Source of the DNA: Deltaproteobacteria bacterium
GTDB lineage: Bacteria > Myxococcota_A > UBA9042 > CAIXZC01
Reading direction: 5' to 3'
NCBI GenBank assembly: GCA_016875215.1
Contig: VGRX01000002.1
Span: 5,805 to 69,804, forward strand
DNA: 64,000 nt
Shown here: positions 1 through 64,000 of the stretch, piece after piece
Layout of the letters: every line of letters begins with the position of its first letter
How positions within the stretch are numbered: position 1 is the first letter of the stretch
The notes under the pieces: model-generated
Seen by the model: only the letters and a program-made list of their open reading frames with translations
Told to the model about the DNA's origin: nothing
Databases searched by the model: none
Position numbers and translations under genes: made by a program

Positions 1-1024
1 GTGCGTCGGCTCGGGAACCGTCGACTGCAACGACGGCAACGTCTGCACGAACGACTCGTGCGATCCGGTCCTGGGGTGCCTGCATGCAGCCAACTCGGTG
101 GCGTGCGACGACGGCAACAAGTGCACCACCTCGGATGCCTGTGCGGACAAGGCGTGCAAGGGGGGACCGGCCCTTTCGTGCGACGACTCGAACCCCTGCA
201 CCGACGACTCCTGCAACCCGGCATCGGGTTGCGTGTACGTGCCGCTGCCTGACAACACTCCGTGCGGCGGGGGCAAGACCTGCAAGTCCGGGGTCTGCAC
301 TTCCCCGTGTGCACCGGGAAGCCAGACATTCAGCTACACCGGCGGGCAGCAGACGTTCGTGGTTCCCGGGGCCTGCCAGACGATCCAGGTCGAGGCGTTC
401 GGGGCGTCCGGCGGCTGTTCCGAAGGGGGCAAGGGAGGAAGGGCAAAGGGGACGGTCAACGTCACCGGCGGCGAGACCCTGCACGTCTTCGTCGGCGGGG
501 CCGGCGGGTGCGATGCCAACGGCAAGCCCGGCGGGTACAACGGGGGCGGCGCCACCGTGTACGGCAACGGCTACACCAACGGCGACGGTGGCGGAGGCAG
601 CGACGTCCGCAAGGGGGGCGCTGCGCTGGGCAACCGGGTCATCGTCGCGGGCGGAGGCGGAGGCCGAGGCTGGGGAGGGCTTGGCGGGAACGGCGGCGGC
701 GACACCGGCCAGGACGCGAACCCCAGCGGAGGCGGGGCCGGCCCCCAGTGCCACGGCAAAGGCGGAACCCAGTCCGCAGGCGGAATCGGAGGCTTCCATT
801 CCCCGTCCTGCTGGGGAACGGACGGTACCCTCTGGAAGGGGGGAACCGGCGACGAGTGCTCGGCCTGCGGCGGCGGCGGAGGTGGCGGCTACTACGGCGG
901 CGGCGGCGGGGCACACTGCTCCGGCGGAGGCGGCTCCTCCTACTTCGCACCCGACGTCCAGAAACTGGTCAACGAACAGGGCGGCAATTCCGGCAACGGC
1001 AAGATCGTCATCTCCTGGCCGTAG
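1..1024 (+). CDS. Secreted Cys-rich repeat protein (C-x-DGN-x-CT-x-D-x-C modules) with Gly-rich (GGxGG) C-terminal half; 5' end lies outside the window (reading frame 2, stop TAG 1022-1024)
   Basis: Frame 2 is open from nt 2 and translates to repeated DGNxCTxDxC Cys modules typical of myxobacterial secreted proteins, then a Gly-rich low-complexity C-terminus. The ORF-track ATG/GTG at 98 is internal. Confidence 0.6.
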   Translation, partial: CVGSGTVDCNDGNVCTNDSCDPVLGCLHAANSVACDDGNKCTTSDACADKACKGGPALSCDDSNPCTDDSCNPASGCVYVPLPDNTPCGGGKTCKSGVCTSPCAPGSQTFSYTGGQQTFVVPGACQTIQVEAFGASGGCSEGGKGGRAKGTVNVTGGETLHVFVGGAGGCDANGKPGGYNGGGATVYGNGYTNGDGGGGSDVRKGGAALGNRVIVAGGGGGRGWGGLGGNGGGDTGQDANPSGGGAGPQCHGKGGTQSAGGIGGFHSPSCWGTDGTLWKGGTGDECSACGGGGGGGYYGGGGGAHCSGGGGSSYFAPDVQKLVNEQGGNSGNGKIVISWP

Positions 1025-1206
1025 GTGCTGGCGGGTCGGCTTGGTTCCCCGCTGGCTGGATCCTGTGCGGAACCAGGCAGAACCCGGTTTGGGAACGCCG
1101 GGGCGGGACCTGGCGGGGCCGACACCTCCTGCTTGAAATCCGGATGCCTGCTCCCCATACTCGCAACGTGCCGCACCTGGAATGACCTGATGGGAGGGGA
1201 ACGATC

Positions 1207-1710
1207 ATGGCGAGAATCACACTGGGCGGAAACGCAATCCATACGGTCGGAGAGCTGCCCGCGGTCGGGACGAAGGCCCCGGACTTCCGGCTGACGAAAG
1301 GGGACCTCTCCGACGTGGGCCTGAAGGACTTTGCAGGCAAGAGGGTCATCGTGAACATCGTGCCGAGCCTGGACACCGGTGTCTGCGCGGCCTCTGCACG
1401 GCACTTCAACCAGGACGCAACCGAGCTTCCGGGCACCGTGGTGCTGACCGTCAGCAACGACCTGCCCTTCGCACAGTCCCGCTTCTGCGAGGCAAACGGG
1501 ATCGACAACGTGATCCCCTTGTCGCAGCTCAGAGGCCGGGAGTTCGGGAAGGCCTGGGGGGTCGAGATCACGGACGGCCCGCTGGCCGGCCTTCTCTCAC
1601 GGGCGGTGGTCGTCCTGGATGGGGAAGGAACCGTGCTCCACGCGCAGCAGGTCCCGGAGATCAAGCAGGAACCGGACTACGAGGCGGTCCTGGCCGCGCT
1701 GAAGGCCTGA
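1207..1710 (+). CDS. tpx: Thiol peroxidase (atypical 2-Cys peroxiredoxin, Tpx family)
   Basis: 167 aa with the full Tpx signature (resolving and peroxidatic Cys context ...[11 protein letters not shown]...). RBS GGGAGGGG lies 7 nt upstream of the ATG. Confidence 0.9.
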
Positions 1711-1715
1711 TCCGC

Positions 1716-1906
1716 AGCGCTACGTCGCAGTGGAGACGGCGACCGAGCGACGCCGCAGACGGTACCGAACCGCCGGTCAGTTGACCGACAGGTCGGTGCC
1801 GGATGCCAGGAGCGACCGAGCCGGCGAACGAGGCGTAGTAGCGCTACGTCGCAGTGGAGACGGCGACCGAGCGACGCCGCAGACGGTACCGAACCGTCGG
1901 TCAGTT
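1716..1906. repeat. Two copies of a ~67-bp direct repeat (1716-1782 and 1840-1906, period 124 bp) containing internal palindromes (CGTCGC..GCGACG; CGGTCAGTTGACCG; ACCGACAGGTCGGT)
   Basis: Near-identical strings agcgctacgtcgcagtggagacggcgaccgagcgacgccgcagacggtaccgaacc(g/t)(c/t)cggtcagtt appear twice. They sit between the tpx stop and the stop of the convergent gene. Confidence 0.6.
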
Positions 1907-3016
1907 CGTGCAGCAGCAGAACTTGAACCCAGACTGGCTGCACGAGTCGCTGGTGGAGGGCCCGTCGATGCGGAAGGCCTTGTGGCACGACATCCCGTGG
2001 GCCGAGCAGGCGCTCGAGCAGGAGCTGCCTCCGACCACGAGGCAGGAGCTGGACGAGAACTTGTTCCCCCCCCAATAGAAATCGCCGCTGACCCCCAGGT
2101 CGCCTTTCACTTCGAGGGTGCGGGACGGGCTCGTGGTCGCGATGCCGACCTTGCTGCCCGAGTCGTAGACGATGGAATCCTCGATCGTGGTGGAGTTGTA
2201 GAACCGCGCCAGCTTCTTGGCCGTGCCATCTCCGCCGATACCGCCGCCGGCCGCGTCGCAGACCAGGGTTCCGCTCGTATTGACGCCGGTCACGACCTTT
2301 CCGGACGAGCACTTCTGGTTGCTCAACGCGAAATCCCCGCCGTCGTAGCTGCCGCCTGCCAGCACACACTGCACGTGCCCGTCCGGGCTGACTCCGGAGA
2401 CCACGTTGTTCGGCGGACAGGTCTGTGCGCTGAGAGCAAAGTCGTTCCCCGTGTACGTGCCTGCCGGAGCGCAGAGCGGGACTCCTTCGGGAGAGAAGCC
2501 GGTGACCACCTGGCCGACGTTGCAGCCCTGGCCCCCTTTGACCACCCCCTGGAGCTGGTCCGCCGGGTGCGTGTGCTCCGGCACCTCCCCGCAGTACTGG
2601 GCGTACGCGGAGAACGGCACCGTCCCGAGGAACGTGCGGGCCATCTCCGGGTCGTCCTCCACCTTGACGGCCAGCCAGACGTTTCCGTGCTCCCGGAACA
2701 GCGAGAGATCCAGGGGCGAGGACGTGCCCAGGTAGGCCACGAACAACCCCCGGTCCGTCAGGAGGGTCTGCGTCTCGGACCAGAGCGGCTTGCCCTTGAC
2801 CGGAGCATCGTAGAGGGTGAACGTCATCTGGACATTGCCTTCGATCGGCTCCCCCTTCTTGTCCGAGAGCACCCCCTGGAGCGGCAGGAAAGCCGGCGAC
2901 TCGGCCCTGGCCACGGAAGGGAAGACGAACAGCAACACGCCGGCGAGGATCAGCGGCCGAGCGGACGACCGTCCTGCTCGTATCGTTTCGCCCCCACCTG
3001 CCGCACCGGCGACCAT
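1901..3016 (-). CDS. Secreted repeat protein of unknown function (signal peptide + ~45-aa repeats VVTG..SP.G...C...G.Y.G.DFALS.Q.C)
   Basis: The long ORF 1901..3472 has an N-terminal region overlapping DNA direct repeats. The internal Met at codon 153 precedes a classic signal peptide (RPLILAGVLLFVFPSVARA), so I place the start there. The mature part is an internally repetitive Cys-containing domain. Confidence 0.55.
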   Translation of the reverse strand: MVAGAAGGGETIRAGRSSARPLILAGVLLFVFPSVARAESPAFLPLQGVLSDKKGEPIEGNVQMTFTLYDAPVKGKPLWSETQTLLTDRGLFVAYLGTSSPLDLSLFREHGNVWLAVKVEDDPEMARTFLGTVPFSAYAQYCGEVPEHTHPADQLQGVVKGGQGCNVGQVVTGFSPEGVPLCAPAGTYTGNDFALSAQTCPPNNVVSGVSPDGHVQCVLAGGSYDGGDFALSNQKCSSGKVVTGVNTSGTLVCDAAGGGIGGDGTAKKLARFYNSTTIEDSIVYDSGSKVGIATTSPSRTLEVKGDLGVSGDFYWGGNKFSSSSCLVVGGSSCSSACSAHGMSCHKAFRIDGPSTSDSCSQSGFKFCCCTN

Positions 3017-3024
3017 CCGCCTCT

Positions 3025-3100
3025 GCACAAGGCTATGGCGGGACTTCGCCGACCATGCGCCTTCGCGCAAGGCCACGGCGGGACTTCGTCGACCATCGAC
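3025..3100. promoter_or_regulatory. Two ~36-bp imperfect direct repeats (3025-3060, 3065-3100; gcacaaggctatggcgggacttcgccgaccatgcgc vs gcgcaaggccacggcgggacttcgtcgaccatcgac) immediately upstream of the 1901..3016 gene
   Basis: The period is 40 bp, which is not a multiple of 3, so the repeat exists at DNA level rather than protein level. It sits 9-85 nt upstream of the proposed start, suggesting tandem operator-like sites. Confidence 0.3.
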
Positions 3101-3144
3101 CATCTCCCCTGCCCCCCCTGTTCCGGCGCCATTTCCGCATCCGA

Positions 3145-3627
3145 CTACCATGAAGTTCCTCCCGGCCCCAGGATGAGCCCGTAGTTCTTGGTCTTTGATA
3201 CCTGCACCGGCCTCGCCGGGGCCACGAACAGCCGCAGCCGGTAGTTGGGGGACTCGAGGGACGCGCCCCCCGCCAGCTCGCTGCGGGACGAGGGAACCGC
3301 TGCGCCGGGGCCTTCCGGTGCCGCGTCCGGCCCGGTGCAGACATCCCCCTCGCAGCTCCCGAGCTTCCCCGTGCAATCGCACGCACTCCAGTACCTGGAC
3401 TCGCCGCAGAGCCGGATTCCGGCCTCCCCCGATTCCTCGCAGATGCACCCCTGGATCTTCCCGGGGCTGCACCCTGCCGGGGGTCCCGTGCCGCTCGTCC
3501 CCGGTCCTGCCTCCTCACTGCCGCATGATCCAAGAGCGAGGACCGCCAGGAACCCGACGAGCCGCCCCCATACCGGTCCCAACGCCCTGCGCCGCAGTCG
3601 TTCGCATTCCGACACGCACTGTTTCAT
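3145..3627 (-). CDS. Small secreted Cys-containing protein, possible lipoprotein (LALGSC)
   Basis: The internal Met (MKQCV...) is followed by a hydrophobic signal segment and a Cys-rich mature region. GGGGGAG lies about 6 nt upstream. No recognisable family. Confidence 0.4.
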   Translation of the reverse strand: MKQCVSECERLRRRALGPVWGRLVGFLAVLALGSCGSEEAGPGTSGTGPPAGCSPGKIQGCICEESGEAGIRLCGESRYWSACDCTGKLGSCEGDVCTGPDAAPEGPGAAVPSSRSELAGGASLESPNYRLRLFVAPARPVQVSKTKNYGLILGPGGTSW

Positions 3628-3855
3628 CCGCTCCCCCGCCCGACGAGCCGCCCCGGCACCCGCCTGGCAGCATACCATTCTAACCGATCCATCCAGAAAC
3701 GCCAGCCACCGACCGCCCCCCTGATGCCCGGACGGTGCCGGTATCCGGCGACGATTGCGGCGATGGATCAACTGCTGAAGGGCTTGCGGTCGGGCCGAAG
3801 CACCAGGGGTCGTTCCCGCCCCCTGAGCCCCGCCCCCGGATTCCTACTCTACCCA

Positions 3856-3887
3856 GATCGTCCGCTCGACAAGGAGTGCGGACGATC
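3856..3887 (-). terminator. Stem-loop (10-bp perfect stem GATCGTCCGC/GCGGACGATC, 12-nt loop) 7 nt downstream of the 3894..5780 gene stop
   Basis: Perfect inverted repeat seen directly in the sequence. There is no U-tract, which is common in high-GC genomes. Confidence 0.35.
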
Positions 3888-3893
3888 GGGGTT

Positions 3894-5780
3894 CTACGCC
3901 TTGACGCGGCGGGCGAACGCCAGGGCCGCCAGGGCGAGAAGCATCAGGAACGCGGCAGCGGCATTGCCGGTGCCGGTGGTGGTGCAGCCGCCGGAATCGC
4001 TGCTGGTCGGCTTGGTGGTTTCTTCAGCAACGGTGGCGTCCTCGACCACGTCTTCGGCCGGGAGCGCCACGCAGGCGCCTTCGGAGCACTCGGTGCCCGC
4101 TTCGCACGTGCCGCAAACGCCGCCGCAGCCGTCGTCGCCGCAGGTCTTGCCGTCGCAGGCCGGGGTGCAGGCGCAGGCGCCCTCGACGCAGGTCTGGGGG
4201 GCCTGGCACTCGCCGCAGGTCCCGCCGCAGCCGTCGTCGCCGCAGGTCTTGCCGGTGCAATCGGGGGTGCACTCGCAGAGGCCGTCGGTGTTGCACACCT
4301 TGCCGGCCGGGCACTCGCCGCAGCTTCCGCCGCAGGTATCACCGCCGCACTCCTTGCCATCGCACTGGGGTGCGCACTCGCACTTGCCGGCGTTGCAGGC
4401 GAAGCCGCCCTGGCAGATACCGCACTCGCCGCCGCAGCCGTCATCGCCGCACTCGAGGCCGGTGCACTTGGGCACGCACTCGCACTTGCCGGCCTTGCAG
4501 GCTGTGCCTTCCGCACACTCGCCGCAGGAGCCGCCGCAGCCGTCGTCACCGCACTCGCTGCCGGTGCAGTCCGGCGTGCAGACGACGCACTGGCCTTCCT
4601 TGCAGATCAGGCCGGCGTCGCAGGTACCGCACGAACCGTTGCAGCCATCGCTCCCGCAGACCTTGCCTTCACAGCTGGGCGTGCAGGGACCGATGCTCTC
4701 GACGCAGGCGTTGTTCTCGCACTTCTTGCCGGGGCCGCAGGGGCAATCCTCGGGGTTCGCACCGCAGTTCTCTCCCCCCTCGCACAGCTTGTTGCCTGCG
4801 ACGGCCGCCTGGCAGCCACCGCACTGGTCGAGGCACGCGCCGACGCAAATCTTGTCCCACTCCGTCGCGCAGCAGAAGTCGTCGGCACCGCACACGCAGG
4901 CCTCGCACTGGCAGCCGCCGCAGCCCGGCGTACCGGCAGACGGCTCACAGCCGACGCCCTTCTGGCATACGCCACCGGCGCACACGCCTTCCGCGCACTC
5001 GCCGCAGGTTCCGCCACAGCCATCATCGCCGCACTCCTTGCCGCCGCAGAACCCGATGCAGCACTTGCCCGCCTTGCAGACGCCGCCATCCGGGCAGCCG
5101 CAGTCGGCCGGGCAGTTCGAGCAACTCTCCATTTCCTCGGCCTTGCAGTTGCCGTCACCGCAGTTGGCCGGCTTGAAGCAGCCGCCGCAGTCGTTGATGC
5201 ATTCGCCGACGCAGATGTTGTCCCAGCCGGACTCGCAGCAGAACGGATCCAGCGCGCACACGCACTCTTCGCACGCGCAGCCTCCACACGTCGGGGTCTC
5301 GGCGATCTCACAGCCGGGGCCCTGGTGGCAGAGACCGTCCACGCACTGGCCCGCACACTCGCCGCAGGTGCCGCCGCAACCGTCATCGCCGCACATCTTG
5401 CCCGCACAGTCGGGGGTGCACACCTCGCACTTGCCGTCCTTGCAGATCTGCCCCGCAGCACAGGGCGGATCGCACTTGACGCAATCCTTTGCGTTCTTTC
5501 CGGACGGATCCTCTCCGCCGTCGGTGCCGCAATCATAGAACTGTCCCTGCCAGCCGCACGAGGGGTTCACTCCTGCGCAGTCGATGCAGAAGAGCTTGCC
5601 CTGGTCGCACCACACGACGCGGCCGAGCCCATCGCAACAACCTTCGTACGTGATGTCGCCGCAACTGGCGCCGCTGGGCTCCTGCATGCCCTTGCAGTCG
5701 TCGGGGTATTCGGCCATCGCCGGCATCGCCAGCAACAGGCCCGCCAAGATCACCACTGCCGAAAAGATCTTCACCTTCAT
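3894..5780 (-). CDS. Secreted Cys-rich repeat protein (about 14 modules of C-x-P-x-C-x-G-K-x-CGDDGCGGxCGxC) with C-terminal MYXO-CTERM sorting signal
   Basis: N-terminal signal peptide MKVKIFSAVVILAGLLLAMPAMA. The modules repeat regularly. The C-terminus is GGCTTTGTGNAAAAFLMLLALAALAFARRVKA, i.e. GGC-x-x-x-G + hydrophobic helix + RR. Confidence 0.75.
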   Translation of the reverse strand: MKVKIFSAVVILAGLLLAMPAMAEYPDDCKGMQEPSGASCGDITYEGCCDGLGRVVWCDQGKLFCIDCAGVNPSCGWQGQFYDCGTDGGEDPSGKNAKDCVKCDPPCAAGQICKDGKCEVCTPDCAGKMCGDDGCGGTCGECAGQCVDGLCHQGPGCEIAETPTCGGCACEECVCALDPFCCESGWDNICVGECINDCGGCFKPANCGDGNCKAEEMESCSNCPADCGCPDGGVCKAGKCCIGFCGGKECGDDGCGGTCGECAEGVCAGGVCQKGVGCEPSAGTPGCGGCQCEACVCGADDFCCATEWDKICVGACLDQCGGCQAAVAGNKLCEGGENCGANPEDCPCGPGKKCENNACVESIGPCTPSCEGKVCGSDGCNGSCGTCDAGLICKEGQCVVCTPDCTGSECGDDGCGGSCGECAEGTACKAGKCECVPKCTGLECGDDGCGGECGICQGGFACNAGKCECAPQCDGKECGGDTCGGSCGECPAGKVCNTDGLCECTPDCTGKTCGDDGCGGTCGECQAPQTCVEGACACTPACDGKTCGDDGCGGVCGTCEAGTECSEGACVALPAEDVVEDATVAEETTKPTSSDSGGCTTTGTGNAAAAFLMLLALAALAFARRVKA

Positions 5781-5844
5781 CTCCCGTTCCTCCTGATCAA
5801 GCGGAAATCCAAAGTTGCCGGTCTTCTACCGGAATCGGCCCGAA

Positions 5845-5897
5845 ATGTCAAATCCGTTTCTTCGGAGTTTGACATCGCGCGGGCGGTCCCTGATAAT
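5845..5897 (+). promoter_or_regulatory. Sigma70-like promoter TTGACA(5869-5874)-N17-GATAAT(5892-5897) for the 6026 gene, overlapped by a perfect palindrome ATGTCAAA(5845-5852)-N15-TTTGACAT(5868-5875)
   Basis: Near-consensus -35/-10 with 17-bp spacing is unusual in this GC-rich DNA. An AT-rich 8-bp inverted repeat covers the -35, as an operator would. The region is the divergent intergenic space between the genes at 5780(-) and 6026(+). Confidence 0.45.
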
Positions 5898-6025
5898 AGG
5901 GCCGGGCTCGGGCGGCATACCCGCTCGCTTGCGGGCGGGTGGAGGCGGGTCCGGTGAGGTCGTACCCCCGGATGCGCCCCTGCCCGGGCACGAGCATCGA
6001 TATCTGCAACCGAGAGGGGGATACC

Positions 6026-8152
6026 ATGGCACGGCAGCTCATCGTCTGGTGCGTGGTGGGAGTTCTGGTCGTCGCCCTGGCCGGGTGTTCCGGGGGGAGC
6101 CCGGGGGATGGCGGAGAGAAGAAGGGGAGTGACGACGTCTCGCTGATCAAGAAGGACAACAAGGGGCAGACGTCGGGTGGGGATGCGCTCACCGGTCCGG
6201 GGGATCAGGAAGGCGGAACGGAAGGTGACGCGGGGCTGGACCTGGTCTTGCTGCCTGACGGTGCGACGGAGCCTGACGGCACGGTGGAACCGGGCGAGGA
6301 CGCGGTCTTCGATTCGAGTGTCGAGCCGGACAAGGGGCAACCCGGGGACTGCCTGGACGAGGACGGTGACGGCTACGGGAAGAACTGCTTCCTCGGGGCC
6401 GACTGCGATGATGGCAATCCGAAGTTCACGGTCTACTGTCCCCCCTGCGGCCAGCAGACGGTGGAGGGATGCCCGTGCACCCAGGACGGGGCCTCGGAGA
6501 TCTGCTTCGAGGGGGACCCTGGGACCATCGGGCTGGGCGAATGCCAGCTTGGGCAGCGATACTGCCAGATGGGATTCTGGAGCGCCTGCTCCGGTCAGAT
6601 CATCCCCAAGCCGGAGGAGTGCAACGAGAAGGATGATGACTGTGACGGCAGCACCGACGAGGGTGTGCTCTCCCCCTGCGGCAACTGCGATCCGTTCTGC
6701 GACACGCTCAAGGTCGGTCCCGGCGGTGCCGAGGAGTTCGCTCCGACGCCGGAGAACTCCGAGAAGGTCGGGAAGAACCTGGACGGCTACCTCGTGCTCG
6801 ATTCCAAGCAGATCGACCTGTCGTTCATGTGGGTCGCGAACTCATCCGAGAATACGGTTTCCCGGCTCGACACCGAGGCGTGCAAGGAGACCGGCCGGTA
6901 CGCGGTCTGCTCCAACCCGTCCCGCACGTCGGTCGACCTGCTCGGCAACGTGTGGGTCGGCTGCCGCAACGACGGCGGCGTGGCGAAGATCGCAATCGAC
7001 GAGGCCCTCTGCCCGGACAAGAACAACAACGGCGTTGTGGACACGGCCAAAGACCTCAACGGGGACGGCCAGGTGAATGGGGTGGAGGTGCTTCCCAAGG
7101 GGTCCGACGAGTGCGTCATCTTCACGGCTTTTCCCGGCGGCTCCTGCCAACGCGGTCTTGGCGTGGACAAGGACAACCATGCGTGGGTGGGTGAGTGGTA
7201 CGGCATGGTGCTGAGGCGCCTGCACCCGGATACCGGGTCGGTGGTCAAGCAGCACAACATCTCCAACAACCCTTATGGCCTGGTCGTCGACCAGGGGGGC
7301 ACGATCTGGGTGTCGGGCCGCGGGGGCAACAAGCTGGTCGAGGTCGACCCCGAGCTGGGACAGGTGGGGGCCTACAGCTCCAACATCGGCTGCTTCGAGC
7401 CGTACGGCATCGGCCTGGACTACAAGGGGCGGGTGTGGATCGGAAACTGCTGCTGCTCTCACGTGGCCTACCGGTTCGACCCCGAGACCAAGACCTGGGC
7501 CGCAGCACAGACCAAGGACCGCCCCCGGGGGGTGGCGGGCAGCCAGGACGGCCGCGTCTACGTGGCCAACGACACGTCGGACCACGTGGCCTTCGTGGAC
7601 TCCGACACCGCGACGACGATCGGGTACGTGTACCTTGGCGGCGGCCGCTTCCCCATCGGCATGACCGTGGACTTCGACGGCAACGTCTGGTCTGCGAACC
7701 AGTCGTCGGGCAGCGCAGTCAAGCTCGACCCCAAGACGCAGCAGAAGCTCTGCGAGGTGAAGGTCGGCAACGGCCCGTACACCTACTCGGACATGACCGG
7801 ATACGCACTGCACAACTTCACGGCGCCCCAGGGGTACTACAGTCACGTCTTCGGCGGCTGGGAAGGGTTCAGAGTGAAGTGGACCGCCGTGTACGTGGAC
7901 GTGGACTACCAGGATCCCACGAGCTGCTTCGTCAAGGTCAGAGTGCGGACTGCGTACGACAAGGCGGAGCTGAAGACCAAGCCATGGCAGGGATACTACG
8001 GGCCGTTCCCGCCGGAGATGTTTCCGCTCGACCTGACGAAGGTACCGGACATGGACGGGCCGCTGCTGGAGGTCGAGGTGACGTTGTATTCCCAGAGCAA
8101 GACCTGCACGCCGATGGTGAAGTCCATCGAGGCCAAGTTCGCATCCGAGTAG
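6026..8152 (+). CDS. Lipoprotein with myxococcal Cys-rich repeat module (C.DEDGDGYG..C..DCDDGNP) followed by NHL/YVTN-type beta-propeller repeats
   Basis: Internal start MARQLIVWCVVGVLVVALAGCSGG carries a lipobox. Repeated LxxNxW / GxVxVxD strands are typical of six-bladed propellers. Confidence 0.65.
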   Translation: MARQLIVWCVVGVLVVALAGCSGGSPGDGGEKKGSDDVSLIKKDNKGQTSGGDALTGPGDQEGGTEGDAGLDLVLLPDGATEPDGTVEPGEDAVFDSSVEPDKGQPGDCLDEDGDGYGKNCFLGADCDDGNPKFTVYCPPCGQQTVEGCPCTQDGASEICFEGDPGTIGLGECQLGQRYCQMGFWSACSGQIIPKPEECNEKDDDCDGSTDEGVLSPCGNCDPFCDTLKVGPGGAEEFAPTPENSEKVGKNLDGYLVLDSKQIDLSFMWVANSSENTVSRLDTEACKETGRYAVCSNPSRTSVDLLGNVWVGCRNDGGVAKIAIDEALCPDKNNNGVVDTAKDLNGDGQVNGVEVLPKGSDECVIFTAFPGGSCQRGLGVDKDNHAWVGEWYGMVLRRLHPDTGSVVKQHNISNNPYGLVVDQGGTIWVSGRGGNKLVEVDPELGQVGAYSSNIGCFEPYGIGLDYKGRVWIGNCCCSHVAYRFDPETKTWAAAQTKDRPRGVAGSQDGRVYVANDTSDHVAFVDSDTATTIGYVYLGGGRFPIGMTVDFDGNVWSANQSSGSAVKLDPKTQQKLCEVKVGNGPYTYSDMTGYALHNFTAPQGYYSHVFGGWEGFRVKWTAVYVDVDYQDPTSCFVKVRVRTAYDKAELKTKPWQGYYGPFPPEMFPLDLTKVPDMDGPLLEVEVTLYSQSKTCTPMVKSIEAKFASE

Positions 8153-8201
8153 GGTGCCTCCGTCCCGCTCCGACTGAACGGGCGGGCTTTCGACACGAGA
8201 G

Positions 8202-9869
8202 GTGGAATCCGAGGTCATGTCAGCGCTCCTCATGCTTGGCGGCGGAATCCTGTTCTTCGTGCTGGCCTACCGGTTCTATGGCGGCTGGATTTCCAGGCAG
8301 CTCGGTCTGGGGCGTGAGCGCAATACCCCGGCCCACACGATGCGGGACGGGGTGGACTACGTGCCCGCCCCCATGCCGGTGCTGCTGGGCCACCACTTCG
8401 CTTCGATTGCCGGAGCGGCCCCCATCATCGGCCCGGTGCTGGCCGCGCAGTTCGGCTTTCTCCCGGTATTCCTGTGGGTGATCCTGGGCGGGGCGTTCCT
8501 GGGAGCGGTGCACGACTTCACCGCCCTCGTGGCCTCGGTCCGACACGAGGGGCGCTCCATCGGAATGATCATAGAACGCTACCTGGGGAGCACCGGGAAG
8601 ACGCTGTTCCTGCTGTTTGCCTGGGCAGCGCTGATCCTGGTGGTCGCGGTGTTCACGCTGGTAGTGGCCGATACGTTCGTTCGGACGCCTTCGGTGGCTA
8701 CGGCGTCGCTCCTTTTCATCGTGCTTGCGGTATCGTTCGGGGTCTCGGTCTACCGGGCCAACGTGAGCTTCGTGCTCGCGTCGGTGATCGGCATCGCGCT
8801 GCTGGGAGCCGCTCTCTACCTGGGCGTGGCCTTCCCGTTCCCGCGACTCTTCCCGCTGCCGGAGCAGGGCATGGACCCGATGGTGCTCTTCTGGGAAGTG
8901 ATGCTGCTCGTCTACGTGTTCATCGCCTCGGTCACCCCGGTCAACATCCTGCTGCAGCCGCGCGACTACCTGAACTCGTTCCTGCTGTATGCCGTGCTGC
9001 TCCTGTCGGTGGTGGCGGTGTTCGTGTCCCCACCGGAGATCAAGGGGGAGGCGTTCGTGACTGCGAACGTGGAGGGGCTCGGTCCCATCTTCCCGATCCT
9101 GTTCGTCACCGTTGCGTGTGGTGCGATTTCGGGATTTCATGCCATGGTGGCCTCCGGCACGACCGCCAAGCAGCTCGACCGGGAATCGGATGCCAGGCCT
9201 GTAGGCTATGGCGCCATGCTGGTGGAGTCGCTGCTGGCCCTCCTGGCCCTGCTGACGGCCGTCGTGGTGACCCGCAGCGAGTTCGTGTCGCTGCTCATGG
9301 CCAGCGGCCGGGCCAACCCGGTGCACGTGTTTGCCGTGGGGACGTCCGGGTTCCTGTCCGCCCTCGGAATCCCGGTGGAGTTCGGGTTGGGATTTGCCGC
9401 GCTTGCGGTCTCCGCGTTCGCCATGACGTCACTGGACACGGCAACTCGCCTCGCCCGATTTACGGTGCAGGAGCTGGCCATGAAGGCTGGGAGCAGGCAA
9501 GAGGAGGGGAATCTCCTGGCACGCAACCGCTTCGTGGCCACGGCATTGACCGTCGCTGCCTCGGCCCTGCTGCTCCTGTCCGGAGAGACCATGACGCTGT
9601 GGAAGGTGTTCGGGTCGGCCAACCAGCTCCTGGCCGCCCTGGCGTTGCTGGCAGTGACCGTCTGGCTGGCCGCGACGAAACGGCGCTGCCTCTACACCTT
9701 GATCCCCATGGTCATCATGTACGTCGTGACGGTATCGGCCCTCGTGCTCCAGGTCGTGCAGATCGTCTCGTCACCCAAGCCGGAGTACCTCCTCCTGGCA
9801 GTGGCGGTCCTGCTTCTTGTGCTGGCCTTGTTGCTGGCCTACAATACGCTTCGCCGGCGAAAGGCCTGA
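8202..9869 (+). CDS. cstA: Carbon starvation protein A (CstA peptide/pyruvate transporter family)
   Basis: Conserved CstA N-terminal block AYRFYG...DGVDYVPAP..VLLGHHFASIAGAAPIIGPVLAAQFG. Polytopic membrane protein. The first codon is GTG; an alternative ATG lies at 8217. Confidence 0.85.
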   Translation: MESEVMSALLMLGGGILFFVLAYRFYGGWISRQLGLGRERNTPAHTMRDGVDYVPAPMPVLLGHHFASIAGAAPIIGPVLAAQFGFLPVFLWVILGGAFLGAVHDFTALVASVRHEGRSIGMIIERYLGSTGKTLFLLFAWAALILVVAVFTLVVADTFVRTPSVATASLLFIVLAVSFGVSVYRANVSFVLASVIGIALLGAALYLGVAFPFPRLFPLPEQGMDPMVLFWEVMLLVYVFIASVTPVNILLQPRDYLNSFLLYAVLLLSVVAVFVSPPEIKGEAFVTANVEGLGPIFPILFVTVACGAISGFHAMVASGTTAKQLDRESDARPVGYGAMLVESLLALLALLTAVVVTRSEFVSLLMASGRANPVHVFAVGTSGFLSALGIPVEFGLGFAALAVSAFAMTSLDTATRLARFTVQELAMKAGSRQEEGNLLARNRFVATALTVAASALLLLSGETMTLWKVFGSANQLLAALALLAVTVWLAATKRRCLYTLIPMVIMYVVTVSALVLQVVQIVSSPKPEYLLLAVAVLLLVLALLLAYNTLRRRKA

Positions 9870-9948
9870 GCTACCGCCCGGGGCCCTCGGCGTGGCTTGG
9901 CCGCGTTTGTACGACGCGGTGCCGGTGGCAGTCCCGGGGAGGCTTTTG

Positions 9949-11052
9949 ATGGAAACGGGTCCGATCGTCAAGCTGGGCCGGTACGAGGTCAGGGACAAGA
10001 TCGCGGCCGGCGGCATGGCCACGGTCTACAAGGCCGTCCAGACCGGCGTGGGCGGGTTCCGCTCCCAGGTCGCGCTCAAGCTGCTCCACCCGCACCTGGC
10101 CAACGAGGATTCCTACCGCAGGATGTTCCACGAGGAGGCCCGCATCGGCGCCCTCCTGGAGCACCGCTGCCTGCTCAAGGTGCTCGACTTCGGAGACGAG
10201 GAGGGCATCTACTTCATCGTGACCGAGTACTTCCCGTCGCTGTCTCTCGAGGAGCTGGTGACCAAGACCAGGCGCGTGCCGCTTGCGGAGGCCCTGTTCG
10301 TGCTGTGCGAGGCTGCCGAGGGGCTCGAGGCGCTCCACCAGGCCCGGGACATCGAAGGGAAGAAACGCCTGGGGCTGATCCACAGGGACGTCAGCCCGCA
10401 GAACGTGCTGGTCGGCACGGACGGCCGGGTCAAGCTGATCGACTACGGCATCGTCAAGCGGGCTGATCCGACCGAGAAGACGCGGGCGGGCATCGTGAAA
10501 GGGAAGGTGCGCTACATGTCTCCGGAGCAGGCAGCGGGGGGCATGGTCGACATTCGCAGCGATCTGTTCTCGCTGGGGGTCGTGTTCCTCCGCTGCGTCA
10601 CCGGGGAGAAGCCTCACGGATCGGGGGACACAGGCGAGCTCCTGGCCAGCGTGCGGACCGGAAAGGACATCGCTCGGCTGCTGGCCGCGGCTTCCCTTCC
10701 GGCCCCGGTTTCCGCCCTTCTCGATCGGATGCTCTCCCAGGACCCGGCGGGCCGCCCGTCGACCGCAGGAGAAGTTGCGGTCGAGGCGCGCAAACTGCTC
10801 AACGACACGGCGCCGGGATACGAGGTCCACGCGTTTCGAGCCTGGCTGGACAAGAGCAAGGCAACCCGCCGGCCTCCCCGACGAAAGGGCAAGACCGAGG
10901 TCGTGAAGGAACCGGAGCCCAGCCAGGCCCCCCGCCCTCTTCCCGCGGCGACGGGAATCCACCCCCGCTGGGTCTTCATGGGCCTCCTGGCCCTCTTCCT
11001 GGCCGCGCTGCTGGCGTACCTGGCCGACCTGTTCTTCGGTCGAGGCGGCTGA
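9949..11052 (+). CDS. Ser/Thr protein kinase (Hanks-type) with C-terminal transmembrane anchor
   Basis: Kinase subdomains GxGxxAxV, VALK, HRDVSPQNVL, DYG and SPE are present. The C-terminal hydrophobic helix is WVFMGLLALFLAALLAYLADLFF. The upstream part of the long ORF is non-coding leader. Confidence 0.85.
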   Translation: METGPIVKLGRYEVRDKIAAGGMATVYKAVQTGVGGFRSQVALKLLHPHLANEDSYRRMFHEEARIGALLEHRCLLKVLDFGDEEGIYFIVTEYFPSLSLEELVTKTRRVPLAEALFVLCEAAEGLEALHQARDIEGKKRLGLIHRDVSPQNVLVGTDGRVKLIDYGIVKRADPTEKTRAGIVKGKVRYMSPEQAAGGMVDIRSDLFSLGVVFLRCVTGEKPHGSGDTGELLASVRTGKDIARLLAAASLPAPVSALLDRMLSQDPAGRPSTAGEVAVEARKLLNDTAPGYEVHAFRAWLDKSKATRRPPRRKGKTEVVKEPEPSQAPRPLPAATGIHPRWVFMGLLALFLAALLAYLADLFFGRGG

Positions 11053-11091
11053 GCCGCCCCGGCCCGTATCGACCGTTGCCCCGGATCCCCC

Positions 11092-11119
11092 TTGCCAGAA
11101 GCGCATTGCAGGGTAGAAT
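11092..11119 (+). promoter_or_regulatory. Candidate sigma70 promoter TTGCCA-N16-TAGAAT upstream of the epimerase block
   Basis: Hexamers seen directly in the sequence, followed by RBS GGAGGG and the ATG at 11143. Confidence 0.35.
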
Positions 11120-11142
11120 GCGCCCCGTAGCGGAGGGTGAGG

Positions 11143-12135
11143 ATGAACTACCTCGTCACCGGCGGTGCCGGCTTCATCGGGAGCAACCTGGTCCACGTGC
11201 TGGCTCGGGAGGGCCACCGTGTCACCGTGCTGGACGATCTGTCCACGGGGAAGTTGGAGAACCTGGCGGAGTCCTCCGAGGGACTTGCCGCAGGCGGAGG
11301 GCAGCTCTCCGCCGGGCTCGACGGTCGGGTCGCGCTGGCCGTGGGCTCGGTGTCCGATGCCGACTTCGTGATGCGCCACGCAGCCGGGATGGACGGGATC
11401 TTCCACCTGGCTGCGGTGGCCTCGGTGCAGCGGTCGATGGAGGAGCCGGCCGCGTGCCACGCGGTCAACGTCACCGGCACGTTGAACGTGCTCGAGGCCG
11501 CCCGGGTGCTCGGGGTGAAGCGGGTGGTGCTCTCGTCATCGGCCGCGGTGTTCGGCGACAACCCGGAGCTGCCGCTGAGGTCGGACAGCCGGACGGGCCC
11601 CATCTCGCCGTACGGCCTGCACAAGCTCATGTGCGAGCAGTACGGGAAGCTGTACACGGCCTGCGGATGGACCGAGGCGACCGCGCTGCGCTACTTCAAC
11701 GTCTTCGGTCCGAGGCAGGACCCGAACGGCGAGTATGCGGCGGTAGTGCCGAGGTTCATCACAGCGCTGCTTGCGGGAAGACGGCCGAAGGTCTTTGGCG
11801 ACGGTCTCCAGACCCGGGATTTCCTGTACGTGGAGGACGTGGTGAGGGCGAACCTGGCGGCCATGCTCTGCCCGGATGCGGCAGGGCGGGTGCTGAACCT
11901 GTGTGCGGGCCGGGAGACGTCGCTGCTGGACCTGCTGGATGCGCTGGCCGGGGTGACCGGAAAGCGCCCGGAGCCGGAGTTCCTTGCGCCCCGGGAAGGG
12001 GACATCCGTCGGTCGTTCGGAAGCGGCGACGAAGCCGTGCGACTGCTCGGGCTTCCCCCGTGGACCTCGATTGCCAAAGGGCTGGCAGAGAGTGTGGAGT
12101 TCTTCTTGCGAAAGGACCTGGATGAGCAAGCCTGA
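11143..12135 (+). CDS. NAD-dependent epimerase/dehydratase (extended SDR; UDP-sugar 4-epimerase-like)
   Basis: N-terminal TGGAGFIGS Rossmann motif, catalytic YxxxK (YGLHK), and SDR-e architecture. Confidence 0.85.
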   Translation: MNYLVTGGAGFIGSNLVHVLAREGHRVTVLDDLSTGKLENLAESSEGLAAGGGQLSAGLDGRVALAVGSVSDADFVMRHAAGMDGIFHLAAVASVQRSMEEPAACHAVNVTGTLNVLEAARVLGVKRVVLSSSAAVFGDNPELPLRSDSRTGPISPYGLHKLMCEQYGKLYTACGWTEATALRYFNVFGPRQDPNGEYAAVVPRFITALLAGRRPKVFGDGLQTRDFLYVEDVVRANLAAMLCPDAAGRVLNLCAGRETSLLDLLDALAGVTGKRPEPEFLAPREGDIRRSFGSGDEAVRLLGLPPWTSIAKGLAESVEFFLRKDLDEQA

Positions 12136-12667
12136 GATTCCCCCGCCCGTCCTCCTGGTGCTGGGCGTGCTGCACACGGACGAGGCCGCCGCAGAAGCCG
12201 CACTGGCAGCGTTCGTCGAGCGGTTCGGGCCGGTGGAGCGCATGCTGGGGCCGCTGCCGTTCGACTGTACCGACTACTACGACGCCGAGATGGGGACCCC
12301 CATCACCCGGCGGTTCCTCCTGTTCCGGGACCCGGTGTCCGCGGACTGCCTGCCCGAGGTGAAGCTCTTCACCAACGCGATCGAGGAGCGGTTCGCCTCG
12401 GACGGGAAGCGGCGGGTCAACCAGGACCCGGGGCTGCTCACCCCGGTGAACCTGGTGCTGGCCACCGGGAAGCCCCGCCACCAGCGCATCTACCTGGGAC
12501 AGGGGATTTACGGCGATCTGACTTTGGTCTATCATACCGGCGCTTACCAGCCGCTCCCCTGGACCTACAGGGACTGGGGAAGCGAGGAGGTACGTGCCTT
12601 TCTGACCCGGGCCCGCCCCAGGATGACGAGAGCGCTTCAGGGGACCCCGCAGGACAAGGAGATGTGA
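12122..12667 (+). CDS. DUF4416-like small protein, unknown function; translationally coupled to gltX
   Basis: 181 aa from the internal Met ([18 protein letters not shown]...). It overlaps the epimerase stop by 14 nt and the gltX GTG start by 4 nt. The family assignment is made from memory of the conserved N-terminus and is tentative. Confidence 0.5.
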
Positions 12668-14117
12668 TGGTGAGGACTCGAATAGCACCCAGCCCGACCG
12701 GCGACCCGCACGTCGGGACCGCGTACATCGCGTTGTTCAACTACTGCTTCGCACGCAAGCACGGCGGTCAGTTCATCCTGCGCATCGAGGACACGGACCA
12801 GACGCGGTCCGCTTCGGAGTATGAGCAGGCGATCCTCGACGCGCTCAAGTGGACGGGCATCACCTGGGACGAAGGGCCGGACGTCGGAGGCCCTTGCGGT
12901 CCGTACCGCCAGTCCGAGCGGGCAGCCATCTATCGAGAGCACGCACAGATCCTGATCGACAGGGGGCAGGCGTACCGCTGTTTCTGCACGCCGGAGCGTC
13001 TCGAGGAGATGCGCAAGCGGATGGTCGAGGAGAAACGGCCGACCACGGGCTACGACGGCCAATGCAGCCACCTTTCCGAGGCCGAGGTCCAGGAGAAGCT
13101 CTCGGCCGGAGTCCCCTACGTGATCCGTCTGAAGATGCCCCGGGAGGGGGACTCGGTGTTCACCGACCGGCTGCGGGGCGAGATCCGCTACCCCAACTAC
13201 CAGATGGACGACCAGGTGCTGCTGAAATCCGACGGGTTTCCCACCTACCACCTGGCCAACGTGGTGGATGACCACCTCATGGGCATCACCCACGTGATCC
13301 GGGCCGAGGAGTGGATTCCGTCCACGCCCAAGCACGTCCGCCTGTACGAGGCGTTCGGCTGGCAGCCGCCCGAGTTCATCCACATGCCGCTGCTGCGCAA
13401 CCGGGACAAGAGCAAGATCTCGAAGCGGAAGAACCCGACGTCGATCCTGTACTACCAGCGCATCGGCATCATGCCCGAGGTGCTGCTGAACTTCCTGGCG
13501 CTGGTCGGCTACTCGTTCGGCGAGGACCGGGAGAAGTTCACCCTGGCCGAGCTCATCGACAACTTCGACATCGGCCGCGTCAGCCTGGGCGAACCGGTGT
13601 TCGACCTGGCCAAGCTCAACTGGCTCAACGGGCTCTACGTCCGGGCCATGAGCGAGGACGAGCTCACCGACCGCATCGTCGGCAACCTGTACGACCGTGA
13701 CTACATCCGGCGCATCGTGCCGCTGATGCGCGAGCGGATCGAGCGGCTCGACCAGTTCGCGAGCATGACCACGTACTTCTTCTCGGCCGAGCTCCAATAC
13801 GACCCCGCGCACCTGGTCCCCAAGAACACCGCGCCGGGGGTGGCGGCGGACCTGCTCCAGCAGGCGACCGACGAGCTGGACAAGCTGCGGACCTGGGACG
13901 TGGCCTCGCTCGAGCAGGTGCTGCGAACGTTCTGCGAGCGGACCGGGACCAAGCCCAAGATCCTGTTCATGCCGGTGCGAATCGCCGTCACCGGACGTCA
14001 GGCAAGCCCCGGCCTGTTCGAGACCATGGAGGTCATCGGCAAACCCCTCTGCCAGCAGCGGCTGCGGGATGCCGTAAACCACCTCAAGACCCTTGCCATG
14101 GCTCAGGGAGACGAACG

Positions 14118-14121
<4 letters not shown>
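12664..14121 (+). CDS. gltX: Glutamate--tRNA ligase
   Basis: HIGH-type motif [17 protein letters not shown]-like KISKR, and full-length class I GluRS architecture. GTG start. Confidence 0.95.
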
Positions 14122-15848
<1,727 letters not shown>

Positions 15849-15876
15849 GGCGGACAGCGGGGCAGCGGGGCGAGGC

Positions 15877-17619
15877 ATGTCCGACGAGCGCTATGAGGAC
15901 GACACCATTGTTGCAGCGGCGACGCCGCCGGGCAAGGGTGCGGTCGGGATCGTGCGCCTGTCGGGCGAACGGGCCTTCGAGCTGGCCGGCCGGATCCTGA
16001 AGCCGGCTCGGCTGCCGGCCCCCGGCCGCCTGGCCCGCCGAGTGGTGCTGGACCCGGAGCTGCAGCGCCCCCTGGACGAGGCCATGGTGGTCCGGTTCGT
16101 CCACCCGAGGAGCTACACCGGCGAGGACGTGGTCGAGTTCCACCTGCACGGCAACCCGCTGCTCCTGGCCCTGGTGCAGCGACATCTGTGCCTCCTCGGA
16201 GCCCGGCTGGCCTTCCCGGGGGAGTTCACGCTGCGGGCCTTTCTGCATGGCCGAAAGGACCTGGCCCAGGCCGAGTCGGTTGCGGACCTGGTCGAAGCCC
16301 GGTCGTCCGCTGCGATCCTGGCCGCGGCCAGCGGTCTGCTGGGCGACGTGGGCCGGGCCATGGAGCGCCTGGCGCGGCACATGCTGGAGCTGCTGGCCCG
16401 CCTCGAGGCGGAGATCGACTTTCCGGAGGACGTCCCCGAGATGCCGGACGAGACGTTGGGCATTCTGCTGCGGGATCTGGTGGGGGAGCTGGAGGCTCTC
16501 CTCGCGTCCCACGACCGGGCGGCGGTGCTGAAGCACGGTTTCCGGGTCGTGCTGACCGGTCCCCCGAACGTCGGCAAGAGCACGCTGTTCAACGCGCTGC
16601 TTCGCCGGAACCGGGCCATCGTGAGCCAGGAACCCGGGACGACCCGGGACTTCCTGGAGGAGTTCCTGGATATGACGAGGGCAGATCCCGTGCTGGTCGG
16701 GGACCCCTCGACTCCGCTCTCCTCGAGGGGGCCTGTCCTCGACTCTGAGGGACAAGCCCCTCAGGCTCGGACTCGAAGAGAGCGGCCCCCCTCGGGGCCT
16801 GTCGAAGGCGGGCCGGGCGGAGCACCCTCCCCACATGGACCTTCCCGGCACATACCGGTGCCCGAGGTCCCGGTCCTCCTGGTGGATACGGCGGGGCTGC
16901 GGGAGACCGATGGGGACGCGGAGCGCAAGGGGGTCGAGCGCACTCTGTGGCAGCTCGAGCAGGCGGACCTGGTCCTGCTGCTGCACGAGCCGGGCGAAGC
17001 CGAGGACGTTCAGCTTCCGGCCGACAAGGAGGGCAACGTCGTTCCGATCAAGGCTCCGATCTGGCACGTGATGACCAAGTCGGATCGGCTTCCGAGGGCG
17101 GACGAGGCAGGCAGGGCCCGCCCCCGCAACGCCCCAGACAACCGCACCCACGGACCGGACATGCCAGCCCGGCCGGTGAGCATGGCTCCGATCCCGAGGC
17201 AGGGCCTGGGCCCGTTGCGCCTCAGGTCACCGGTTGCCCAGGACAATGCCATCGGGGAGCCTGGCTCGGATCGGACTGTCGTCGCCAGCACGGGCCCCGC
17301 TCCTCGGCGGTTCGCGGTCTCGGCTCTCTGTCACGAGGGGTTGCATGCCCTGAGCTCGGCAATCCGTGCGGAAGCGAGAGAGCGGGCCTACGGCGGTCCC
17401 GAGGACGTCATGCTGGCCGGCGTCCGCCAGTGGCAGGCCGTCCACGAGGCCAGCCTTGCCGTGCGCGAGTGCAGCGCCGGTCTGCCGGGGCTTCCGAGGG
17501 ACATTGCGGCCTCGCTCATCCGGCAGGCCCTGGAGCACATCCACGAAGTCACCGGGAAGAACCCGATCCGGGAGTCGGTCCTCGACTTCATCTTCTCGCA
17601 CTTCTGCATCGGGAAATAG
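15877..17619 (+). CDS. mnmE: tRNA modification GTPase MnmE (TrmE) carrying two long low-complexity insertions
   Basis: N-terminal DTIVAAATPPGKGAVGIVRLSG, G-domain GPPNVGKSTL, and the C-terminal CIGK motif are present. Insertions of about 60 and 90 aa rich in P/G/R lie within and after the G domain. Confidence 0.9.
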   Translation: MSDERYEDDTIVAAATPPGKGAVGIVRLSGERAFELAGRILKPARLPAPGRLARRVVLDPELQRPLDEAMVVRFVHPRSYTGEDVVEFHLHGNPLLLALVQRHLCLLGARLAFPGEFTLRAFLHGRKDLAQAESVADLVEARSSAAILAAASGLLGDVGRAMERLARHMLELLARLEAEIDFPEDVPEMPDETLGILLRDLVGELEALLASHDRAAVLKHGFRVVLTGPPNVGKSTLFNALLRRNRAIVSQEPGTTRDFLEEFLDMTRADPVLVGDPSTPLSSRGPVLDSEGQAPQARTRRERPPSGPVEGGPGGAPSPHGPSRHIPVPEVPVLLVDTAGLRETDGDAERKGVERTLWQLEQADLVLLLHEPGEAEDVQLPADKEGNVVPIKAPIWHVMTKSDRLPRADEAGRARPRNAPDNRTHGPDMPARPVSMAPIPRQGLGPLRLRSPVAQDNAIGEPGSDRTVVASTGPAPRRFAVSALCHEGLHALSSAIRAEARERAYGGPEDVMLAGVRQWQAVHEASLAVRECSAGLPGLPRDIAASLIRQALEHIHEVTGKNPIRESVLDFIFSHFCIGK

Positions 17620-17632
17620 GGGGTCATCGACG

Positions 17633-18259
17633 ATGTGCAGGATTCCTCGGCTCTGTGCTCTGCTTCTGCTGGTTTCTGCAGCAACGGCCTGTCGCAACCC
17701 GGTATCCCACGCGCCTGAGCCGGACGTTCTCGCCACCAGGTCGTCGGCAGAGAAGCAGGAGCGGGACGTCTCTGGCGGGAAGAAGATGCTTCCGAAGCAC
17801 ATGGTGGAGAAGAAGGAGATCATCGTGGGCGGATGCCGGGAAGCGTGTGCGGCCCCGAAGGATGCGTTCCGGAACTTCATCCGCACGCTGTTCGGGGTCA
17901 TGCCCGAGTCCAGTCCGGAGCTCCTGCGCTTCGTCGACACGACCCTGCTGGTGGACAACGGCAGGCGCTGGGGAGACGAGTGGGCGGACATGTGGCTGTC
18001 GGGCAAGCTGGACGAACGGCGCCAGTCGGTGGCCGACTGGATGGATGGGTACCGCAGGCGGGTGGGAAGTCTGGCAGGGAATCCGTCGGACGTAGAGGGT
18101 GCGCTCGAGGCCGGGATGCAGTTCCGGCGCATCTCGTCGGAGCAGGTCGAGATGGAATTCGTCCCTCCGGCCCGCGACGGTGCATCCAACTCGGAGCGGT
18201 GGAAACTCCGGCTTGGTCTTCGCGGGCTTGAATGGCTGATCCAGGAAATATATGATTGA
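17633..18259 (+). CDS. Lipoprotein of unknown function
   Basis: The internal Met gives MCRIPRLCALLLLVSAATAC with a lipobox. No family recognised. Confidence 0.55.
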   Translation: MCRIPRLCALLLLVSAATACRNPVSHAPEPDVLATRSSAEKQERDVSGGKKMLPKHMVEKKEIIVGGCREACAAPKDAFRNFIRTLFGVMPESSPELLRFVDTTLLVDNGRRWGDEWADMWLSGKLDERRQSVADWMDGYRRRVGSLAGNPSDVEGALEAGMQFRRISSEQVEMEFVPPARDGASNSERWKLRLGLRGLEWLIQEIYD

Positions 18260-18271
18260 ACCCCTGAAGGG

Positions 18272-18637
18272 GTGGGGGAGGAGATGACAGACTTCGCGAA
18301 CCAGAGGCAGCACGAACGAGTCGACGTACGCATCCGCACCGTCTACCATGACGAGATCGACGCCGATGCCAGCGATTCGCTGATGAGCAACTTGAGTCTC
18401 GGGGGGTGCTTCATCCGCTCCCCCCGGGTGCCGCCGGCCGGCTCGACGCTCCAGGTGAAGTTCAGGCTGCCGGGGAGCGACATCGTGATCGAGGCGACCG
18501 GCACGGTGCGCTGGTCCAAGGGTACGGGTCCGGAAGAGGATCGGGGCATGGGCATCCAGTTCGACCAGATCTCGGCAGAGCACCTCCTGTTGCTCAAGCA
18601 GTTCATCGCGGAACGAATCCAATCCTCCATCTGGTGA
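18272..18637 (+). CDS. PilZ-domain (c-di-GMP binding) protein
   Basis: RxxxR (QRQHERVDVR) and D-x-S-x-x-G (DSLMSNLSLGG) motifs, beta-barrel size of about 120 aa. Confidence 0.8.
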   Translation: MGEEMTDFANQRQHERVDVRIRTVYHDEIDADASDSLMSNLSLGGCFIRSPRVPPAGSTLQVKFRLPGSDIVIEATGTVRWSKGTGPEEDRGMGIQFDQISAEHLLLLKQFIAERIQSSIW

Positions 18638-19911
18638 TGGGACCTGCATTCACGCCCCTTTTCCGGTCGGTCCCGCTTGCGCTGGCGTTGTCTGCGGTGC
18701 TGCCGTCGCTGCCTGCGCTGGCTGCCGGACCGCGCCATGCGGCGGCCGATGAACGTCCGGACGAGTGCAGCCGTGTCACCCGGGAGTATCCTCTCTGGAC
18801 CGAGGAATCGGGGTGCATCGATGCCCCTTGGAATGCCTCGGACCCGGCGGCCGGCACGTTCCCGCTCTACTATGAGCTGAGCCGGCCGAAAGGGCCGTCG
18901 ATTGCCGACCTCATCGTGTTCCACGGCGGCCCCGGCTACCCGCGACGCCACCTGCAGCGGGGGGGGGAGCTCTGGGAATCGCTGAGAGCGCACTGCACGA
19001 TCCTCTACTTCCACCAGCGGGGCTCGGGATTCTCTGCCCGGGTGGCCGACGCATCGGCGCTGGCCGGCCGGGAGGGCCTGTTCACCCTGGACCGGATCGT
19101 GGACGACACGTGGCTGCTTCACCAGGAGCTGCTGGGAGGACACCCGGCGGTGCTCGTCGGGAAGTCCGCAGGCGGGTTCCTGGCGATGAAGTTCGCCCTG
19201 GCCCACCCGGAATCGACCCGCTCGCTCGTGCTGGCAGCCACGAGCCCCCACCACGGCTATATCTCCAGGCGTAACGCGGTCAAGACCGGCTTCTTCCTGT
19301 CGCTGGACGAGCGGTGGCCCGGATTCCTGGCTGCGCTGGGACGGGCCCGTGCGTACCTCGACCGGGCCGACGCAGACGACATCGGTCCGCTGGCCGCACT
19401 GCCCGTCCGGGAAGACCTGCTCGAGTCGATGTTCTTCGACCTGGCCTACACCCTGGACGGACAGTTCGAGATGGTCGCCATGGCCCGCGACCTGGCCGAG
19501 CGTCGCTTCGGCCTCTTCCTGGCCCGGGCCGCTGCCGGCAAGGAGACGCTGCGCCCCACCGGGCTCGAATCGGACGCGGTGCTCAATCTCATCACCTGCC
19601 GGGAGCTCCGCTTCGCAGACGCCAACCCGCTGGCCTGCAGCAACCAGTCGGAAGGGGAGCTCTACGACCTGCGGGACCGCCTGCACGAGCTGTCCGTGCC
19701 GGTGCTGGTGCTCAGCGGGCGGTACGATCCGATCCTCCCCCCGCCGTTCCAGGAGGAGATCGTCCGGAACCTGCCCGGGATGCCCGAATGGCACGTGCTC
19801 GAGCTCTCGTCGCACATGTTGTTCGAGGAGCAGCCCAAGGCCTGCACGGTCTACATCCTGGACTTCCTGGGCATCCCCCGCCAGCAGCTCCCGCAAAGCC
19901 CGGGATTGTGA
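18637..19911 (+). CDS. Secreted alpha/beta-hydrolase (proline iminopeptidase/esterase-like)
   Basis: Signal peptide. HGGPG oxyanion motif, GKSAGG nucleophile elbow, and a C-terminal His region. The start overlaps the PilZ stop in a TGATG arrangement. Confidence 0.75.
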   Translation: MGPAFTPLFRSVPLALALSAVLPSLPALAAGPRHAAADERPDECSRVTREYPLWTEESGCIDAPWNASDPAAGTFPLYYELSRPKGPSIADLIVFHGGPGYPRRHLQRGGELWESLRAHCTILYFHQRGSGFSARVADASALAGREGLFTLDRIVDDTWLLHQELLGGHPAVLVGKSAGGFLAMKFALAHPESTRSLVLAATSPHHGYISRRNAVKTGFFLSLDERWPGFLAALGRARAYLDRADADDIGPLAALPVREDLLESMFFDLAYTLDGQFEMVAMARDLAERRFGLFLARAAAGKETLRPTGLESDAVLNLITCRELRFADANPLACSNQSEGELYDLRDRLHELSVPVLVLSGRYDPILPPPFQEEIVRNLPGMPEWHVLELSSHMLFEEQPKACTVYILDFLGIPRQQLPQSPGL

Positions 19912-19950
19912 AAGGCCAAGGGTTGAGGGCCGAGGGAAAGACGGCCGCTC

Positions 19951-21354
19951 TCACACCGGCTCGGCCCCCTTGCCGAGCAGCTCCACGCTGCGGGGGCGTT
20001 CGATGCCGCGGTAGCCGAGCACCATGCCGTGTTTCTTCAGCATCTCGTCCCGGAAGACGGGATTGTAGGAGAAGTAGGTGGCCAGGCTCCAGGCATCCTT
20101 CATGTGGGTCTTGCGGTCGCAGGCCCGACGGAAGATGGAGGGGATGGAGCTGTGGCGGCGACGGGCCTCGAGGCACGCCTGGGCCAGCTCGTCGGGCGAG
20201 CAGTTGCGCGGCCGGAAGCCGGGCATGCCGAAGCGGTAGTCGTCGTGGAGCCACCACCTGCCGTCGTACAGCAGCCGCCCTTCCTTCTTCATGCGGGCAT
20301 ACAGCGGGGTGCCCGGGTACGGCATCAGGATGTTGAACGCGGAGAACGCGAACTTCTTGGACAGCGCCCAGTCGCACGTGGCCTTGACGCTTTCGGGCGT
20401 CTCGTTGTCGTAGCCCAGCAGGAACGCTGCCCACAGCATCAACCCGGACCGTCGGATCGCCTCGACCATGGGGTCGTAGGTGTCGAAGCCCAGGTTGCAG
20501 TTCTTCTGCATCTGCACCAGGTTGCGCTGGTCGAGCGACTCGAACCCCACGACCAGCCCCGAGCAGCCGCTCTCGAGCATCAGCTCCATGAACGCCGGGT
20601 CCGCGGCGAACGACAGGTCGGCCTGCCCGAACCAGCGGATCCGCATCGGCCTCAAGCGCCGGAACAGCTCCCTGGCCTGCTCCTTGCTCGCAATGAGGTT
20701 ATCGTCCACGAAGAAGACGAATCGGGCACCGTCCCGGGACAGCTCCCGGACTACCTCGTCCACGGGGCGGCAGCAGTGATGCTGGCGGTAGATGTTGCCC
20801 GTGGCGCAGTACTCGCACTGGTTCACGCACCCCCGGGAGAACTGCGTCAGCCGCACCGGCAGGTATTTTTTTGCGACGAATATGCTCCAGTCGGTGCGGA
20901 TACCGATCAGTTGGGAGGAGTGCGGGTCGGGTGCTCGCCCCCCGAAGCTCCCGACATAACGCCGCCTGAGCCGCCCTTTCTCCAGGTCGGCAAGCAGCGT
21001 TTCCCAGACCGGCTCGGCATCGCCCAGGACGACGGCATCCGCGTGCTCGAGAGATTCGTCGGGGATCAGCGTCGTGTGGAAGCCGCCCAGGACGACGGGG
21101 ATGCCCCGGTTTCGGAAGCGGTCCGCGATCTCGTAGGCCCGGCGGGCCGTGTAGATCTCGGTGTTGATGGCCACCAGGTCCATGTGCTCTTCGAACGGAA
21201 GGCGCTCGAACCGGTCGTCGTACAGGACGGTCTCGTGCTGCGGCGGCGTGATGCCTGCGAGCACGGCGAACGTCAGCGGCTCCATGCGCCCGTGGTCATC
21301 GTAAGGGGCCCCGCTGACCAGCCCCATGTTGGGCTTGATGAACACGATCTTCAT
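19951..21354 (-). CDS. B12-binding radical SAM enzyme (class B, DUF4070-type C-terminus)
   Basis: N-terminal cobalamin-binding Rossmann-like domain, CVNQCEYC (CxxxCxxC) cluster motif, and DUF4070-like C-terminal region. Start MKIVFIKPNMG has GAGG upstream. ATGA overlap with the upstream paralog. Confidence 0.85.
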   Translation of the reverse strand: MKIVFIKPNMGLVSGAPYDDHGRMEPLTFAVLAGITPPQHETVLYDDRFERLPFEEHMDLVAINTEIYTARRAYEIADRFRNRGIPVVLGGFHTTLIPDESLEHADAVVLGDAEPVWETLLADLEKGRLRRRYVGSFGGRAPDPHSSQLIGIRTDWSIFVAKKYLPVRLTQFSRGCVNQCEYCATGNIYRQHHCCRPVDEVVRELSRDGARFVFFVDDNLIASKEQARELFRRLRPMRIRWFGQADLSFAADPAFMELMLESGCSGLVVGFESLDQRNLVQMQKNCNLGFDTYDPMVEAIRRSGLMLWAAFLLGYDNETPESVKATCDWALSKKFAFSAFNILMPYPGTPLYARMKKEGRLLYDGRWWLHDDYRFGMPGFRPRNCSPDELAQACLEARRRHSSIPSIFRRACDRKTHMKDAWSLATYFSYNPVFRDEMLKKHGMVLGYRGIERPRSVELLGKGAEPV

Positions 21355-22739
21355 GACGTCGCCTCGTCGGACAGCGGGGCGGGCGGTTCCGCCTCCCCGT
21401 CGAGGGGCTCCGGAAGCCGGGGTTCCAGGCCGAGCGGCAGACCCTGCTTGGTGAGGATGTCCTGCCGTGAACCGTAGTTCACGAGCAGGTAGGTCAGCAC
21501 ATTGGACGGGCTGGCGAGGTTGGTCCGGCGGTCGAGCATCCGCCTCAGGATCGCGGGGTAGCGGTGCACCCGCTTCCGGATGCCGAACGCCCCCTCGGAG
21601 AGCTGTCGTGCGCTCATCCCGTTCGGCTCGAAGACCACGTCCCCGAAACGATATCGGGGGTCCATCCACCAGCGCTCGTACGTCAGTCGGCCCTCGGCCC
21701 GCAGCCGCCTGTACAGCCCGGTCCCCGGGAAGGGGTTCAGGTGGTTGAAGTTGACCAGGAAGAACTTCTGCTTCAGTGCGAACTCGTAGGTCCTCTCGAA
21801 CACGTCCGGGGTGTCGCCGTCATAGCCGAACACGAACGTGGCATAGATCATGATCCCCTGGTCTCGCACCTTCTCGATGCGGGTCACGTAGTCCTCGGCC
21901 CGGGTCCACCCCTTGCCCATCTGGCGGATGTTGCTCTCGTTGAGGGACTCGAGCCCGACGATGACGCACTGGCAACCGCTGCGGGCCATGAGCCGGAGAA
22001 GCTCGGGGTCGTCCACGAAGTCGAGCGACGTCTGGGCCACCCACCGCTTTCCGAGCGGGGCGATCTCGCGCAGCAGGTCCCTGGCCAGCTCGGGCCTCGC
22101 CGCCAGGTTGTCGTCCGCAAAGAAAGTCCAGCGGTCCGGCGCTGATTCCAGCTCCTCCACGACGTCCCGGAGCGGCCGGTTCCGGGGTTCCTTCGGGTAG
22201 AAGGCATGGACCGAGCAGAAGTCGCACCGGTGCCTGCATCCTCGGGCGAACTGGATGACGTTGACCGGCGCGTACCCCTTGTGGTCGAGCACGTGCGAGT
22301 CGGGCCGGCACAGCGCCAGGTCGGCCGGCTCGTCGTGGCGATACACCCGCTGCAGCTTCCCTCCGCGTAGATCGTCCACGATGCGGGGCCACAGCACCTC
22401 GGCCTCGCCGACGGCCACGCAGTCCGCGTACCGGGCTGCCTCGTCCGGACACTGCGACGGGTGGAATCCGCCCAGCACGACCCTGGCGCCCCGCTTCCGG
22501 AAGGCATGGGAGATCTCGTAGGCCCGGCGGGCCTGGAACGTGCCCACCGACAGTGCGACCAGGTCCCACGGCTCGTCGTAGGGCGGCTCCTCGAAGCGGT
22601 CGTCGAACGCCTTCACCTCGATGTCGGGCGGCGTCAGTCCGGCCAGGATGGCGAGAGCAGTCGGCCGCAGGCAGGTGAGCGACCGCTGCCGCGGCACGCC
22701 ACGCAGCCCCAGTCCCGGCAACCCCAACGCGATTCTCAC
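21351..22739 (-). CDS. B12-binding radical SAM enzyme paralog (CRHRCDFC); GTG start with GGGGAGAGG RBS, alternative ATG at 22778
   Basis: Same architecture as the downstream gene (about 40% identity by eye). An N-terminal alignment with the paralog (MKIVFIKPNMG vs (M)RIALGLPGLG) supports the GTG at 22739. Confidence 0.8.
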   Translation of the reverse strand: MRIALGLPGLGLRGVPRQRSLTCLRPTALAILAGLTPPDIEVKAFDDRFEEPPYDEPWDLVALSVGTFQARRAYEISHAFRKRGARVVLGGFHPSQCPDEAARYADCVAVGEAEVLWPRIVDDLRGGKLQRVYRHDEPADLALCRPDSHVLDHKGYAPVNVIQFARGCRHRCDFCSVHAFYPKEPRNRPLRDVVEELESAPDRWTFFADDNLAARPELARDLLREIAPLGKRWVAQTSLDFVDDPELLRLMARSGCQCVIVGLESLNESNIRQMGKGWTRAEDYVTRIEKVRDQGIMIYATFVFGYDGDTPDVFERTYEFALKQKFFLVNFNHLNPFPGTGLYRRLRAEGRLTYERWWMDPRYRFGDVVFEPNGMSARQLSEGAFGIRKRVHRYPAILRRMLDRRTNLASPSNVLTYLLVNYGSRQDILTKQGLPLGLEPRLPEPLDGEAEPPAPLSDEATS

Positions 22740-22894
22740 GACCCGCCTCTCCCCAACGAGGAACCCCCTCGGGACCATAGCCCGTCCCGCGAAGCGAGTA
22801 AAGGGGAAGCCACTGCACCCCGCCCAATCTCCTTGCAATCCGTAGCGTGCGACTCTATCATCAGCCCGCTTCGCCCGTACGATCCGGAGGGGAG

Positions 22895-23353
22895 ATGGCG
22901 ATTCCGGCAACGACCGTCGAGGTGATCCTGGAGGCAGGGGGGGATTCGAATCCCCTGGCCGTCACCGTGGCGGAGCTGCTTGGCAGGAATGCCCCCCGTT
23001 CCGGCCGCTCGGGGCCGCTGGCCGTGCTCTCGTTCGACGCGGTCGTGGAGGTCCGTGATGCCGGGGCCGACGCACGGGCCTGCACGGTGAGCTTCCAGGG
23101 CCGCCGAATCCGGGTCTACCCGTTCCCGAAGGAGCGCTGCGACGTACGGCTGAGCGTGGACCGGAGCGCCCTGCTGCGGCTTGCCTCTCTGCCGATCTGC
23201 TCCGGGAGACTGCTGCCGTGGACCCGGGCCGCTGCCGGTGCGGCCAGGCTCCTGGCGAGGCCGGGAGTCGCTTCCGGCAGCTTTCCCCGGCTGGTCCAAC
23301 TCCTGCAGGCGCTGTCCGTCGAGGAGCGTACCTGCCCGTTCGTCGGGAGGTGA
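22895..23353 (+). CDS. SCP2-like (sterol-carrier/lipid-binding fold) small protein, tentative
   Basis: About 150 aa. The pattern of short beta-hairpin blocks and a C-terminal amphipathic helix resembles SCP2 domains. GGAGGGG RBS. Divergent from the radical SAM pair. Assignment is by pattern only. Confidence 0.4.
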   Translation: MAIPATTVEVILEAGGDSNPLAVTVAELLGRNAPRSGRSGPLAVLSFDAVVEVRDAGADARACTVSFQGRRIRVYPFPKERCDVRLSVDRSALLRLASLPICSGRLLPWTRAAAGAARLLARPGVASGSFPRLVQLLQALSVEERTCPFVGR

Positions 23354-23357
23354 CCTG

Positions 23358-24035
23358 GTGGCCCGTACGCGCTCTCCTAATCGCCGCGTGCAGATCCTCG
23401 ACACGGCTGCCCTGGTGTTTGCACGCAAGGGCTACCACACTGCGACCGTGTCCGATGTGATCGAGGCTGCCGGCATCGCACGGGGCACCTTCTACCTGTA
23501 CTTCGGCAGCAAACGTGATCTGTTCGCGGAGCTGCTCGACCGTTTCCTGCTGGCGCTGCGCGAGGGGATACGGGCCATCGACGTCACCAGCGACGTCGCG
23601 CCGCTCGACCAGCTCCGCCGGAACCTGGAGCGGACCCTCGATGTCGTGACCCGCCACCGTGCGGAGGCGACCCTCCTGCTCGGCAGCATCGAGGCCCCGG
23701 ATCGGGCGGTGCGGACCCGGGTCGTGGAGTTCTTCTCGGGCATCAAGGAGATGGTGGAGAGCTCCATAGAAACCGGCAAGGCCATCGGGCTGGTACGCGA
23801 CGTCCCTCAGGACCTTGCGGCGCACTTCGTATTCGGGGCAGCCCGGGAGGTGGTCGCCGCGCTCGTCGTCCAGGGCAAGGGGGCCGCTGCCACCGGCAGC
23901 TCGCTGCGCCGCCGCCGTGCCGTGGACATCATCGAACCGCTTCTCGACCTGGTGGCATCGGGCCTGCTGGTCGGCTCGCCCCTGCCGGTCGGGGAACCGT
24001 CATGGAGGGCCCATGTGGCCGACCCCAATGGGTAG
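23358..24035 (+). CDS. TetR/AcrR family transcriptional regulator
   Basis: GTG start with GGGAGGTGA SD. N-terminal HTH (ILDTAALVFARKGYHTATVSDVIEAAGIARGTFYLYFGSK) and a TetR C-terminal helical domain. Confidence 0.8.
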   Translation: MARTRSPNRRVQILDTAALVFARKGYHTATVSDVIEAAGIARGTFYLYFGSKRDLFAELLDRFLLALREGIRAIDVTSDVAPLDQLRRNLERTLDVVTRHRAEATLLLGSIEAPDRAVRTRVVEFFSGIKEMVESSIETGKAIGLVRDVPQDLAAHFVFGAAREVVAALVVQGKGAAATGSSLRRRRAVDIIEPLLDLVASGLLVGSPLPVGEPSWRAHVADPNG

Positions 24036-24900
24036 ACTCCGGAGAGCGGCGGCACTGCTGGCGCTGCTGTCCGGCATCCTCGCCTCGTCATCGGTTGCGG
24101 CGGAGAACAAGCCGCTGACCGAGAACGAGCTCAAGCAGCTCTTCACCATGCTGGAGACGAGCCCTCACTACAAGGCCCGTCTCAAGGCGGCCAGGGCGCT
24201 CGGCATGCTCCGGCGTCCCGAGGCCATTTCCCACCTTGTCGGCTGCCTCAAGCAGGACCAGGACCACGCAGTGCGGAGCGGCTGCGCCTGGGCCCTGGGA
24301 TCGATCTCCCACCCCGGGGCCGTCCGCGAGCTTGCCGCGGCCACCGGCTCGGAGATTACCCTCGTCAAGACCCAGGCCGAGCGGGCCCTCAACTACATCC
24401 TCTCCGACTTCCCGGGCAACCTCCCGGCGAATGCCCGCTACCGGATCCAGATTGACGGACTTGCGGACCGCGTGAACAGGAACCGTGAGCTGACCAAGTG
24501 GATCCAGCAGTATTTCCTCGACCTGCTGATGCAGACGCCGGACCGCATCGACGTAGGGACCGACATGGACATCGAGGAGGACGGCGAGAGGCCGGATGTG
24601 CAGCGTGAGTTCGAGCCGGTCGTGGAGCTTACCTTCCGGGGGGGCGTGACGGGCATCACCTCCCCCAAGGACCGCAAGCCCGGGGAAGTCAGGGTGGTTG
24701 TCGAGCTGGAGGTCCTGCTCGAGCCGGTCGGCGCAAAGGCGGTTCCGAAGAAGTCCCTGACCGGAAGCGCATCGTTTGCCGGAGGGGCGAAGCCCAAGGA
24801 CGACTGGACCGATGACCCGCTGTTGGAGAGCCACAAGGCCGCGCTGAAGAAGGGGGTCGGGGGGCTGTTCCCGGAGGTCAAGAAGGTGTTGAAGCTGTAG
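24028..24900 (+). CDS. Secreted HEAT/PBS-lyase-like repeat protein
   Basis: Signal peptide MGRLRRAAALLALLSGILASSSVAA. HEAT-like repeats (ARLKAARALGMLRRPEAISHLVGCL..DHAVRSGCAWALGSI). The start could be 24013. Confidence 0.6.
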   Translation: MGRLRRAAALLALLSGILASSSVAAENKPLTENELKQLFTMLETSPHYKARLKAARALGMLRRPEAISHLVGCLKQDQDHAVRSGCAWALGSISHPGAVRELAAATGSEITLVKTQAERALNYILSDFPGNLPANARYRIQIDGLADRVNRNRELTKWIQQYFLDLLMQTPDRIDVGTDMDIEEDGERPDVQREFEPVVELTFRGGVTGITSPKDRKPGEVRVVVELEVLLEPVGAKAVPKKSLTGSASFAGGAKPKDDWTDDPLLESHKAALKKGVGGLFPEVKKVLKL

Positions 24901-24921
24901 AAAGGCACAGAGGAGGGAGAT

Positions 24922-25560
24922 ATGGCACCCAAGCCGTACAAGCGCAAGGTATCCAACATGCTGGTGGACAGCCGGTTCCAGCTCAAGTACACCCTGTTCC
25001 TGGTGGCGGTATCGCTGGCCGTCTTTTCCGTGCTCGGGTGGTTCTACTACTCGGAGCGCAAGACCACCACCGAGCTCCTGGAGATCGATGCCCGCTTCAG
25101 CAAGCTCCAGCAACCTCAGGGGGCGGCCTCCGATGCTGCCGAGGAGTATGCAAGGGCATTCGATGCGGACATCGAGCAGGACGCGGCAGCCCGTGACACG
25201 AAGGCCTCGGTGCTCATGCTGGCGGCCGTGGCCGGCCTGGTGCTGGTGCTCATGCTGGCGGGCATCTGGCTGACGCACAAGGCTGCGGGGCCGCTGTTTG
25301 CTCTGTCGAAGTTCATGGAGGCCGCACAGCAGGGCCGATGGAAGGAGATCCGTCCGTTCCGGAAGGGGGACGAGTTCCTCTACCTGGCCGAGCAGTTCCA
25401 GAAGCTGGCTGCCCGGATCCAGGAGCGCCACAAGCAGGAGCTGCTCTTGCTGCTCGAGGCTGCCCGGTCGTTGTCGGAGGGGAAGTCCGACGACGCGGCA
25501 AAGAAGCTGTCTGGCGTGATCGCCGACAAGAAGAGCTACCTCGGGTCTGAGGGACCCTGA
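24922..25560 (+). CDS. Two-TM membrane protein with HAMP-like linker and no output domain
   Basis: TM1, a ~70-aa periplasmic loop, TM2, then an amphipathic HAMP-like segment (PLFALSKFMEAAQQGRWKEI...EFLYLAEQFQKLAARIQ). Confidence 0.55.
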   Translation: MAPKPYKRKVSNMLVDSRFQLKYTLFLVAVSLAVFSVLGWFYYSERKTTTELLEIDARFSKLQQPQGAASDAAEEYARAFDADIEQDAAARDTKASVLMLAAVAGLVLVLMLAGIWLTHKAAGPLFALSKFMEAAQQGRWKEIRPFRKGDEFLYLAEQFQKLAARIQERHKQELLLLLEAARSLSEGKSDDAAKKLSGVIADKKSYLGSEGP

Positions 25561-25626
25561 GCCGGCCATGCCGGCGGTTTCTGTCCCACTCAGTTTCGGA
25601 AATCGCCCCGAAGGAGTGAAGGTGCC

Positions 25627-27210
25627 GTGAGCACGAACATGCCGCGTATCGCCCTGCTGGGTTGTGGGAAATGGGGGAGGAACCACGCCCGGGTCCTCCA
25701 CGAGATGGGTTGCCTGGCGCTGCTGTGCGACGAGCGGGCCGAGGCGTTGGAGCAGGTGAAGGCGACCTGTCCCGGCGTCCCGGCGACCACTTCGATCGAC
25801 GAGATCCTCTCGGCACGGCCGGACGGTGTCGTGGTGGCCACGCCGGCTGCCGCGCACGCGGCGCATGCCACCCGGTTGCTCGAGGCCGGCCTGCATGTCC
25901 TGGTGGAGAAGCCGCTTGCCCTGACGGTGGCTGACGGGCGGAGGCTGGTGGCACTGGCGGAGGAGCATCGGCGCGTGCTCGCTGTCGGCCATATCCTCGA
26001 GCACCACCCGGCCCGGCAGCGCATCCGGGAGCTGCTGGCCGAAGGGCGGCTCGGAGCCGTCCTGTCAGCCCGCCTGAATCGCACCGGCCTGGGGACGATC
26101 CGCTCGGTGGAGGACGTGCTGTTCAGCTTCGCACCGCATGACATCGCGTTCGCGCTGGAACTGGGCAGAGGGCTTCCCGTCACCGTCACTGCGGTCGGGT
26201 TCGACCTGTTCGGCAGGGGCATCGCGGACACCGCGGTGATCGTGCTGGGCTTTGCCGAAACAGCGGCCCGTCCCCTGTCCGTCCAGATCACGGTGAGCTG
26301 GCTCGAGCCGAAGAAGGAGCACCGGGCCCTCCTGGTCGGGACCGAGGGGATGCTGGAGTGGAACGACACGCCGGAGGGGCGGGGGATCACGCTGACCCGG
26401 ACGGTGACGGAGCCGGGCACGCCGCCGACGGTCAAGGTCGTGGACAGAGAGAGCATCGACATCCCCGAGGGCGAGCCGCTGCGCCGGGAGCTCGATGCAT
26501 TCGTTCGGGCCATCCGGGAGAACGACCTGGCGGGCCTCTCGGACGGGTCTTCCGGCCTGGACGTACTTGCCGTGCTCGAAGCCTGTGCCCGAAGTGCGAA
26601 GCAGGGGAGGAGGGTCCGGATGGAAGAGGTGACGCGCAACTGGTTCGCGCACGAGTCCGCTGTGGTCCACCCGACCGCAGAGGTCGGCGAGGGGACGAGC
26701 ATCTGGCACTTCTGCCACGTGATGCAGGGCACGCACCTCGGTCGAGACGTCACCATGGGGCAGAACTGCTTCATCGCCAAGGGCGTCAGCATCGGCGACG
26801 GGTGCCGGCTGCAGAACAACATCTCGGTCTACGAAGGGGTGATCCTGGAGGAGGACGTGTTCGTGGGGCCGTCCGCCGTGTTCACCAACGTACGTTTTCC
26901 ACGAGCCTTCGTGTCCCGCAAGTCGGAGTACGAGACCACCCGGGTCTGCAAGGGGGCCACCATCGGCGCCAATGCCACCATCGTGTGCGGCGTGACCATC
27001 GGGGCGCACGCGTTCATCGCGGCCGGCGCGGTCGTGACCAAGGACGTGCCGCCCTACACCCTGGTGGAAGGGGTCCCCGCGGTCAAGTCGCGGCACATGT
27101 GCTCGTGCGGCGAGCGCCTCCCCCGCTCCGACGGCGACGTCCTCACCTGCCGCCGCTGCAAGGCAGCGTACCGCAAGACCCCATCCGGCGTGGCGCCGGA
27201 GAGAAAGTAG
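25627..27210 (+). CDS. Fusion protein: Gfo/Idh/MocA-family NAD(P) sugar dehydrogenase (WbpB-like) + left-handed beta-helix hexapeptide N-acetyltransferase (WbpD/PglD-like) + C-terminal Cys4 ribbon
   Basis: N-terminal RIALLGCGKWG Rossmann motif and Gfo/Idh/MocA C-terminal domain. Residues ~340-500 match the WbpD-type acetyltransferase (IWHFCHV..GQNCFI.. hexapeptide repeats ..GANATIVCGVTIG). Tail CSCG...CRRC. GTG start with AAGGAG SD. Confidence 0.8.
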   Translation: MSTNMPRIALLGCGKWGRNHARVLHEMGCLALLCDERAEALEQVKATCPGVPATTSIDEILSARPDGVVVATPAAAHAAHATRLLEAGLHVLVEKPLALTVADGRRLVALAEEHRRVLAVGHILEHHPARQRIRELLAEGRLGAVLSARLNRTGLGTIRSVEDVLFSFAPHDIAFALELGRGLPVTVTAVGFDLFGRGIADTAVIVLGFAETAARPLSVQITVSWLEPKKEHRALLVGTEGMLEWNDTPEGRGITLTRTVTEPGTPPTVKVVDRESIDIPEGEPLRRELDAFVRAIRENDLAGLSDGSSGLDVLAVLEACARSAKQGRRVRMEEVTRNWFAHESAVVHPTAEVGEGTSIWHFCHVMQGTHLGRDVTMGQNCFIAKGVSIGDGCRLQNNISVYEGVILEEDVFVGPSAVFTNVRFPRAFVSRKSEYETTRVCKGATIGANATIVCGVTIGAHAFIAAGAVVTKDVPPYTLVEGVPAVKSRHMCSCGERLPRSDGDVLTCRRCKAAYRKTPSGVAPERK

Positions 27211-27308
27211 ACAGACCGGGAGTGTGAGTGCGGGAGCATCGGCCCCCGCTCCTCGCTGGACGCACGTCCCGCTCCGGAGTAGCATGATGACAAGTCGGAG
27301 GTAACTTC

Positions 27309-28496
27309 ATGGTCAGCAACAACGGGGTGCTTTCGGGTATCGGGCGGGCTTCCAACACAGCGTTGCGGCTTCTGGCGGAAGGCGCATTGGTCCTGGTCCT
27401 GGCATCGCTCGCACTTTCCGCCTGGGGATGCGGGAACGGTTCGGACAGGAAGGTGGTAGATCCGGCCTACGACGTATCGGGCGACGGCGGGCCGCTGGCG
27501 CAGTGCTACCACATCGGGGAGAAATGGCCGCAGAGCTACCCGCCGATGACGGAGGAGAATGCATACCAGCTCGCCCTGAAGTGGAGCCAATGCGGTGCCA
27601 TGGTCGGGACCAAGCTGGCGTGGTTCTGGCAGTGTGCCATGGGCACGTGTCTGCCCTATGAGGTGCCCGATGTGGACCCGCCCTCCATGGAGTGCATCCT
27701 GGCGGCGAAGGACTGTGACGAGGTGCGTTGCTGCTGGGGGGTGAACTCGGACGCGAGCTGCAATCCGGACACGTTCGAGGGCGGATGCGATGGCAGCGTC
27801 CACGTTTCGTGCTGGCCTCTGGCGGATGGGCGCCACATGGTCAGGATGTGGGATTGTGCGTGGTCCTCGGGGAACCCCCAGTGCCTGCTGGACACCGACG
27901 GGCATCGAACTTGCGGCAGCGGCACTTGCCCGGACGGTGGGGTGCCGGCCACGTGTGAAGGGAACGTCCGGGTCTCCTGTGAAAAGGGGGTAGAGCGCCG
28001 GGTGGACTGTGCAGAGCGGGGCCGCATCTGCGCCGTTGTGGCCACCGGTGATGGACAGGAAGCAGCCTGTGTGCTGAAGAAGGGATGCCTGGTCCCGTAC
28101 TGCGACGGCACCGTGTTCGTCATGTGCAAGGGCGGGGCCGAGGTCGCACGATACAACTGCGACTGGTACGGCGAGGGGTTCACCTGCACGAATCCGACCA
28201 AGGACGGGAGCGGCGACTGGACTGGTGGATGCTTGCCGCCGCCCGACAAGGCGTGCGATCCGGACAAAGACGAGGACTACTGCGAGGGAGCCGTCGCACA
28301 CTACTGCACGGGCCATGGTGCGTGGGCCGAGTTCGACTGTGCGGGCTTCGTGGATGGCGCCTGCCGGAAGTACTGCCCGCTGGATTTCGGCGGCGGTGAG
28401 TGCGACCCCGGAGACGACACTTGCACCCCCGTTCCTCCCTGCGACCCCACCGACCCGACGCAGGGCAACTCGGTCGGATGTGCAGAGGGGAAGTAA
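27309..28496 (+). CDS. Cys-rich lipoprotein of unknown function
   Basis: LSAWGC lipobox, more than 40 Cys residues. GGAGG RBS. Confidence 0.6.
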   Translation: MVSNNGVLSGIGRASNTALRLLAEGALVLVLASLALSAWGCGNGSDRKVVDPAYDVSGDGGPLAQCYHIGEKWPQSYPPMTEENAYQLALKWSQCGAMVGTKLAWFWQCAMGTCLPYEVPDVDPPSMECILAAKDCDEVRCCWGVNSDASCNPDTFEGGCDGSVHVSCWPLADGRHMVRMWDCAWSSGNPQCLLDTDGHRTCGSGTCPDGGVPATCEGNVRVSCEKGVERRVDCAERGRICAVVATGDGQEAACVLKKGCLVPYCDGTVFVMCKGGAEVARYNCDWYGEGFTCTNPTKDGSGDWTGGCLPPPDKACDPDKDEDYCEGAVAHYCTGHGAWAEFDCAGFVDGACRKYCPLDFGGGECDPGDDTCTPVPPCDPTDPTQGNSVGCAEGK

Positions 28497-28506
28497 GGGC
28501 CCGGGG

Positions 28507-30810
28507 CTACTTCCCCTCGATCCACGCGGCGGCCCCCTGGTCCAGGGAGTTCTCGATGATCGCTCGGAAGCCGGCGTAGTCGGGGTGGATGCCGTCCGGG
28601 ATGTGCTCGACGGGCGAGGGATAGGTGAACCAGCCCCCCGGGAAGGGGTCGTATCCCGGGGCCGGGCCCGGGGGGGGCACGACGCCCGGACCGTACGCGG
28701 GGAATCCGAACCCCGGGCACGGGAACGGGAAGTGCGGCGTGTCCCCGAACGTGTACTGCATGATGCCTATGTTGTGCGCGTAGATCATGTCCGGGACAGA
28801 GGCCGCCACCTGGCGTGCCCGGCCGCACAGGTCCACCAGCCCGAGGTTGAACTTCACCCGCTCGAAGCCGGGGAAGCCGTTGCCCAGTGCCTCGATCATC
28901 TCGAAATGGAGGTAGTCATACCCGACCATCAGGATCTTGATGTCGGGCTGCTTGGCCTTGACCAGGGCCACAAAGGTAGCCAGGTCCCACTGGATGAGCG
29001 TCATGGTGATGAACCACTCCAGCCCTCCCATGAGCCCGAGCCCGCTCTTGGCTGCCCCCAGGTAGTCGTTCCCGGTCAGCGTGAAGAACAGGATGTCCGC
29101 CTTGGGTTCCATGCTCATGCTTGTGAAGAGTGCATCCATGAGGGACGGGTTTGAGACCCAGTCCGAGACCTTGGAGCCGGGCTTGGAAGTCAACTCCCAG
29201 CTCACGGTGACTTCCTCGTACCCTCGGGCGACGAGGGCATCCTTGAGGGGGATGATGAGGCCGGAGGACCAACTGTCCCCCGCGAGCACGACCCGGTCGA
29301 CCGCGAGGCACTGCGGGTTCTTGCCCGGGTTGCACTTGCCGCCGCCGCAGTAGTCCCCCTCGGTGCACGGGTCGTTGTCGTCGCACGGGACGTCCAGCGG
29401 CGTGAACACGCACCCCGTTGCCGGATCGCAGGTGTCCTGCGTGCAGAAGTTGGAATCGCCGCAGACGATCGGCTGGCCGATGCACTTGCCCATGGCGCAG
29501 ATGTCGTCCTTGGTGCAGGCATCATGGTCGTAGCAGGGCGTCCCGGTCAGCGGCTGGTTGGAGCACCCGGTGAGCGGGTTGCAGGAATCCTGAGTGCAAT
29601 CGTCGCCGTCGTCGCAGCTTACCGGCTTGCCCGCCTTGCAGGCCCCCTGGTAGCACTTGTCGCTTGCCGTGCATGCGTTGCCGTCGCTGCACGGGAATCC
29701 CGGCGGCTGCGTGTGGATGCACCCCCCCTCGAACGTGCAGGAATCCAGCGTGCACTGGTTCCCATCGCTGCAGCTTGCGCTCTGCCCCATGCATGCGCCT
29801 TCCACGCACAGGTCGTTCTCGGTGCACTCGTTTCCATCGTTACACATGGTGCCGTCCGCGGGCGGATGCTGGCAGCCGGCCAGAGGGTCGCACACGTCCT
29901 GGGTGCACGGGTTGCCGTCGGTGCAGGCCGTAAGCGTACCGGTGCACTGACCCGCGGCGCAGTGGTCATCCCCGGTGCAGACCGAGCCGTCGTCGCACGG
30001 CTTCCCGGTGAGCTGGGTGAACACGCAGCCGACCGCGGGGTCGCACGCATCGCTGGTGCAGATGTTGCCGTCCTCGCAGGTCACCGGCTCTCCGATGCAG
30101 AGCCCCTGGTCGCACGTGTCCAGCGAAGTGCACGCGTCGTCATCGCTGCACGGCTGGCCCGTGCCCGGGGAATGCGTGCACCCGGCAAGCGGATCGCAGC
30201 CGTCCACCGTGCAGCCGTCACCGTCGTCGCAGAGCACGGCCTGTCCGTAGCATTTCCCGGACAGGCACTGGTCCGACCCGGTGCAGGCGTTGCCGTCGTC
30301 GCATGGGTTGCCGGTGAGCGGGACCGGGGCGCATCCCGTGTCCGGCTGGCACGCTACGGTGGTGCAGGGATCCTCGTCCTCTTCGCATTCGACGGGATCT
30401 CCGATGCACTCTCCCTTGGCGCAGGCATCGCTCAGGGTGCAGGCATTGCCGTCGTCGCAGGCGGTCCCGTCGTCCCGGTCCTGCTCCTCGCACCTTCCTT
30501 CGATGCAGGCCCACCGGCGGCAGGGCCCCAGCACCTGCCCTGCGGCAGCGCATCCCTCGTCGCCGACGCACAGCTTGCCGTCGAAGGTCAGCTCCGGCAG
30601 GAACGGCTCGTCCCGCCCGTCCACCCGGACGAGATCGGGTTCGACCCAGCCGCCGTCCGCGTCTCCGCCCGCCTGGCGCACGTCACCGGCCGGTCCCCGC
30701 AGGTCGGCACGGGGTCCCACGTCGGAAGCCCCGCCGGTCCCCGTCCCCCCGCACGCAACCAGCAGCGCTGGGATCCAAGCCGCAAAGAGGAATGGCAGGC
30801 GCAAACTCAT
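28507..30810 (-). CDS. Lipoprotein: N-terminal DGNxCTxDxC Cys-repeat array + C-terminal SGNH/GDSL-type hydrolase domain
   Basis: Internal start MSLRLPFLFAAWIPALLVACGG. About 11 Cys repeat modules. VVLAGDSWSSG (GDS block I), GNDY, and DGIHP (catalytic DxxH). Confidence 0.75.
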   Translation of the reverse strand: MSLRLPFLFAAWIPALLVACGGTGTGGASDVGPRADLRGPAGDVRQAGGDADGGWVEPDLVRVDGRDEPFLPELTFDGKLCVGDEGCAAAGQVLGPCRRWACIEGRCEEQDRDDGTACDDGNACTLSDACAKGECIGDPVECEEDEDPCTTVACQPDTGCAPVPLTGNPCDDGNACTGSDQCLSGKCYGQAVLCDDGDGCTVDGCDPLAGCTHSPGTGQPCSDDDACTSLDTCDQGLCIGEPVTCEDGNICTSDACDPAVGCVFTQLTGKPCDDGSVCTGDDHCAAGQCTGTLTACTDGNPCTQDVCDPLAGCQHPPADGTMCNDGNECTENDLCVEGACMGQSASCSDGNQCTLDSCTFEGGCIHTQPPGFPCSDGNACTASDKCYQGACKAGKPVSCDDGDDCTQDSCNPLTGCSNQPLTGTPCYDHDACTKDDICAMGKCIGQPIVCGDSNFCTQDTCDPATGCVFTPLDVPCDDNDPCTEGDYCGGGKCNPGKNPQCLAVDRVVLAGDSWSSGLIIPLKDALVARGYEEVTVSWELTSKPGSKVSDWVSNPSLMDALFTSMSMEPKADILFFTLTGNDYLGAAKSGLGLMGGLEWFITMTLIQWDLATFVALVKAKQPDIKILMVGYDYLHFEMIEALGNGFPGFERVKFNLGLVDLCGRARQVAASVPDMIYAHNIGIMQYTFGDTPHFPFPCPGFGFPAYGPGVVPPPGPAPGYDPFPGGWFTYPSPVEHIPDGIHPDYAGFRAIIENSLDQGAAAWIEGK

Positions 30811-33521
30811 CGGACATCTCCACGAATCGCCACGGACCGGCGACGCCCGGCGGACACTCGCATCAACACGGCCAGGGCGGCCAGCAGAAGCACGATCCCC
30901 CTGCCCTTGGCGGAGCCCGTCGCCGCACACCCGCCAGAGGCTTTCGGCTGCGTCACCACATCCTCCACCGGTCCGGCCACCTCGGGCTGGATGTCGATGG
31001 ACTCGTCGCTTTCCACCGCGGTCGGTGCGAGGCGGCAGGTCCCTTCCAGGCAGGTACCGGAGAAGCCGTTCAGGAAGCAGTAGTCGCCGTCCGGGAGCGG
31101 CTCGTACAGGCACTTCCCCGCGACCGGGTCGCAAGTCCCCGCGTAGCAGGGGCTGTCAGGTGCAGGGCACTTCAGGGGAGCGGTCACACACTCGCCCGTC
31201 ATGCAGTAGTCGAGGCCGGTGCACGGGTCACCGTCGTCGCACGGGCCGAAGTCGTCGATGGGGGTCGAAACGCACCCCTTGGCCGGGTCGCATTCCACCT
31301 TCACGCACGGACCATCCTGCTCGTCCGGCTTGCACAGGAGCGGCTTTCCCGGACGGCACCGCGAGAGCACGCACGTCTCGATGCCGTCGCACGGGTTGCC
31401 GTCGTCGCAGTCGGAATCCTCGTCGCACCCCGGCATCTGGAGGCTCGGATCGCCGTACAGGTTGAACTCGAGGCGGACCTTGAAGGTCCACGGCTGTACG
31501 CCGAGCCCCAGCGTCCCCATCGCGTAGTGGAAAGCCTCGGCAATCGGGCGCTTCTCCACGGCGGCCGCATGCGTGAAGTAGACACCCAGGGTGAATGCCC
31601 CCGGCGTGAACGGAGAAGGAACCCAGTCCTCATCCTGTCCCGGAGTCAGCCCCATCGTGATCCGGGTCGACGCCACGTTGGCAATGGACGCGTGCTGGAG
31701 CAGCGAGTGCGTGAGGTTTCCATGCTCCTCCGGGCAGGCGGTCAGGCACGACCCCTGGAAGACGATCGGGGGATAGTCATCCGTCCCGACCTTGTGGAAC
31801 AGGATGTTGATGAATGCCGGCTCCTCGGTCTCCCCCTGCTGCGGCAGTCCGTCCTCGTTGGCATCCACGTACCAGATGTCCCGGCAGGCGAGGTCGAAGT
31901 TGCCGTGGGCGCTCCATGTGACGGCTCCGTACCCCTTGTTCCAGTACTCGGGCATCTTCGACTCGTCGAGGAAATCGTCACCCGGATACGTGGAGGTCAG
32001 GTTGCCCGCCCACTCCCCGAGCACCGTATGCCCGTTGCCGTAGACATCCAGCGACTTCTCGATCAGGAACTTCGACACCAGGCTCCCGTCCACCCATCCC
32101 CCGTCCGGGAAGGTGATCATCGGGCTGGGAAGCAGCACCCGGTTGTGCCACGGCAGCGGCTCCGACTGTTCGTACGCGATGATCCTCTCGAGGATGCCGT
32201 CGCCGTAGAACGGCTGCTTCCCGAAATGGGGGATCCGCCCCACCAGCAGCTCCGGTGCCAGGTCGACCCCGTCGAGCCGGTCCCCGCTCCGGTCTGCGCC
32301 GCCATCGAATCCCCCCTCGGCTCCGCTGCCGCCCGCTTCGCCTTCGCCCTGGAATTCCTCGGGGATCTCCATGTAGTCCTCGAGCTCGCACGGCATCTCG
32401 TCGCCGTCGGGGTTCCAGTTCCCCGTGAGGTCCGCGAAGTACATGTCGGTCGCCACGTGCGGGTAGTCGAGGATCTCCTCGTATCCGAACGAGGGATAAC
32501 AGAGCTTCATCGGAATCCCGAGCGGGTCGTGCGGGTCAGGCGACCCGAGCAGCACCAGGTATTTGAAGCCGGCCTCCTGGTAGTGCTTCTGGAGCCACGC
32601 CCGCAGGATGTCGGGCTGTTCCTCGGGTGCGGGCTCCACCGCTTCCATCTCCTCGTCGATCTGCTCGAGTGTAACGAGCAGCGGCGTGTAGCCCTGGGAC
32701 TTCTTGAAGTCGATGAAGGTGGATAGCATCTTGCTGGTCGACGCAAACTGCTCCCGGGTTACGATCACATAGTCGGTCATCCCGTCTTCCCGGGGGGCCG
32801 GGGCGTACCATTTCGCAACGTCCGAAGCGTTGGTTGCAAGCCGGGTCATCCGGTCGGGCAGGAAGTGGCCGCGGTCCGGGCGGGGGGCTCCGCTCCGGTC
32901 GACCTGCACCCGCACCGAGAAGCGGCCGCAACGCTCCCAATGACCGTCCTGCACTCGGAGAAGCCGCAGCAGGAGCGGGAGCAGCAGCGCATCCCCCTCG
33001 TGGAGCAGAGGGGAGGTGAAGAACGGCGATTCCCCGGCTCGAGACGTGACCGGCCGGGCAGGAAAGGAGGAGTCCGATTGCGATGCCGCTTGCGATTCCG
33101 ATTGCGATGGCGAATCCGACGCCGCCTCCGACTTCGCAATGTGGTCCGGGATCCGCCCATGCCCCGAGGCTTCGGCGCGGCGGGCGGGCAGAGGCATGGG
33201 GCGGCCGTCGAACAGGGAGATCAGCGTGGCATCGTCCGCGACCGGGGGCTTGGCGGGGTGGCAGTCGGATGGCTCCACCGTCACGACGGGACGGCCCCGG
33301 GTATCGGGGGGCAGGAGCAGGAGGAGGGGATAGCCCTCGCCCGCACCCAGAGCAGCCGGGAGGCGATGGATTCGGTTCCAGACCGCGCCGGGGGCCGAAT
33401 CGCCGGCTGCCGCGGTCCCAAGGTCGATCCGGACCACGATCTCCTCGGCCCGGCCCGTCGTGCCGGCCAGTGCCAGCAGCAACCCGACCAACGCACCGAC
33501 CGCCCCACGCGCGCGCATCAC
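30807..33521 (-). CDS. Gingipain-like cysteine peptidase (family C25) with Cys-rich modules and C-terminal MYXO-CTERM
   Basis: Signal peptide. C25 catalytic region (WSAHGNFD His, FQGSCLTA Cys). C-terminus ASGGCAATGSAKGRGIVLLLAALAVLMRVSAGRRR. ATGA overlap with the downstream SGNH gene. Confidence 0.75.
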   Translation of the reverse strand: MMRARGAVGALVGLLLALAGTTGRAEEIVVRIDLGTAAAGDSAPGAVWNRIHRLPAALGAGEGYPLLLLLPPDTRGRPVVTVEPSDCHPAKPPVADDATLISLFDGRPMPLPARRAEASGHGRIPDHIAKSEAASDSPSQSESQAASQSDSSFPARPVTSRAGESPFFTSPLLHEGDALLLPLLLRLLRVQDGHWERCGRFSVRVQVDRSGAPRPDRGHFLPDRMTRLATNASDVAKWYAPAPREDGMTDYVIVTREQFASTSKMLSTFIDFKKSQGYTPLLVTLEQIDEEMEAVEPAPEEQPDILRAWLQKHYQEAGFKYLVLLGSPDPHDPLGIPMKLCYPSFGYEEILDYPHVATDMYFADLTGNWNPDGDEMPCELEDYMEIPEEFQGEGEAGGSGAEGGFDGGADRSGDRLDGVDLAPELLVGRIPHFGKQPFYGDGILERIIAYEQSEPLPWHNRVLLPSPMITFPDGGWVDGSLVSKFLIEKSLDVYGNGHTVLGEWAGNLTSTYPGDDFLDESKMPEYWNKGYGAVTWSAHGNFDLACRDIWYVDANEDGLPQQGETEEPAFINILFHKVGTDDYPPIVFQGSCLTACPEEHGNLTHSLLQHASIANVASTRITMGLTPGQDEDWVPSPFTPGAFTLGVYFTHAAAVEKRPIAEAFHYAMGTLGLGVQPWTFKVRLEFNLYGDPSLQMPGCDEDSDCDDGNPCDGIETCVLSRCRPGKPLLCKPDEQDGPCVKVECDPAKGCVSTPIDDFGPCDDGDPCTGLDYCMTGECVTAPLKCPAPDSPCYAGTCDPVAGKCLYEPLPDGDYCFLNGFSGTCLEGTCRLAPTAVESDESIDIQPEVAGPVEDVVTQPKASGGCAATGSAKGRGIVLLLAALAVLMRVSAGRRRSVAIRGDVR

Positions 33522-33679
33522 CGCACCTCCGATGGGGCGGAGTGTACCACCGGGGTTCGAGAGTTGCCAGGGGGGCGACCCACCCTGATCCAGGGATTCC
33601 CCGCACAGGCAGGCTCATCACCCTCTGGACACCGTTGATGGTGGATTTGGGCCCAGAGCGAGGCGGACGATCTGGGGGT

Positions 33680-34135
33680 CTACTCCGGGTCCGCCGGTCT
33701 TTCCCCGTAGCCGAGCTGCGCAGCGATGAAATGGTCGGCCCCTGCGAGGTCGAAGTCGGAGACCCTCTTCGGCTCGGCCCAGGCCAGCTCGGAATGGACA
33801 GTGGGATTGAACTTCCCGGTCCACCGGTAGACAGCCAACGCGATGAGGCGGATGCTGAACGTGGGATAGTGGTGGGTCGCTTCGGCCAACTGCTCAGCTA
33901 TCTCGGCCTGGATGTGGAATTCCTCGAAGAGCTCGCGGGCAAGGGCCTGTGGTGGTGTCTCGCCCGGTTCGACCTTGCCACCCGGAAACTCCCACTTGCC
34001 GGCATGCCGCTGCCCCGGGCCGCGGCGGGCCACCAGGATGCGGCCGTCCCAGTGCATGACGGCCGCCACGACGGTGATGGGCGTGCGACCTGACCTGGCC
34101 TGCTCCCCCGACGAGTCCTTCCCCTTCCGCTCCAT
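33680..34135 (-). CDS. NUDIX hydrolase (MutT-like)
   Basis: Nudix box GKWEFPGGKVEPGETPPQALARELFEEFHI, about 150 aa. Confidence 0.8.
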   Translation of the reverse strand: MERKGKDSSGEQARSGRTPITVVAAVMHWDGRILVARRGPGQRHAGKWEFPGGKVEPGETPPQALARELFEEFHIQAEIAEQLAEATHHYPTFSIRLIALAVYRWTGKFNPTVHSELAWAEPKRVSDFDLAGADHFIAAQLGYGERPADPE

Positions 34136-34292
34136 GGCCTTCCCCCCCACACTCACAGGATGGCGACCGCAGTATAGTCCTCTCCGCCGTCTTCGCCAAC
34201 TTAACATTCCTCCCGGGGTTGTGCCCACCCGTGTGATTCTGGTATGCTGCGCCCCGGCGACCGACGACTGCCGGGTCGTCAGGGGAGGGGCA

Positions 34293-35390
34293 ATGATGAG
34301 AGTCGCACTTGTTGTGGTCGTGGCGCTGGCTGCCATGGCCTGCTCGAACAGTGGGAAGTCACCTGCGGACATCTCTGCAACGGAGACCCCGGGCGGCGAC
34401 GTGAGATTGCCGACCGGCGACGCTCAGCCGCAAGTCGATCTCGTGACGGAAGAGACGCTCGACGTCCCGAGCGGTCCCGAGATCGTCCTTCCTCCGGGCT
34501 ACCTGGAGTTCTGCCTGTCCGACGCAGACTGTGCGACCTGGGATCTCAAGTGCTTCTTCTCGAAGCCGGCCGACCCGGATGCCATCTGCTCGATCGCATG
34601 CACATCGAGCACAGAGTGTCCCGAGCCGATGGTGTGCAAGCGAAAGGGGGAGTTCAAGGCGTGCATGCTCGCCAGCTACTGCGACGGCTGCGACAAGGAT
34701 TCCCAGTGCGGTGAGAACGGGAAATGCGTCGCGGACGAGGATGGCCAGAAGTTCTGCACCCATACGTGCAAGAAGGACGATGCCGAATCGTGCGGCGGGG
34801 CCAACTTCTGCAAGAAGGTCGGACTGGGGCTGGAGGACTACTACTGCTACCCCATGTTCGGCACATGCAAGGGGGATGGAACCCTCTGCACCCCCTGCCA
34901 GGAAGATGGTGATTGTCTCAAAGGGCACGAGTGCCACGAGAACTCCACGACCCACGAGATGTACTGCGCCAAGGTCTGCCAGACCGACATCGACTGCCCC
35001 GAGAAGGGATACGGCTGCTACGAGGTTTCCGGCGAAGAGCTCCCGCTGTGCACCATGGAAGTGAACGGGAGCCCGGTCGAAACGTGCTACCAGGGGAACA
35101 AGGGCTTCTGTGAGCCGTGCATGCGGGATTATGAATGTCAAAGCGGGATATGTTACAATTACCCGGTTGCAAAAAAATATTTTTGCAGCTTTCCTTGTGA
35201 CAAGACGAAGTACGCAAGCGGCTGTCCGTCCGGGCTCTTCTGTGCTCCAAACCACGGAGAGGGTGCGGCCGTGAACCCCGACGTCTGCATTCCCCCGACC
35301 GCGTTCGGCTGCCAGGGATTCCTGAACTGCGTGGGTGTCGATTGTCCCAAGGGGGAGAAATGCATCGATGGGTTCTGCCAACCCAAGTGA
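34293..35390 (+). CDS. Cys-rich lipoprotein of unknown function
   Basis: MMRVALVVVVALAAMACS lipobox, strong GGGGAGGGG RBS, more than 40 Cys. Confidence 0.6.
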   Translation: MMRVALVVVVALAAMACSNSGKSPADISATETPGGDVRLPTGDAQPQVDLVTEETLDVPSGPEIVLPPGYLEFCLSDADCATWDLKCFFSKPADPDAICSIACTSSTECPEPMVCKRKGEFKACMLASYCDGCDKDSQCGENGKCVADEDGQKFCTHTCKKDDAESCGGANFCKKVGLGLEDYYCYPMFGTCKGDGTLCTPCQEDGDCLKGHECHENSTTHEMYCAKVCQTDIDCPEKGYGCYEVSGEELPLCTMEVNGSPVETCYQGNKGFCEPCMRDYECQSGICYNYPVAKKYFCSFPCDKTKYASGCPSGLFCAPNHGEGAAVNPDVCIPPTAFGCQGFLNCVGVDCPKGEKCIDGFCQPK

Positions 35391-35448
35391 GGGGTCGGGG
35401 GGAGAAATGCATCGATGGGTTCTGCCAACCAAAGTGAGGGGTCGGGGG
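35355..35448 (+). repeat. Perfect-but-one 47-bp tandem duplication covering the last 12 codons + stop of the 34293..35390 gene and 11 nt beyond
   Basis: gagaaatgcatcgatgggttctgccaacc(c/a)aagtgaggggtcggggg occurs twice head-to-tail (35355-35401, 35402-35448). It is followed by atcgtagtcgca x2 at 35490-35513. Confidence 0.7.
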
Positions 35449-35536
35449 GTATCGAGCCCAACCTGGGCCTTTGCAACAGGCGGCTCGGCATCGTAGTCGC
35501 AATCGTAGTCGCAATCGTCCTTCCCGGAGGTAGTGG

Positions 35537-36055
35537 ATGCGAGCAGTCAGCCTGGTAGCGTTCGTGGTCGTTCTGGCGGTGATTGGGACCACCTCGGCCT
35601 CGGTGGTTCGGCCGTTCACGTTGCAGGAGCTCTACTCGACGGCCCAGCTCGTCGTGGTGGGTGAGGTGACCGGCCAGACGACCTTCTGGAACGAGGCCCA
35701 CGACACGATCTACACGGAGTACCTGGTGAAGCCCGAGCGGGTGGTCAAAGGCGAGGCGCCGGCCGAGGTGCGGCTCCGGCTGATGGGGGGAAGCCTGGAC
35801 GGCAAGACGCTCACCGTCCCGGGGAATGCCCCGGTCGAGGAGGGAGAGAGGGTCCTGCTCGCCCTGCGGGACCAGGGGTCCTTCCAGACCCTGGTCGGAA
35901 TGTCCCAGGGCAAGTGGAGCTTGCGCAGTGTGGACGGGAAGGATCGGGCATGGCGAGGGCCGAGGCTGCAGGCCTTCGAGCCGCTCCGTGACGGCGAGGT
36001 GCTGCTCGACGATCTGCTGGACGACATGCAGCGGAACCCGGGGAGGATGCCATGA
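35537..36055 (+). CDS. Secreted protein of unknown function, translationally coupled (ATGA) to the downstream metalloprotease
   Basis: Signal peptide MRAVSLVAFVVVLAVIGTTSASV. GGAGG RBS 5 nt upstream. The stop overlaps the start of the 36052 gene. Confidence 0.5.
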   Translation: MRAVSLVAFVVVLAVIGTTSASVVRPFTLQELYSTAQLVVVGEVTGQTTFWNEAHDTIYTEYLVKPERVVKGEAPAEVRLRLMGGSLDGKTLTVPGNAPVEEGERVLLALRDQGSFQTLVGMSQGKWSLRSVDGKDRAWRGPRLQAFEPLRDGEVLLDDLLDDMQRNPGRMP

Positions 36056-38196
36056 AGACGCGTCCTCTCCCCGGGCACCTGGCAGCAGCGCTCACGCTGT
36101 TCTCGCTCCTCTCGACGGGCTCTCCGGCCGTGGCGTTCACCATCAACTCCGACAACGGCGAGAAGATCACCTGGAAGCAGAACACCATCGCCTGGTACCT
36201 CCATCCCAGCGGAAGCCAGGACATGCCGTTCGAGGAATTCAAGGGAGCCATCCAGGCCGCGTTCAACACCTGGGACAACCTCCCCTGCTTCAGCAAGAGC
36301 TTCAGCTTCGGCGGAACCAAGAGCTCGGATCCCCAGGACGGGATCTACGTCATGGTCAAGGAGAGCAACTGGGATCCCACGGTCGGGGACGCAGCGGCCT
36401 ACTCGCAGAACTGGACCGACTGGAGCGGCAACATCTCGCACAACGTCATCGTGTTCAACGGCGTGGACCTGACCTGGACCACGACCGAGGCCATGGACTA
36501 CTTCTCGGAGAAGACGGACGTCCAGGGGGTCGGCACCCACGAGCTGGGGCACAGCATCGGCCTCGACCACTCCCGCTGGCGCGCAGCCACCATGTTCTTC
36601 TCGGGCAGCAGTGCGGAGCTGCGCACCCTCGACCAGGACGACAAGGACGGCGTCTGCTATCTCTACTCCGCTTTCACCAGCGGCAAGCCGTGCGACTCCT
36701 GCACGTCGAACACGAACTGCAGCGGCGCCCCGTGTCTCAACGTCGGAGGGCTCGGCTTCTGTGGAAAGAACTGCTCGTCCGACGCCAACTGCCCCGAGAC
36801 CTTCACCTGCGAGCAGCTCAACAACGGCAGCTACTCGTGCTATCCCTTCAACAACAACTGTGCGCAGCAGGGGGCCAACATCCCCATGGGCCAGTATTGC
36901 TACGGCCACGAGACGTGCAAGAGCGGGCTCGTCTGCCTGGTGCTCCCCGACACGGCCTACTGCTCGAAGGAGTGCACCTCCAATGCTCAGTGCGGGAGTC
37001 TGAAGTGCGTATCCGGGCTCTGCATGCAGGGTGGGAACACGCCGCTGGGCGGCTCGTGCCAGATGCACCCCGACTGCGAGAGCGGCCTGTGCCTCGGCAT
37101 CTCCGAGAACGAGGGCGTCTGCACGTCGCAGTGCAAGGACACGGTCAACTGCCCGAACGGGTTCCTGTGCGCCGGCGGGTATTGCATGAAGGCGGGGGAC
37201 GGCAAGTACGGGACCGCGTGCACCAAGGACATCGACTGCCAGACCGGCCAGTGCCTCTCCATTGGCGGGCTGGACAAGATCTGCTCGAAGAGCTGCACCA
37301 CAAAGGGCGACTGCCCAGGGTCCAACCCGTGCACGTTCTCGGTGTGCATCCCTCCCGGAAGCGGGCTGTTCGGAGCGACCTGCGCGAAGCACACCGACTG
37401 CGCCAGCGGCTTCTGCGCCGGCATGAGCATGAAGCAGTGCAGCATCGCCTGCAAGACCGATGCCGACTGCCCGGCCGGGGCCGGCTGCGTCAGCGGCGGC
37501 TACTGCGTGAAGAAGAAGCCGCCGACGGGATCCTGCAATTCCAAGGCGGACTGCAAGCCGGGGGAATTCTGCAGGCAGGCGAGCGCTGACGTGATGGGCA
37601 TGTGCACGCCGGAATGCAACCCGTTCGGCGATACCGGCTGCGCCGACGGCAGCGTATGCCAGTGGGTCTACCAGCCCTTCGAAGACGTGGTGCACGGCGA
37701 GTGCGTCCCGTCCAACGACGGCGGTGACGAGGGGGCCCTGTGCCTCGCTCCCAATCCGCCCTGTATCCAGGACCTGGTCTGCATGAACGTCGGCGGGACC
37801 GGAGCGAAATGCTACCGGGACTGCAACTCCGCCACCGGCTTCGGCTGCGGAGGGGACCACTCCTGCCTCGCGCTGAACCTGTCCTCCGATCCCTACCACG
37901 GCGTCTGCGTCTGCGGTGCCCCCTCCTGCATGGAGGTCCCGGACGAGGATGTGACCGGGCCGGACGATGATGTCACCGAGGAGCCCGAGCCACCGACTCC
38001 CGGCAAAGACGTCAAGGCGGGCAAGGACACGTCCGGCAGTACCCCCAACCCCCCGGTGGGCGTAGAGCCCGGCACTGGCGGAGGTGGCTGCTCGCTTGCT
38101 GGACGCACTCCGACCGGTGCCTCACCGCTTGTCCCCATCCTCCTGCTGGCAGCGGCGCTCTACGCGTTGGTCGTCACCCGTCGGCGCAGGGTGTGA
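36052..38196 (+). CDS. Matrixin/M10-like zinc metalloprotease with Cys-rich repeat stalk and C-terminal MYXO-CTERM
   Basis: HELGHSIGLDH (HExxHxxGxxH) zinc site. Repeated C-x-x-x-x-C-x-S-G-x-C modules. C-terminus GGGCSLAGRTP...ILLLAAALYALVVTRRRRV. Confidence 0.8.
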   Translation: MKTRPLPGHLAAALTLFSLLSTGSPAVAFTINSDNGEKITWKQNTIAWYLHPSGSQDMPFEEFKGAIQAAFNTWDNLPCFSKSFSFGGTKSSDPQDGIYVMVKESNWDPTVGDAAAYSQNWTDWSGNISHNVIVFNGVDLTWTTTEAMDYFSEKTDVQGVGTHELGHSIGLDHSRWRAATMFFSGSSAELRTLDQDDKDGVCYLYSAFTSGKPCDSCTSNTNCSGAPCLNVGGLGFCGKNCSSDANCPETFTCEQLNNGSYSCYPFNNNCAQQGANIPMGQYCYGHETCKSGLVCLVLPDTAYCSKECTSNAQCGSLKCVSGLCMQGGNTPLGGSCQMHPDCESGLCLGISENEGVCTSQCKDTVNCPNGFLCAGGYCMKAGDGKYGTACTKDIDCQTGQCLSIGGLDKICSKSCTTKGDCPGSNPCTFSVCIPPGSGLFGATCAKHTDCASGFCAGMSMKQCSIACKTDADCPAGAGCVSGGYCVKKKPPTGSCNSKADCKPGEFCRQASADVMGMCTPECNPFGDTGCADGSVCQWVYQPFEDVVHGECVPSNDGGDEGALCLAPNPPCIQDLVCMNVGGTGAKCYRDCNSATGFGCGGDHSCLALNLSSDPYHGVCVCGAPSCMEVPDEDVTGPDDDVTEEPEPPTPGKDVKAGKDTSGSTPNPPVGVEPGTGGGGCSLAGRTPTGASPLVPILLLAAALYALVVTRRRRV

Positions 38197-38227
38197 ACCA
38201 CGAGGCAGGGGCGGCGGGGAAGAAGGC

Positions 38228-38270
38228 ATAGGACCTATAGGACAAATAGGACGAATAGGACCAATAGGAC
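38228..38270. repeat. Five tandem 9-bp units carrying ATAGGAC (cATAGGACc tATAGGACa aATAGGACg aATAGGACc aATAGGACc)
   Basis: Seen directly in the sequence. AT-rich, 32 nt downstream of the metalloprotease stop and about 240 nt upstream of plsB. Confidence 0.8.
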
Positions 38271-38430
38271 CCGCCGCTTGGGAGGGCAGAAAGCCGCCAG
38301 GGAGCAGGATCTGCCGGTGCGACGGTGCGTTGCCGGCCTGCGGATCGGAGCGAAGCTCCCCGGCTGTGGTGTCTTGGCCGACCCGTGGGCGCGGGGCGCC
38401 TGCGGCGTGATGGAACAGGCCCTGCCTGGC

Positions 38431-38459
38431 TTGACAAAGCCGGCGCTCTCGGCGATGCT
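38431..38459 (+). promoter_or_regulatory. Weak candidate promoter TTGACA-N17-GATGCT upstream of plsB
   Basis: The -35 is consensus but the -10 is poor. Position is 50-80 nt upstream of the plsB ATG. Confidence 0.2.
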
Positions 38460-38510
38460 GCGGCGGTACGGCTGACCGGGGTTGGAGTGCGACAGAGGGT
38501 CCGATAGAAC

Positions 38511-41135
38511 ATGCATTCGCGGCTGGCGCTCTGGATAAGGTTGTTCCTGTTCCCGCTGTTCGGGCGGGTGGGGATTGCTCCGCACTGGGCGGACCGGGTG
38601 CGTGAGAGCCAGGAGGCCGGGCCGGTCGTGCACGTGCTGGCGGTCGAGGGGCTGCTCGACCTGGCACTGTTCAACTACCTGTTCCTCAAGAACCGTCTGC
38701 GCCTGGCCCGGGTGACGAATTCGAAGCTGTCGAACCTGCTGAGGCCGCTGGTGGTCCTGATCTTCTTCCCCCTCCTGCTGCTGTTCCGGCTGGCAAGCCG
38801 TGGAGATCCGATGGCGGGGATGCAGAAGGCGTTGGCCGCGGGGGAGCCGTGTCTCCTGTTCCTGAAGCGGGCCCGGTTCGTGATGATGCCCGGCGGCAAC
38901 ATCGGGTTGCCGTGGCTGACCGAGCTCGTGCGGCTGCAGCCGACCCTGCCCCGGCCGGTGATGCTGGTTCCCCACGTGTTGTTCTGGACCAAGGGGCCGG
39001 AGAAGTACCGGCGCAACCTGGTCGACCTGTTTCTGGGCGATCCGAATGCTCCGGGGTTGCGCAAGCTGTTGACGTTCGTGGCATTTCCGGGCCGTGCCCA
39101 CGTCTCGTGCGGCGACCCGGTGAACCTGGCCCAGGCCCTGGCGGAGTCCACGCAGGTGGGGGAGGATGCGGCTGCCCGGAAGGTGAGCTGGCTCCTGTTC
39201 CGGGCATTCGACCGGGTCGAGAAGGTGACCCGGGGGCCGATGCTCAAGGATGCTGCGCAGGTCCGCAACGAGATGGTGGTGAATCCCGACTTCGTGGCGG
39301 GGGTGACCGAGGCGGGTCAGGCCATGGGGCTTTCGGAGAAGGCCGCAATGAAGCGGGCAGCCCGCAACATCACCGAGATCGCAGCGGATTTCCGGGAAAG
39401 CGCGATCGAGTTCCTCTCGTTCGTGCTGACCCCCATCTTCAAGCGGGTGTTCTCCGGGTTCGTGGTCGACGTGAAGGCCATGGAGACCATCCGGGAGGCC
39501 TCCGCAGATTCGGCGGTGGTCCTCGTGCCGTGCCACCGAAGCCACATCGACTACCTGGTCATCTCCTACCTGATGTACCTGCTGGGGCTCAACCCGCCGC
39601 ACATCGCGGCCGGCGCCAATCTGACGTTCTTTCCCATGGGGCCGATATTCCGGCGCTCCGGAGCCTTCTTCATCCGCCGCAAGATCGGCGACGACCGCAT
39701 CTACTCTTTCGTCCTGGCGCAGTATGTGCGCAAGCTGCTCAAGGATGGGCACTCCCTGGAGTTCTTCATCGAGGGAGGGCGGAGCCGCACGGGCAAGACC
39801 CTGCCCCCCAAGTTCGGCCTGCTCAACTACGTCGCGGAGGCGGTCACCGGCGAGGCCGTCCGCGACGTGGTCATCATCCCCCTGTCGCTCAGCTACGAGC
39901 GGATCATGGAGGTCGAAGGGTACGCGGAGGAGCTGGCCGGCCGCGAGAAGCGCAAGGAGGATGCCCTGGTCCTGGTCAAGAGCGCCGAGGTGCTGGACAG
40001 CCGCTACGGTCGGCTCTACCTTACCGCAGGGCGGCCGATCCGGATGGCCGAGTTCCTCCAGCAGACGTCGGGCAAGTCCCCGAAGGAGCTTACGGAGGAG
40101 GAGAAGCGCTACCTGGTGAAGAGGCTCGGGTACCTGATCCTGAGCCAGATCAACCGGGCCACCGTGGTGAACCCCACCGGGCTGGTCGCGATGGTGCTGC
40201 TCTCCCACCTGCGGCGGGGGATCTCGTCGGACCGCTTCCAGGAGCATGCCGGGTTCCTGCTCGACTTCGCGATCAAGCGGGGATACCCGATCTCGATCAC
40301 GCTGGACCGGGCGCTCAAGGCCGCGATCCACGACATCGCCCGCAGCCGCGAGAAAGCCAGGGAGGGGGACGACCGCCTCCCCTTCCGGACCATGGGACAG
40401 GCCATCGCACCGGCACTCCAGGAGACCATCGAGATGTTCTCGGCACAGCGCCACCTGCGCATCGAGGAGTTCGCCGGCGGGCCGGTGTATGCGGTGCGAC
40501 CCCGCTCCCGGACCTACCTGAACTACTATCGGAACAACATCATCCACGTGTACCAGCGGGAAGCGCTGGTCGCCATCAGCCTGTATGCCCGCACCTGCCA
40601 GCGGGAGATCCGGGTGGCCGAGGTGGAGGAGGACGTCCGCTTCTTCTCAAGGCTCTTCAAGAAGGAGTTCATCTTCCGGCAGGGGGACTTCGAGCGGGGG
40701 ATCGCCGCAGGGCTCGAAGCGTTCGCCCTCCAGGGTACCGTCATCCTCTCGGGGGACGAGGTCGTCCCGGTCCCGGCCTCGGTCGACCGCCTCGCCATCT
40801 TCCGCAACATGCTGCTGCCCATCGTGGAGAGCTACTGGGTCTGCGCCCGCTACGCCTCCATGGTCCGGTTCCAGGGAGCGATGAAGAGCAAGGACCTGGT
40901 CAAGGCCATCCTCGACCGGGCCCATCGTGACTACCAGGAAGGGGAGATCACGTGCCAGGAATCCCTTTCCACGGTCAGCGTGCTCAATGCACTGGAGCGC
41001 TACCTGGACATGGACCTGCTCATGACCGCCGAATCGGGTGTGGATGCCGGCAAGATCCGGCTGGCCCGGGGCAGCTCGTTCGAGGAGCTGGAGGAGCTGG
41101 CCGAGCGTCTCCGGTTCTTCGTGACCGTCGCCTGA
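38511..41135 (+). CDS. plsB: Glycerol-3-phosphate acyltransferase
   Basis: 874 aa. HxxxxD acyltransferase motif (CHRSHIDYL), FFIRRK, and EGGRSRTGK blocks characteristic of PlsB. Confidence 0.9.
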   Translation: MHSRLALWIRLFLFPLFGRVGIAPHWADRVRESQEAGPVVHVLAVEGLLDLALFNYLFLKNRLRLARVTNSKLSNLLRPLVVLIFFPLLLLFRLASRGDPMAGMQKALAAGEPCLLFLKRARFVMMPGGNIGLPWLTELVRLQPTLPRPVMLVPHVLFWTKGPEKYRRNLVDLFLGDPNAPGLRKLLTFVAFPGRAHVSCGDPVNLAQALAESTQVGEDAAARKVSWLLFRAFDRVEKVTRGPMLKDAAQVRNEMVVNPDFVAGVTEAGQAMGLSEKAAMKRAARNITEIAADFRESAIEFLSFVLTPIFKRVFSGFVVDVKAMETIREASADSAVVLVPCHRSHIDYLVISYLMYLLGLNPPHIAAGANLTFFPMGPIFRRSGAFFIRRKIGDDRIYSFVLAQYVRKLLKDGHSLEFFIEGGRSRTGKTLPPKFGLLNYVAEAVTGEAVRDVVIIPLSLSYERIMEVEGYAEELAGREKRKEDALVLVKSAEVLDSRYGRLYLTAGRPIRMAEFLQQTSGKSPKELTEEEKRYLVKRLGYLILSQINRATVVNPTGLVAMVLLSHLRRGISSDRFQEHAGFLLDFAIKRGYPISITLDRALKAAIHDIARSREKAREGDDRLPFRTMGQAIAPALQETIEMFSAQRHLRIEEFAGGPVYAVRPRSRTYLNYYRNNIIHVYQREALVAISLYARTCQREIRVAEVEEDVRFFSRLFKKEFIFRQGDFERGIAAGLEAFALQGTVILSGDEVVPVPASVDRLAIFRNMLLPIVESYWVCARYASMVRFQGAMKSKDLVKAILDRAHRDYQEGEITCQESLSTVSVLNALERYLDMDLLMTAESGVDAGKIRLARGSSFEELEELAERLRFFVTVA

Positions 41136-41161
41136 CCCCGTGATGGGGAGGGAGGGAACAG

Positions 41162-42016
41162 ATGATCATCGTCCTGATGGACTCCGAGCGGCAACGGACG
41201 AAGAAGGCAGCCGAACTCCTGAGCGAAGCGGGGTTCACCCACGTGGACCTGGACCGGGAGTTGCCGGCCCCGTCGGTGCTGAAGGCCGCTGCCTCGCAGT
41301 CGTTCGGTACCGACTTCCGGGTGCGGCTGCTGCGGGATCTTTTCGACCGGCTGCGCAACGAGCTGGTGACCGGTCCGGAGAACATCGAGGAGATCGTCGC
41401 CCTGTCCAGGCTCAAGGGGACCGGCGTGCTCGACCCGGACGGGATGCTGAGCAAGGAGGACGTGCAGCGGCTGGAGGAGGCCCATGTCCCCGTGCTGCAG
41501 AAGATGCCCCGGGGGAACAGCGACGACCAGCGGCTGAAGGCCGCGGTCCTTGCCCTGGCCGGGCGTCTGCCCCGCATGTCGTGGGACGACTACTTCATGG
41601 GCATCGCCGGCGTGGTGGCCGGTCGGGGGGACTGCGTGAAGCGGCGTGTCGCTGCCATCATCGTGAGAGAGCGGCGAATCATCGCCACCGGCTACAACGG
41701 AACGCCGCGAGGCACGGTCAACTGCGGTCAGGGGGGATGTCCGCGCTGCGCCTCGTTCGTCAAGAGCGGCACGAACCTGGGCGAGTGTCTCTGCTCGCAT
41801 GCCGAGGAGAACTCGCTCATCCAGGCTGCGCTGCACGGGATCAGCGTCAAGGGGGCCGCGCTGTACTCGACCTGCTCTCCTTGCCTGCTCTGCACCAAGA
41901 TGATCATCAACAGCGGGATTGCCCAGGTGGTCTTCAACGCGTCGTATCCGCTGGGGGCAAGACCTCTGGGGCTGTTGCGTGAGGCAGGAGTGGACGTACG
42001 CCGCTATCCCGAATAG
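41162..42016 (+). CDS. dCMP/cytidine deaminase-family protein with ~140-aa N-terminal extension
   Basis: Zinc motifs CSHAEENS and SPCLLCTKMIINSGI in the C-terminal 145 aa. The N-terminal half has no recognised domain. Strong GGGAGGGAGGG RBS. Confidence 0.75.
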   Translation: MIIVLMDSERQRTKKAAELLSEAGFTHVDLDRELPAPSVLKAAASQSFGTDFRVRLLRDLFDRLRNELVTGPENIEEIVALSRLKGTGVLDPDGMLSKEDVQRLEEAHVPVLQKMPRGNSDDQRLKAAVLALAGRLPRMSWDDYFMGIAGVVAGRGDCVKRRVAAIIVRERRIIATGYNGTPRGTVNCGQGGCPRCASFVKSGTNLGECLCSHAEENSLIQAALHGISVKGAALYSTCSPCLLCTKMIINSGIAQVVFNASYPLGARPLGLLREAGVDVRRYPE

Positions 42017-42150
42017 ACTCGGGCCGCCCCTCGGGGTGCTGCGCCGGGGGAGCGAGGACGGCCCGGGGAGAGGCATTCGGGCCGGGTGGCAATGGAAGGA
42101 CGTGAGACCCGGGTGCGTGTCCGGGGACCGGCCGGACAAGGAGACCGGTG

Positions 42151-43146
42151 ATGCCAGCGAACCTGTCAGCGGACTACAAGGCAGCGGAGGAGAGGCTGCG
42201 CCAGGCCCGCACGGTGCAGGAGAAGCTCGAGTGCCTGCAGGAGATGCTCCGGGTGATCCCCAAGCACAAGGGGACCGACCACATGCAGGCCGACCTCAAG
42301 AAGCGCATCTCCCAGCTCAAGAAAGAAGGGGAGAAGAAGGGGGTCAAGGCCTCCAGCACCTCGCTGTACGTCAAGCCGGAGGGGATCGGCCAGATCTTCC
42401 TGGTCGGCCCGCCCAACAGCGGCAAGTCGAGCCTGGTCGATGCGCTGACCAATGCGAAGCCGGAGGTCGCCCCGTATCCGTTCACCACCCAGATGTATCA
42501 GCCCGGGATGGTCCGGTACGAGAACGTCTGGATCCAGCTCGTGGACATGCCTCCGATCTCCTCCAAGGCACCGCTTGCCTGGATCCCCTCCGTGGTCCGG
42601 TACGGCAACGCCGCGCTGCTGACCGTGAGCCTGGCCAGCGACGACCTGCTCACCGAGGTCGAGGAGGTCTTCGAGGCGCTCAAGGCCGGCAAGGTCACGC
42701 TCGCACGCCGCAACGAGGAGGCGGGGATGTTCGACACGGGCATCGCCGCACTGCGCACGATGCTGGTGTGCACGCACTGCCTCGACCCCGATGCCGACGA
42801 CCGGCTGGAGCTGCTCCACGAGCTGCTCGGCGAGGGCTTCGACCTGGTCAAGGTCGATGCCTCGGCCCCGGAGACGCTGGAGCCGTTGCGCAAGACGATG
42901 TACGACCTGCTCGGCGTGGTCCGGGTCTACAGCAAGCAGCCGGGCAAGCCTGCGGACATGACCGACCCGTTTGTCGTGAAGAAGGGGACTCAGGTCGAGG
43001 AGCTCGCCACCCGGATCCACAAGGACGTCGGGGCCCGCCTCTCCTACGCCCGCATCTGGAGCAGCGACGACCGCAAGTTCGACGGCCAGCGCGTCGCCCG
43101 CAACTACGTCCTCGAGGAAGGGGACGTGGTGGAGATGCACACGTAG
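42151..43146 (+). CDS. Obg-superfamily GTPase of the DRG type (G domain + C-terminal TGS domain)
   Basis: N-terminal lysine-rich helix, GPPNSGKSSL P-loop, YPFTT, DMPPI (DxxG-like) and a C-terminal TGS fold. AAGGAGA RBS 6 nt upstream of the ATG. A GTG lies at 42148. Confidence 0.7.
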   Translation: MPANLSADYKAAEERLRQARTVQEKLECLQEMLRVIPKHKGTDHMQADLKKRISQLKKEGEKKGVKASSTSLYVKPEGIGQIFLVGPPNSGKSSLVDALTNAKPEVAPYPFTTQMYQPGMVRYENVWIQLVDMPPISSKAPLAWIPSVVRYGNAALLTVSLASDDLLTEVEEVFEALKAGKVTLARRNEEAGMFDTGIAALRTMLVCTHCLDPDADDRLELLHELLGEGFDLVKVDASAPETLEPLRKTMYDLLGVVRVYSKQPGKPADMTDPFVVKKGTQVEELATRIHKDVGARLSYARIWSSDDRKFDGQRVARNYVLEEGDVVEMHT

Positions 43147-43277
43147 GGGGAAATCAGCAGAGGCTGGAACCCTGGAGGTAAGGTGACATGAAGATGCTCG
43201 CAGATGCTCCGGCTCTCCAACGCACTTGCCTGGCTGGCGGGAAGCAGATACCGAAGTACGGGGCAGGCGGAGGCGGG

Positions 43278-44837
43278 ATGTGGCGACTCATCTCGCTCCC
43301 GTTCGGGCTGGGGCTCTTCTTCCTGGCTGCCTGCACCGGTTCGGGCCGGACCACCGTCCTGGATACGGGAACCGCGGACGCGGCGGGAGCAATCGACACG
43401 ACGGGGGCCGCCGAGACGACGGGCCCGGCCGACCTCCCTTCCGGCGTGGACATTCCCCACGACCCGGCCACACGCCTGGGACCGGAGAACCTGGTCTATG
43501 CCGGGGCGTTCCGCCTTCCGTTCGTGGAGACGCAGCCGCCGCTGACATGGACCTGGGGCGGGCGCTCCATGACCTGGTTTGCCGGAGGGGACCCGGGCAG
43601 CGGCGACACGACCCCCGGCTCCCTGTTCATCGCGGGCAACGACTACGAGGACGGGACATCGGTGCCCCGGAGCGGCTTCGTGGCCGAGCTGGCCATTCCG
43701 GACCCGGTCGTTGCCCAGGGCAATCTCGACGCGCTTCCCGTTGCCAAGATGCTCCAGGACTTCACCGACGTGCGAGGTCCGGACCTCTACCCGGAAGGCA
43801 TCTACTTCGAGCTGCCCAAGATGGGGCTCGAAGTCCTGCCCGGCGAGGGGGACAGCTCGATCCTCCACGTGGCCTGGGGACAGCACCTCGAAAACGATGC
43901 CGCCCCCTCCGCGTGCGACGGCCCCCCCGATGCCTCGTGCGTGGCCTCGCAGTCCTGGCGGGTGCTGGGCCCGGGGGGCAAGCTGGACGTCCATCCTACG
44001 GTAGGACCGTGGTGGGTGGACGGCGCCGGCCTCTACAGCGTGAACGACTACCTGTTCGCCATTCCCCAGGAGTGGGCGGACGCACACGTGGGGGGGCGCC
44101 GTCTCGTCGCAGGGCGGTTCCGGGACGGAGGGCAGGGGAGCCAGGGACCGGTTGCGGTTGCCATCGCCCCCTGGCAGCAGGGAAGCCCGCCGCCGGCAGG
44201 GGCTCTCCTCGAATCCACGGTGCTGCTGCACTACACGTCCTTTCCCGAGACGTCCGGTCGCCTGAACGGCTACCAGCACTCGGACGAGTGGGTCGGGGCC
44301 GCCTGGCTGGCTGCCGGCTCCCGCAGAGCCCTTGCGTTCGTCGGCACCAAGTCGATCGGCGCCCACTACTGGTACGGCTGGCAGCGTTGCCCGGGCGGAG
44401 TGGTTCCATGCATGGAGCCGGAATCGCTCGGTGGCCCGGGCTGCTTCGACGCCGACGGCTCGGAGTGCGGCTTCGGGCCGGAGCACTACTGTTCCTGCAC
44501 CGACGTGGACTGCGATCCCGACTGCTTCGGGGCCCGCGGCTGGTGGACCGAGGAGTGGCAGGCCCAGGTGCTGCTCTACGACCCGGCGGACCTGGAAGCC
44601 GTGGCAGCGGGCCTGGCCAAACCCTTCCAGCCCCAACCCTATGCCACGATCGTCATCGACGATCGGCTGTTCGGCCACGAGGCAGCACCCGACGTCATGG
44701 GCAGCGGAAAACAGCGGCGCTTCCGCATCGGTGCCGCTGCCTGCGACGCCCAGTCGGGCATTCTGTACGTCACCGAGATGAACGCCGACCCCACCGGCGA
44801 ACAGCCCATCGTCCACGCCTGGAGGGTGCAGAAGTAG
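43278..44837 (+). CDS. Lipoprotein of unknown function
   Basis: The internal Met gives MWRLISLPFGLGLFFLAACTG with a lipobox. Large soluble domain with no recognised family. Confidence 0.5.
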   Translation: MWRLISLPFGLGLFFLAACTGSGRTTVLDTGTADAAGAIDTTGAAETTGPADLPSGVDIPHDPATRLGPENLVYAGAFRLPFVETQPPLTWTWGGRSMTWFAGGDPGSGDTTPGSLFIAGNDYEDGTSVPRSGFVAELAIPDPVVAQGNLDALPVAKMLQDFTDVRGPDLYPEGIYFELPKMGLEVLPGEGDSSILHVAWGQHLENDAAPSACDGPPDASCVASQSWRVLGPGGKLDVHPTVGPWWVDGAGLYSVNDYLFAIPQEWADAHVGGRRLVAGRFRDGGQGSQGPVAVAIAPWQQGSPPPAGALLESTVLLHYTSFPETSGRLNGYQHSDEWVGAAWLAAGSRRALAFVGTKSIGAHYWYGWQRCPGGVVPCMEPESLGGPGCFDADGSECGFGPEHYCSCTDVDCDPDCFGARGWWTEEWQAQVLLYDPADLEAVAAGLAKPFQPQPYATIVIDDRLFGHEAAPDVMGSGKQRRFRIGAAACDAQSGILYVTEMNADPTGEQPIVHAWRVQK

Positions 44838-44915
44838 GGCAGCGCCCCCCCTGTACCTTTCAAGATAGCCTGGACGGACCGATGGGCCATCGAGTCGCGT
44901 CCGGGGGAGGTCGGA

Positions 44916-46073
44916 TCAACGTAGGGATATGTGCGAGCCGAGGGATCGGACCGGGACCGCACGGATGCCGTCCGCCAACGGGAAGACGTGGCTCCCGAGA
45001 TGGATCACGTCGATGCTGTCGAGCTTGAGATCCTCGAGCGCGATGCGCATCGACTTCGTCACCCTGGGGGCGGCGGACCGTTTGAACTCAAAGCCGAGCC
45101 GCCGGTTGCCCCGCACGACGACCAGGTCCAATTCGGCACCGGCGTGAGTGGCCCAGAAATGACACTCCTCCGGCTTTGAGGCCAGGCGCGTGGTCACCGC
45201 CTCCAGGGCAAAGCCCTCGAACGAGGCGCCGACCTTGGGATGCTGCTCGACATCGGCCCACGTTCGAAGGCCCAGCAGCGTGTGCAGGATTCCGGAGTCC
45301 GCCACGTAGAGCTTGGGAGACCGGACCTGGCGCTTGGAGATGTTCTCATGCCACGGCTGCAACTGGCGGACGAGATATGCCCCGGCGAGAAAGTCCACGT
45401 ACCGTCGCACAGCGGTGTCGGAAACGCCGAATGCCCTTCCCAACTCCGAGAGATTCAGGACCTGCCCATGCAAGTGGGCAAGCATGGTCCAGAAGCGCCG
45501 GATGGCCGCCGCTGCCAGCGGCATTCCGAGACCTGGCAGATCCCTCTCCACGACCGACCGGATGAACTCCTCCCGCCACGTGGCGCTGGCGCCATCGGAA
45601 CTTGCCAGGTAGGAACGCGGGAATCCGCCGCGCAGCCACAGCGGTTCCATGTGGTCCCCCCCTACTTCGCTCAATCCGAACCCATCGAGATCCAGTGCCG
45701 CCACCCGACCTGCAAGCGACTCGGAAATGCCCCGCACCAGCTTGGGAGAAGCACTGCCCAGCAGGAGGAAACGGACATGGACAGCCGGCCGGTCGACCAG
45801 GACCCGAAGCACCGGGAACAGGTCCGGGTTGAGCTGAGCCTCGTCGATGACGACCAGACCTTCGAGCCGTTCGAGGGCGAGAAGAGGCTCGGACAACCGG
45901 GCGATGTCGGCCGGGTTCTCCAGGTCGAACGTGTGGGTTGGACCGTTCCACGATTCGGAAAACTGCCTGGCCAGAGTGGTCTTCCCCACTTGCCGAGCAC
46001 CGAGAATGGACACGACGGGGAACTGGCCAAGCAACTCCCCGACTCTCCTGAGATGGGCCTCTCGGACAATCAT
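44916..46073 (-). CDS. AAA+ ATPase of the AAA_14/DUF4143 family
   Basis: Walker A GARQVGKTTL, Walker B VVIDEAQ, and a C-terminal DUF4143-like region. Confidence 0.8.
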   Translation of the reverse strand: MIVREAHLRRVGELLGQFPVVSILGARQVGKTTLARQFSESWNGPTHTFDLENPADIARLSEPLLALERLEGLVVIDEAQLNPDLFPVLRVLVDRPAVHVRFLLLGSASPKLVRGISESLAGRVAALDLDGFGLSEVGGDHMEPLWLRGGFPRSYLASSDGASATWREEFIRSVVERDLPGLGMPLAAAAIRRFWTMLAHLHGQVLNLSELGRAFGVSDTAVRRYVDFLAGAYLVRQLQPWHENISKRQVRSPKLYVADSGILHTLLGLRTWADVEQHPKVGASFEGFALEAVTTRLASKPEECHFWATHAGAELDLVVVRGNRRLGFEFKRSAAPRVTKSMRIALEDLKLDSIDVIHLGSHVFPLADGIRAVPVRSLGSHISLR

Positions 46074-46085
46074 GCCCCCAGTTTA

Positions 46086-46122
46086 CCTTGAAAATCCTTC
46101 ACGGCAAGTCGAATTTTCAAGG
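46086..46122. promoter_or_regulatory. Perfect 10-bp inverted repeat CCTTGAAAAT-N17-ATTTTCAAGG between the phosphoesterase stop and the AAA ATPase start
   Basis: Seen directly in the sequence. Lies 13-49 nt upstream of the ATPase ATG on the coding strand. Confidence 0.35.
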
Positions 46123-46165
46123 AGGGGCACCTATTGGGGAAGGGCCAGGAGCACGCAGCCCCCCC

Positions 46166-47470
46166 TTACTCCATGTCGAACTCCTCGAAGATCTCGTTGG
46201 TGTCGGAGTTGACGACCGTGGCGTGGATGGTGCTGGGTCCGAAGTCGAGGCGGACGTAGTGGTGGATTGTAGAGGCTGCAACGAGGAACTCGGCATCGCC
46301 GCCGGTGGCCTCGTCGGGACTGTAGAGGGGGGCCCCGCCGCCGCCGGTCACGACGTAGGGGATGCCGTTGACCTCGAAGCGCTCGTAGAGATGGTTGTGG
46401 CCCGCGACCACCAGGGTGACGCCGTACTGCTCGATGAGGGGCTGGATGTAGGTGCGGCCCAGGCTCCACGGCAGGTGGTTGGAGAAGGTGTAGAACGGCT
46501 CGTGCATGGTCACGAACACCCACGGCTTGTCCGCCAGCTTCTTGAGCGCGTCCTCGAACCAGGCCAGTGCCTCCTCCCCGGCCCAGTTGGTCGCGTACTG
46601 GTCGATGTTGATGATGCCCAGATCGCCGAGATCCACCCACCAGTTGCGCTCGTGAAGGTGGTTGTTTCCGGTCTCGAACAGTGCCTCGAAGTACCCTTCG
46701 CCGAAGGCCTCGTGGTTGCCGAAGGTCGGGAAGTAGAACGAGCTCCAGAGCATGGGGCCTTCGATCTCGAAGAACTTGTCCCAGTTGGCCAGGATGCTGC
46801 CCCCTTCGGTCAGGTCGCCGGTCTGGAGGACGAGGGGGGCCTTCTCCGCAAAGATGAGGTCGGCCACGGCCTGGTGCGCCGCATGGTCGGTGCGGGTATC
46901 GCCGAACAGGATCATCTTGGACAGGGGCTGGAACTGCGGCAGCTCGACGTGCCGGGCGAACCCCCCGTTGACCACCTCGATGTCGAAGTTCTCCGCCTCC
47001 TCCGGCACGGGCAGCAGGACCTCGTGATACCAGCCGGCGAACGTGGGCATTTCGATGCCCAGGAAGTCGAACTCCGGCTTGGTCGGCGTGGTGGTCAGCT
47101 CGGTCTGCCCCCCCTTCCATGTGAGGCGGAGCAGGATGGGCAGCTCTTCGGTGGTCTCGGCCAGGAAGGTCACCTGGCCCGGCACCGGCCACTGGAGCCA
47201 GGGGGTCTTGAAGAAGGTCACGGGTTGCGGGGCCATGCGGACGGCATCCGGCAAGGAATCGTCCGGTCGCGAGTCCGCGGCCTCGTCTGTCTCGGTGGCG
47301 AGCTCCGGGAGGCCGGAATCGGGCAGTGCGGAATCGGGCACGACCTCTGCCGGGCGCCCTGCGACGTCGCCGTCCTGGGGCTTCGAGCCTCCGGGCTGCG
47401 AGCAGGCCGCTGCCAGCAGGCAGAGCGCCGCAAACCCCGCCGGGACGCCTTGGTGAATCCCTCGCTTCAT
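46166..47470 (-). CDS. Calcineurin-like metallophosphoesterase lipoprotein (purple-acid-phosphatase-like)
   Basis: Internal start MKRGIHQGVPAGFAALCLLAAACS. GDxxxD, GNHE and GHxH metal-binding blocks (LFGDTRTD, TFGNHE, VAGHNHLYER). Confidence 0.8.
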   Translation of the reverse strand: MKRGIHQGVPAGFAALCLLAAACSQPGGSKPQDGDVAGRPAEVVPDSALPDSGLPELATETDEAADSRPDDSLPDAVRMAPQPVTFFKTPWLQWPVPGQVTFLAETTEELPILLRLTWKGGQTELTTTPTKPEFDFLGIEMPTFAGWYHEVLLPVPEEAENFDIEVVNGGFARHVELPQFQPLSKMILFGDTRTDHAAHQAVADLIFAEKAPLVLQTGDLTEGGSILANWDKFFEIEGPMLWSSFYFPTFGNHEAFGEGYFEALFETGNNHLHERNWWVDLGDLGIINIDQYATNWAGEEALAWFEDALKKLADKPWVFVTMHEPFYTFSNHLPWSLGRTYIQPLIEQYGVTLVVAGHNHLYERFEVNGIPYVVTGGGGAPLYSPDEATGGDAEFLVAASTIHHYVRLDFGPSTIHATVVNSDTNEIFEEFDME

Positions 47471-47484
47471 CAAAGGACTCCTTC

Positions 47485-49125
47485 TCAGTTGTAGAACTGC
47501 GGGAACCGGCTGAACGTGACCGCTCCGAAGAGGTTGACGAGGAAACACACCCCGACGAGCGAGTAGAAGAGCCACCCCCGCTTCCTCTCGTCCAATGCCA
47601 ACAATAGGAACAGCAGGGGCATGTAGTCCAGGGCGAAGCGGTAGCCGAACTGGAGCCAGCCCGTGTTCTGGTAGAGCAGGCCGGGAAGCGCGGTGCACGC
47701 GACAGTGACCCAGAGGATGCGGTGCAGCGGCCAGTGGAAACGCTCCCGGCTTGCCGTGTCCGCGTGCTCCCTCCTGGGCCAGAGCAGATAGAAGAAGACC
47801 GGCGTGGTGGCCAGCAGCGAGAGGCCGTGTCCCGTGATCTTCACGTAAGGGTAGTGGGGCAGGAACTGGGGCACGTTGGCGAACGCCGCGGCCAGGTTCC
47901 TCGGCAGAAACCAGAACGAGAACATCCCGTGATCCACGATGGACGGGCGGGTCCCATCCGCCAGGAACTTGTGGCCGAACTCGAACGGATTGTCGAAGCG
48001 GGCCATGTTGTACAGCATGAGCGCCACCCCGACCGCGATGCAGGGGGCCGCAAACAGGGCGAGCTGCCTGACCCTCAGCAGGATCCCCGCCCGGTTCCAC
48101 GGCTGCTTCTGGAGGAGCCACTGGAGGCCGAAGTAGGCCGAGGCGAACGCGAGCGGCGTTCGGGTGGCAAACCCGAGGGCCAGGAACAGGCCGGCCAGGA
48201 ACGGAGAGCGCAGATCCGTCGCAAACAGCAGGTAGAGCAGGTGCATGGTGATGCCCACGACCAGTGCGGTGAACCAGACCTCCCCCCGGATGCTCGAGAA
48301 GAAGTTGACCGTGCCGAAGGTGAACAGGAAGACCAGCACGAGCAACTCCGCCGTGCTGCGGGTCACATACCCGCGCTTGCGCAGCGACTGGTACAGCAGG
48401 TAGAGCAGCAGCGAGTTGAGCGCGGCCAGCGCCAGGGTGAACAGGACGTCGTTGAAGTGGTAGTGGACCAGGGCCACGAAGGGGAGCATGGCCACGGCCG
48501 GGAACGGGGGGAACGAGACGAAGTGGCGGCGGTTCAGGCAGGTGGTGCGGGTCATTCCGACGCCGCAGTTGCGGGCCGTCCCCGTGCTTCCCGCTTCGGC
48601 AAGACATGCACCGTTCTCTGCATCGAAGCGATCGCGGGCATCCCAGGCGGCCACGGCCCCGGGGTCTTCACCGGGGAACGGACGGGGATGGCACACCCGC
48701 TTGATGTCACGGGTTCGGTCGAACTCCGCCCAGTCGCCGGAGAGGGTGACGAACCGGTTCTTCCACTCGAAGCCGGATTCCTTCTCCTTCTTGGCTGCCC
48801 AGGGCCAGACCCCCTTGAACAGCTCGCCGGTCTGGAGCACCGCCTCGTAGTACGAGACCCAGTCGTTCCAGCCGCCCGAGGCAATCTGCCGGTCGATGGC
48901 CTCCTGGAGCCCGGGGGGATCGTCGGGAAGCACCGGCTTTCCCTTGCTCCGCTTGGGGGTCACCGTGTCCAGCCGGCCGTGCATGAACGACTCGGCCAGG
49001 TCGACGAAGTGGAAGTGCGGGGACGGCTGCCAGACGCGGTCCCACGATGCCAGGGCCAACCCGCCGAATGCGATCAGGAAGACGAGCACGCCAATCAGCC
49101 AGCCAGGGAATCTCGAACGCCGCAT
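47485..49125 (-). CDS. Polytopic inner-membrane protein, GT-C-like/DUF2079-like (function uncertain)
   Basis: About 12 predicted TM helices with a ~170-aa periplasmic loop after TM1. GAGG RBS. Start chosen at MRRSRFPGWLIGVLV. Confidence 0.5.
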   Translation of the reverse strand: MRRSRFPGWLIGVLVFLIAFGGLALASWDRVWQPSPHFHFVDLAESFMHGRLDTVTPKRSKGKPVLPDDPPGLQEAIDRQIASGGWNDWVSYYEAVLQTGELFKGVWPWAAKKEKESGFEWKNRFVTLSGDWAEFDRTRDIKRVCHPRPFPGEDPGAVAAWDARDRFDAENGACLAEAGSTGTARNCGVGMTRTTCLNRRHFVSFPPFPAVAMLPFVALVHYHFNDVLFTLALAALNSLLLYLLYQSLRKRGYVTRSTAELLVLVFLFTFGTVNFFSSIRGEVWFTALVVGITMHLLYLLFATDLRSPFLAGLFLALGFATRTPLAFASAYFGLQWLLQKQPWNRAGILLRVRQLALFAAPCIAVGVALMLYNMARFDNPFEFGHKFLADGTRPSIVDHGMFSFWFLPRNLAAAFANVPQFLPHYPYVKITGHGLSLLATTPVFFYLLWPRREHADTASRERFHWPLHRILWVTVACTALPGLLYQNTGWLQFGYRFALDYMPLLFLLLALDERKRGWLFYSLVGVCFLVNLFGAVTFSRFPQFYN

Positions 49126-49229
49126 TGCTCTACTTGCCTCGGGCCGTGGTGCCGGCGACCATCGACCCCTCGACATTGCTCGGGGCAGGCCATCGACCAT
49201 CCGGCTCGTGTCCTGCCGCCCTCCTGCCT

Positions 49230-49991
49230 CTACCTGTGCGGATCGAACAGGTGGAAGGTGATCGTCGCGGTCGGCGCAACGGTCCACGTGCTCACGGCAC
49301 CCTCCGGATAGGCCTTCGCCTCCGGGTCGAACTTGCACAGGAACTTGTCATACGAGGACTTGATGAACTTCAGGTCCACGCCCAGCGATACCGTCTTGAT
49401 GACCTTGTAGTCCGCCCCCAGGCCGAACTCGAAGTCGGTCCCTTCCCAGCCGGCCCCGTCCTCGGGGTTGTAGTGGTACCCGGTCATGTTGAAGAACCCG
49501 TACCCGAAGTAGAGGTTCACGTCATACTTGCGCTTGAACATGGCTGCGGTCCAGGAAGCGCCGTCCGGCAGGCTTTCGGGCTTGCGGGTGGCGAGCTTCC
49601 CGAACAGCGCGGTGAATTGGAGCGGGTAGAGGCGGAGGATGGCAGCGGCATGGCCGGCACCTTCCCAGGTGTCCCCCACGGACATCTTGTTGCCGTGCGC
49701 CAGGACGCCGGCCTCGAGGCTGCCGTATCCCATCACGTTGTAGCCCAGCTTCAGCCCGGCCGCAAAGCCGGAGCCGGTGTCGGTGCGGACCGTGTCTCCC
49801 GAGGCGGGCCCGCCCCAGGGAGACAGGCACTGACACGTTTCGTCGAAGCGGAGCGGAATGTCCCTGTCCCCATAGACCAGTGCACCGCCCAGGTCGAAGC
49901 CGAAGTAGAGCCCTCCCCGGGCCAGTGCCGGTGGCGAAAGCAGCAGCAGCGGGAGCAGGACCAGCGCGCTAATACTGGAGCGATGGATCAT
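49230..49991 (-). CDS. Outer-membrane beta-barrel protein (OmpA-like / OmpW-like beta-barrel)
   Basis: Signal peptide. Alternating amphipathic beta-strands and a C-terminal aromatic residue pattern (ITFHLF). Confidence 0.6.
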   Translation of the reverse strand: MIHRSSISALVLLPLLLLSPPALARGGLYFGFDLGGALVYGDRDIPLRFDETCQCLSPWGGPASGDTVRTDTGSGFAAGLKLGYNVMGYGSLEAGVLAHGNKMSVGDTWEGAGHAAAILRLYPLQFTALFGKLATRKPESLPDGASWTAAMFKRKYDVNLYFGYGFFNMTGYHYNPEDGAGWEGTDFEFGLGADYKVIKTVSLGVDLKFIKSSYDKFLCKFDPEAKAYPEGAVSTWTVAPTATITFHLFDPHR

Positions 49992-52257
49992 CGTAGCTTC
50001 CTCCTTCTTCGTCCTGGGGGGCCGGCCCCCCGGCCTTCCTCTTGTGATACACCTTCATGAGCCACGTCTTCAACACGGAATCCATCTTCCTTGCAATAGC
50101 GGGGCGCTCTTCGATGAGGTTGGTCCTCTCATTCGGATCCTCGACCCAGTCGTAGAGCGAGTACAGGTCCTCCCGCCGGTCCCAGAGGTAGTTGTATCGG
50201 CCGTTTCGGACCGCCACCCCCAGCAGCGGCTCGGTGCCCTGGTCGATCTTCTCCTTGAGGTAGAACTGGTGGAACACGTACCGGTCCGGCCACTCGCCCT
50301 GCCCGAGCAGGAGGGGCACCAGGCTGGTCCCCTCGAACTGCGCCTCCACCGGAAGCGCCACGAGATTGGCCAGCGTCGGGAAGAGGTCGATCAGGCTGAC
50401 CGGTGTCTCCTGGATCCGCCTCGGCTTGATGTAGCGTGAGCAGATGAGGAGCGGCACGTGCACCGTGCTCGTCTGCAGGTCGTACCCGTGCGTGTGCTTG
50501 GCGTGCTTCTTGTCGAACGTGGAGCCGTGGTCGGACGAGAACACGAGAATGTAGCCGTCCTTCTTGTTGGCCTGCCGGATCGCTTCGAGGAGCGGCTTCA
50601 TGTTCCGGTCCACGGATTCCACCTCCGCATCGTACATGTCGCTGCGCGAGGTGCCGAACAGCGTGGAATCCTCGGGTTGGGCAAAGGGAGGATGGTTGTC
50701 GTAGTAGTGGACCCACAGGAAGAGGGGCTTGGTCCGCTTGCGTCGCACGTGGGTCAGGGCCGCGTCGGTCACCTGTTTTGCGTTGTGGATCTTGGGTCCC
50801 TGGCGGGCCCGCGTCCTGGCTCCGGAAGTATCCACCTTGTCGAACCCTTGCAGCAGCCCCTTCCAACGGGAGGTGAAGTACGCGTTCGGGACCACGGCCA
50901 CGGTCTCGTAGCCGGCCTGCTGGAATGCCTCTGCCAGCGTGTGGTTCTCGGCCAGGAGCGGGTGGGGTACCTTGAGGCTCTCGCCCAGCTTGACCTGTGT
51001 GTCGAACAGACCGGTGAAGGTGGCGCCGAAGGACAGGCGGGTGCTCGGCCCCTGGGAGAACGCCTTGTCGAACGAGACGCACTCGCGGGACAGCTCGTCG
51101 ATGTTCGGGGTGATGTCCCGCTTGTAGCCCATGAAGCCGACGCGGCGGGCCGCCAGGGCATCGTCGGTGATGAGGAAGACCGGGAGGCGCTTGTCCCCCA
51201 GGGGACCGGGGAGCGGGTAGTCCCACCGCCCTCTCTTGAGCGTCGCCCGTACCACGTCCGCACCGTCGCAATCCTCGTCGATGCCGTTGCCCGGGATGTC
51301 GAGCGCCGCAGGCGAGATGTCCCTGTCGTCCGGCGCACAATCCCCTCCGGCGAACGCGTGCATGTAGCCGTCACGGTCCCGGTCGAGCAGCTTGACCATG
51401 ACCTTCCAGGCCAGCCGCGTGCCCAGCGTCCTCTGGAAGAACTGGCGCGCATGCGTATCACGCTGGGGCAGCAGGATCGCCCCGGCACTGGCGAGCACGG
51501 CGAGGCTCAGGAAGGCAACGGCAAACACCCAGGCGACCCGCGGCCGGTCCAGCCAGATGGCCAGCACGCCACCGGCCGAGAACCCGACGAGCAGTGTGGC
51601 CAGGATTGCTGCCGGCGTTTGCCACGGCGACAGCCGCACCGCCTCCCGGAACTGCCACAGGAACCAGCCGCCGGCCGCGGCAGCCAGCCCGATTCCAAGC
51701 AGCACCGGGAACACCCGCCGCGACCAGGAGAGCCGCAGGACCGGTATCCGGGCAGCACAGGAGGCCCCCAACCCTCCCAACCCCGAGATGAACAGGAACG
51801 CAGGCAGGAAGAGCACGAAAGCCCCTGCGGTCGCAGCGACCGAGAGGATGGCCTGGAATTTCGCCTGGACCACCTCCTGCGCAATGTAGCGACACACCAG
51901 GAACGAGGCGACCGCTGATGCCGAAAACCACACGGCAAGCCCGATTCCGGTCAGCAGGAGCCGGAACCCGCCCTCCGGGCCCCCCCGCACCAGCATCCGG
52001 GCCAGGGCCACAACCCGCTCGGCCAGCACCGCATACGGATTCTCACGGCCCAGCACGACACGGAGGAACAACGCTGCCAGCAGCACCGCGGGAACGACCA
52101 CCGCCACCAGGAAGAACAGCGAAGCGAGCGCATGCACCGGCCGCGCCTCACCCCCCACGCCAAGATCCACTGTCCACAGGGCCAGGACCGAGAACAGACC
52201 GGCAGACAACATCGCAGAAAACGGTCCGATTCCGGTTCTGGGCGCGCGGTCCGGCAA
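49969..52257 (-). CDS. Membrane-anchored sulfatase-like hydrolase/transferase (alkaline phosphatase superfamily; LtaS/EptA-like architecture)
   Basis: N-terminal domain of about 270 aa with 6-8 TM helices. A Cys-repeat snippet DIPGNGIDEDCDG. The C-terminal region has sulfatase-family blocks (FSSDHGS, DLFPT). TTG start at 52257; alternative ATG at 52212. Confidence 0.65.
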   Translation of the reverse strand: MPDRAPRTGIGPFSAMLSAGLFSVLALWTVDLGVGGEARPVHALASLFFLVAVVVPAVLLAALFLRVVLGRENPYAVLAERVVALARMLVRGGPEGGFRLLLTGIGLAVWFSASAVASFLVCRYIAQEVVQAKFQAILSVAATAGAFVLFLPAFLFISGLGGLGASCAARIPVLRLSWSRRVFPVLLGIGLAAAAGGWFLWQFREAVRLSPWQTPAAILATLLVGFSAGGVLAIWLDRPRVAWVFAVAFLSLAVLASAGAILLPQRDTHARQFFQRTLGTRLAWKVMVKLLDRDRDGYMHAFAGGDCAPDDRDISPAALDIPGNGIDEDCDGADVVRATLKRGRWDYPLPGPLGDKRLPVFLITDDALAARRVGFMGYKRDITPNIDELSRECVSFDKAFSQGPSTRLSFGATFTGLFDTQVKLGESLKVPHPLLAENHTLAEAFQQAGYETVAVVPNAYFTSRWKGLLQGFDKVDTSGARTRARQGPKIHNAKQVTDAALTHVRRKRTKPLFLWVHYYDNHPPFAQPEDSTLFGTSRSDMYDAEVESVDRNMKPLLEAIRQANKKDGYILVFSSDHGSTFDKKHAKHTHGYDLQTSTVHVPLLICSRYIKPRRIQETPVSLIDLFPTLANLVALPVEAQFEGTSLVPLLLGQGEWPDRYVFHQFYLKEKIDQGTEPLLGVAVRNGRYNYLWDRREDLYSLYDWVEDPNERTNLIEERPAIARKMDSVLKTWLMKVYHKRKAGGPAPQDEEGGSYDDPSLQY

Positions 52258-52430
52258 CCTCTCCTCCTTTGCAACAACCGGGCGGCATCATAAGAGTTTC
52301 CCCGTGCGGGCGCAACCGAATCCTGCGCGCTCCGCGTGGGGGCACGATTTTTTTTGCTTGCAACGCAGATCCGTCGGTGTTACGAGGAGCCTTAGGCACT
52401 GAGCCATAATGCAACCATAGGGGAAAAGAG

Positions 52431-52694
52431 ATGACGAAGGCTGAACTGATCGATGCGGTGAAGGGTGACCTGACGAAGAAGGCAGCGGCGGAGTTCGTGG
52501 ACGGTCTCTTCGAGACGCTGAAGACCGCGCTCAAGAAGAGCGGCAAGTTCGCGTACCCCGGATTCGGCACCTTCACGGTGAAGACCCGCAAGGCCCGCAA
52601 GGGAAAGAACCCCCGGACGGGCAAGCCCATCAACATCCCGGCGAGCAAGACCGTGCAGTTCCGCGCCGCCGCAGCGTTGAAGGGAAAGCTGTAG
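52431..52694 (+). CDS. hup: DNA-binding protein HU
   Basis: 87 aa with typical HU arm GFGTFTVKTRKARKGKNPRTGKPINIP. Confidence 0.9.
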   Translation: MTKAELIDAVKGDLTKKAAAEFVDGLFETLKTALKKSGKFAYPGFGTFTVKTRKARKGKNPRTGKPINIPASKTVQFRAAAALKGKL

Positions 52695-52709
52695 CCGTAC
52701 TGTGCGACA

Positions 52710-52736
52710 TGCGGGCCTCCGAATTGGGGGCCCGCA
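52710..52736 (+). terminator. Stem-loop TGCGGGCC-N11-GGCCCGCA 16 nt after the hup stop
   Basis: 8-bp perfect stem, no T-tract. Confidence 0.4.
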
Positions 52737-52810
52737 CAACTGACCCGAGCCTGGTTGGCCGCCCCGGCGGGTGGCACGTCCGTGTTCCGACTTCAGTTCA
52801 GGGTCCATAA

Positions 52811-54445
<1,635 letters not shown>

Positions 54446-54452
54446 GAGGGGC

Positions 54453-56846
54453 ATGGACAAGTACTGCCCCACGTGCTCCAGGCGGTATCCGGCGGACCTG
54501 ACCGACTGCCCGCAAGACGGCTCCAACCTCGTCGCATTGCCCGACGACAACCTGACCGGTCAGCTCATCGACCGACGGTACCAGGTCCTCGAACGGATCG
54601 GTCGCGGCGGCATGGGGGTGGTCTACAAGGCCGAGCACGTCATGCTCCGCCGGACCGTGGCGCTCAAGGTGCTGAGACGGGAGATCGTGGAGGACGAGCA
54701 CTCGGTCCGCCGCTTCATGAACGAGGCCAGGACCATCGCGTCGCTGCGCAACCCGCACACCGTGATGCTGTTCGACTTCGGGGCAACTCCGGACGGCGCC
54801 CTCTACTACACGATGGAGTTCCTCACCGGACGCTCCGTCGGCGACCTCATCCGAACCGTTGGGGCCATCCACCACCGCCGGACCGTCGACATCGTGCTGC
54901 AGGTCTGCGACTCGCTCGAGGAGGCCCACGAGAAGGGGATCCTCCACCGGGACATCAAGCCGGACAACATCTTCCTGACGCGGGAGCGGGGGCAGGAGAT
55001 CGCCAAGGTGCTCGACTTCGGCATCGCCAAGCTCCTGGGGACCGACCCGGAAGGGGGAACCCTGACCCGCACCGGAATGGTGTGCGGAACCCCCCAGTAC
55101 CTCAGCCCGGAACAGGTATCGGGAGAGCCCGTCGGCCCTTCGAGCGACCTCTACGCCCTGGGCGTCGTCCTGTACGAGATGCTGTCCGGCACCCCGCCGT
55201 TCATCGCCCCGACTCCGCTCAAAGTCATGCTCCAGCACGTCCAGGATCAGGCCCCCCCCATCCTGGAGCGGAACCCCGGCGTCGAGATTCCGGACTCGCT
55301 GCAGCGTTTCGTGGACCGGGCCCTGGCCAAGAGCCCGAAAGACCGGTTCGGGACCGCAGGGGAATTCCGGGACGCGCTGCGACGCGCAGGGGAGGTTTCC
55401 GGGGTTGGAGGCCGGGAGCAGGGGTTGGAGGCATCGAGCAAGGAGCTTCGCAGTCCGCAGCCCGCAACTGACTCCAGGTTGCAGGTGGCCGCCCGGGAGA
55501 CGCTGGATGCCGAAACGGGTCCCGCAGATGCGTTTGCCGGGACGCTGGATGCCGTGACGACGCCGGTCCGAGGGTCACACAGCCCCGACCACGCGGGAGG
55601 GGCCGTCGGGGCACCGGCACACAGCCCCGACCACGCGGGAGGGGCCGTCGGGGCGCCGCCAGATGCAGTGGGGTCGGCGGAAGTGGCAGCGGCAGATGCG
55701 TTTGCCAGGACGCTGGATGCGGTCCGAACGCCGGTCCGAGGGTCACACAGCCCCGACCACGCGGGAGGGGCCGTCGGGGCGCCGGCACACAGCCCCGACC
55801 ACGCGGGAGGGGCCGTCAGGGCGCCGGCACACAGCCCCGACCACGCGGGAGGGGCCGTCGGGGCAGCGGCAGATGCAGTGGGATCCGCGGGAGTGGCAAC
55901 GGCAGATGCGTTTGCCAGGACGCTGGATGCGGTCCGGACGCCGGTCCGAGGGTCACACAGCCCCGACCACGCGGGAGGGGCCGTCGGGGCACCGGCACAC
56001 AGCCCCGACCACGCGGGAGGGGCCGTCGGGGCGCCGGCACACAGCCCCGACCACGCGGGAGGGGCCGTCGGGGCACCGGCAGTTGCACTGGGGTCGGCCC
56101 GCGGCCGCAGGAAGCTGTGGCCCTGGCTTCTGGCTGTCGGCGCGGCCGCAGCGGTTCTGGCCGGACTCCTCGGTCCCGGATTGTGGAACCCCCAGGGCTC
56201 CTCCCCTTCGACGGAGGAACCCGCTGCCGGAAAGGCCTCCTCCGCTTTGCCCGCGGAGCGCGACGGGACTGAAGCGTCACCACCCTCCCCGAGCTCCGGG
56301 GGGACAGCGGATGTCTCCGGCAAGCCGGAAGACGTCCGTTCGGAATCGCATCGAACCGGCCCCGCCGGGAAGGGAGAGGGGGGGGGCGGGGAGCGCACGC
56401 CGGAATCGACCGGGCGCCCGAGGCGCATGCCGGAGCTGGAGGCACGATCTTCGACGGCGGGGGGTGCTGAGGGGGCGCAGGGGGCCGACGTCAAAGCCGG
56501 GACAGCCACCGGCGAGGCAACGGGTACACCGCCCGGCGCCGGGGGAACACCGGCCCATGCTGCAGCAGATGTCGTTCCAGGCGGTGCCGAGGCCTCGGAT
56601 GCCCTTCCCTCTCCGCCTGGAGAGAAGACTCCGGAAGAGGTTGGACCGGGCAGCACGAACTCAGCCGAGACGAAGCCTGCCGAGGATGCCCTTGGTGAGA
56701 AGAAGCCCGGTGAGAAGAAGCCCGGTGAGAAGAAGCCCGGTGAGAAGAAGCCCGGTGAGAAGAAGCCGGGAGGCAAGAAACCTGGCGGCAAGAAGACCCC
56801 GGGCGACGGGTGGGTCGAGGAGGTGGAGAAGCTCCCCGAGCCGTAG
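54453..56846 (+). CDS. Ser/Thr protein kinase with N-terminal Cys4 zinc ribbon, repetitive linker, TM helix and extracytoplasmic K/P/G/E-rich tail
   Basis: CPTCSRRYPADLTDCPQDG ribbon. Kinase subdomains I-XI (GRGGMGVVYKA, HRDIKPDN, DFG, SPEQ). Repeat region. TM LWPWLLAVGAAAAVLAGLLG. Starts 8 nt after the pyrG stop. Confidence 0.85.
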   Translation: MDKYCPTCSRRYPADLTDCPQDGSNLVALPDDNLTGQLIDRRYQVLERIGRGGMGVVYKAEHVMLRRTVALKVLRREIVEDEHSVRRFMNEARTIASLRNPHTVMLFDFGATPDGALYYTMEFLTGRSVGDLIRTVGAIHHRRTVDIVLQVCDSLEEAHEKGILHRDIKPDNIFLTRERGQEIAKVLDFGIAKLLGTDPEGGTLTRTGMVCGTPQYLSPEQVSGEPVGPSSDLYALGVVLYEMLSGTPPFIAPTPLKVMLQHVQDQAPPILERNPGVEIPDSLQRFVDRALAKSPKDRFGTAGEFRDALRRAGEVSGVGGREQGLEASSKELRSPQPATDSRLQVAARETLDAETGPADAFAGTLDAVTTPVRGSHSPDHAGGAVGAPAHSPDHAGGAVGAPPDAVGSAEVAAADAFARTLDAVRTPVRGSHSPDHAGGAVGAPAHSPDHAGGAVRAPAHSPDHAGGAVGAAADAVGSAGVATADAFARTLDAVRTPVRGSHSPDHAGGAVGAPAHSPDHAGGAVGAPAHSPDHAGGAVGAPAVALGSARGRRKLWPWLLAVGAAAAVLAGLLGPGLWNPQGSSPSTEEPAAGKASSALPAERDGTEASPPSPSSGGTADVSGKPEDVRSESHRTGPAGKGEGGGGERTPESTGRPRRMPELEARSSTAGGAEGAQGADVKAGTATGEATGTPPGAGGTPAHAAADVVPGGAEASDALPSPPGEKTPEEVGPGSTNSAETKPAEDALGEKKPGEKKPGEKKPGEKKPGEKKPGGKKPGGKKTPGDGWVEEVEKLPEP
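55525..56075 (+). repeat. Nested in-frame tandem repeats inside the kinase gene: 42-bp unit (AHSPDHAGGAVGAP) arranged in about 3 higher-order units of ~160 bp (DAFARTLDAV.TPVRGSHSPDHAGGAVGAP...)
   Basis: Near-identical DNA copies of cacagccccgaccacgcgggaggggccgtcggggc(a/g)ccggca and the flanking cagatgcgtttgcc... block are seen directly. Confidence 0.6.
56697..56801 (+). repeat. 15-bp in-frame tandem repeat gagaagaagcccggt x4 plus 3 degenerate units (EKKPG / GKKPG)
   Basis: Seen directly in the sequence at the kinase C-terminus. Confidence 0.6.
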
Positions 56847-56923
56847 GCGCCCGAAGCGGACGATCCCCAGCCCCTGTGCATCGTGCCCCGGATGTTCCGT
56901 CCCCATCGGTCCGTGCCCCGTCA

Positions 56924-58810
56924 CTACTTCTTCGGGCACTTCCTGGGATCGAACTTCTTGCCTGCAGCCTTGCGGTACTTGTCCTTGTTCGTCTTGAGCC
57001 ACACCTGGATGCGTTCCTTGTTGATCAGGTAGGCCCGGATGGAATCGGCAGGAGCATCGGAACCGGACTCGCGGGCCAGCATCTTGAGACGCGCGATGTC
57101 CTGGTCGAACCGGGCAATCTGGGCAACCAGGTCGCAGCTCTCGCTGAACAGGAACTCCGGGCTCTGGAGGTGAGCGACCCGGTCCCGGGTCACCTGCATC
57201 TGCTTCTCGACGTGTGCGATTGCCTTGCAGTTGACCGAGTCGGGAGCATCGAGGGTGCAGTGCTTTCGATTGGCGCCGATGAGGAGGTCGCCGAGCGCCA
57301 TGGCCCGCTCGAACCCGACGATGGTCCCTTCGTGGACGTCCGAAACGTAGTACCGGTTCTGGTCATTGTACCACAGTGTGGCACGGGCCAGCTCGTCCGG
57401 TGGAAGATCCGGCACCAGCACTCCGGCAATGTCCCCGCAGCGGTGTCTGCACACGTACTCGAACAGGTCCGCCATGGGGCAGAGGATGTCCCCCGGCTGG
57501 TAGAACGCGGAGAGCCTGCCCAAGGCCTTTGCACAGTCGGTGTCCATCGACATGTCGCTGACCACCCGCCGGGTCATGGCGCAGTTGTACTTCCTCGCCA
57601 GGGAGGCATGATTGGCGAGGAAGGCCCGCACGTTGTCCGGCTGGTTGCGCTTGGCCATGTTGGCGAACCACTGCTCGGTCAGCCGGTCGAGAGTGCTCAC
57701 ACAATCGCATACCGGCTCCGGGGCCTTGGCCGCGCAGGCATCCGCCGTGTAACCCCGGACCCGGGTGAGCATCTCGAGCACACGCTCCGCTTCCTCGGGC
57801 GGCGATTCCTCGAAGCGGCTCGTCACCATGGCGATGGCCCCCCGGGCCACGTCCACCGGAGACATCAGCGGCAGAAGGAGGTCCACGAGCTCCGGGCAGC
57901 CCCGATCGAGCGCCTGGGTGAGCAGGCTCGGCTCGATGCAGGCCTGGACCCCGGTGTCGAGCAGGATGCGGAACACCTCGGGCCGGCAGTCGGTGTTGGC
58001 TATGTTGCGCACAGCCGTCGTCCACGCACGGGCGCACGGCAACCCCTTGAGCAGGTCCCCGTGCCGCTTCGCCAGATCCTTGAGCAGCGTGGTCTGCCCG
58101 GTCTTGATGGCCAGCTCGAACTGCCGTTCCACCTCCCGGGCATCGAGCGGCTGCATCGAGCCGTCCGAGGCCGGCACGAGCGGCGCCAGGATCACCGTGC
58201 GCAAGGTCTCGACGCACTGGTCCGACACGTCCACAGGCTCGGTGCGGGGGGCGTAGCCCTGTGCCGCGACGTGGACGAAGTGCCTTCCCGGCGGGAACCA
58301 CCACGTCAGCGGACAGGTGTACGCAGGGCCCTCGGCCCCGGCAGCCGGGTAGACCTGCGCTTCCCTGGGCTCACACGCGATGGTCACCTTGCGATGGGTA
58401 TCGATGAGTGCGGACTGCACCTCCTGGAGGCGAGCCCTCGTCTTGGCAGCCTTTCCCTCCTCTCTTGCGGCCACGAAAAGGGTCAGGTGATGCCAGGCCT
58501 CGGGCAGCTTCCCCTGCTGGGCATAGGCCAGCCCCAGGGCCCGGTGAACACTGGGCCGGTACTGGTCCTCGATGAGCGGGAGCACCTCGAGCCAGACTGC
58601 CATCGCCTCGTCGATCTGGCCCGCCTTGGCCATGTCGACCGCTGCATTGAACCGGCTCCTGGGATCATCCTGGGCAAATGCAGATGGCTGGCACAGCAGG
58701 AAGAACAGGAGCAGACCGACGCACCGGCGACCACCGACCAAAGCCTGCCCCCAGCGCAGTCGAAGGGGCCATCGACCATCTCTTCGGGCCGTGGCCATTC
58801 CGTCCGGCAT
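56924..58810 (-). CDS. Secreted TPR-repeat + PEGA-domain protein
   Basis: Signal peptide. TPR-like helices (AMAVWLEVLPLIEDQYRPSVHRALGLAYAQQGKLPEAWHHL). PEGA-like beta domain (VTIACEPREAQVYPA...PGRHFVHVAAQGYAPR). The start ATG overlaps the upstream stop in a TGATG arrangement. Confidence 0.65.
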   Translation of the reverse strand: MPDGMATARRDGRWPLRLRWGQALVGGRRCVGLLLFFLLCQPSAFAQDDPRSRFNAAVDMAKAGQIDEAMAVWLEVLPLIEDQYRPSVHRALGLAYAQQGKLPEAWHHLTLFVAAREEGKAAKTRARLQEVQSALIDTHRKVTIACEPREAQVYPAAGAEGPAYTCPLTWWFPPGRHFVHVAAQGYAPRTEPVDVSDQCVETLRTVILAPLVPASDGSMQPLDAREVERQFELAIKTGQTTLLKDLAKRHGDLLKGLPCARAWTTAVRNIANTDCRPEVFRILLDTGVQACIEPSLLTQALDRGCPELVDLLLPLMSPVDVARGAIAMVTSRFEESPPEEAERVLEMLTRVRGYTADACAAKAPEPVCDCVSTLDRLTEQWFANMAKRNQPDNVRAFLANHASLARKYNCAMTRRVVSDMSMDTDCAKALGRLSAFYQPGDILCPMADLFEYVCRHRCGDIAGVLVPDLPPDELARATLWYNDQNRYYVSDVHEGTIVGFERAMALGDLLIGANRKHCTLDAPDSVNCKAIAHVEKQMQVTRDRVAHLQSPEFLFSESCDLVAQIARFDQDIARLKMLARESGSDAPADSIRAYLINKERIQVWLKTNKDKYRKAAGKKFDPRKCPKK

Positions 58811-59088
58811 CAGTCCAGCTTCCCTTCCATGCGCTTGTAGATGCCGTCGACGATCTCCTTGACCTTCTTGAAGACATCCGGCGGGCGGACGGCCCAGGTA
58901 TCGTCGAACTCCCATTCGAGGTTCTTCTGGATGCGGGCGACGGCATCCTTGGGGGAGTACCTGAGATTGTAGAGCATTCGGGCCCGCTCCGAGACTTCTT
59001 TCACGAACGACTCGTCGGAGCGCACCTTCAACTGCTCGTTGAACGGTGCCGACAGGTTCGAGTTGAGGTAGTCGAATTCTTCCGCCAT
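58810..59088 (-). CDS. Small cytoplasmic protein of unknown function (92 aa)
   Basis: GGAGGGG RBS 6 nt upstream of the ATG. Coding-like GC3 bias. No family recognised. Confidence 0.45.
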   Translation of the reverse strand: MAEEFDYLNSNLSAPFNEQLKVRSDESFVKEVSERARMLYNLRYSPKDAVARIQKNLEWEFDDTWAVRPPDVFKKVKEIVDGIYKRMEGKLD

Positions 59089-59136
59089 GTCACCCCTCCG
59101 TCGAGCAAACACGCTACTCCAATGCCGCCTGCCCTG

Positions 59137-59631
59137 TCAAACAGAAGTTGGCGTTTCCCCTTTCCCCTTCCATGTCCAGAGCAGGTTTGCGAAGAAATTC
59201 CAGAACATGGCCGTGCCGATGCCGATGCAGCCCGCGGCCAGATCGTCCACGTTCACCGTGCCGACCCCCGGCAGGCTCATCGGGCCGAAGAAGACCAGCC
59301 CCCCCGACTTCAGCAGCCAGTTGAGGGTCGAGAAGATCCCCTGGTTGATTCCAAAGCCGACCAGGCTCACGCCGTGGAACCTCAGAAGCCGCGTCCGGAA
59401 AGGGACCTGCCGGCGACGGTCCGAGAACGTCCACAAGTCGTTGAGCAGGAAGTTCGTGAGTATCGACATCTCGACCGAGAATGCGTAGGCCAGGTTGCTG
59501 GCCCACAGGTCGTCGAGCAGGCCCAGCCCCCGGGTCAGCAGCGCGTAGATGCCTAGGTTCACGAACACGCCGCTGCCCCCGACCACCCCGAACTTGAAGA
59601 ACCTCACCAGCAGGTCCTGTTGTCGCGTCAT
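59137..59631 (-). CDS. GtrA-family polysaccharide-synthesis membrane protein
   Basis: FxKFxxVGxxGxxVN N-terminal motif, 4 TM helices, about 160 aa. Confidence 0.85.
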   Translation of the reverse strand: MTRQQDLLVRFFKFGVVGGSGVFVNLGIYALLTRGLGLLDDLWASNLAYAFSVEMSILTNFLLNDLWTFSDRRRQVPFRTRLLRFHGVSLVGFGINQGIFSTLNWLLKSGGLVFFGPMSLPGVGTVNVDDLAAGCIGIGTAMFWNFFANLLWTWKGKGETPTSV

Positions 59632-59680
59632 GAAAAGGACCTCCCTTCGAGGGGAGCGCCGTCGAGGGGATCATCGACCA

Positions 59681-60694
59681 TCATATCAGCCTCTTCAGCA
59701 CATCCAGCGCAGCGGCGACGTCCTGCCCATCTACGTCCAGGTGCGTGACGCAGCGGATCGTGTCCGGCTCCACGGCCGACGTCCGGATACCTGCATCCTC
59801 GAGTCGGGTGGCAAGCTTCTCGGCCTCCGGATGGCGGAAGTAGACCATGTTCGTCTCGACCCGGTTCGTCACGGCAAGGCCGAGCTGTTCCAGGCCTCGG
59901 GCAAGCAGTGCGGCGTTGGCGTGGTCCTTTGCCAGGCGCTCCACGTGGTGGTCGAGGGCATACAGGGCGGCCGCTGCCAGGATTCCGGCCTGGCGCCAGC
60001 TCCCGCCGAGCATGTGGCGGTAGTGCCAGGCGCGCTCGATGTCCGCCCGGCTCCCGGCAAGTGCGGAGCCCACCGGGGCCCCCAGCCCCTTGGAGAAGCA
60101 GACTGAGACGGTATCGCACGGGGCCGCGTACTCGCTCACGGGGACGCGGGCGGCAACGGATGCGTTCCACAGGCGAGCGCCGTCCATGTGGACTTTGAGG
60201 CCGTGGCTGCGGGCCAGCTCGGCCAGGGCTTTCACCCGCTCGAGCGGATAGACGATCCCTCCGCCCCGGTTGTGGGTGTTCTCGAGCAGCAGCGCGGTCT
60301 GCCTCGGGCGGTAGTAGACCGGTGCGTACAGCACCCGGGCCACGTCGTCGACCTCGAGGATTCCGCGGTCCCCCCGCACGGTCTTGAACAGGGCCCCGGA
60401 GAACGCACCGGCACCGCCGGCTTCGTAGTAGACGGGGTGGGCCTCGGACTCGATGACCAGCTCGTCCCCCGGCTCGGCCCGCAGGCGGATGGCAAGGATG
60501 TTGGCCATGGTACCCGTGGGCACGTACAGTGCGGCTTCCTTGCCGAGAAGCCGGGCGATCCGCGCCTCGAGAGCGAGCACCGTCGGATCCTCGTTGTAGA
60601 CGGTGTCCCCCACTTCGGCCGCTGCCATTGCAGCCCGCATGGCTTGCCCGGGTCGGGTGACGGTATCGCTGCGAAGGTCTATGATACGGGTCAT
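59681..60694 (-). CDS. ltaE: Low-specificity L-threonine aldolase (PLP-dependent)
   Basis: IDLRSDTVTRP N-terminus. PLP-lysine context SVCFSKGLGAPVGS. Length 337 aa. Confidence 0.9.
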   Translation of the reverse strand: MTRIIDLRSDTVTRPGQAMRAAMAAAEVGDTVYNEDPTVLALEARIARLLGKEAALYVPTGTMANILAIRLRAEPGDELVIESEAHPVYYEAGGAGAFSGALFKTVRGDRGILEVDDVARVLYAPVYYRPRQTALLLENTHNRGGGIVYPLERVKALAELARSHGLKVHMDGARLWNASVAARVPVSEYAAPCDTVSVCFSKGLGAPVGSALAGSRADIERAWHYRHMLGGSWRQAGILAAAALYALDHHVERLAKDHANAALLARGLEQLGLAVTNRVETNMVYFRHPEAEKLATRLEDAGIRTSAVEPDTIRCVTHLDVDGQDVAAALDVLKRLI

Positions 60695-60719
60695 TTCCGC
60701 TCCGTGAACAGGCGCCGCG

Positions 60720-60956
60720 TCAGTCTTTGATGCGCCACAGGGAAAGGGTGCTGCCGCCCGCGTTGTAGTCGAACCAGGCCGCATGGAGCCAGTCCTCGGA
60801 GCGGCAGAAGCCGACGACACCGGTCTTGTCCCTGGTCTCGGGCAAGCCGAACGCGTAGCTCTCGGCAGCGTTTGCGGAGTCGACTTCGGCCGAAAAGACC
60901 GGGGCCTTGTCCCCCGCTGCCGAGTAGCCGATGATGATCCGTTCTCCGTCGTGATT
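60720..60956 (-). other. In-frame continuation of the 60957..61874 reading frame (78 codons, strong GC3 bias, no start codon): putative interrupted gene, pseudogene or sequencing error
   Basis: Translation NHDGERIIIGYSAAGDKAPVF...WFDYNAGGSTLSLWRIKD. The third-codon positions are about 85% G/C, as in the real genes here. There is no in-frame ATG or GTG. Confidence 0.4.
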
Positions 60957-61874
60957 TTAGGCGGTCGGCTCGACGGCCGGAAACCCCTCGAGCTCGGTCC
61001 ACTTGGTCTGTGCATCGGCCACGTAGTGGACCCACTTCTTCACCCCTTTGTCCGAGACCCGGAACCAGAGGGCCATGCGGTCGTCCCGGCCGTAGATCTC
61101 CGCGACCACGCTGCTGGGCTGACCGTCCTTCTCCGCCACGTAGTCGGGAAACGCCGGGCACGATTCCCATTGGGTGTCTGCGTTGCCGAACGCATCGATC
61201 TGGTAGCAGACGGTTCCCAGCGCGTCCGCAGCGTTGGCCAACAGCCGGATCTTGTCCGAGGTGACGTGGAAGCCCATTGCAGTCTCGACGAGCCGGGGAC
61301 CGACCTGCTCGAATCCGCTCCCTCCCACGTTTCCGCGGTGGACCAGGTACTCCGCGGTGGAGCCGTCTCGGCTGAGCGCAAAGACCTTGTCCCCCTGCGT
61401 GGCAAGATCGCGGATCTCCAGGTTCTCGAACGCATACCCCAGATCGGTAGCCTGGCCTTCATCGTCCACGCCGACCAGGGACGCCGTGTTGTTGGGCCCG
61501 CCGAACTGGGCCACCAGGACCTGTGAATCGAGCACTGCGACAAGGCCGATCCCGTCGTACACCTTCTCGAAACCGACGGTACCGGCGGGCTGCCACACGT
61601 AGAGCCCCTTGGAGACGAGGCCCTCCACGTCCGCAACCACCCTCGTCTGGTTGCACCCGAACCCGCGCACCTTGGTGATGCCCTCGATGGTGGCGACCTC
61701 GACCTCCTTCCACTGCTTCTTGACCGGCGGTTCCGCACTCTCCGTCACCTCGCCGAGCTCCCCGCCAGCGGTCTCGATGATATCCGGGGTCGATGTCCCG
61801 TCTCCGCCGCCGCCGCCGCAAGCCGCCATCCCCACAGCGACCAGGAGCGCCGCACACAGACTCCGATACGCCAT
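60957..61874 (-). CDS. Lipoprotein of unknown function, ending at an in-frame TAA that is followed by 78 further coding-like codons
   Basis: Lipobox MAYRSLCAALLVAVGMAAC. The ORF stops at TAA (60957-60959). The same frame continues open to a TGA at 60720-60722. Confidence 0.55.
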   Translation of the reverse strand: MAYRSLCAALLVAVGMAACGGGGGDGTSTPDIIETAGGELGEVTESAEPPVKKQWKEVEVATIEGITKVRGFGCNQTRVVADVEGLVSKGLYVWQPAGTVGFEKVYDGIGLVAVLDSQVLVAQFGGPNNTASLVGVDDEGQATDLGYAFENLEIRDLATQGDKVFALSRDGSTAEYLVHRGNVGGSGFEQVGPRLVETAMGFHVTSDKIRLLANAADALGTVCYQIDAFGNADTQWESCPAFPDYVAEKDGQPSSVVAEIYGRDDRMALWFRVSDKGVKKWVHYVADAQTKWTELEGFPAVEPTA

Positions 61875-61893
61875 CTTCTCCTCCCTTCGATGC

Positions 61894-63030
61894 TCAGATG
61901 TCGTCGATGCAAGCCAGGTAGGCTTCGAAGCAGATTCCCATGAGCGCATCCTGGATGCACGGGTCGGTAGGGAACATGGTGCACTCCGCAACGATGCAGT
62001 CGATGAGATCCTGGTACTTCTGCTGCCCTGCCGGAGAGGTCTGGTCAAAGCACTTGTTCTGGCACGCAGCGTCCCCCGTTGGACAGACATTGAGGCAATC
62101 GAGCAGCCCCGAGCAGCCGAGCTTGGTGTCCTTCACGATGCACTTGCCCTCGGGCGAACAGTCGGTCTTGTCCAGAGCGCAGGTCGGGCACGGGCAGAAC
62201 CCGCACACGCCGAAGCAGCCGTCGCTGCCGCACTCCTTCCCGTCGCAGCTCGGATAGCACTGGTTGGTGCACTCTCCGTCCGGGCTGCAGAACAGGCCGG
62301 GTGGGCAGGCGCCGCACGTGCTGCCGCAGCCGTCCGGGCCGCATGCCTTGCCCCCGCATGCAGGCTGGCAGATGCCCTGGCACTGGCCGAACGGAGAACA
62401 CTGGAAGCCCAGCGCACACTCGCCGCACGTGCCGCCGCAGCCGTCCGGACCGCAATCCTTGTCCAGGCAGTGCGGCTTGCACTGGCACAGGCCTTCCACG
62501 CAGGCCATGTTGAACGGACAGTCGCCGCAGCTCCCCCCGCAACCGTCGTCACCGCACTGCTTGCCCGCACAAACCGGCGCACAGTGCAGATGGCACTTGA
62601 AGTCCTCCCCGCACGCATGGTCCGGAGGGCAGAGCCCGCACTTCCCGCCGCACCCGTCGTTGCCGCATGCCTTGTCCTTGCACTGAGGTTCGCACGGCGG
62701 GGGCAGCTCCACCATGTCCTCGACCGGCAATACGTCCGGGGCAGCGTCGACCACGTCGATCGGAACCTGGAGACACTCGAGGTCGGTGCATTCCAGCGTG
62801 CAGATTTCCTCGAGCACCCATACGCGTCCCTTGTCTTTCGTGACCTTGCACAGGAGCAGCGCATCCTGCTTGCCTGACGCATCCACGCCACAGGCCAGCT
62901 CGTCCGCGAACTTGCAGGCCTGGTCTTCCTGCGGCGTCCCCGGGGGCGGGCCGTCCGACGGCGATGAGCACCCGGTCAGGCCTGCCAGCGCGACCAGCAG
63001 CGCGGGCCATGTCCAGCAATGTCTCGTCAT
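61894..63030 (-). CDS. Cys-rich lipoprotein with C-x-x-x-C-G-x-D-G-C-G-G-x-C-G-x-C modules (paralogous in module type to 3894..5780)
   Basis: Internal start MTRHCWTWPALLVALAGLTGCSS with a lipobox. Six CG.DGCGG.CG.C modules. Confidence 0.7.
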   Translation of the reverse strand: MTRHCWTWPALLVALAGLTGCSSPSDGPPPGTPQEDQACKFADELACGVDASGKQDALLLCKVTKDKGRVWVLEEICTLECTDLECLQVPIDVVDAAPDVLPVEDMVELPPPCEPQCKDKACGNDGCGGKCGLCPPDHACGEDFKCHLHCAPVCAGKQCGDDGCGGSCGDCPFNMACVEGLCQCKPHCLDKDCGPDGCGGTCGECALGFQCSPFGQCQGICQPACGGKACGPDGCGSTCGACPPGLFCSPDGECTNQCYPSCDGKECGSDGCFGVCGFCPCPTCALDKTDCSPEGKCIVKDTKLGCSGLLDCLNVCPTGDAACQNKCFDQTSPAGQQKYQDLIDCIVAECTMFPTDPCIQDALMGICFEAYLACIDDI

Positions 63031-64000
63031 GATTCCTTCCCCACCGTGTCGTACTCCCACAGCGCCGACCTCGGTTTGGTCGGCAAGGCCCCGGCGTCGA
63101 ACTGCGCTGCCTGAGTTCCCGTGTCCTGGTACCGCTTCAGGATCTCGCGTATGTCGTCCCATCGTCCGAGGTGGATGTCCACCAGGGCCGGGTCGAAGTG
63201 CTTCCCCCGCTCCTCCTCGATGGTCCGGCGTGCCATCTCCAGCGGGTAGGCATTCTTGTAGCATCGCCGTGTGGTCAGCGCGTCGAAGACGTCCGCCAGC
63301 GCGACGATGCGGGCCTCGAGCGGGATGTCGGTTCCGGCCAGTCCGTATGGGTAGCCGCGTCCGTTGAACTTCTCGTGGTGGCACAGGGCGATGTTGCGGG
63401 CCATGGGGTCGGAGCGGGCAAGGGTCAGCATCTCGTACCCCATGACCGTGTGCCGCTTCATCACGTCGAACTCGGCCTGCGTGAGCGGTCCCGGCTTCTT
63501 GAGCACTTCGTCCGGCAGACCGACCTTGCCGACATCATGCAGCGAAGCGAACCGCCGGATCCGGACCACCGCCTGTCCCGGGAGGCCGATCTCCCGGGCG
63601 ATCAGCTCCGAGTATGAGCACACCCGCAGGAGGTGCATCCCGGTATCGGTGTCGTTCAGCTCGTTGGCCTTCTCCAGGGCAGCGACCACGCCGAGCGTCG
63701 TGTTCTCCAGCTCCAGCGTCCGCTCCCGGACCAGCGATTCCAGGTGCAGCTTCTCGTCGGACAGCAGCAGGTTCGACTTCTCGATCTGATCTCCGAGGAG
63801 CTTGATCCGCAGGAGCGAACGCACGCGGGCCCGGACCTCCAGGGGATGGAACGGCTTCCCGACGTAGTCGTCGGCCCCTGTATCGAGCCCCGTGACCTTG
63901 TGCTGGATGTCATCGAGCCCCGTGACCATCACGATGGGAACGCGGGCGTAGCGGGGAATCGACCGCACCTCCCGCAGCACATCGAAGCCGGACAGCCCGG
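63027..64000 (-). CDS. Response regulator with HD-GYP phosphodiesterase output domain (receiver N-terminus continues beyond the window edge)
   Basis: The C-terminal receiver fragment (PIVMVTGLDD...KPF) is followed by HD (LHDVGK) and GYP (GRGYPYG) motifs. The ORF is open to nt 64000. Confidence 0.85.
   Translation of the reverse strand, partial: GLSGFDVLREVRSIPRYARVPIVMVTGLDDIQHKVTGLDTGADDYVGKPFHPLEVRARVRSLLRIKLLGDQIEKSNLLLSDEKLHLESLVRERTLELENTTLGVVAALEKANELNDTDTGMHLLRVCSYSELIAREIGLPGQAVVRIRRFASLHDVGKVGLPDEVLKKPGPLTQAEFDVMKRHTVMGYEMLTLARSDPMARNIALCHHEKFNGRGYPYGLAGTDIPLEARIVALADVFDALTTRRCYKNAYPLEMARRTIEEERGKHFDPALVDIHLGRWDDIREILKRYQDTGTQAAQFDAGALPTKPRSALWEYDTVGKES

Follow-up and report, generated by a model that had tools for sequence, protein, structure and literature searches.

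What two adjacent genes for radical SAM enzymes with B12-type domains do, and whether they do it together, is the question raised by a 64-kb window (the whole stretch of 64,000 nucleotides analysed here) from an uncultured Myxococcota genome. An earlier note on the same DNA had described the pair as translationally coupled paralogues of "DUF4070-type" and had placed them in a lipid-tailoring context on the strength of their immediate neighbours. Here the gene structure, domain content and predicted fold of the two proteins, designated rSAM-A and rSAM-B (A and B), are considered together with their occurrence and gene neighbourhoods in other bacteria.

The rSAM-A and rSAM-B gene pair

The pair occupies the following positions in the window:

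21351..22739, minus strand: rSAM-A, a clade-A radical SAM protein with a B12 domain, 462 aa from the GTG at 22739
19951..21354, minus strand: rSAM-B, a clade-B radical SAM protein with a B12 domain, 467 aa
21351..21354, minus strand: the ATGA junction, where the stop codon of rSAM-A (TGA) overlaps the start codon of rSAM-B (ATG)

Both are confirmed as real genes; GC3 values are 0.83 and 0.88 for these two minus-strand reading frames, and a public MAG protein is 100% identical to rSAM-B. The 4-nt stop/start overlap described previously can be read directly in the sequence, and the coordinates given for rSAM-B, whose start is preceded by GAGG at a distance of about 8 nt, stand. For rSAM-A, however, the start formerly placed at the ATG at 22778, which is also used by public gene calls and yields a protein of 475 aa, appears less likely than the GTG at 22739, because orthologues begin with M/V-R-I-A-L in the alignment and a GGAGAGG Shine-Dalgarno sequence lies 6 nt upstream of the GTG. 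By alignment the two proteins are paralogues, as had been proposed, with a similarity far beyond chance (40% identity over 466 residues, E = 8e-114).

Domain architecture and predicted fold

Membership of both proteins in the radical SAM superfamily is evident from their Pfam scores (PF04055; 66.6 bits for A and 46.4 bits for B, cutoff 29.5) and from the CxxxCxxC motif, which was correctly noted in each protein and occurs exactly once in either (CRHRCDFC at residue 181 of A, CVNQCEYC at residue 176 of B). This cysteine triad is invariant across all four clades of the family described below. The domain order that defines class B, an N-terminal Rossmann-like B12-binding domain followed by the radical SAM core, is likewise present. 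The claim of an N-terminal cobalamin-binding domain fares differently for the two proteins: A narrowly passes the Pfam B12-binding cutoff (32.9 bits, cutoff 32.1), whereas B, at 26.0 bits, remains sub-threshold and is placed by its structure instead. The AlphaFold model of rSAM-B (pLDDT 88), whose N-terminal domain is of beta-alpha-beta type, can be superposed along its entire length on the solved structures of AprD4, TsrM, MgmA, CysS, OxsB and TokK (E 5e-18 to 4e-11).

The earlier note had held that absence of the cobalamin-binding motif would count against its reading, and the DxHxxG motif is indeed absent from both A and B. To our knowledge, this motif is also lacking in solved cobalamin-dependent radical SAM enzymes. 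Across the four clades 43 positions are conserved, 40 of them by the same residue, and about 19 of the 43, GGxH included, fall within the N-terminal domain; such conservation argues for a working cofactor site. On the best reading of these data, A and B belong to class B, the radical SAM enzymes with a B12-binding domain, and are competent for catalysis.

The DUF4070 label, by comparison, has to be dropped. Against a cutoff of 22 bits, PF13282 scores 13.6 bits for A (model positions 1-58 of 144) and 15.0 bits for B (1-39 of 144), so that the matches stop within the first 40-58 of 144 model positions; the Pfam scan of full-length A and B gave no DUF4070 match at E <= 0.01, and weak precomputed matches exist for a few distant homologues.

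Relationship to characterised enzymes

Scans against Pfam and NCBIfam place neither A nor B in a characterised family, every NCBIfam score being far below its cutoff. The top NCBIfam matches by E-value are to the B12-domain radical SAM enzymes HpnP, HpnR, HpnJ and BchE of hopanoid and tetrapyrrole metabolism, with best scores of 55-84 bits against cutoffs of 481-650. Specifically, the two proteins reach 80.9 and 66.9 bits with BchE (TIGR02026, cutoff 481), 76.9 and 84.2 with HpnJ (578), and 54.9 and 37.4 with HpnR (650), so that the BchE- or HpnP-type placement anticipated as a possible outcome was not seen. Among the scanned ORFs, which cover most of the 64-kb window, no hopanoid, tetrapyrrole/bacteriochlorophyll or precursor-peptide gene was found, in agreement with the earlier note. 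Similarly low scores were obtained for the PhpK/Fom3 type (PhpK, 70.6 and 76.1 bits, cutoff 600), for the TsrM family (21.4 bits for B only, cutoff 500), for AprD4 (45.7 bits, cutoff 500) and for the ladderane-type lipid B12 radical SAM family (TIGR04072; 72.1 and 62.8 bits, cutoff 360); no ACP or Fab genes were found adjoining the pair, and PADLOC returned no defence-system match.

At the level of structure, the closest match to B is AprD4, a radical SAM diol dehydratase (PDB 6fd2), which shares its three-part architecture (Foldseek E = 5e-18, TM 0.66; sequence E = 2e-11) but is only 17% identical and acts on an aminoglycoside, whereas the locus is without aminoglycoside genes. TsrM, CysS, TokK/ThnK and MgmA share the same fold (E 8e-17 to 4e-11), yet differ in their C-terminal domains and contexts (thiopeptide, cystobactamid, carbapenem and methyl-coenzyme M reductase) and are 12-19% identical to B. 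Several enzymes of this latter group methylate unactivated carbons, some of them repeatedly, and paralogues may share one cluster.

Among lipid-modifying enzymes, the archaeal GDGT ring synthases GrsA and GrsB offer a parallel: they are radical SAM paralogues, each with an N-terminal domain of B12 type, and they act successively on one lipid (PMC13459092). Compared by description, they differ from A and B in being cyclases, not shown to be methylases, for which no coupled gene pair is described; no NCBIfam or Pfam link connects them to A or B. Mss, Tes and Gms are radical SAM enzymes of anaerobes that couple lipid tails, fatty-acyl or isoprenoid, and the phylum distribution reported for Mss, whose homologues were defined in the original paper by similarity to T. 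maritima Tmari_0825 or T. ethanolicus WP_129545148.1 (e <= 1e-50, >= 30% identity), overlaps that of the family studied here. By description only, the auxiliary-cluster mechanism postulated for Mss (PMC13459092) contrasts with the lack of conserved extra cysteines in A and B. A 2026 review of lipid-modifying radical SAM enzymes contains no counterpart of the A-B pair (PMC13459092), no characterised member of the family was found in the literature and databases searched, and the statement that these proteins have no assigned substrate thus stands.

A four-clade family with a conserved A-B junction

Homologues collected from 80 related loci in more than 10 phyla fall into four orthologous clades, with identities of 0.49-0.57 within and 0.32-0.42 between clades. 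Of the two proteins in the window, one groups with clade A and the other with clade B; rSAM-B is the best-conserved member of the family, and about 1,500 sequence clusters (50% identity) match it at E <= 1e-30. A gene of clade A is followed directly by one of clade B in 59 of the 80 loci, and at these 59 junctions the two genes overlap in 46 cases, by exactly 4 nt in 39, with all but 2 lying within 20 nt of each other. The window, in which the clade A and clade B genes are adjacent, in this order and joined by an ATGA overlap, therefore shows the modal junction state. That the order is kept far beyond the Myxococcota strongly supports the view, previously drawn from the window overlap itself, that A and B would be co-expressed and act jointly. 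In one MAG the A-B pair occurs twice, once by itself and once within a full cluster, and the pair therefore moves as a unit. A 709-aa protein (P0029) that resembled an A-B fusion was rejected as a frameshift artefact with a junk linker between its A-like and B-like parts.

Partner genes in other genomes

A census of partners was limited to the 35 loci in which the flanking sequence extended for 7 kb or more on either side. In 19 of these the pair is accompanied by clades C and D, a GH3 acyl-amido synthetase and two GNAT-type proteins (X and Y); a partial set is present in 7, and the pair stands without them in 9. An FA_desaturase protein is also present in some loci, as is a PAP2-like protein whose match is weak and sub-threshold, and thioesterases adjoin B in a relative of 59% identity. 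X shows weak GNAT matches in both halves, consistent with a tandem GNAT-like protein, and the GNAT fold of Y was revealed only by its predicted structure, a profile search of PDB sequences having given no match. Natural fusions, GH3-A in one MAG and C-X, connect the radical SAM enzymes with proteins that activate or transfer acyl groups. Culturable strains that carry the cluster include Leminorella grimontii ATCC 33999, Peptoclostridium litorale DSM 5388 and Butyrivibrio sp. NC2007; in Butyrivibrio-type loci an aromatic-amino-acid (Trp/Tyr-family) permease stands at the start and replaces GH3 and Y.

A related system that has been described is that of OlsH/OlsI, in which a bacterial GH3 enzyme, OlsH, makes N-acyl ornithine from fatty acids; the paper does not mention a radical SAM enzyme (PMC12493201). 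The wider A-B family resembles it in its association with GH3, but the cluster protein, although of the GH3 family, matches the lyso-ornithine-lipid synthetase OlsH only weakly (36 bits, cutoff 620), and the window has no GH3 gene. When the 64-kb window was searched by tblastn for GH3, C, D, X and Y, only A and B were found, and no PLD, thioesterase, or counterpart of the relatives' methyltransferase and 236-aa protein was detected. The Myxococcota relatives of the window, like the window itself, carry A-B only.

Judged by these genomes, A-B is the conserved core of a widespread bacterial gene cluster. No description of it was found in the literature on GH3 together with B12 radical SAM enzymes, on cobalamin radical SAM enzymes for lipids in myxobacteria, on methylases of brGDGTs or on heterodimeric enzymes of the cobalamin radical SAM type.

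The local neighbourhood of the pair

The following features adjoin the pair in the window, the three genes being listed for context only:

22895..23353, plus strand: SCP2-like ORF, 152 aa, PF02036 at 16.1 bits against a cutoff of 21.3
23358..24035, plus strand: TetR-family regulator, 225 aa, TetR_N at 61.8 bits
18637..19911, plus strand: alpha/beta hydrolase, 424 aa, Abhydrolase_1 at 65.8 bits, convergent with rSAM-B and 39 nt from its end
22740..22894, no strand: divergent intergenic region between rSAM-A and the SCP2-like-TetR operon, with a sigma-70-like site on the plus strand at 22833-22861

The lipid context initially proposed for the pair had been argued from the first two of these. The SCP2-like ORF is called as a gene in a public assembly, but the label does not hold at the Pfam threshold. 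The TetR gene starts 4 nt past it; its product, whose best NCBIfam match is the fatty-acid regulator FadR at a sub-threshold 69 bits (cutoff 200), is a candidate local regulator. Both are missing beside the pair in the closest relatives (80-85% identity), where the divergent neighbour is a class I methyltransferase instead, and the argument from SCP2-like and TetR neighbours is not supported in the form given. The best matches of this methyltransferase are the fatty-acid O-methyltransferase Mtf2 (150 bits) and phthiotriol dimycocerosate methyltransferase (158 bits), the Mtf2-like match lying below its curated cutoff.

The intergenic region presumably holds promoters. A promoter and terminator scan gave results near chance, no inverted repeat or TetR operator was found between A and the SCP2-like ORF, and Rfam detected no cobalamin riboswitch or other RNA family in the whole window. 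The alpha/beta hydrolase was considered as an OlsI-like partner and ruled out: in the 85%-identity relative its company is still PilZ and MnmE, three other genes separating it from B, and it is therefore part of a flanking synteny block and not of the pair.

Proposed chemistry and substrate of the A-B pair

The explanation that we favor, and to which we would give roughly even prospects, is that the co-translated A-B pair acts together on one fatty-acyl-derived metabolite through cobalamin-dependent methylation or a related radical reaction. A and B would be made together from one mRNA by translational coupling and, we infer, would act on the same molecule, either in successive steps or as an A-B complex. 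SAM would be cleaved at the [4Fe-4S] cluster of each enzyme to give a 5'-deoxyadenosyl radical that attacks an unactivated carbon, while the N-terminal domain would hold cobalamin for methyl delivery or for a related C-C or rearrangement step. The substrate would most likely be found among fatty-acyl-derived amphiphiles, for instance fatty acids, fatty acyl thioesters or N-acyl amino acids. Pointers to a substrate of fatty-acyl or amphiphilic nature are the Mtf2-like methyltransferase of the relatives, the FadR-like TetR protein and the GH3, GNAT, desaturase, PAP2 and thioesterase partners, the lipid-pointing matches among these and their like (Mtf2-like, FadR-like, SCP2, OlsH, PAP2) all lying under curated cutoffs. 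As only A-B is local in the window, the module would act alone on an endogenous lipid-type metabolite or together with C, D, GH3 and GNATs encoded elsewhere in the genome.

Characterised class B radical SAM enzymes are mostly methylases, which speaks for methylation here, as do the four to five paralogues per cluster, an arrangement resembling known multi-methylation pathways. AprD4 is nevertheless a B12-domain enzyme that works as a dehydratase and is not known to use cobalamin, and since it is the best structural match, the fold proves neither cobalamin use nor methylation. The pair might accordingly perform dehydration, desaturation, cyclisation or ring contraction, as AprD4, BchE, GrsA/B, OxsB and HpnJ exemplify, with an N-terminal domain that may lack cobalamin or not act as a methyl carrier; we consider such non-methylating chemistry unlikely, although it deserves serious weight. 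AprD4 also matches B in sequence, the best NCBIfam matches, BchE and HpnJ, are not methylases, B is sub-threshold for Pfam B12-binding, and GrsA and GrsB, the B12-domain enzymes covered in the lipid review, catalyse cyclisation (PMC13459092); these matches, however, reflect generic superfamily similarity far below cutoffs, and strong conservation of the N-terminal domain in all four clades is unlike a decayed cofactor site. The permease that replaces GH3 and Y in Butyrivibrio-type loci means that the substrate could be an amino acid. An amino acid or another small polar metabolite would then be modified on its side chain and elsewhere conjugated to an acid by GH3 and the GNATs, any lipid being a mere carrier. 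GH3 enzymes do join an acid to an amino acid (PMC12493201), and the structural relative TsrM methylates free tryptophan. We nonetheless regard this reading as distinctly improbable: the permease is limited to one lineage, acyl chains are indicated by the partners (desaturase-family, PAP2, membrane and thioesterase proteins) as well as by the Mtf2-like methyltransferase of close relatives, and no amino-acid transport or biosynthesis gene adjoins the pair in the window.

Two further readings are drawn from the company that such enzymes, or these genes, keep. RiPP clusters can hold sets of several B12 radical SAM paralogues, and A-B gives weak NCBIfam matches to RiPP C-methyltransferases (TIGR03975; 28.1 bits, cutoff 282) and ApyD (40.6 and 64.8 bits, cutoff 750), so that peptide C-methylation like that by PoyB/PoyC or ApyD-type enzymes comes to mind. 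It is very unlikely here, given that these scores are all far under cutoff, that a precursor would have no room in the roughly 155 nt upstream of A or the 39 nt downstream of B, that no small ORF is conserved across the 80 loci (those found being alternative-frame artefacts inside one Riflebacteria gene), and that no protease, transporter or recognition domain lies near the pair. A role in modifying tRNA, rRNA or the translation apparatus could be read from gltX, glnS and mnmE, opposite-strand genes at a distance of 2-7 kb downstream of B that are also near the pair in the 85%-identity relative. This we find barely credible, for the orientation is convergent and forms no operon, the synteny is confined to the closest relatives, where three unrelated genes are interposed, and it is absent in all other phyla.

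A bolder form of the favored fatty-acyl reading may also be entertained, namely that A and B are obligate subunits of one hetero-oligomeric cobalamin radical SAM enzyme. This enzyme would be the universal core of a widespread, undescribed pathway of bacteria in which C, D, GH3, two GNATs and sometimes the desaturase-family and PAP2-like proteins also take part, and whose product would be an N-acyl amino-acid lipid with multiple C-methylations or other radical tailoring. We rate this as a long shot; no report of a hetero-oligomeric cobalamin radical SAM complex was found in the literature.

Significance

For the window itself the significance is modest, since the A-B module of this uncultured member of the Myxococcota stands alone. 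The reactions of class B radical SAM enzymes rank among the hardest in biology, and most subfamilies of these enzymes are substrate orphans. The pair is no one-off but the constant core of a gene cluster found in more than 10 phyla, culturable strains among them, and the coupling of A to B together with the GH3-A and C-X fusions provides concrete, testable hypotheses about partners and substrate class. Should the product turn out to be an acyl-amino-acid or fatty-acyl lipid with a new kind of tailoring, the membrane or signal-lipid biology of bacteria would gain a pathway and possibly a source of biomarkers; and if the A-B core builds a radical-tailored N-acyl amino-acid lipid, this could explain some of the orphan branched lipids of anoxic environments.

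A coupled pair of paralogous radical SAM genes

The GC content of the window is about 0.67, and raw ORF lists are therefore crowded; third-position GC picks out two minus-strand genes at the site of the finding, and reading of the sequence confirms that both are intact. These genes, A and B, are unremarkable in their own GC content.

Genes A and B and their neighbours (window coordinates)
21354 to 19951, minus strand: gene B, 467 aa
22739 (preferred start) to 21351, minus strand: gene A, 462 aa
Downstream of B, convergent: alpha/beta hydrolase, PilZ protein, mnmE, glnS and gltX
22895-23353, divergent, upstream of A: 152-aa ORF with a sub-threshold SCP2 match (16.1 vs 21.3 bits)
23358-24035, divergent, 4 nt past the 152-aa ORF: TetR regulator, best match FadR (69 bits vs cutoff 200)
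Beyond the TetR regulator, upstream side of A: HEAT-repeat protein, 212-aa unknown protein and GFO/IDH/MocA-hexapeptide fusion

The stop codon of A (TGA) and the start codon of B (ATG) overlap as ATGA at 21351-21354, exactly as the earlier note had read, and about 8 nt ahead of the B start there is a GAGG. Public gene calls, like the earlier note, begin A at ATG 22778 (475 aa). Alignment of orthologues moves this start: eight A orthologues begin with M/V-R-I-A-L, matching the GTG at 22739, and GGAGAGG lies 6 nt upstream of that codon, so the 462-aa form is preferred. A and B share 40% identity over 466 residues (E = 8e-114) and are thus true paralogues, as proposed, rather than a chance pairing.

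Architecture and family placement

Both proteins pass the Pfam Radical_SAM cutoff and contain one CxxxCxxC motif each. The Pfam B12-binding model is barely passed by A (32.9 vs 32.1 bits) and missed by B (26.0 vs 32.1 bits), and a DxHxxG motif was found in neither sequence. An AlphaFold2 model of B, built from 30 orthologues, is confident (pLDDT 88, pTM 0.89), with a beta-alpha-beta domain at the N-terminus, a partial barrel and a C-terminus made of helices; its full-length PDB matches in Foldseek are AprD4, TsrM, MgmA, CysS, OxsB and TokK (E 5e-18 to 4e-11). These matches give the pair the predicted architecture of B12-domain (class B) radical SAM enzymes, so that, of the original assignment, the cluster motif and the class B fold stand while the cobalamin-binding domain claimed for both proteins reaches its Pfam cutoff in A alone. 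The accompanying DUF4070 label falls away, as isolated C-terminal pieces score 13.6 and 15.0 bits against a Pfam cutoff of 22 and align to the first third of that model only.

Placement in a characterised family, the outcome that had been named as speaking against the first reading, did not occur. NCBIfam matches of A and B are generic superfamily matches only (20-84 bits vs cutoffs 250-775), spread below cutoff over BchE, HpnJ, ladderane-type, PhpK, MJ_1487, MgmA-type, HpnR, AprD4 and TsrM families, and sequence matches in the PDB are equally remote. Since every tested cutoff was missed, the pair is a member of none of the tested characterised families.

Genomic surroundings

Among the ORFs scanned in the 64 kb (at 0-33.5, 35.5-46.1 and 47.5-64 kb), no cobalamin, tetrapyrrole or hopanoid genes were found, in agreement with the earlier statement that the latter two are not nearby. 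The further ORFs scanned encode housekeeping proteins or have no link to the pair (redoxin, CstA, kinases, epimerase, a PlsB-type acyltransferase 16 kb away, CTP synthase, sulfatase, large secreted proteases). No Rfam family reached its gathering score on either strand of the 64 kb, and thus no cobalamin riboswitch, tRNA or other known RNA gene is present.

Several neighbouring genes merit description in their own right. GluRS-type gltX and GlnRS-type glnS form a tandem at 12664-15848 (+) with a 4-nt overlap at 14118-14121, and mnmE follows directly. At about 570-600 aa, the product of the mnmE ORF (15811-17619, +) is longer than the 465 aa of an 85%-identity relative, and its Pfam G-domain match spans residues 245-397 yet covers just 89 model positions; this points to either an inserted stretch in the GTPase domain or an ORF called too long. 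Of two very large adjacent genes at 28507-33521 (-), one encodes a gingipain-type protein (Peptidase_C25, about 900 aa) and the other a product bearing six Dictyostelium CTDC repeats, a repeat family unusual for a bacterium. At 25627-27210 (+) lies a 527-aa fusion of a GFO/IDH/MocA sugar dehydrogenase and a hexapeptide acyltransferase, the halves of which resemble UDP-GlcNAc 3-dehydrogenase and NeuD/LpxD-type transferases (cf. diamino-sugar synthesis).

A lipid link had been drawn from the SCP2-like and TetR neighbours. These are missing beside the pair in its nearest relatives (80-85% identity) and are therefore not conserved; in their place, a class I methyltransferase is divergent from A (L001:8934-9872, -; L087:6957-7871, -), a gene with no counterpart in the window. 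A 69%-identity relative carries a like methyltransferase and, nearby, a third B12 radical SAM gene. For the relatives' methyltransferase the best matches are two mycobacterial lipid O-methyltransferases, namely phthiotriol dimycocerosate methyltransferase (158 bits, cutoff 300) and the fatty-acid O-methyltransferase Mtf2 (150 bits, cutoff 400).

Four clades and a conserved junction

A protein in a public 'Deltaproteobacteria bacterium' MAG matches B at 100% identity, and among genomes at species level an uncultured Myxococcales MAG comes closest (88% identity). Of the two proteins B is the more conserved, with 55-62% identity in Riflebacteria, Verrucomicrobia, Spirochaetia and Holophagaceae, and 1,487 clusters (50% identity) match it at E <= 1e-30 in an exhaustive search. 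ORFs were called in 80 loci around B relatives and all proteins clustered, yielding 258 copies of the radical SAM family, 2-5 in tandem per locus. Average-linkage clustering of their alignment resolved four orthologous clades, to two of which, A and B, the window's proteins were assigned.

Radical SAM clades in the 80 loci
Clade A: 62 copies
Clade B: 77 copies
Clade C: 45 copies
Clade D: 40 copies

Identity is 0.49-0.57 inside clades vs 0.32-0.42 across them, and two small Firmicutes clades stand in for clade A. All four clades keep the cysteines of the cluster motif together with an N-terminal domain that is strongly conserved, and in none does alignment conservation reveal further cysteines of the kind that would hold an auxiliary cluster.

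A is followed directly by B in 59 of the 80 loci. These junctions show a 4-nt overlap in 39 cases and an overlap of any length in 46, and all but two measure no more than 20 nt. Such persistence argues that the predicted A-to-B translational coupling is an old conserved trait and no local accident, and co-expression, the central proposal of the earlier note, is thereby strengthened. Furthermore, one Ozemobacteraceae MAG (AMR_MDS_1066) holds two A-B copies (L033, L046), one solitary and one clustered with C and the partner genes X and Y described below, suggesting that the pair may duplicate or move as a unit. An apparent A-B fusion, P0029 (709 aa, Logan contig of 2,533 bp), was rejected as a frameshift artefact; it consists of an A-like N-terminus, about 100 out-of-frame residues and then an intact B start (MRILFIKPNMGL...).

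Partner genes elsewhere

Genes in the loci are arranged as modules ('A B', 'D C X', 'Y GH3'). Among 35 loci with at least 7 kb available on both sides, the full partner set is present in 19 and part of it in 7, while 9 hold the pair only. Cultured carriers of the full cluster include Leminorella grimontii ATCC 33999 (NZ_AUUA01000015.1, about 63-84 kb) and Peptoclostridium litorale DSM 5388. The pair-only arrangement is that of the window, where tblastn with every partner turned up nothing but A and B across the 64 kb, and of its nearest relatives; in a relative of 59% identity, C, Y, D, A and B occur together with two thioesterases.

The GH3 partner, an acyl-acid amido synthetase of the GH3 family (159 bits), weakly matches OlsH, a GH3-type lyso-ornithine-lipid synthetase that uses fatty acids and ATP to form N-acyl ornithine (PMC12493201). 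No Pfam family covers X (about 372 aa), and profile searches give weak GNAT matches in both of its halves. Y (about 243 aa; proteins P0240-P0359, e.g., L075:2613-3341, L086:1967-2680 and 30+ further loci) belongs to a family of >5,000 database members, all labelled 'hypothetical', for which no Pfam or NCBIfam model exists; its structural model (pLDDT 93.5) has a GNAT fold with a C-terminal extension and resembles NatD, AAC(2') and AtaT (E about 3e-6). Some loci add fatty-acid-desaturase-family, DUF4440-like anchored, small membrane or, by weak sub-threshold matches, PAP2-like proteins, and Butyrivibrio loci a Trp/Tyr-type permease. Natural fusions join the radical SAM enzymes to these partners: GH3 to clade A (1,007 aa; L006:6981-10004, Verrucomicrobia MAG JAPLUI010000315.1) and clade C to X (816-817 aa; P0367 and P0393, two independent cluster representatives).

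Possible function of the pair

Several pointers, independent of one another and each weak by itself, converge on a substrate of fatty-acyl type. We consider the chances about even that A and B share a single fatty-acyl-derived amphiphile as substrate and act on it jointly, with cobalamin-dependent C-methylation or a related radical reaction as the most likely chemistry. The pair is most like those sets of B12-domain radical SAM paralogues that tailor one substrate stepwise, such as GrsA/GrsB acting on archaeal lipids and the ThnK/TokK- or CysS-type methylases. The chief competing possibility, less probable, is that the pair carries out chemistry other than methylation: AprD4, the best structural match of B, is a dehydratase that is not known to depend on cobalamin, and the top family matches, BchE and HpnJ, are no methylases.

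The logic of a GH3 enzyme and the Butyrivibrio permease would also fit an amino acid as the substrate, which we regard as improbable. A role in RiPP maturation is very unlikely because there is no space for a precursor gene and a search around the 80 loci found no conserved small ORF. Involvement in RNA modification, prompted by the mnmE, gltX and glnS neighbours, is scarcely credible, as that synteny is local and the genes convergent.

The lipid-modifying radical SAM enzymes that a 2026 review names are Tes, Mss, Gms, GrsA/B, Gmm, Cds, HpnH/J/P/R, Jaw5 and ladderane candidates only (PMC13459092), and our literature searches turned up no account of this gene cluster or of a heteromeric cobalamin radical SAM enzyme. 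Within the window itself the pair holds nothing surprising; its value lies in opening the way to a gene cluster that is widespread and uncharacterised.

Follow-up and report, generated by a model that had tools for sequence, protein, structure and literature searches.

Overlapping genes for a predicted C25-family cysteine peptidase and a predicted SGNH-fold lipoprotein with homologous Cys-rich stalks in an uncultured Myxococcota genome

The gingipains RgpB and Kgp of Porphyromonas gingivalis (MEROPS C25, clan CD) are the best point of comparison for protein A, a predicted protease whose gene overlaps that of a predicted lipoprotein, protein B, in the 64,000-nucleotide stretch of DNA analyzed here (the window). 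Protein A and the gingipains have their Pfam family and predicted fold in common, together with a His-Gly and Cys dyad at aligned positions (His211 and Cys244 of RgpB), a GDPS motif that closes the catalytic domain and a ~200-residue N-terminal domain that precedes it. Gingipains are secreted and held at the surface, with their C-terminal sorting signal swapped for a lipid-type anchor, and by analogy A may be handled in the same way. In contrast to these likenesses, identity over the structural alignments is 11-14%, A has no Ig-like or haemagglutinin domains, its putative prodomain is not recognized by Propeptide_C25 (PF08126) in Pfam, and a Cys-rich stalk with a MYXO-CTERM-like tail takes the place of the type IX secretion system (T9SS) C-terminal domain. 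The host is an uncultured environmental member of the Myxococcota, not a Bacteroidota pathogen.

The overall plan of A is that of TraA and MXAN_4924 from Myxococcus xanthus, where a signal peptide, a functional head and Cys-rich repeats are followed by a Cys/transmembrane (TM)/Arg tail. TraA provides the precedent for Cys-rich repeats as a proposed rigid stalk ahead of a MYXO-CTERM tail (PMC3325183), and its tail is processed by the myxosortase MrtX while a type II secretion system (T2SS) delivers the protein to the surface (PMC3325183, PMC11980579). Unlike TraA, A has a protease head and not a PA14 lectin-like domain; unlike both proteins, its tail scores under the TIGR03901 cut-off, and the repeats of A and B match Dicty_CTDC, not TIGR04201. 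Hydrolases with MYXO-CTERM-type tails are themselves familiar from the myxosortase-dependent surface enzymes MepA and the MXAN_2677/2678 metalloproteases, and among the 35 MYXO-CTERM proteins of M. xanthus, the majority are predicted to be adhesins or hydrolases (PMC11980579). A full-text literature search for C25, gingipain and Myxococc* together gave nothing, and no paper on a C25 peptidase as MYXO-CTERM cargo was found.

For protein B, comparison is with SGNH/GDSL hydrolases such as the Geobacillus GDSL esterase 7e16, EstL5 and Axe2, which share with it a predicted flavodoxin-like fold and blocks I, II, III and V. B differs from the solved SGNH structures listed in its low identity to them (9-16%) and in scoring under the Pfam threshold. 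It also departs from known SGNH proteins in a conserved Pro/Gly-rich loop of ~45 residues ahead of block V and in the placement of its domain at the C-terminal end of a 420-residue Cys-rich stalk with an N-terminal lipid anchor.

The raw minus-strand open reading frames lie at 28507..31134 and 30807..33521, as in the original prediction, which began gene A at GTG 33521. The most likely start is ATG 33518, 3 bp inside that codon, and the resulting 903-residue product is identical to NCBI FJ109_00615. The features of the locus are as follows.

30807..33518, minus strand: gene A, a predicted 903-residue C25-family cysteine peptidase precursor, 100% identical to NCBI FJ109_00615
28507..30810, minus strand: gene B, a predicted 767-residue lipoprotein of stalk plus SGNH hydrolase, with its true start at ATG 30810
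30807..30810, minus strand: ATGA overlap of the gene A stop (TGA, 30809..30807) and the gene B start, reading ...CGATGAGT...
33541..33569, minus strand: promoter-like footprint 5' of gene A, TGGCAA, 17 nt and TACACT, then a GGAGGTG ribosome-binding site
28485..28518, no strand assigned: perfect 11-bp inverted repeat, GAGGGGAAGTA / TACTTCCCCTC, with a 12-nt loop

The ATGA overlap originally proposed for the two genes is thus present, with the TGA of gene A lying over the ATG of gene B; such overlaps normally imply coupled translation. Inspection of the DNA upstream of gene A reveals the 33541..33569 footprint to be the sole conserved block in otherwise divergent intergenic sequence shared by the window and two related genomes, L002 and L007, where the TGGCAA/TACACT hexamers were assigned by eye and the site was not reported by a consensus promoter scan. 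That scan, covering promoters and terminators across 28000-34600, returned one promoter-like site, within the NUDIX gene, and no terminators, including none between genes A and B. Separate transcription of the two genes, which the original prediction had named as a finding that would speak against it, finds no sign in a 4-bp overlap that lacks any intervening terminator-like site. At the sequence level, nothing counts against co-transcription of A and B, and a conserved promoter-like footprint stands upstream of A. At the other end of the pair, the inverted repeat covers the stop codons of both gene B and the convergent gene 27309..28496 and may act as a terminator; it has no T-run. A search of Rfam with 27000-35000 gave no matches at E<=0.1. 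In L002, toxin-antitoxin modules are inserted just downstream of the A-B pair.

Protein A divides into the following parts.

33450..33518, minus strand: residues 1-23, putative signal peptide read by eye, MRARGAVGALVGLLLALAGTTGRA then EE
32772..33449, minus strand: residues 24-249, beta-sandwich N-terminal domain of the predicted model, located where gingipains have their prodomain
31428..32771, minus strand: residues 250-697, C25 catalytic domain, from Pfam PF01364 and Foldseek
31905..31907, minus strand: codon of His538 in the His-Gly motif, aligned with RgpB His211
31746..31748, minus strand: codon of Cys591 in ..IVFQGSC.., aligned with RgpB Cys244 in ..FIFDVAC..
31026..31427, minus strand: residues 698-831, Cys-rich stalk with 20 Cys in ~2.5 double repeats of the CxDGNxCTxxDxC type
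30810..31025, minus strand: residues 832-903, disordered linker and MYXO-CTERM-like tail with GGC864, helix GIVLLLAALAVLM and RRR892-894

Comparison of A with Peptidase_C25 (PF01364) gave 89.2 bits against a cut-off of 23 (E 4e-25), where the whole profile (1-374 of 374) aligns to residues 250-695. The AF2 model has a pLDDT of ~90 in the catalytic domain, which also carries a disordered acidic/Gly insert at residues 385-416. Foldseek places this model closest to the gingipains, with RgpB 1cvr at E 2.8e-15 (TM-score on target 0.64) and Kgp 6i9a/4rbm at E 2e-13, followed lower down by other clan CD proteins (MALT1, separase and CHAT). When a 48-sequence profile was aligned with RgpB, a single continuous HMM alignment set His538 on GHG211 and Cys591 on AC244. 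Neither residue varies among the 48 sequences, and a set of 23 homologues likewise shows no change at His538-Gly539 or Cys591. Loss of the dyad on proper alignment, the other finding that the original prediction had named against itself, is therefore not what the alignment to RgpB gives, and its call of a C25 protease is borne out by both the Pfam score and the fold match to gingipains R and K. That is to say, judged from its sequence, A is a C25 (gingipain-type, clan CD) peptidase with an intact His538/Cys591 dyad. A gingipain-like Arg/Lys S1 specificity was considered and set aside, as RgpB Asp163 falls near the conserved VD477GS at a point where the alignment is too uncertain to claim it. 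Pfam found no Por_Secre_tail or Ig domain in A, NCBIfam returned nothing at E<=0.01 for the whole A and B proteins, and single-sequence phmmer searches of the PDB with A, B and the B stalk gave no useful matches, such that profiles were required.

The N-terminal portion of A is less conserved. The structural model has a helix at residues 2-18, within the putative signal peptide, and a disordered Ser-rich insert at residues 112-161 of the predicted beta-sandwich domain. This domain changes faster than the catalytic domain, at 59-68% versus 83-89% identity. An hhalign comparison with the Propeptide_C25 region of P0021 was collinear but weak (E 0.012, probability 3.5%), Foldseek matches to the Kgp and RgpB prodomains (5mun, 4ief_A) were not significant at E 0.2-0.4, and an HMM of the domain found nothing in the PDB at E<=10. 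The N-terminal beta-sandwich is probably a prodomain, though only weakly assigned.

Protein B is built in a different order, with its predicted anchor at the N-terminus.

30751..30810, minus strand: residues 1-20, lipoprotein signal peptide read by eye, lipobox L-V-A-C20 with Gly at +2
29308..30570, minus strand: residues 81-501, Cys-rich stalk with 66 Cys in ~8 double repeats of 51 residues
28510..29307, minus strand: residues 502-767, SGNH-fold hydrolase domain, from the AF2 fold and motifs

The stalks are the parts that A and B share. In B, half-repeats of 24-28 residues alternate, each with 4 Cys, and the stalk matches Dicty_CTDC (PF00526) at 132.4 bits against a cut-off of 27 (E 4e-39). 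The A stalk falls under that cut-off at 17-24.8 bits and is homologous to the B stalk by BLASTP (E 6e-16, 35-43% identity), so that the Cys-rich repeats expected on both proteins are confirmed. The myxobacterial repeat model TIGR04201 of NCBIfam was not matched. A DNA-level tandem-repeat search found no near-identical stalk repeats, which are too diverged, and showed only the Ser-rich insert of A.

The MYXO-CTERM tag originally ascribed to A stands in its architecture and not in its own score. The tail of A reaches 14.4 bits against the TIGR03901 cut-off of 20, with positions 2-33 of 34 aligned, and fails the threshold. At the aligned position, the orthologous tails of P0006 (26 bits) and P0022 (20.4 bits) pass TIGR03901 and that of P0004 passes TIGR03382 (19.2 bits versus 15.85), whereas P0019 fails at 18.2 bits; three of the four orthologues tested thus pass MYXO-CTERM-type models. 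The Cys/helix/Arg pattern is kept across the A family, where G863 and C864 are at least 90% conserved, and in A itself nine further residues follow the Arg cluster RRR892-894. An invariant Cys, a TM helix, an Arg cluster and a putative N-terminal signal peptide are all present in A, in keeping with the MYXO-CTERM architecture, for which the tripartite definition and a sorting model have been described (PMC11980579). The label on A is therefore owed to its orthologues and architecture, and not to its own HMM score. Neither a myxosortase (CPBP) gene nor a T2SS gene was found among the window open reading frames scanned.

Taken together, A and B probably form a two-gene transcription unit for two cell-envelope hydrolases on a shared plan of catalytic head, disulfide-rich stalk and lipid anchor. 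The anchors would sit at opposite ends of the polypeptides, C-terminal in A and N-terminal in B. Protein A would run from signal peptide through N-terminal beta-sandwich, C25 domain, ~130-residue stalk and linker to the Cys864/TM helix/RRR tail. Judging by TraA and other MYXO-CTERM proteins, we infer that Sec exports A and that the C-terminal helix keeps it in the inner membrane. There Cys864 would receive its lipid, a myxosortase (an MrtX-type CPBP protease) would cleave the protein, and a type II secretion system would then carry it to the cell surface. Like the gingipains, A would become active on removal of its N-terminal domain. Protein B would be a classical lipoprotein acylated on Cys20, with a 60-residue linker and the ~420-residue stalk keeping its putative SGNH serine hydrolase (Ser513, Gly545, Asn581 and Asp739/His742) off the membrane. 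Translational coupling through the ATGA overlap would lead to A and B being made together. Their presumed enzymatic activities, and any target that they might share, would most likely serve general extracellular degradation or nutrient scavenging.

The distribution of the pair bears directly on how much should be read into this arrangement. Adjacency of A and B was found in three closely related genomes only (~70% identity), namely those of the window/L001, L002/L003 and L007, where L001, L002 and L003 have the 4-bp ATGA overlap and L007 has a 37-bp gap instead. A-orthologues at 43-48% identity stand without B in other contexts. Likewise, neither the B-relatives with full-length stalk and SGNH domain (55-60% identity) nor the domain-only B homologues (34-38% identity) show a C25 gene in the flanking 6 kb, upstream or downstream. 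The pairing described at the outset as distinctive is thus confined to three close relatives, with farther orthologues of A or B standing alone, and a conserved protease-esterase module was rejected because synteny is negative beyond them in both directions. With the distant orthologues of both proteins alone, functional coupling and the suggested role in predation are unsupported, and loss of the pairing beyond relatives at ~70% identity leaves a shared function without comparative support.

These same observations lend weight to a reading in which co-expression is an accident of gene order, where A and B are surface hydrolases that act independently on unrelated substrates and have become neighbors recently, in this one lineage, without forming a functional module, which we hold to be a serious possibility at somewhat less than even chance. 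The solitary orthologues of A and B and the gap in L007 agree with it, as does the general abundance of hydrolases and secreted Cys-rich proteins across the region. In contrast, order and adjacency are kept in all three clade genomes despite the insertion downstream of the pair in L002, the two stalks share a repeat type, and the overlap speaks for coupled translation. Conservation of the catalytic domains is high, where identity of the C25 domain is 83-89% and that of the SGNH domain 90-96%, compared with 79-89% for PlsB, GFO and NUDIX; both domains are conserved as much as housekeeping genes or more.

Returning to the preferred reading of two envelope hydrolases in one unit, the nature of the second enzyme depends on the C-terminal domain of B. 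Its sequence reaches 13.3 bits with Lipase_GDSL_2 (PF13472) against a cut-off of 32.9 (E 0.12) and fails. The AF2 model of the domain (pLDDT 90.2) gave 75 PDB matches at E<=1e-3 in Foldseek, and all 50 listed are SGNH/GDSL-type folds. Motif residues Ser513 (GDSW), Gly545, Asn581 (GND), and Asp739 with His742 (DGIH) correspond to blocks I, II, III and V, with the conserved Pro/Gly-rich loop (~residues 690-737) preceding block V. These blocks are conserved in a 13-sequence alignment, and a 36-sequence alignment shows no variation at G511 and D582 and at least 90% conservation at D512, S513, W514, G545 and H742. Relatives found by domain profile match PF13472 at E<=1e-3 in 20 of 36 cases, and the SGNH-domain family comprises 736 representatives at 50% identity. 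At the other end of the protein, the N-terminus MSLRLPFLFAAWIPALLVAC20GG fits, by inspection, the lipobox [LVI][ASTVI][GAS]C, and equivalent lipoboxes occur in B relatives, L007 included. On its predicted model, the C-terminal domain of B is an SGNH hydrolase fold, a call owed to fold, motifs and Pfam-matching relatives since the Pfam score of B itself is insufficient. The SGNH/GDSL lipoprotein originally proposed accordingly holds up in fold, motifs and lipobox and falls short at curated HMM thresholds.

Many SGNH proteins are carbohydrate or peptidoglycan O-acetyl esterases or O-acyltransferases, and we consider it possible, if tentatively, that B is one of these and not a lipid-acting lipase or esterase. 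Foldseek matches to B include the acetyl-xylan esterases Axe2, AlAXEase and CE3, the peptidoglycan O-acetyltransferase PatB and a polyvinyl-alcohol esterase, with E-values ~10- to 200-fold weaker than those of the best lipase/esterase matches. Relatives of B bear modules characteristic of surface enzymes that act on polysaccharides (Ig-like, PKD, cohesin and pectate-lyase-like), whereas B has no carbohydrate-binding module and its top three fold matches, 7e16 (E 8e-8), 6nkd and 8ik1, are GDSL esterases or lipases. At 9-16% identity to every solved structure listed, its SGNH subfamily is not assignable.

A bolder extension of the two-hydrolase reading would treat A (C-terminal anchor) and B (N-terminal anchor) as a mirror-image pair whose homologous stalks bind side by side, forming a two-activity 'surface degradosome' for the lipoprotein- or acyl-protein-containing envelopes of other cells. 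Such stalk pairing would, if true, be a previously undescribed multi-enzyme assembly on a Gram-negative surface, and we consider it very improbable. PorU is likewise a C25 family member and works in type IX secretion. We give scarcely any credence to A being a sortase-like transpeptidase or processing enzyme of that kind acting on specific envelope proteins such as B, an obvious co-expressed candidate substrate, and rejected it as the main reading because matches of the orthologues to the NCBIfam T9SS sortase PorU model (14-21 bits, cut-off 420) and of PorU 6za2 in the profile search (E 0.11) are far under threshold and much weaker than those to gingipains R and K by profile and fold, while neither A nor B has a T9SS C-terminal domain, most A orthologues have no B partner and the processing of MYXO-CTERM proteins has already been attributed to MrtX, a CPBP protease (PMC11980579).

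As two predicted hydrolases in one probable unit, A and B are new members of known families on a TraA-like plan of domain, stalk and anchor, and not a new kind of system, for which the protease-esterase pairing is too narrowly spread to make a case. Their interest is modest, and they open no long-standing question. The C25 peptidases outside Bacteroidota nonetheless include a conserved clade in uncultured Myxococcota (~18 orthologues, 43-71% identity; the genomes closest to that of the window are labeled uncultured Myxococcales or Deltaproteobacteria), in which a MYXO-CTERM-type route appears to replace the T9SS signal. One catalytic module would thereby be re-used with another surface-sorting system, and the MYXO-CTERM-type tails of this clade make a cysteine protease a likely addition to the list of myxosortase cargo. 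The B domain represents a divergent SGNH subfamily that current Pfam and NCBIfam models miss in B. In practical terms, the pair offers improved annotation and two candidate surface enzymes for biochemistry.

The region in general is rich in hydrolases and secreted Cys-rich proteins. A neighboring M10 protease is organized like A, as an enzyme followed by a Cys-rich region and a GGC/TM/RRRR tail, and resembles the MXAN_2677/2678 family (63 bits).

A third-position GC filter picks out two long minus-strand ORFs in the 28507-33521 region of the window, the G+C content of which is ~66%. These correspond to gene A, for a C25-family cysteine peptidase, and gene B, for a lipoprotein combining a stalk with an SGNH hydrolase.

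33518..30807, minus strand, gene A, 903 aa
ATG 30810 to 28507, minus strand, gene B, 767 aa, start well within the raw ORF 28507..31134

The raw ORF of A opens at GTG 33521, the next codon is ATG 33518, and a GGAGGTG ribosome-binding site lies upstream of this ATG. Translation from ATG 33518 gives a product 100% identical to the deposited 903-aa FJ109_00615 (MAG: hypothetical protein, Deltaproteobacteria bacterium), and the same product is also called on a Logan contig. At the junction, GTC CGA TGA ends A and ATG AGT opens B, whose ATG is preceded at 9 nt by a GGAG. The original prediction is correct overall: its two-gene position holds to within 3 bp, the start of A being ATG 33518 as against GTG 33521, and the junction sequence bears out the ATGA overlap that it described. 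Each protein is a new and so far unstudied member of a well-known enzyme family, built on a known myxobacterial display plan.

Assignment of A to the C25 proteases, as predicted, is borne out by family, active site and fold. The full Peptidase_C25 profile falls on residues 250-695 (Pfam, E 4e-25, 89 bits against a cut-off of 23). A database search returned 26 relatives, of which 18 are apparent orthologues at 43-71% identity that carry PF01364 as their sole annotation, while the rest are more distant C25 proteins. His538-Gly539 and Cys591 are invariant in a 23-sequence alignment. A single-sequence search against the PDB gave no match for A, and the family profile aligns its W-x-A-H-G with Y-T-G-H211-G of RgpB, a gingipain of Porphyromonas gingivalis. 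A profile of the catalytic half that was widened to 48 homologues from bacteria and archaea (23-31% identity) aligns to RgpB 103-288 in one stretch, placing His538 on RgpB His211 and Cys591 (IVFQGSC) on RgpB Cys244 (FIFDVAC); both columns are invariant in 48/48 sequences. The catalytic His/Cys pair, whose loss on proper alignment had been set beforehand as one refuting outcome, is therefore retained. The AlphaFold2 model of A (mean pLDDT 78, ~90 for the catalytic domain) finds strong PDB matches in gingipain R and gingipain K only (E 2.8e-15 to 2e-12), with far weaker matches to other clan CD proteins. C25 homologues with 25-30% identity occur widely among uncultured bacteria and archaea, and the genomes closest to the host of A carry titles of uncultured Myxococcales or Deltaproteobacteria MAGs.

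Residues 24-249 of A are predicted to form a beta-sandwich where gingipains have their inhibitory prodomain, and we infer that this N-terminal domain is a prodomain. Pfam Propeptide_C25 (PF08126) has no match in it, profile-profile comparison with P0021, a homologue in which PF08126 is present, gives a collinear yet weak match (E 0.012, probability 3.5%), and Foldseek matches of the model to the prodomains of RgpB and Kgp, a second P. gingivalis gingipain, are not significant. This N-terminal part evolves more rapidly than the catalytic domain, at 59-68% versus 83-89% identity to contigs L002 and L007, which carry related A-B pairs. It also holds a disordered Ser/Ala/Gln/Asp-rich insert (residues 112-161; window 33036-33185), part of which is encoded by a 12- or 18-bp DNA tandem repeat at 33074-33125. 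This insert is missing from orthologues at 70-71% identity, such that the region spans 233 aa here against ~187-192 aa there.

Both proteins carry the Cys-rich stalks originally described. The stalk of A (residues 698-831) contains 20 cysteines in ~2.5 double repeats, and that of B contains 66 cysteines in alternating half-repeats of 24-28 aa, forming ~8 units of 51 aa. The two are homologous (35-43% identity, E 6e-16), and Pfam Dicty_CTDC (PF00526) matches B at E 4e-39. The myxobacterial TIGR04201 repeat of TraA, a MYXO-CTERM protein of Myxococcus xanthus, has no NCBIfam match in A or B; the resemblance of PF00526 to TIGR04201 was already noted by Pathak et al. (PMC3325183).

After a disordered linker, A ends in ...GGC864AATGSAKGRGIVLLLAALAVLMRVSAGRRRSVAIRGDVR. 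In the tripartite MYXO-CTERM architecture (Guo, Haft and Wall, PMC11980579), an invariant Cys is followed by a TM helix and then by a cluster of Arg; this tail has all three parts, with Cys864 in the Cys position. TIGR03901 (NCBIfam) aligns over positions 2-33 of 34 and scores 14.4 bits, below its cut-off of 20. Of the four orthologue tails tested, two exceed the TIGR03901 cut-off (P0006 at 26 bits, P0022 at 20.4 bits), a third, P0004, exceeds that of the related TIGR03382 model (19.2 against 15.85), and P0019, at 18.2 bits, does not pass. Because the Cys/hydrophobic/Arg pattern is kept throughout the A family and three of four orthologues pass these models, while this copy lies below the curated score for formal membership, its tail reads as a divergent MYXO-CTERM-type tail. 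The predicted MYXO-CTERM tag thus stands in architecture and in three of the four orthologues tested, but not in the score of A itself.

B begins with a lipoprotein signal peptide, MSLRLPFLFAAWIPALLVAC20GG (lipobox LVAC), followed by a Gly/Asp-rich linker that leads to the stalk. Its catalytic domain comprises the final 266 residues, where Lipase_GDSL_2 is only faint (Pfam, E 0.12) and NCBIfam finds nothing. The SGNH/GDSL lipoprotein of the original prediction is nonetheless recovered from the lipobox, the modeled fold and the conserved blocks. GDSW, a Gly, GND and DGIHP are kept in 12 homologues of the domain; among 36 sampled relatives, G511 and D582 are invariant, D512, S513, W514, G545 and H742 are ≥90% conserved, and Pfam detects Lipase_GDSL_2 in 20/36 and Lipase_GDSL in 7/36. 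The AlphaFold2 model of the domain (pLDDT 90) has 75 PDB matches at E<=1e-3, and all 50 of those listed are SGNH/GDSL-type folds, including esterases, lipases, acetyl-xylan esterases, PAF acetylhydrolase and PatB. An exhaustive profile search gives a family of 736 representatives at 50% identity, 148 with E<=1e-30, and a Pro/Gly-rich loop before block V (VPxPGxAPxYxPFPGG....PSP) is a conserved signature of this SGNH subfamily. In relatives, the domain follows a lipobox and an acidic low-complexity linker, or is combined with Ig-like/PKD modules or with T9SS tails; the B-type domain therefore appears generally to be a displayed extracellular enzyme.

By analogy with studied systems, A and B would both be exported by Sec. 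A would be held via its C-terminal helix, lipidated on Cys864, cut by myxosortase and then carried to the surface by T2SS, as in the TraA model, where its stalk would present the protease and activation would involve removal of the N-terminal domain, as in the gingipain model. B would be acylated on Cys20, with its longer stalk presenting the SGNH head. These steps of export, sorting and activation are drawn from analogy, and what the two proteins themselves display is the sequence features needed for them. Neighboring genes encode proteins of related design.

36052-38196, plus strand, M10 (matrixin) metalloprotease, 714 aa, signal peptide
34299-35390, plus strand, Cys-rich protein, ~363 aa, ..LAAMAC, no Pfam family, lipoprotein-like
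27309-28496, plus strand, Cys-rich protein, 395 aa, ..SAWGC, no Pfam family, lipoprotein-like, convergent with B

The M10 protein shares the plan of A (enzyme, Cys-rich region, sorting tail), with a ~450-aa Cys-rich region (DUF7107-like) followed by a GGGGC/TM helix/RRRRV tail. Its match to the myxosortase-dependent MXAN_2677/2678 family is weak (63 bits against a cut-off of 250), and the best model for its tail is JDVT-CTERM (17.7 bits against 27), not MYXO-CTERM. An ORF at 35537-36055 (plus) overlaps the M10 gene start by 4 bp. As read from these sequences, the host evidently displays disulfide-rich proteins with lipid anchors on its surface, which makes the sorting proposed for A more credible.

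A NUDIX gene lies upstream of A on the same strand, across a 161-bp spacer, and candidate control sites flank the pair.

33569-33541, minus strand, TGGCAA, 17 nt, TACACT, candidate promoter just before A's ribosome-binding site
28485-28518, perfect 11-bp inverted repeat GAGGGGAAGTA / TACTTCCCCTC, spanning the stop codons of B and 27309..28496

The TGGCAA-17 nt-TACACT block is the sole conserved stretch of the spacer among the window, L002 and L007, and is a plausible promoter footprint for the A-B unit. A consensus scan of 28000-34600 gave no terminator-like sites and a single promoter-like match, at 34171-34199 within the NUDIX gene. The convergent gene 27309..28496 stops 10 bp from the B stop; each arm of the inverted repeat takes in the last codons and stop of one of the two genes, both proteins ending ..EGK*, and the repeat may act as a shared hairpin terminator that lacks a T-run. 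The layout fits a two-gene transcription unit, and co-expression of A and B is likely; the other refuting outcome set beforehand, evidence against co-transcription, did not emerge.

The pair is kept in the same-population contig L001 and, with an identical 4-bp overlap, in L002/L003 (A 71%, B 83-84% identity). In L007 (A 70%, B 81%), the genes are 37 bp apart. There, TCCCATGAG is duplicated at 8570-8625, copy 1 providing the A stop and copy 2 the B start, and this short duplication accounts for the change from overlap to spacer. B is absent near A orthologues at 43-48% identity, which occupy other neighborhoods. No C25 domain lies in the 6 kb to each side of the full-length stalk-SGNH genes of L087 and L090 (55-60% identity), or near the shorter B homologues in L088 and L089. 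The protease plus esterase pairing, put forward at first as distinctive, is thus a narrow, lineage-specific arrangement not seen beyond the clade of L001, L002/L003 and L007, and functional coupling of A and B draws no support from these comparisons.

Against a baseline of housekeeping proteins 79-89% identical to L002 and L007, the C25 domain (83-89%) is at baseline, the SGNH domain (90-96%) is at or above it, and the stalks (75-81%) are slightly under it. Both enzymes are under purifying selection. The SGNH domain reaches 96% identity between window 28510-29307 and L002 12074-12874, where housekeeping proteins of these genomes reach 85-89%, which indicates either exceptionally strong constraint or that this segment was recently exchanged.

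Downstream of B in L002 (12992-15695) and L003 (5018-7721), two toxin-antitoxin pairs have been inserted around the gene for a 400-aa Cys-rich protein, with HigB-like/HTH_3 preceding that gene and RHH/PIN following; both pairs are absent from the matching stretch of the window and L001. The two adjoining ORFs at 19951-22961 (minus) both specify B12-binding radical SAM proteins; nearby are genes for a HEAT-repeat protein and for a GFO/IDH/MocA oxidoreductase fused to a hexapeptide transferase (25627-27210).

Follow-up and report, generated by a model that had tools for sequence, protein, structure and literature searches.

The question raised by this locus is what a strictly periodic array of ATAGGAC heptamers is doing in the spacer between a Peptidase_M10 metalloprotease gene and plsB, and whether it has anything to do with the gene that follows it. 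Five units occur in the 64-kb window (the whole stretch of DNA analyzed, 64,000 nucleotides), and the 2-nt spacers after them, including the trailing one, all differ (Table 1). Tandem Repeats Finder reported the array at 38228-38271 with period 9, 4.9 copies, and a score of 67. All five copies of ATAGGAC found on both strands of the window lie in the array, compared with 2.0 scattered copies in shuffled sequences, and a three-unit pattern allowing up to three mismatches had the array as its sole match in the window and 0.00 matches in 100 shuffles. The array is also the local GC minimum, at 48% versus 70-73% in the flanks, and it is a single arm, with no inverted partner and no palindrome in the 64-kb window. 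The five evenly spaced repeats that an earlier note on this DNA had placed between the metalloprotease and plsB genes are therefore real, and the flanking genes are as that note had them; its consensus, (A/T)ATAGGAC(N), describes four of the units and fails for the first, which is preceded by C. An identical five-unit array is present in an independent Logan assembly (L001, SRR7990334), the one other assembly found for the same species-level sequence, and more distant relatives are without the array. There are no changes in the 35 core positions of the array, while at least 4 substitutions are needed in the 10 spacer positions; by our own calculation, the probability that 4 random changes over 45 positions all fall in spacers is (10/45)^4, approximately 0.002. 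Because the cores are invariant and the substitutions are confined to the spacers, the array is not a decaying product of slippage.

Table 1. Features in and around the spacer between the M10 protease gene and plsB (window coordinates).
Feature	Position	Strand	Remark
ATAGGAC heptamer array, five copies at an exact 9-bp pitch	38228-38270	+	sequence, Tandem Repeats Finder, pattern scan; units start at 38228, 38237, 38246, 38255, and 38264; spacers CT, AA, GA, and CA; CC after the last unit
Peptidase_M10 protein gene	36052-38196		upstream of the array; domain match
PlsB gene	38511-41135	as array	downstream of the array
Lineage-specific part of the M10-plsB spacer, contains the array	38197-38341	.	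unalignable with the 43 nt at the same place in L211
8-bp G+C inverted repeat, left arm GCGGCGGG	38211-38218	+	membership uncertain
8-bp G+C inverted repeat, right arm CCCGCCGC	38270-38277	+	membership uncertain
G-rich, then A-rich preface GGGGAAGAAGGC	38217-38227	+	directly before the first unit; overlaps the left arm
plsB promoter-like block (GCTTGACAA ... GCTCTCGGCGATGCT)	38421-38470		invariant in four relatives
plsB -35 box, TTGACA	38431-38436		conserved in four relatives
plsB -10 box, GATGCT	38454-38459		conserved in four relatives

The array lies on the sense strand; it starts 32 nt 3' of the stop codon of the M10 gene, and 160 nt separate its end from the conserved plsB -35 box downstream. 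The M10 protein is weakly similar to the myxosortase-dependent metalloprotease family and carries at its C terminus a tail resembling a sorting signal, and a deaminase is a further neighbor. The PlsB sequence is identical to that of a protein (NCBI FJ109_00640) from the MAG of an uncultured "Deltaproteobacteria bacterium." No sigma-70-like promoter or intrinsic terminator was called in 38000-38700, the promoter-like block of plsB being missed by the scan because of its weak -10 box. The position of the array in this spacer, upstream of plsB and on the same strand, together with the capacity of tandem repeats in principle to change length, makes it tempting to regard it as a cis-acting regulator of plsB, be it an upstream activator, a nucleoid-protein site, or an iteron-like site, or else as a slipped-strand minisatellite that renders plsB phase-variable; the nucleoid-protein, iteron-like, and minisatellite readings come from the earlier note. 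The orthologous spacers of the nearest relatives, whose PlsB proteins are 85-88% identical to that of the window, argue against both ideas. In L211 (85%), the M10-to-plsB synteny is kept with a spacer of 215 nt versus 314 nt in the window, and that spacer contains no ATAGGAC array; nor do the spacers upstream of plsB in L120/L121 and L213. All four relatives conserve the -35 box, the 17-nt spacer, and the -10 box, plus the 5' UTR. Since the promoter is kept without the array, from which its -35 box is 160 nt away, the array is not a conserved plsB operator, and an upstream activating site or a phase-variation role is improbable. The 9-mers, moreover, are not identical and would be poor substrates for slippage, and the array lies outside both the coding region and the promoter spacer; classification as a contingency locus, that is, a phase-variable simple sequence repeat, was rejected on these grounds (non-identical units, neither coding nor between -35 and -10). 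A role as a replication iteron does not fit either, as no rep gene is adjacent and the class of arrays to which this one belongs has no conserved neighboring gene; the same type of array is found behind unrelated genes in many phyla, as described below. A function dedicated to plsB, already largely refuted by the orthologous spacers, must thus be rated very improbable, and, for this window, a tempting but wrong link to plsB regulation is removed. The array is part of a lineage-specific 145-nt segment and is not a dedicated plsB regulator. This part of the spacer is absent from the relatives, which indicates an insertion or replacement, and homology with L211 restarts at 38342 (GGATCGGAGCGAAGC). 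At the same place upstream of the plsB promoter, L120 (5700-5870) and L121 (1-130) have three copies of a ~52-bp tandem hairpin repeat, and L213 (~2080-2170) has two copies of a ~45-bp one; this spacer is a place where repeats land or expand time and again.

The check suggested earlier, to look for (ATAGGACNN)n in other genomes, gave a strongly positive result. When one genome per species was scanned for TAGGAC-N3-TAGGAC-N3-TAGGAC over 185,579 species, at least 117 loci matched, compared with approximately 17 expected by chance (our own estimate, for 18 fixed bases in 2 x 596 Gb). TAGGAC is preceded by A in 93 of the 117 loci among the matches listed, at a position where the pattern allowed any base. 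The 24 loci among them that have G, T, or C at this position are of the kind typical of coding look-alikes, which are collagen-like Gly-X-Y repeats (GGT-CCT-ATN or GGA-CNN-ATA strands) and a few uniform microsatellites. Collagen-like Gly-Pro-Ile/Thr triplets give the 9-bp TAGGAC periodicity in L013, L020, L046, L077, L096, L109, and most of L128-L210, and such false positives of array searches can mostly be separated by G, not A, before TAGGAC. The non-coding arrays among the matches listed contain 3-11 copies each, with ATAGGAC (470 units), ATGGGAC (93), and ATAAGAC (33) as units and CT (99), GA (94), GG (51), CA (38), TT (33), and others as spacers. Judged from record titles, the carriers belong to Acidobacteriota (Thermoanaerobaculia, Blastocatellia/Pyrinomonadaceae, and others), Planctomycetota (Phycisphaerae, Gemmataceae, and Planctomycetaceae), Lentisphaerota/Victivallales, Kiritimatiellota, Verrucomicrobiota, Bacteroidota (Prevotellaceae and Bacteroidales), Desulfobacterota, Nitrospirota, Hydrogenedentes, and Cloacimonadota; about nine or more phyla carry the arrays, and the GC content of the loci ranges from 39% to 68%. 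Most of the carriers are MAGs, and the scan counts per phylum and per genome are lower bounds rather than a fair sample. The lineage of the window seems poor in arrays, having one in 64 kb and none in ~100 kb of its relatives' loci. A scan of IMG/VR gave 83 matches, which are mostly collagen-like, with ~10 non-coding arrays in high-GC contigs. In one of these viral-labeled contigs, L163, ATAGGAC/ATAAGAC arrays are embedded at three sites in a ~100-nt repeat with conserved flanks (…CCGCAGACTAAAGCGG-array-RTGCGTGGTT…), a composite form absent from the genome loci. In the library searched, no paper prints ATAGGAC as a motif and none contains one of six 16-mers taken from arrays; the ATRGGAC-N2 arrays apparently constitute an undescribed family.

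In many cases, an inverted array, (NN-GTCCYAT)n, comes 0-130 nt downstream of an array, beyond unrelated sequence, and the two form a "foldback"; the reverse order of the arms was also found, in Phycisphaerae. Genes in the comparison loci were called with our own ORF and GC3 heuristics and are not curated, so that 16 clusters appear "inside" putative ORFs; in the loci with GC of at least 58%, the arrays occupy 16 convergent, 19 tandem, and 5 divergent spacers. For those in tandem spacers of these loci, the median distances are 12 nt to the preceding stop and 66 nt to the next start, and in ~14 cases the first TAG of the array is the stop codon of the upstream gene. The arrays of L016, L068, L103, L113, L130, and L051 come right after the T-run of an intrinsic terminator and hence lie outside the main transcript. 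In L086, a MAG of Thermoanaerobaculia, the mreB|mreC spacer (3013-3099) and the one after mreD (4500-4570) are filled by ATAGGAC foldbacks without a loop, which suggests an intra-operon placement like that of intercistronic REPs and shows that the elements occupy housekeeping operons, not mobile islands. The ORFs flanked by arrays include MreB, MreC, a GH3 hydrolase, and a membrane protein. The orthologous convergent spacers of L103 and L113, whose genes are 68-78% identical at the DNA level, both have foldbacks, which share only the cores. In L071 (2762-2938), the 177-nt "loop" between the inverted arrays holds two copies of another hairpin repeat (CCACGGCCACTCTACGCCG-GTAGAGTGGCCG), indicating that different repeat families can be nested.

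Which part of the repeat is read can be judged from the foldbacks. With only one arm ascertained, complementarity of the partner arm is 84-95% over the seven core positions and 52-53% over the two spacer positions, approximately 30% being expected by chance given the spacer composition and the choice of the best register. High complementarity of the cores with low complementarity of the spacers means that the arms share a word, not a selected helix. There are 16 mismatches of the G.U type on the sense strand versus 18 on the antisense strand, the folding energies are equal on both strands, and the strict solo arrays, with 11 in sense and 5 in antisense orientation, show no significant strand bias (p=0.21). 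Core-only matching and the lack of strand asymmetry indicate that the heptamer itself is read, and a protein that acts on duplex DNA would be the simplest reader. If a hairpin in RNA were selected, its pairs would co-vary, and if a single RNA-binding protein were the reader, the two arms would present it with different RNA words. From its sequence features, a conserved 7-bp word in either orientation, a strict 9-bp pitch, and free spacers, the repeat looks like an array of binding sites on duplex DNA. The earlier proposal of a protein-binding-site array, not a dimeric operator or a chance repeat, gains indirect support from the invariant cores and differing spacers seen both in the window and in the family.

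We therefore favor, with about an even chance of being right, the explanation that the array in the window belongs, as a solo copy, to a family of ATRGGAC heptad arrays that is dispersed, spans several phyla, and is read on duplex DNA by a protein. The family has ATRGGAC every 9 bp, mostly just downstream of genes, as single arrays or inverted pairs. A sequence-specific protein would recognize each heptamer in double-stranded DNA and leave the 2-bp spacer unread, and neighboring protomers would align at the 9-bp pitch and spiral around the helix. The copy in the window would have arrived in, or arisen within, the lineage-specific segment 3' of the M10 protease gene; the preface directly before its first unit bears a weak similarity to GGGGAACG, the terminus found before arrays in Thermoanaerobaculia. 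The protein that reads the heptamer might be a host nucleoid or roadblock factor, or it might be the element's own mobilizing protein, and the possible effects of its binding at gene ends are a roadblock or insulation, a topological role, or none beyond that of tolerated selfish DNA. No gene for a cognate binding protein is conserved next to the arrays among 710 flanking ORFs. Since the lineage of the window seems poor in arrays, the cognate protein may not be encoded in it, and the array could be an inert recent insertion. The position at gene ends, as a counterpoint, is also expected of an RNA element in a 3' UTR, and the solo arrays do lean toward sense, though not significantly.

A broader proposition, which we put forward tentatively and consider unlikely, is that ATRGGAC-N2 arrays are an ancient or widely exchanged chromosomal element that has a conserved protein reader and marks the ends of transcription units in many non-model phyla, that is, Acidobacteriota, the PVC group, Bacteroidota, Desulfobacterota, Nitrospirota, and Myxococcota-like bacteria. 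Its role there could be that of a transcriptional roadblock or insulator, or of a topological or nucleoid anchor. If so, the arrays would be a functional counterpart of REP elements built on another principle, with an iterated word in place of a hairpin. If the family holds, one 7-bp word, placed at hundreds of gene ends, would be conserved over genomes ranging from Nitrospira (39% GC) to Thermoanaerobaculia (68% GC), which points to a DNA-binding factor or mobilization system present across much of the uncultured bacterial world, and the array would be a simple, searchable handle for finding that reader. For annotation, the family explains recurrent contig breaks and odd 9-bp repeats that may pass for operators or collagen-like genes.

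The main rival of a family read on duplex DNA, which on the present evidence we hold to be unlikely, is that the arrays are selfish mobile DNA, the multimerized transposase-binding ends of a non-autonomous foldback, REP-like, or MITE-like element, and that the copy in the window is a one-ended relic without host function. Such an element would account for polymorphic presence at orthologous sites, as with the foldback that is present in L064 and missing from its ortholog L058, for the ~14 arrays that supply the upstream stop codon by their first TAG, as expected for insertion at gene ends, and for the many contigs that end in arrays, as they do in multi-copy repeats. The inverted arms, the variable "loop" (8-130 nt), which in places carries other repeats, and the high density in one Thermoanaerobaculia MAG, SMAG_U2052 (~29 clusters in ~120 kb of loci examined, i.e., one every few kb), point in the same direction, and the occurrence of the same core at 39% to 68% GC suggests horizontal spread. 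In SMAG_U2052 itself, however, where the elements end in GGGGAACG...CGTTCCCC, inspection of the termini revealed no target-site duplication, and the copies do not come from a master element, because spacer order, unit number, and loop all differ in every copy. No transposase or other recurrent gene was found within 2.5 kb of the arrays, all-against-all BLAST of the 710 flanking ORFs, restricted to those of at least 90 aa, yielding only ABC-transporter and kinase clusters. BLAST searches of 72,556 PLSDB plasmids and 50,697 INPHARED phage records found only collagen-like, exosporium, and tail-fiber genes, and no arrays.

An RNA-level explanation has a still smaller probability. According to it, the array would be an element in the 3' UTR of the protease mRNA, bound as (AUAGGACNN)n RNA by an RNA-binding protein, with CsrA-type or RRM-type proteins as candidates, or else the foldback hairpins would serve as 3'-end stabilizers or terminators. 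The distance of 32 nt from the stop codon, the sense orientation, the bias of the family toward gene 3' ends, and the 11:5 excess of sense among solo arrays agree with this idea. The bracketing inverted repeat, if single-stranded, is predicted to place the array with its five AUAGGAC (GGA) motifs in a 51-nt loop closed by an 8-10-bp G+C stem (GGCGGCGGG/CCCGCCGCU), and the foldbacks would form very stable hairpins of -30 to -110 kcal/mol. The fold of the window is, however, not better than those of shuffled sequences (z = -1.4), and flanking stems are not enriched around solo arrays elsewhere. Rfam 15 gave no match over the array in the window at E up to 10, and none over the arrays of 18 loci at the gathering score. 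The foldbacks have no asymmetry between G.U and A.C mismatches, their spacers do not co-vary between the arms, and both arms keep the same duplex word, which amounts to two different RNA words. Several arrays, in addition, come after intrinsic terminators, no promoter-like or terminator-like site is near the array in the window, and the arrays occur in Bacteroidales, which to our knowledge lack CsrA. The least probable explanation, close to negligible, is a relic of a collagen-like gene or a hidden small gene, such as the 108-aa ORF at 38084-38410, which runs through the array in a Gly-X-Ile frame. The array can be read as (Gly-X-Ile)5 from GGA-CNN-ATA, or on the minus strand as (Gly/Ser/Arg/Cys)-Pro-Ile from NGT-CCT-ATN, and genuine collagen-like genes do give the same 9-bp pattern, accounting for 14 loci with G before TAGGAC among the matches listed and for most of the viral, plasmid, and phage matches. 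Against this, none of the ORFs running over the array, that at 38084-38410 included, has a Pfam or NCBIfam match, and the latter overlaps the 3' end of the M10 gene; ATA and GGA codons are unusual in 68%-GC coding DNA, and one frame contains TAG. In the family, the spacers GA, GG, TT, and AG break Gly on the minus strand, and the arrays are short, lie between genes, and frequently come with an inverted copy.

Among known systems, the REP/BIME/REPIN elements resemble the arrays most in distribution. REPs occupy convergent and co-directional spacers downstream of ORFs, the same short tags turn up in different phyla, and the superfamilies are GTAG- and CGTC-tagged (PMC3733652). The ATRGGAC arrays likewise are short, extragenic, and high-copy in some genomes, lie mainly downstream of genes between convergent or co-directional ORFs and also within operons, and occur as singletons and as head-to-head or tail-to-tail dimers, with a short tag common to several phyla and presence or absence differing between relatives. 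The REP-like placement applies both to the window, with its array just 3' of a stop codon, and to the family as a whole, with the distribution over convergent, tandem, and divergent spacers given above. A REP is, however, one stem-loop of 20-40 bp whose pairing is conserved, while the ATRGGAC unit is a non-palindromic 7-bp word at a 9-bp pitch, foldback spacers being only 52% complementary versus 84-95% for the cores. The units contain no GTAG, and CGTC arises only incidentally with spacers starting with G; neither a RAYT gene nor a recurrent flanking gene is near the arrays, and the copy in the window is a single arm without a palindrome. Membership in the REP class was rejected for want of a conserved stem-loop unit, a GTAG tag, and a nearby RAYT. 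A MITE was also rejected, considering that there is no target-site duplication at GGGGAACG...CGTTCCCC, that the loops are unrelated between copies, and that the copy in the window is one-armed.

By analogy, the nearest mechanistic precedents for the arrays appear to be the targets of ribbon-helix-helix (RHH) proteins, in which one dimer binds per site. MetJ acts on arrays of 8-bp metboxes. The RHH ParB protein omega of pSM19035 requires at least four contiguous heptad repeats (PMC9499535), and ParG of TP228 cooperatively coats tetramer boxes in parH that are separated by spacers (PMC3130281). The arrays bound by omega, ParG, and MetJ consist of 3-10 contiguous sites of 7-8 bp, direct or inverted, with unread spacers and a pitch under one helical turn, so that the protein spirals around the DNA; the ATRGGAC arrays are comparable in that no fewer than 3-4 short sites adjoin, their core being invariant and their spacer free. 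Unlike RHH sites, which are located in promoters or centromeres beside the gene for the binder, on plasmids or in regulons, ATRGGAC arrays are dispersed at the 3' ends of chromosomal genes and have no plasmid matches, and no cognate RHH gene was found next to the array in the window or recurrently next to the others, among ORFs of at least 90 aa.

Other systems are more remote. Foldback (FB) transposons of eukaryotes and the ends of hAT/CACTA elements, with their subterminal repeats, share with the arrays inverted arms of short tandem repeats in variable number and a variable central segment, but they are eukaryotic and kilobase-scale and come with a transposase and a target-site duplication, neither of which was seen with ATRGGAC arrays. 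The STRR sequences of cyanobacteria are contiguous, identical 7-mers and are lineage-specific; they are similarly short tandem repeats dispersed in the intergenic DNA of a bacterial phylum, whereas the ATRGGAC arrays combine a 7-mer with a variable 2-mer and are common to several phyla. Iterons of plasmids or oriC are also direct repeats of protein-binding sites, but are 17-22 bp long, accompany a rep gene and an AT-rich unwinding element, and are confined to one locus per replicon; this assignment was rejected in view of the neighbors (M10 protease, PlsB, and deaminase), the 9-bp unit, the dispersal, and the lack of plasmid matches. Sponge RNAs of the CsrB/RsmZ type similarly carry several GGA motifs ~9-18 nt apart, but the array in the window is without a promoter, terminator, or Rfam match, the orientation of the motif in arrays is not fixed, and the motifs of foldbacks would be buried in a duplex. 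In form, the heptamer presumably resembles the sites of MmeI-family or BREX PglX enzymes, which we take to be asymmetric, 6-7 bp long, and marked by a penultimate A (e.g., CGRGGAC and TAGGAG); we saw no reason for a genome to array such sites, and this candidate was set aside. Likenesses to the DnaA box (TTGTCCACA), the NarL heptamer, OxyR ATAG repeats, the cold-shock-protein heptamer GTCTTTT, KOPS/Chi, MraZ boxes, DNA uptake sequences, Rho rut sites, and the sarcin-ricin loop AGGACC were considered and rejected as unsupported.

The window contains several other repeats. Just upstream of the M10 protease operon, a 47-bp unit is repeated 2.1 times with 98% identity at 35351-35449, followed at 35490-35518 by a perfect 12-bp repeat of 2.4 copies. 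A tandem array of a 42-bp G+C-rich unit, CACACAGCCCCGACCACGCGGGAGGGGCCGTCGGGGCACCGG, occupies 55524-56098 in ~8-12 copies with higher-order periods of 168/210 bp; the unit contains the inverted repeat CCCCGAC...GTCGGGG, and the array looks like a clustered REP-like hairpin repeat. At 56694-56798, a perfect 15-bp repeat of 4.9 copies, GGTGAGAAGAAGCCC, which continues in degenerate form with a period of 45 bp, probably codes for repeated Gly-Glu-Lys-Lys-Pro peptides. A 102-bp repeat of 2.5 copies at 4312-4568, rich in GCA/GCC/TGC, probably codes for a Cys-rich protein repeat.

Follow-up and report, generated by a model that had tools for sequence, protein, structure and literature searches.

An in-frame TAA in a predicted β-propeller lipoprotein gene is most likely an artefact of the metagenome-assembled contig that carries it

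Is the TAA codon that interrupts a lipoprotein gene in the stretch of DNA analyzed here (64 kb; hereafter, the window) a genuine truncation, a codon that is recoded, or an error in the deposited sequence? In the window sequence, the open reading frame (ORF) runs on the minus strand from an ATG at 61874..61872 to the in-frame TAA at 60959..60957, and it is annotated as such in GenBank as a coding sequence for 305 amino acids (MBM4352310.1; FJ109_00720; 60957..61874). Past the TAA, 78 further codons are open in the same frame (60956..60723) up to a terminal TGA at 60722..60720. The next gene downstream (59681..60694, minus strand) encodes a threonine-aldolase-like protein of 337 amino acids from the Beta_elim_lyase family, and its ATG at 60694 is located 25 nt beyond this TGA. 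The sequence-only reading of the locus had described the stop, the open tail, a strong GC3 bias in this tail, and the position of the stop in the only AT-rich patch, and all of these descriptions hold for the contig. The GC3 is 0.846 in the tail vs. 0.852 upstream of the TAA, and apart from the hexamer ATTTTA at 60954..60959, the gene has no A/T-only run of at least five bases; the entire 64 kb has only seven such runs of at least six bases, this hexamer included. The additional claim that the tail contains no start codon was wrong: a TTG at 60845 is an in-frame start candidate, and an entry in IMG, P0012, is a 41-amino acid ORF called from this TTG (60720-60845, minus strand).

A search with the joined protein, i.e., the ORF plus its tail, yielded 10 matches in 5.8 billion proteins, one of which is the 305-residue product of the window itself. 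The nine homologues are 230-393 amino acids long; eight are full-length (377-393 amino acids) and one is a fragment of 230 residues. In the alignment, the position of the stop is occupied by an invariant Trp, encoded by TGG, in 9 out of 9, and every homologue continues across the site, where the Trp is followed by an invariant H-D-G. Close relatives also share the C-terminus ...GGSTLSLWRIKD (...LSLWRIKD). Three of the homologues, with 72-76% protein identity, are found in conserved synteny, and the order of the genes in the orthologous loci (L001-L006) is Cys-rich protein, lipoprotein, a gap of 25 nt, the aldolase of the Beta_elim_lyase family, and GtrA. For the tail, dN/dS amounts to 0.09-0.31 among the intact orthologues and to 0.23-0.25 between the window and the orthologues. 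Amino-acid changes that are private to the lineage of the window affect 6 of the 78 residues in the tail (7.7%) and 20 of 248 upstream (8.1%). Neither these changes, nor the dN/dS values, nor the identity to the intact protein of the same population discussed below gave any sign of decay or relaxed constraint downstream of the TAA, and the tail is, as judged from these comparisons, under purifying selection. Since every homologue extends across the site and retains the Trp there, and since the tail is under such selection, the lipoprotein ORF and the tail are, on the evidence of sequence, a single gene interrupted by a stop. This agrees with the earlier suspicion of one gene, for which comparison with orthologues had been proposed as the way to tell one gene from two.

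The Cys-rich, secreted protein in this gene order is encoded directly upstream in the window (61894-63030, minus strand); it consists of 378 residues with repeated CG.DGCGG.CG.C motifs and has no Pfam match. As it adjoins the lipoprotein in every orthologous locus examined, the two proteins may work together.

The N-terminus of the lipoprotein, MAYRSLCAALLVAVGMAAC (61818..61874, minus strand), has the features of a signal peptide that ends in a lipobox-like motif, VGMAAC. Its Cys19 is nearly invariant, being conserved in at least 90% of the homologues in the alignment, and the product is thus predicted from its sequence to be a bacterial lipoprotein. A Pfam scan of the joined protein revealed no family. 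AlphaFold, provided with the homologues, modeled the intact 384-residue protein as an all-β structure (pLDDT 79, pTM 0.77), in which the C-terminal 78 residues form the last strands (pLDDT 86-94). Foldseek matched this model to propellers of the Kelch, WD40, designed 8-blade and sialidase types with E-values of about 1e-8 to 1e-5 (best, 2.5e-8); the top matches (Kelch, WD40, and designed 8-blade) had a probability of 1.00, with TM-scores of only about 0.45-0.59. The predicted model thus conforms to a closed ring of four-stranded blades, which makes the product a putative secreted β-propeller lipoprotein from a small family with no assigned function. According to the model, truncation at residue 305 would leave the product devoid of the closing part of the propeller ring.

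The same population, with 99.8-100% DNA identity to the window, is represented in other assemblies (L007-L015), i.e., in the JGI metagenome 3300020603, which belongs to a study of Lake Tanganyika (10.1101/834861), and in the runs SRR7990334 and SRR16108672. The Logan and JGI assemblies are independent of each other, and SRR7990334 may or may not be the read set from which the metagenome-assembled genome (MAG) itself was derived. The comparison was based on Logan contigs of run SRR7990334 (L007, L009, and L011) and on contigs of the JGI metagenome (L008 and L014). It covered ~48.7 kb of the window in total, including 41.6 kb against the Logan contigs; positions 1-6069, 13159-16782, and 51136-56761 fall outside the comparison. 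At the site of the stop, L007 and L008, which are at least 99.77% identical to the window, both read GCC TGG CAT CAC, where the window has GCC TAA AAT CAC. In these assemblies, the gene consists of 384 codons plus the TGA (60720..61874, minus strand). The protein encoded on both contigs, P0011 (384 amino acids), shares a 90% cluster with the annotated protein and differs from the read-through translation of the window only in having W306-H307 instead of a stop and Asn; the other 382 codons translate identically, and the orphaned 78-codon tail (60723..60956) is, with the exception of N307, 100% identical at the protein level. Exact-pattern DNA scans around the site in the metagenome_contigs and genome_contigs sets gave no matches, although L008 does carry the pattern. 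An exact-protein look-up of the 305-residue product (P0001) in the gene-position index gave no entry.

The differences between the window and these contigs have an unusual form. L009 matches the window at every one of 15,735 bases (35401..51135). In the 7239 bases shared with L007 (56762..64000), there are six mismatches, which constitute two blocks of three adjacent bases; in the 18,598 bases shared with L011 (16783..35380), there are 12, including three blocks of three bases; and L014 (6070..13158) shows two, at positions 7295-6, where AA in L014 is GG in the window. L007 and L008 differ from each other at seven positions, which are isolated, scattered SNPs and never blocks. Altogether, at least six blocks are private to the window contig, and in each of these, three consecutive bases have been replaced by three repeats of the plus-strand base that directly precedes them on the 5' side. 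All six obey this rule, for which the chance with random homopolymer blocks would be, by our own arithmetic, (1/4)^6 or ~2e-4, and the blocks make up nearly all differences in the 48.7 kb. They preserve length, amount to about one in every 8 kb compared, and share, in the orientation of the contig, the signature XNNN to XXXX.

The block at 60956..60958 (plus strand) is the one that created the TAA: the window reads GAT-TTT-AGG, the Logan and JGI contigs read GAT-GCC-AGG, and on the gene strand TGGCAT becomes TAAAAT, with W306 replaced by a stop and H307 by Asn. In the gtrA gene (59137..59631, minus strand), ACC-ATG-GG has become ACC-CCC-GG at 59267..59269, which replaces Met122 by Gly. Two blocks are located in the gene for a protein of 767 residues: at 30712..30714, CTC became GGG after a G and generated, together with an A-to-C difference at 30710, the substitutions E33P and L34R, and at 28672..28674, CTT became GGG after a G (K713P). 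In the gene for a radical SAM protein, GAG became CCC after a C at 21396..21398 (L461G). Finally, at 7295..7297, as compared with L014, AAG became GGG after a G, two of the three bases being visibly changed (K409G). All block coordinates are on the plus strand. Thus, the protein is altered in six out of six cases, and the targets include the invariant Trp and a conserved hydrophobic position in GtrA: residue 122 is Val or Ile in the orthologues and Gly in the window. The Gly122 form is the one deposited as MBM4352308.1, and the Met122 form occurs only in the Logan and JGI data. Since both this protein and the 305-residue MBM4352310.1 are annotated in GenBank, the blocks belong to the public deposit. 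All six blocks are located in coding sequence, five of them in genes on the minus strand; this excess could be due to chance, as about half of the compared sequence consists of minus-strand genes, or could be a hint of non-randomness.

Besides the blocks, three isolated single-base differences were found relative to L011, at 17210, 27091, and 30710. Those at 17210 and 27091 result in D143G and G489R, and the one at 30710 contributes to E33P/L34R. Only the difference at 17210 fits with copying of the previous base, and the window base at 27091 is also contradicted by a JGI contig (L012). Two well-supported ORFs on the plus strand, 52820-54445 and 14118-15848, gave empty exact-protein look-ups, and their neighboring genes were found; this could reflect a wrong choice of the start codon or the presence of further overwritten blocks inside them.

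These observations argue for an artefact of this MAG contig as the source of the TAA, with an uninterrupted 384-codon gene in the organism itself, a reading to which we assign a probability of roughly 0.85. A technical error would have overwritten three bases with copies of the preceding base on the plus strand, thereby converting ATGCCA into ATTTTA. The TAA would then exist only in the deposited contig, and the gene in the organism would be an ordinary, uninterrupted one. A technical fault is indicated by the orientation of the blocks relative to the contig, their frequency of ~1 per 8 kb, their absence from independent assemblies, and their indiscriminate occurrence at conserved residues; the pattern is private to one assembly, recurrent, and dependent on the direction of the contig. 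We infer from this assembly-private pattern, rather than from the source reads, that the cause is probably technical (in reads, assembly, or polishing) and not mutational. As the same blocks result in missense changes elsewhere, the stop would simply reflect which bases happened to be hit. If the TAA is artefactual, the 305-residue MBM4352310.1 is a truncated mis-annotation, and the false stop has given rise to another spurious database entry, P0012. To our knowledge, no sequencer or assembler fault has been documented that gives length-preserving overwrites of three nucleotides by repeats of the previous base.

Could the stop be real all the same? It is present in the deposited record and annotated there as a stop, and in a very recent, strain-private null allele, in which the change of TGGCAT into TAAAAT truncates the protein at residue 305, a perfectly preserved tail is just what would be expected. 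The orthologues are intact across the site, as they should be for a nascent pseudogene, and the C-terminal 78 residues form an integral, confidently modeled part of the propeller, so that the product without the last strands probably would not fold. However, the stop was not reproduced in the independent data from the same lineage, since the two independent assemblies from the same population (L007 and L008) read TGGCAT, and it is one of six private, directional 3-nt blocks in a sequence that shows almost no ordinary SNPs relative to the Logan contigs in 41.6 kb. Neither do we know of a mutational process that yields 3-nt blocks by copying the previous base, and a repeat that could have templated them is absent: for an origin by template switching or from quasi-palindromes, no matching direct or inverted repeat was found within 300 nt, save for a chance 7-mer. 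Adenine mutagenesis like that of diversity-generating retroelements (DGR) was also considered and rejected, as the changes in the blocks are not A-specific. Overall, a real null allele seems unlikely. A broader supposition is that all six blocks are genuine mutations left by an undescribed, strand-directed process, in which a polymerase copies a single template base repeatedly into the three positions that follow. In that case, the null allele would be genuine as well, with hundreds of similar lesions across the genome. We consider this supposition to be very improbable.

Still further removed is programmed recoding, either by readthrough of the TAA to generate the 384-residue protein or by reassignment of TAA to a sense codon, to which we attach next to no credence. 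It would account for the gene-like sequence that carries on in frame, and, since no other candidate gene ends in TAA, termination at this codon is not directly demonstrated in the window. Against it, the stop is not conserved: TGG is found at this position in the same population, in DNA that is at least 99.77% identical, and in every orthologue, i.e., in the nine homologues plus the two assemblies. Among the ~42 candidate genes in the 64 kb, this is the sole in-frame TAA, where many would be expected in conserved genes upon reassignment; the genes end in TGA (25), TAG (16), or TAA (1, the probably artefactual one). The same block signature elsewhere results in plain missense changes. A TAA with an A directly after it is not known to be leaky, the 126-nt fold 3' of the stop is not unusual (z = -1.03), there is no Rfam match, and neither a stimulatory 3' context nor an RNA structure was found. 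The 64-kb window contains no tRNA genes. If there is no stop in the cell, there is nothing to be read through. Of the three explanations that the sequence-only reading had left side by side, an error in sequencing or assembly is strongly favored, a real nonsense mutation retains a small share, and deliberate readthrough finds no support. A GC3-based scan for other interrupted genes was uninformative, because antisense frames have a high GC3 as well in this DNA (66.6% GC).

Some further properties of the site were recorded. As a trinucleotide, TAA has only 22 occurrences on each strand of the 64 kb. A terminator-like hairpin, CGGGGGACAAGGCCCCG followed by GTCTTTTCGG, is present at 60900..60916 (minus strand), 41 nt past the TAA and within the true coding sequence; one such hairpin was found vs. 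0.5 expected, which is within chance. A promoter scan at TAAAAT detected no promoter-like site, and the creation of a promoter is thus unsupported.

The biological weight of the locus is small, as it appears to harbor an ordinary, intact lipoprotein gene. The practical consequences are wider. The MAG contig behind MBM4352310.1 and MBM4352308.1 seems to carry a recurring overwrite error, roughly one per 8 kb, and the false truncations and missense changes that stem from it would now be present in nr and IMG. Scans of this assembly for recoding, pseudogenes, or unusual codons can be expected to give false positives, and the XNNN to XXXX signature in contig orientation is easily screened for.

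When compared with known systems, the locus resembles cases of readthrough or reassignment, e.g., of TGA to Trp in genetic code 4, in that a stop is found where homologues have a Trp and in that the frame continues. It differs from these in that the codon is TAA and not TGA, that it is single and not conserved within the species, and that no stimulatory element accompanies it and no suppressor tRNA is encoded in the window. With nascent nonsense pseudogenes it shares the loss of a conserved codon to an in-frame stop and an undecayed frame beyond, whereas here the stop is not reproduced in the same population and is part of blocks that do not look biological. The predicted product is, at the level of the fold, similar to bacterial β-propeller lipoproteins, with a lipobox Cys followed by an all-β propeller model; its sequence is 7-16% (mostly 8-12%) identical to those of solved propellers, and it has no Pfam family. 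Most closely, the locus resembles consensus or assembly errors in MAGs that generate false stops, which likewise combine an assembly-private stop with intact orthologues, identical flanks, and a truncated product. Such errors are usually indels or single-base miscalls, whereas those described here are length-preserving overwrites of three bases.
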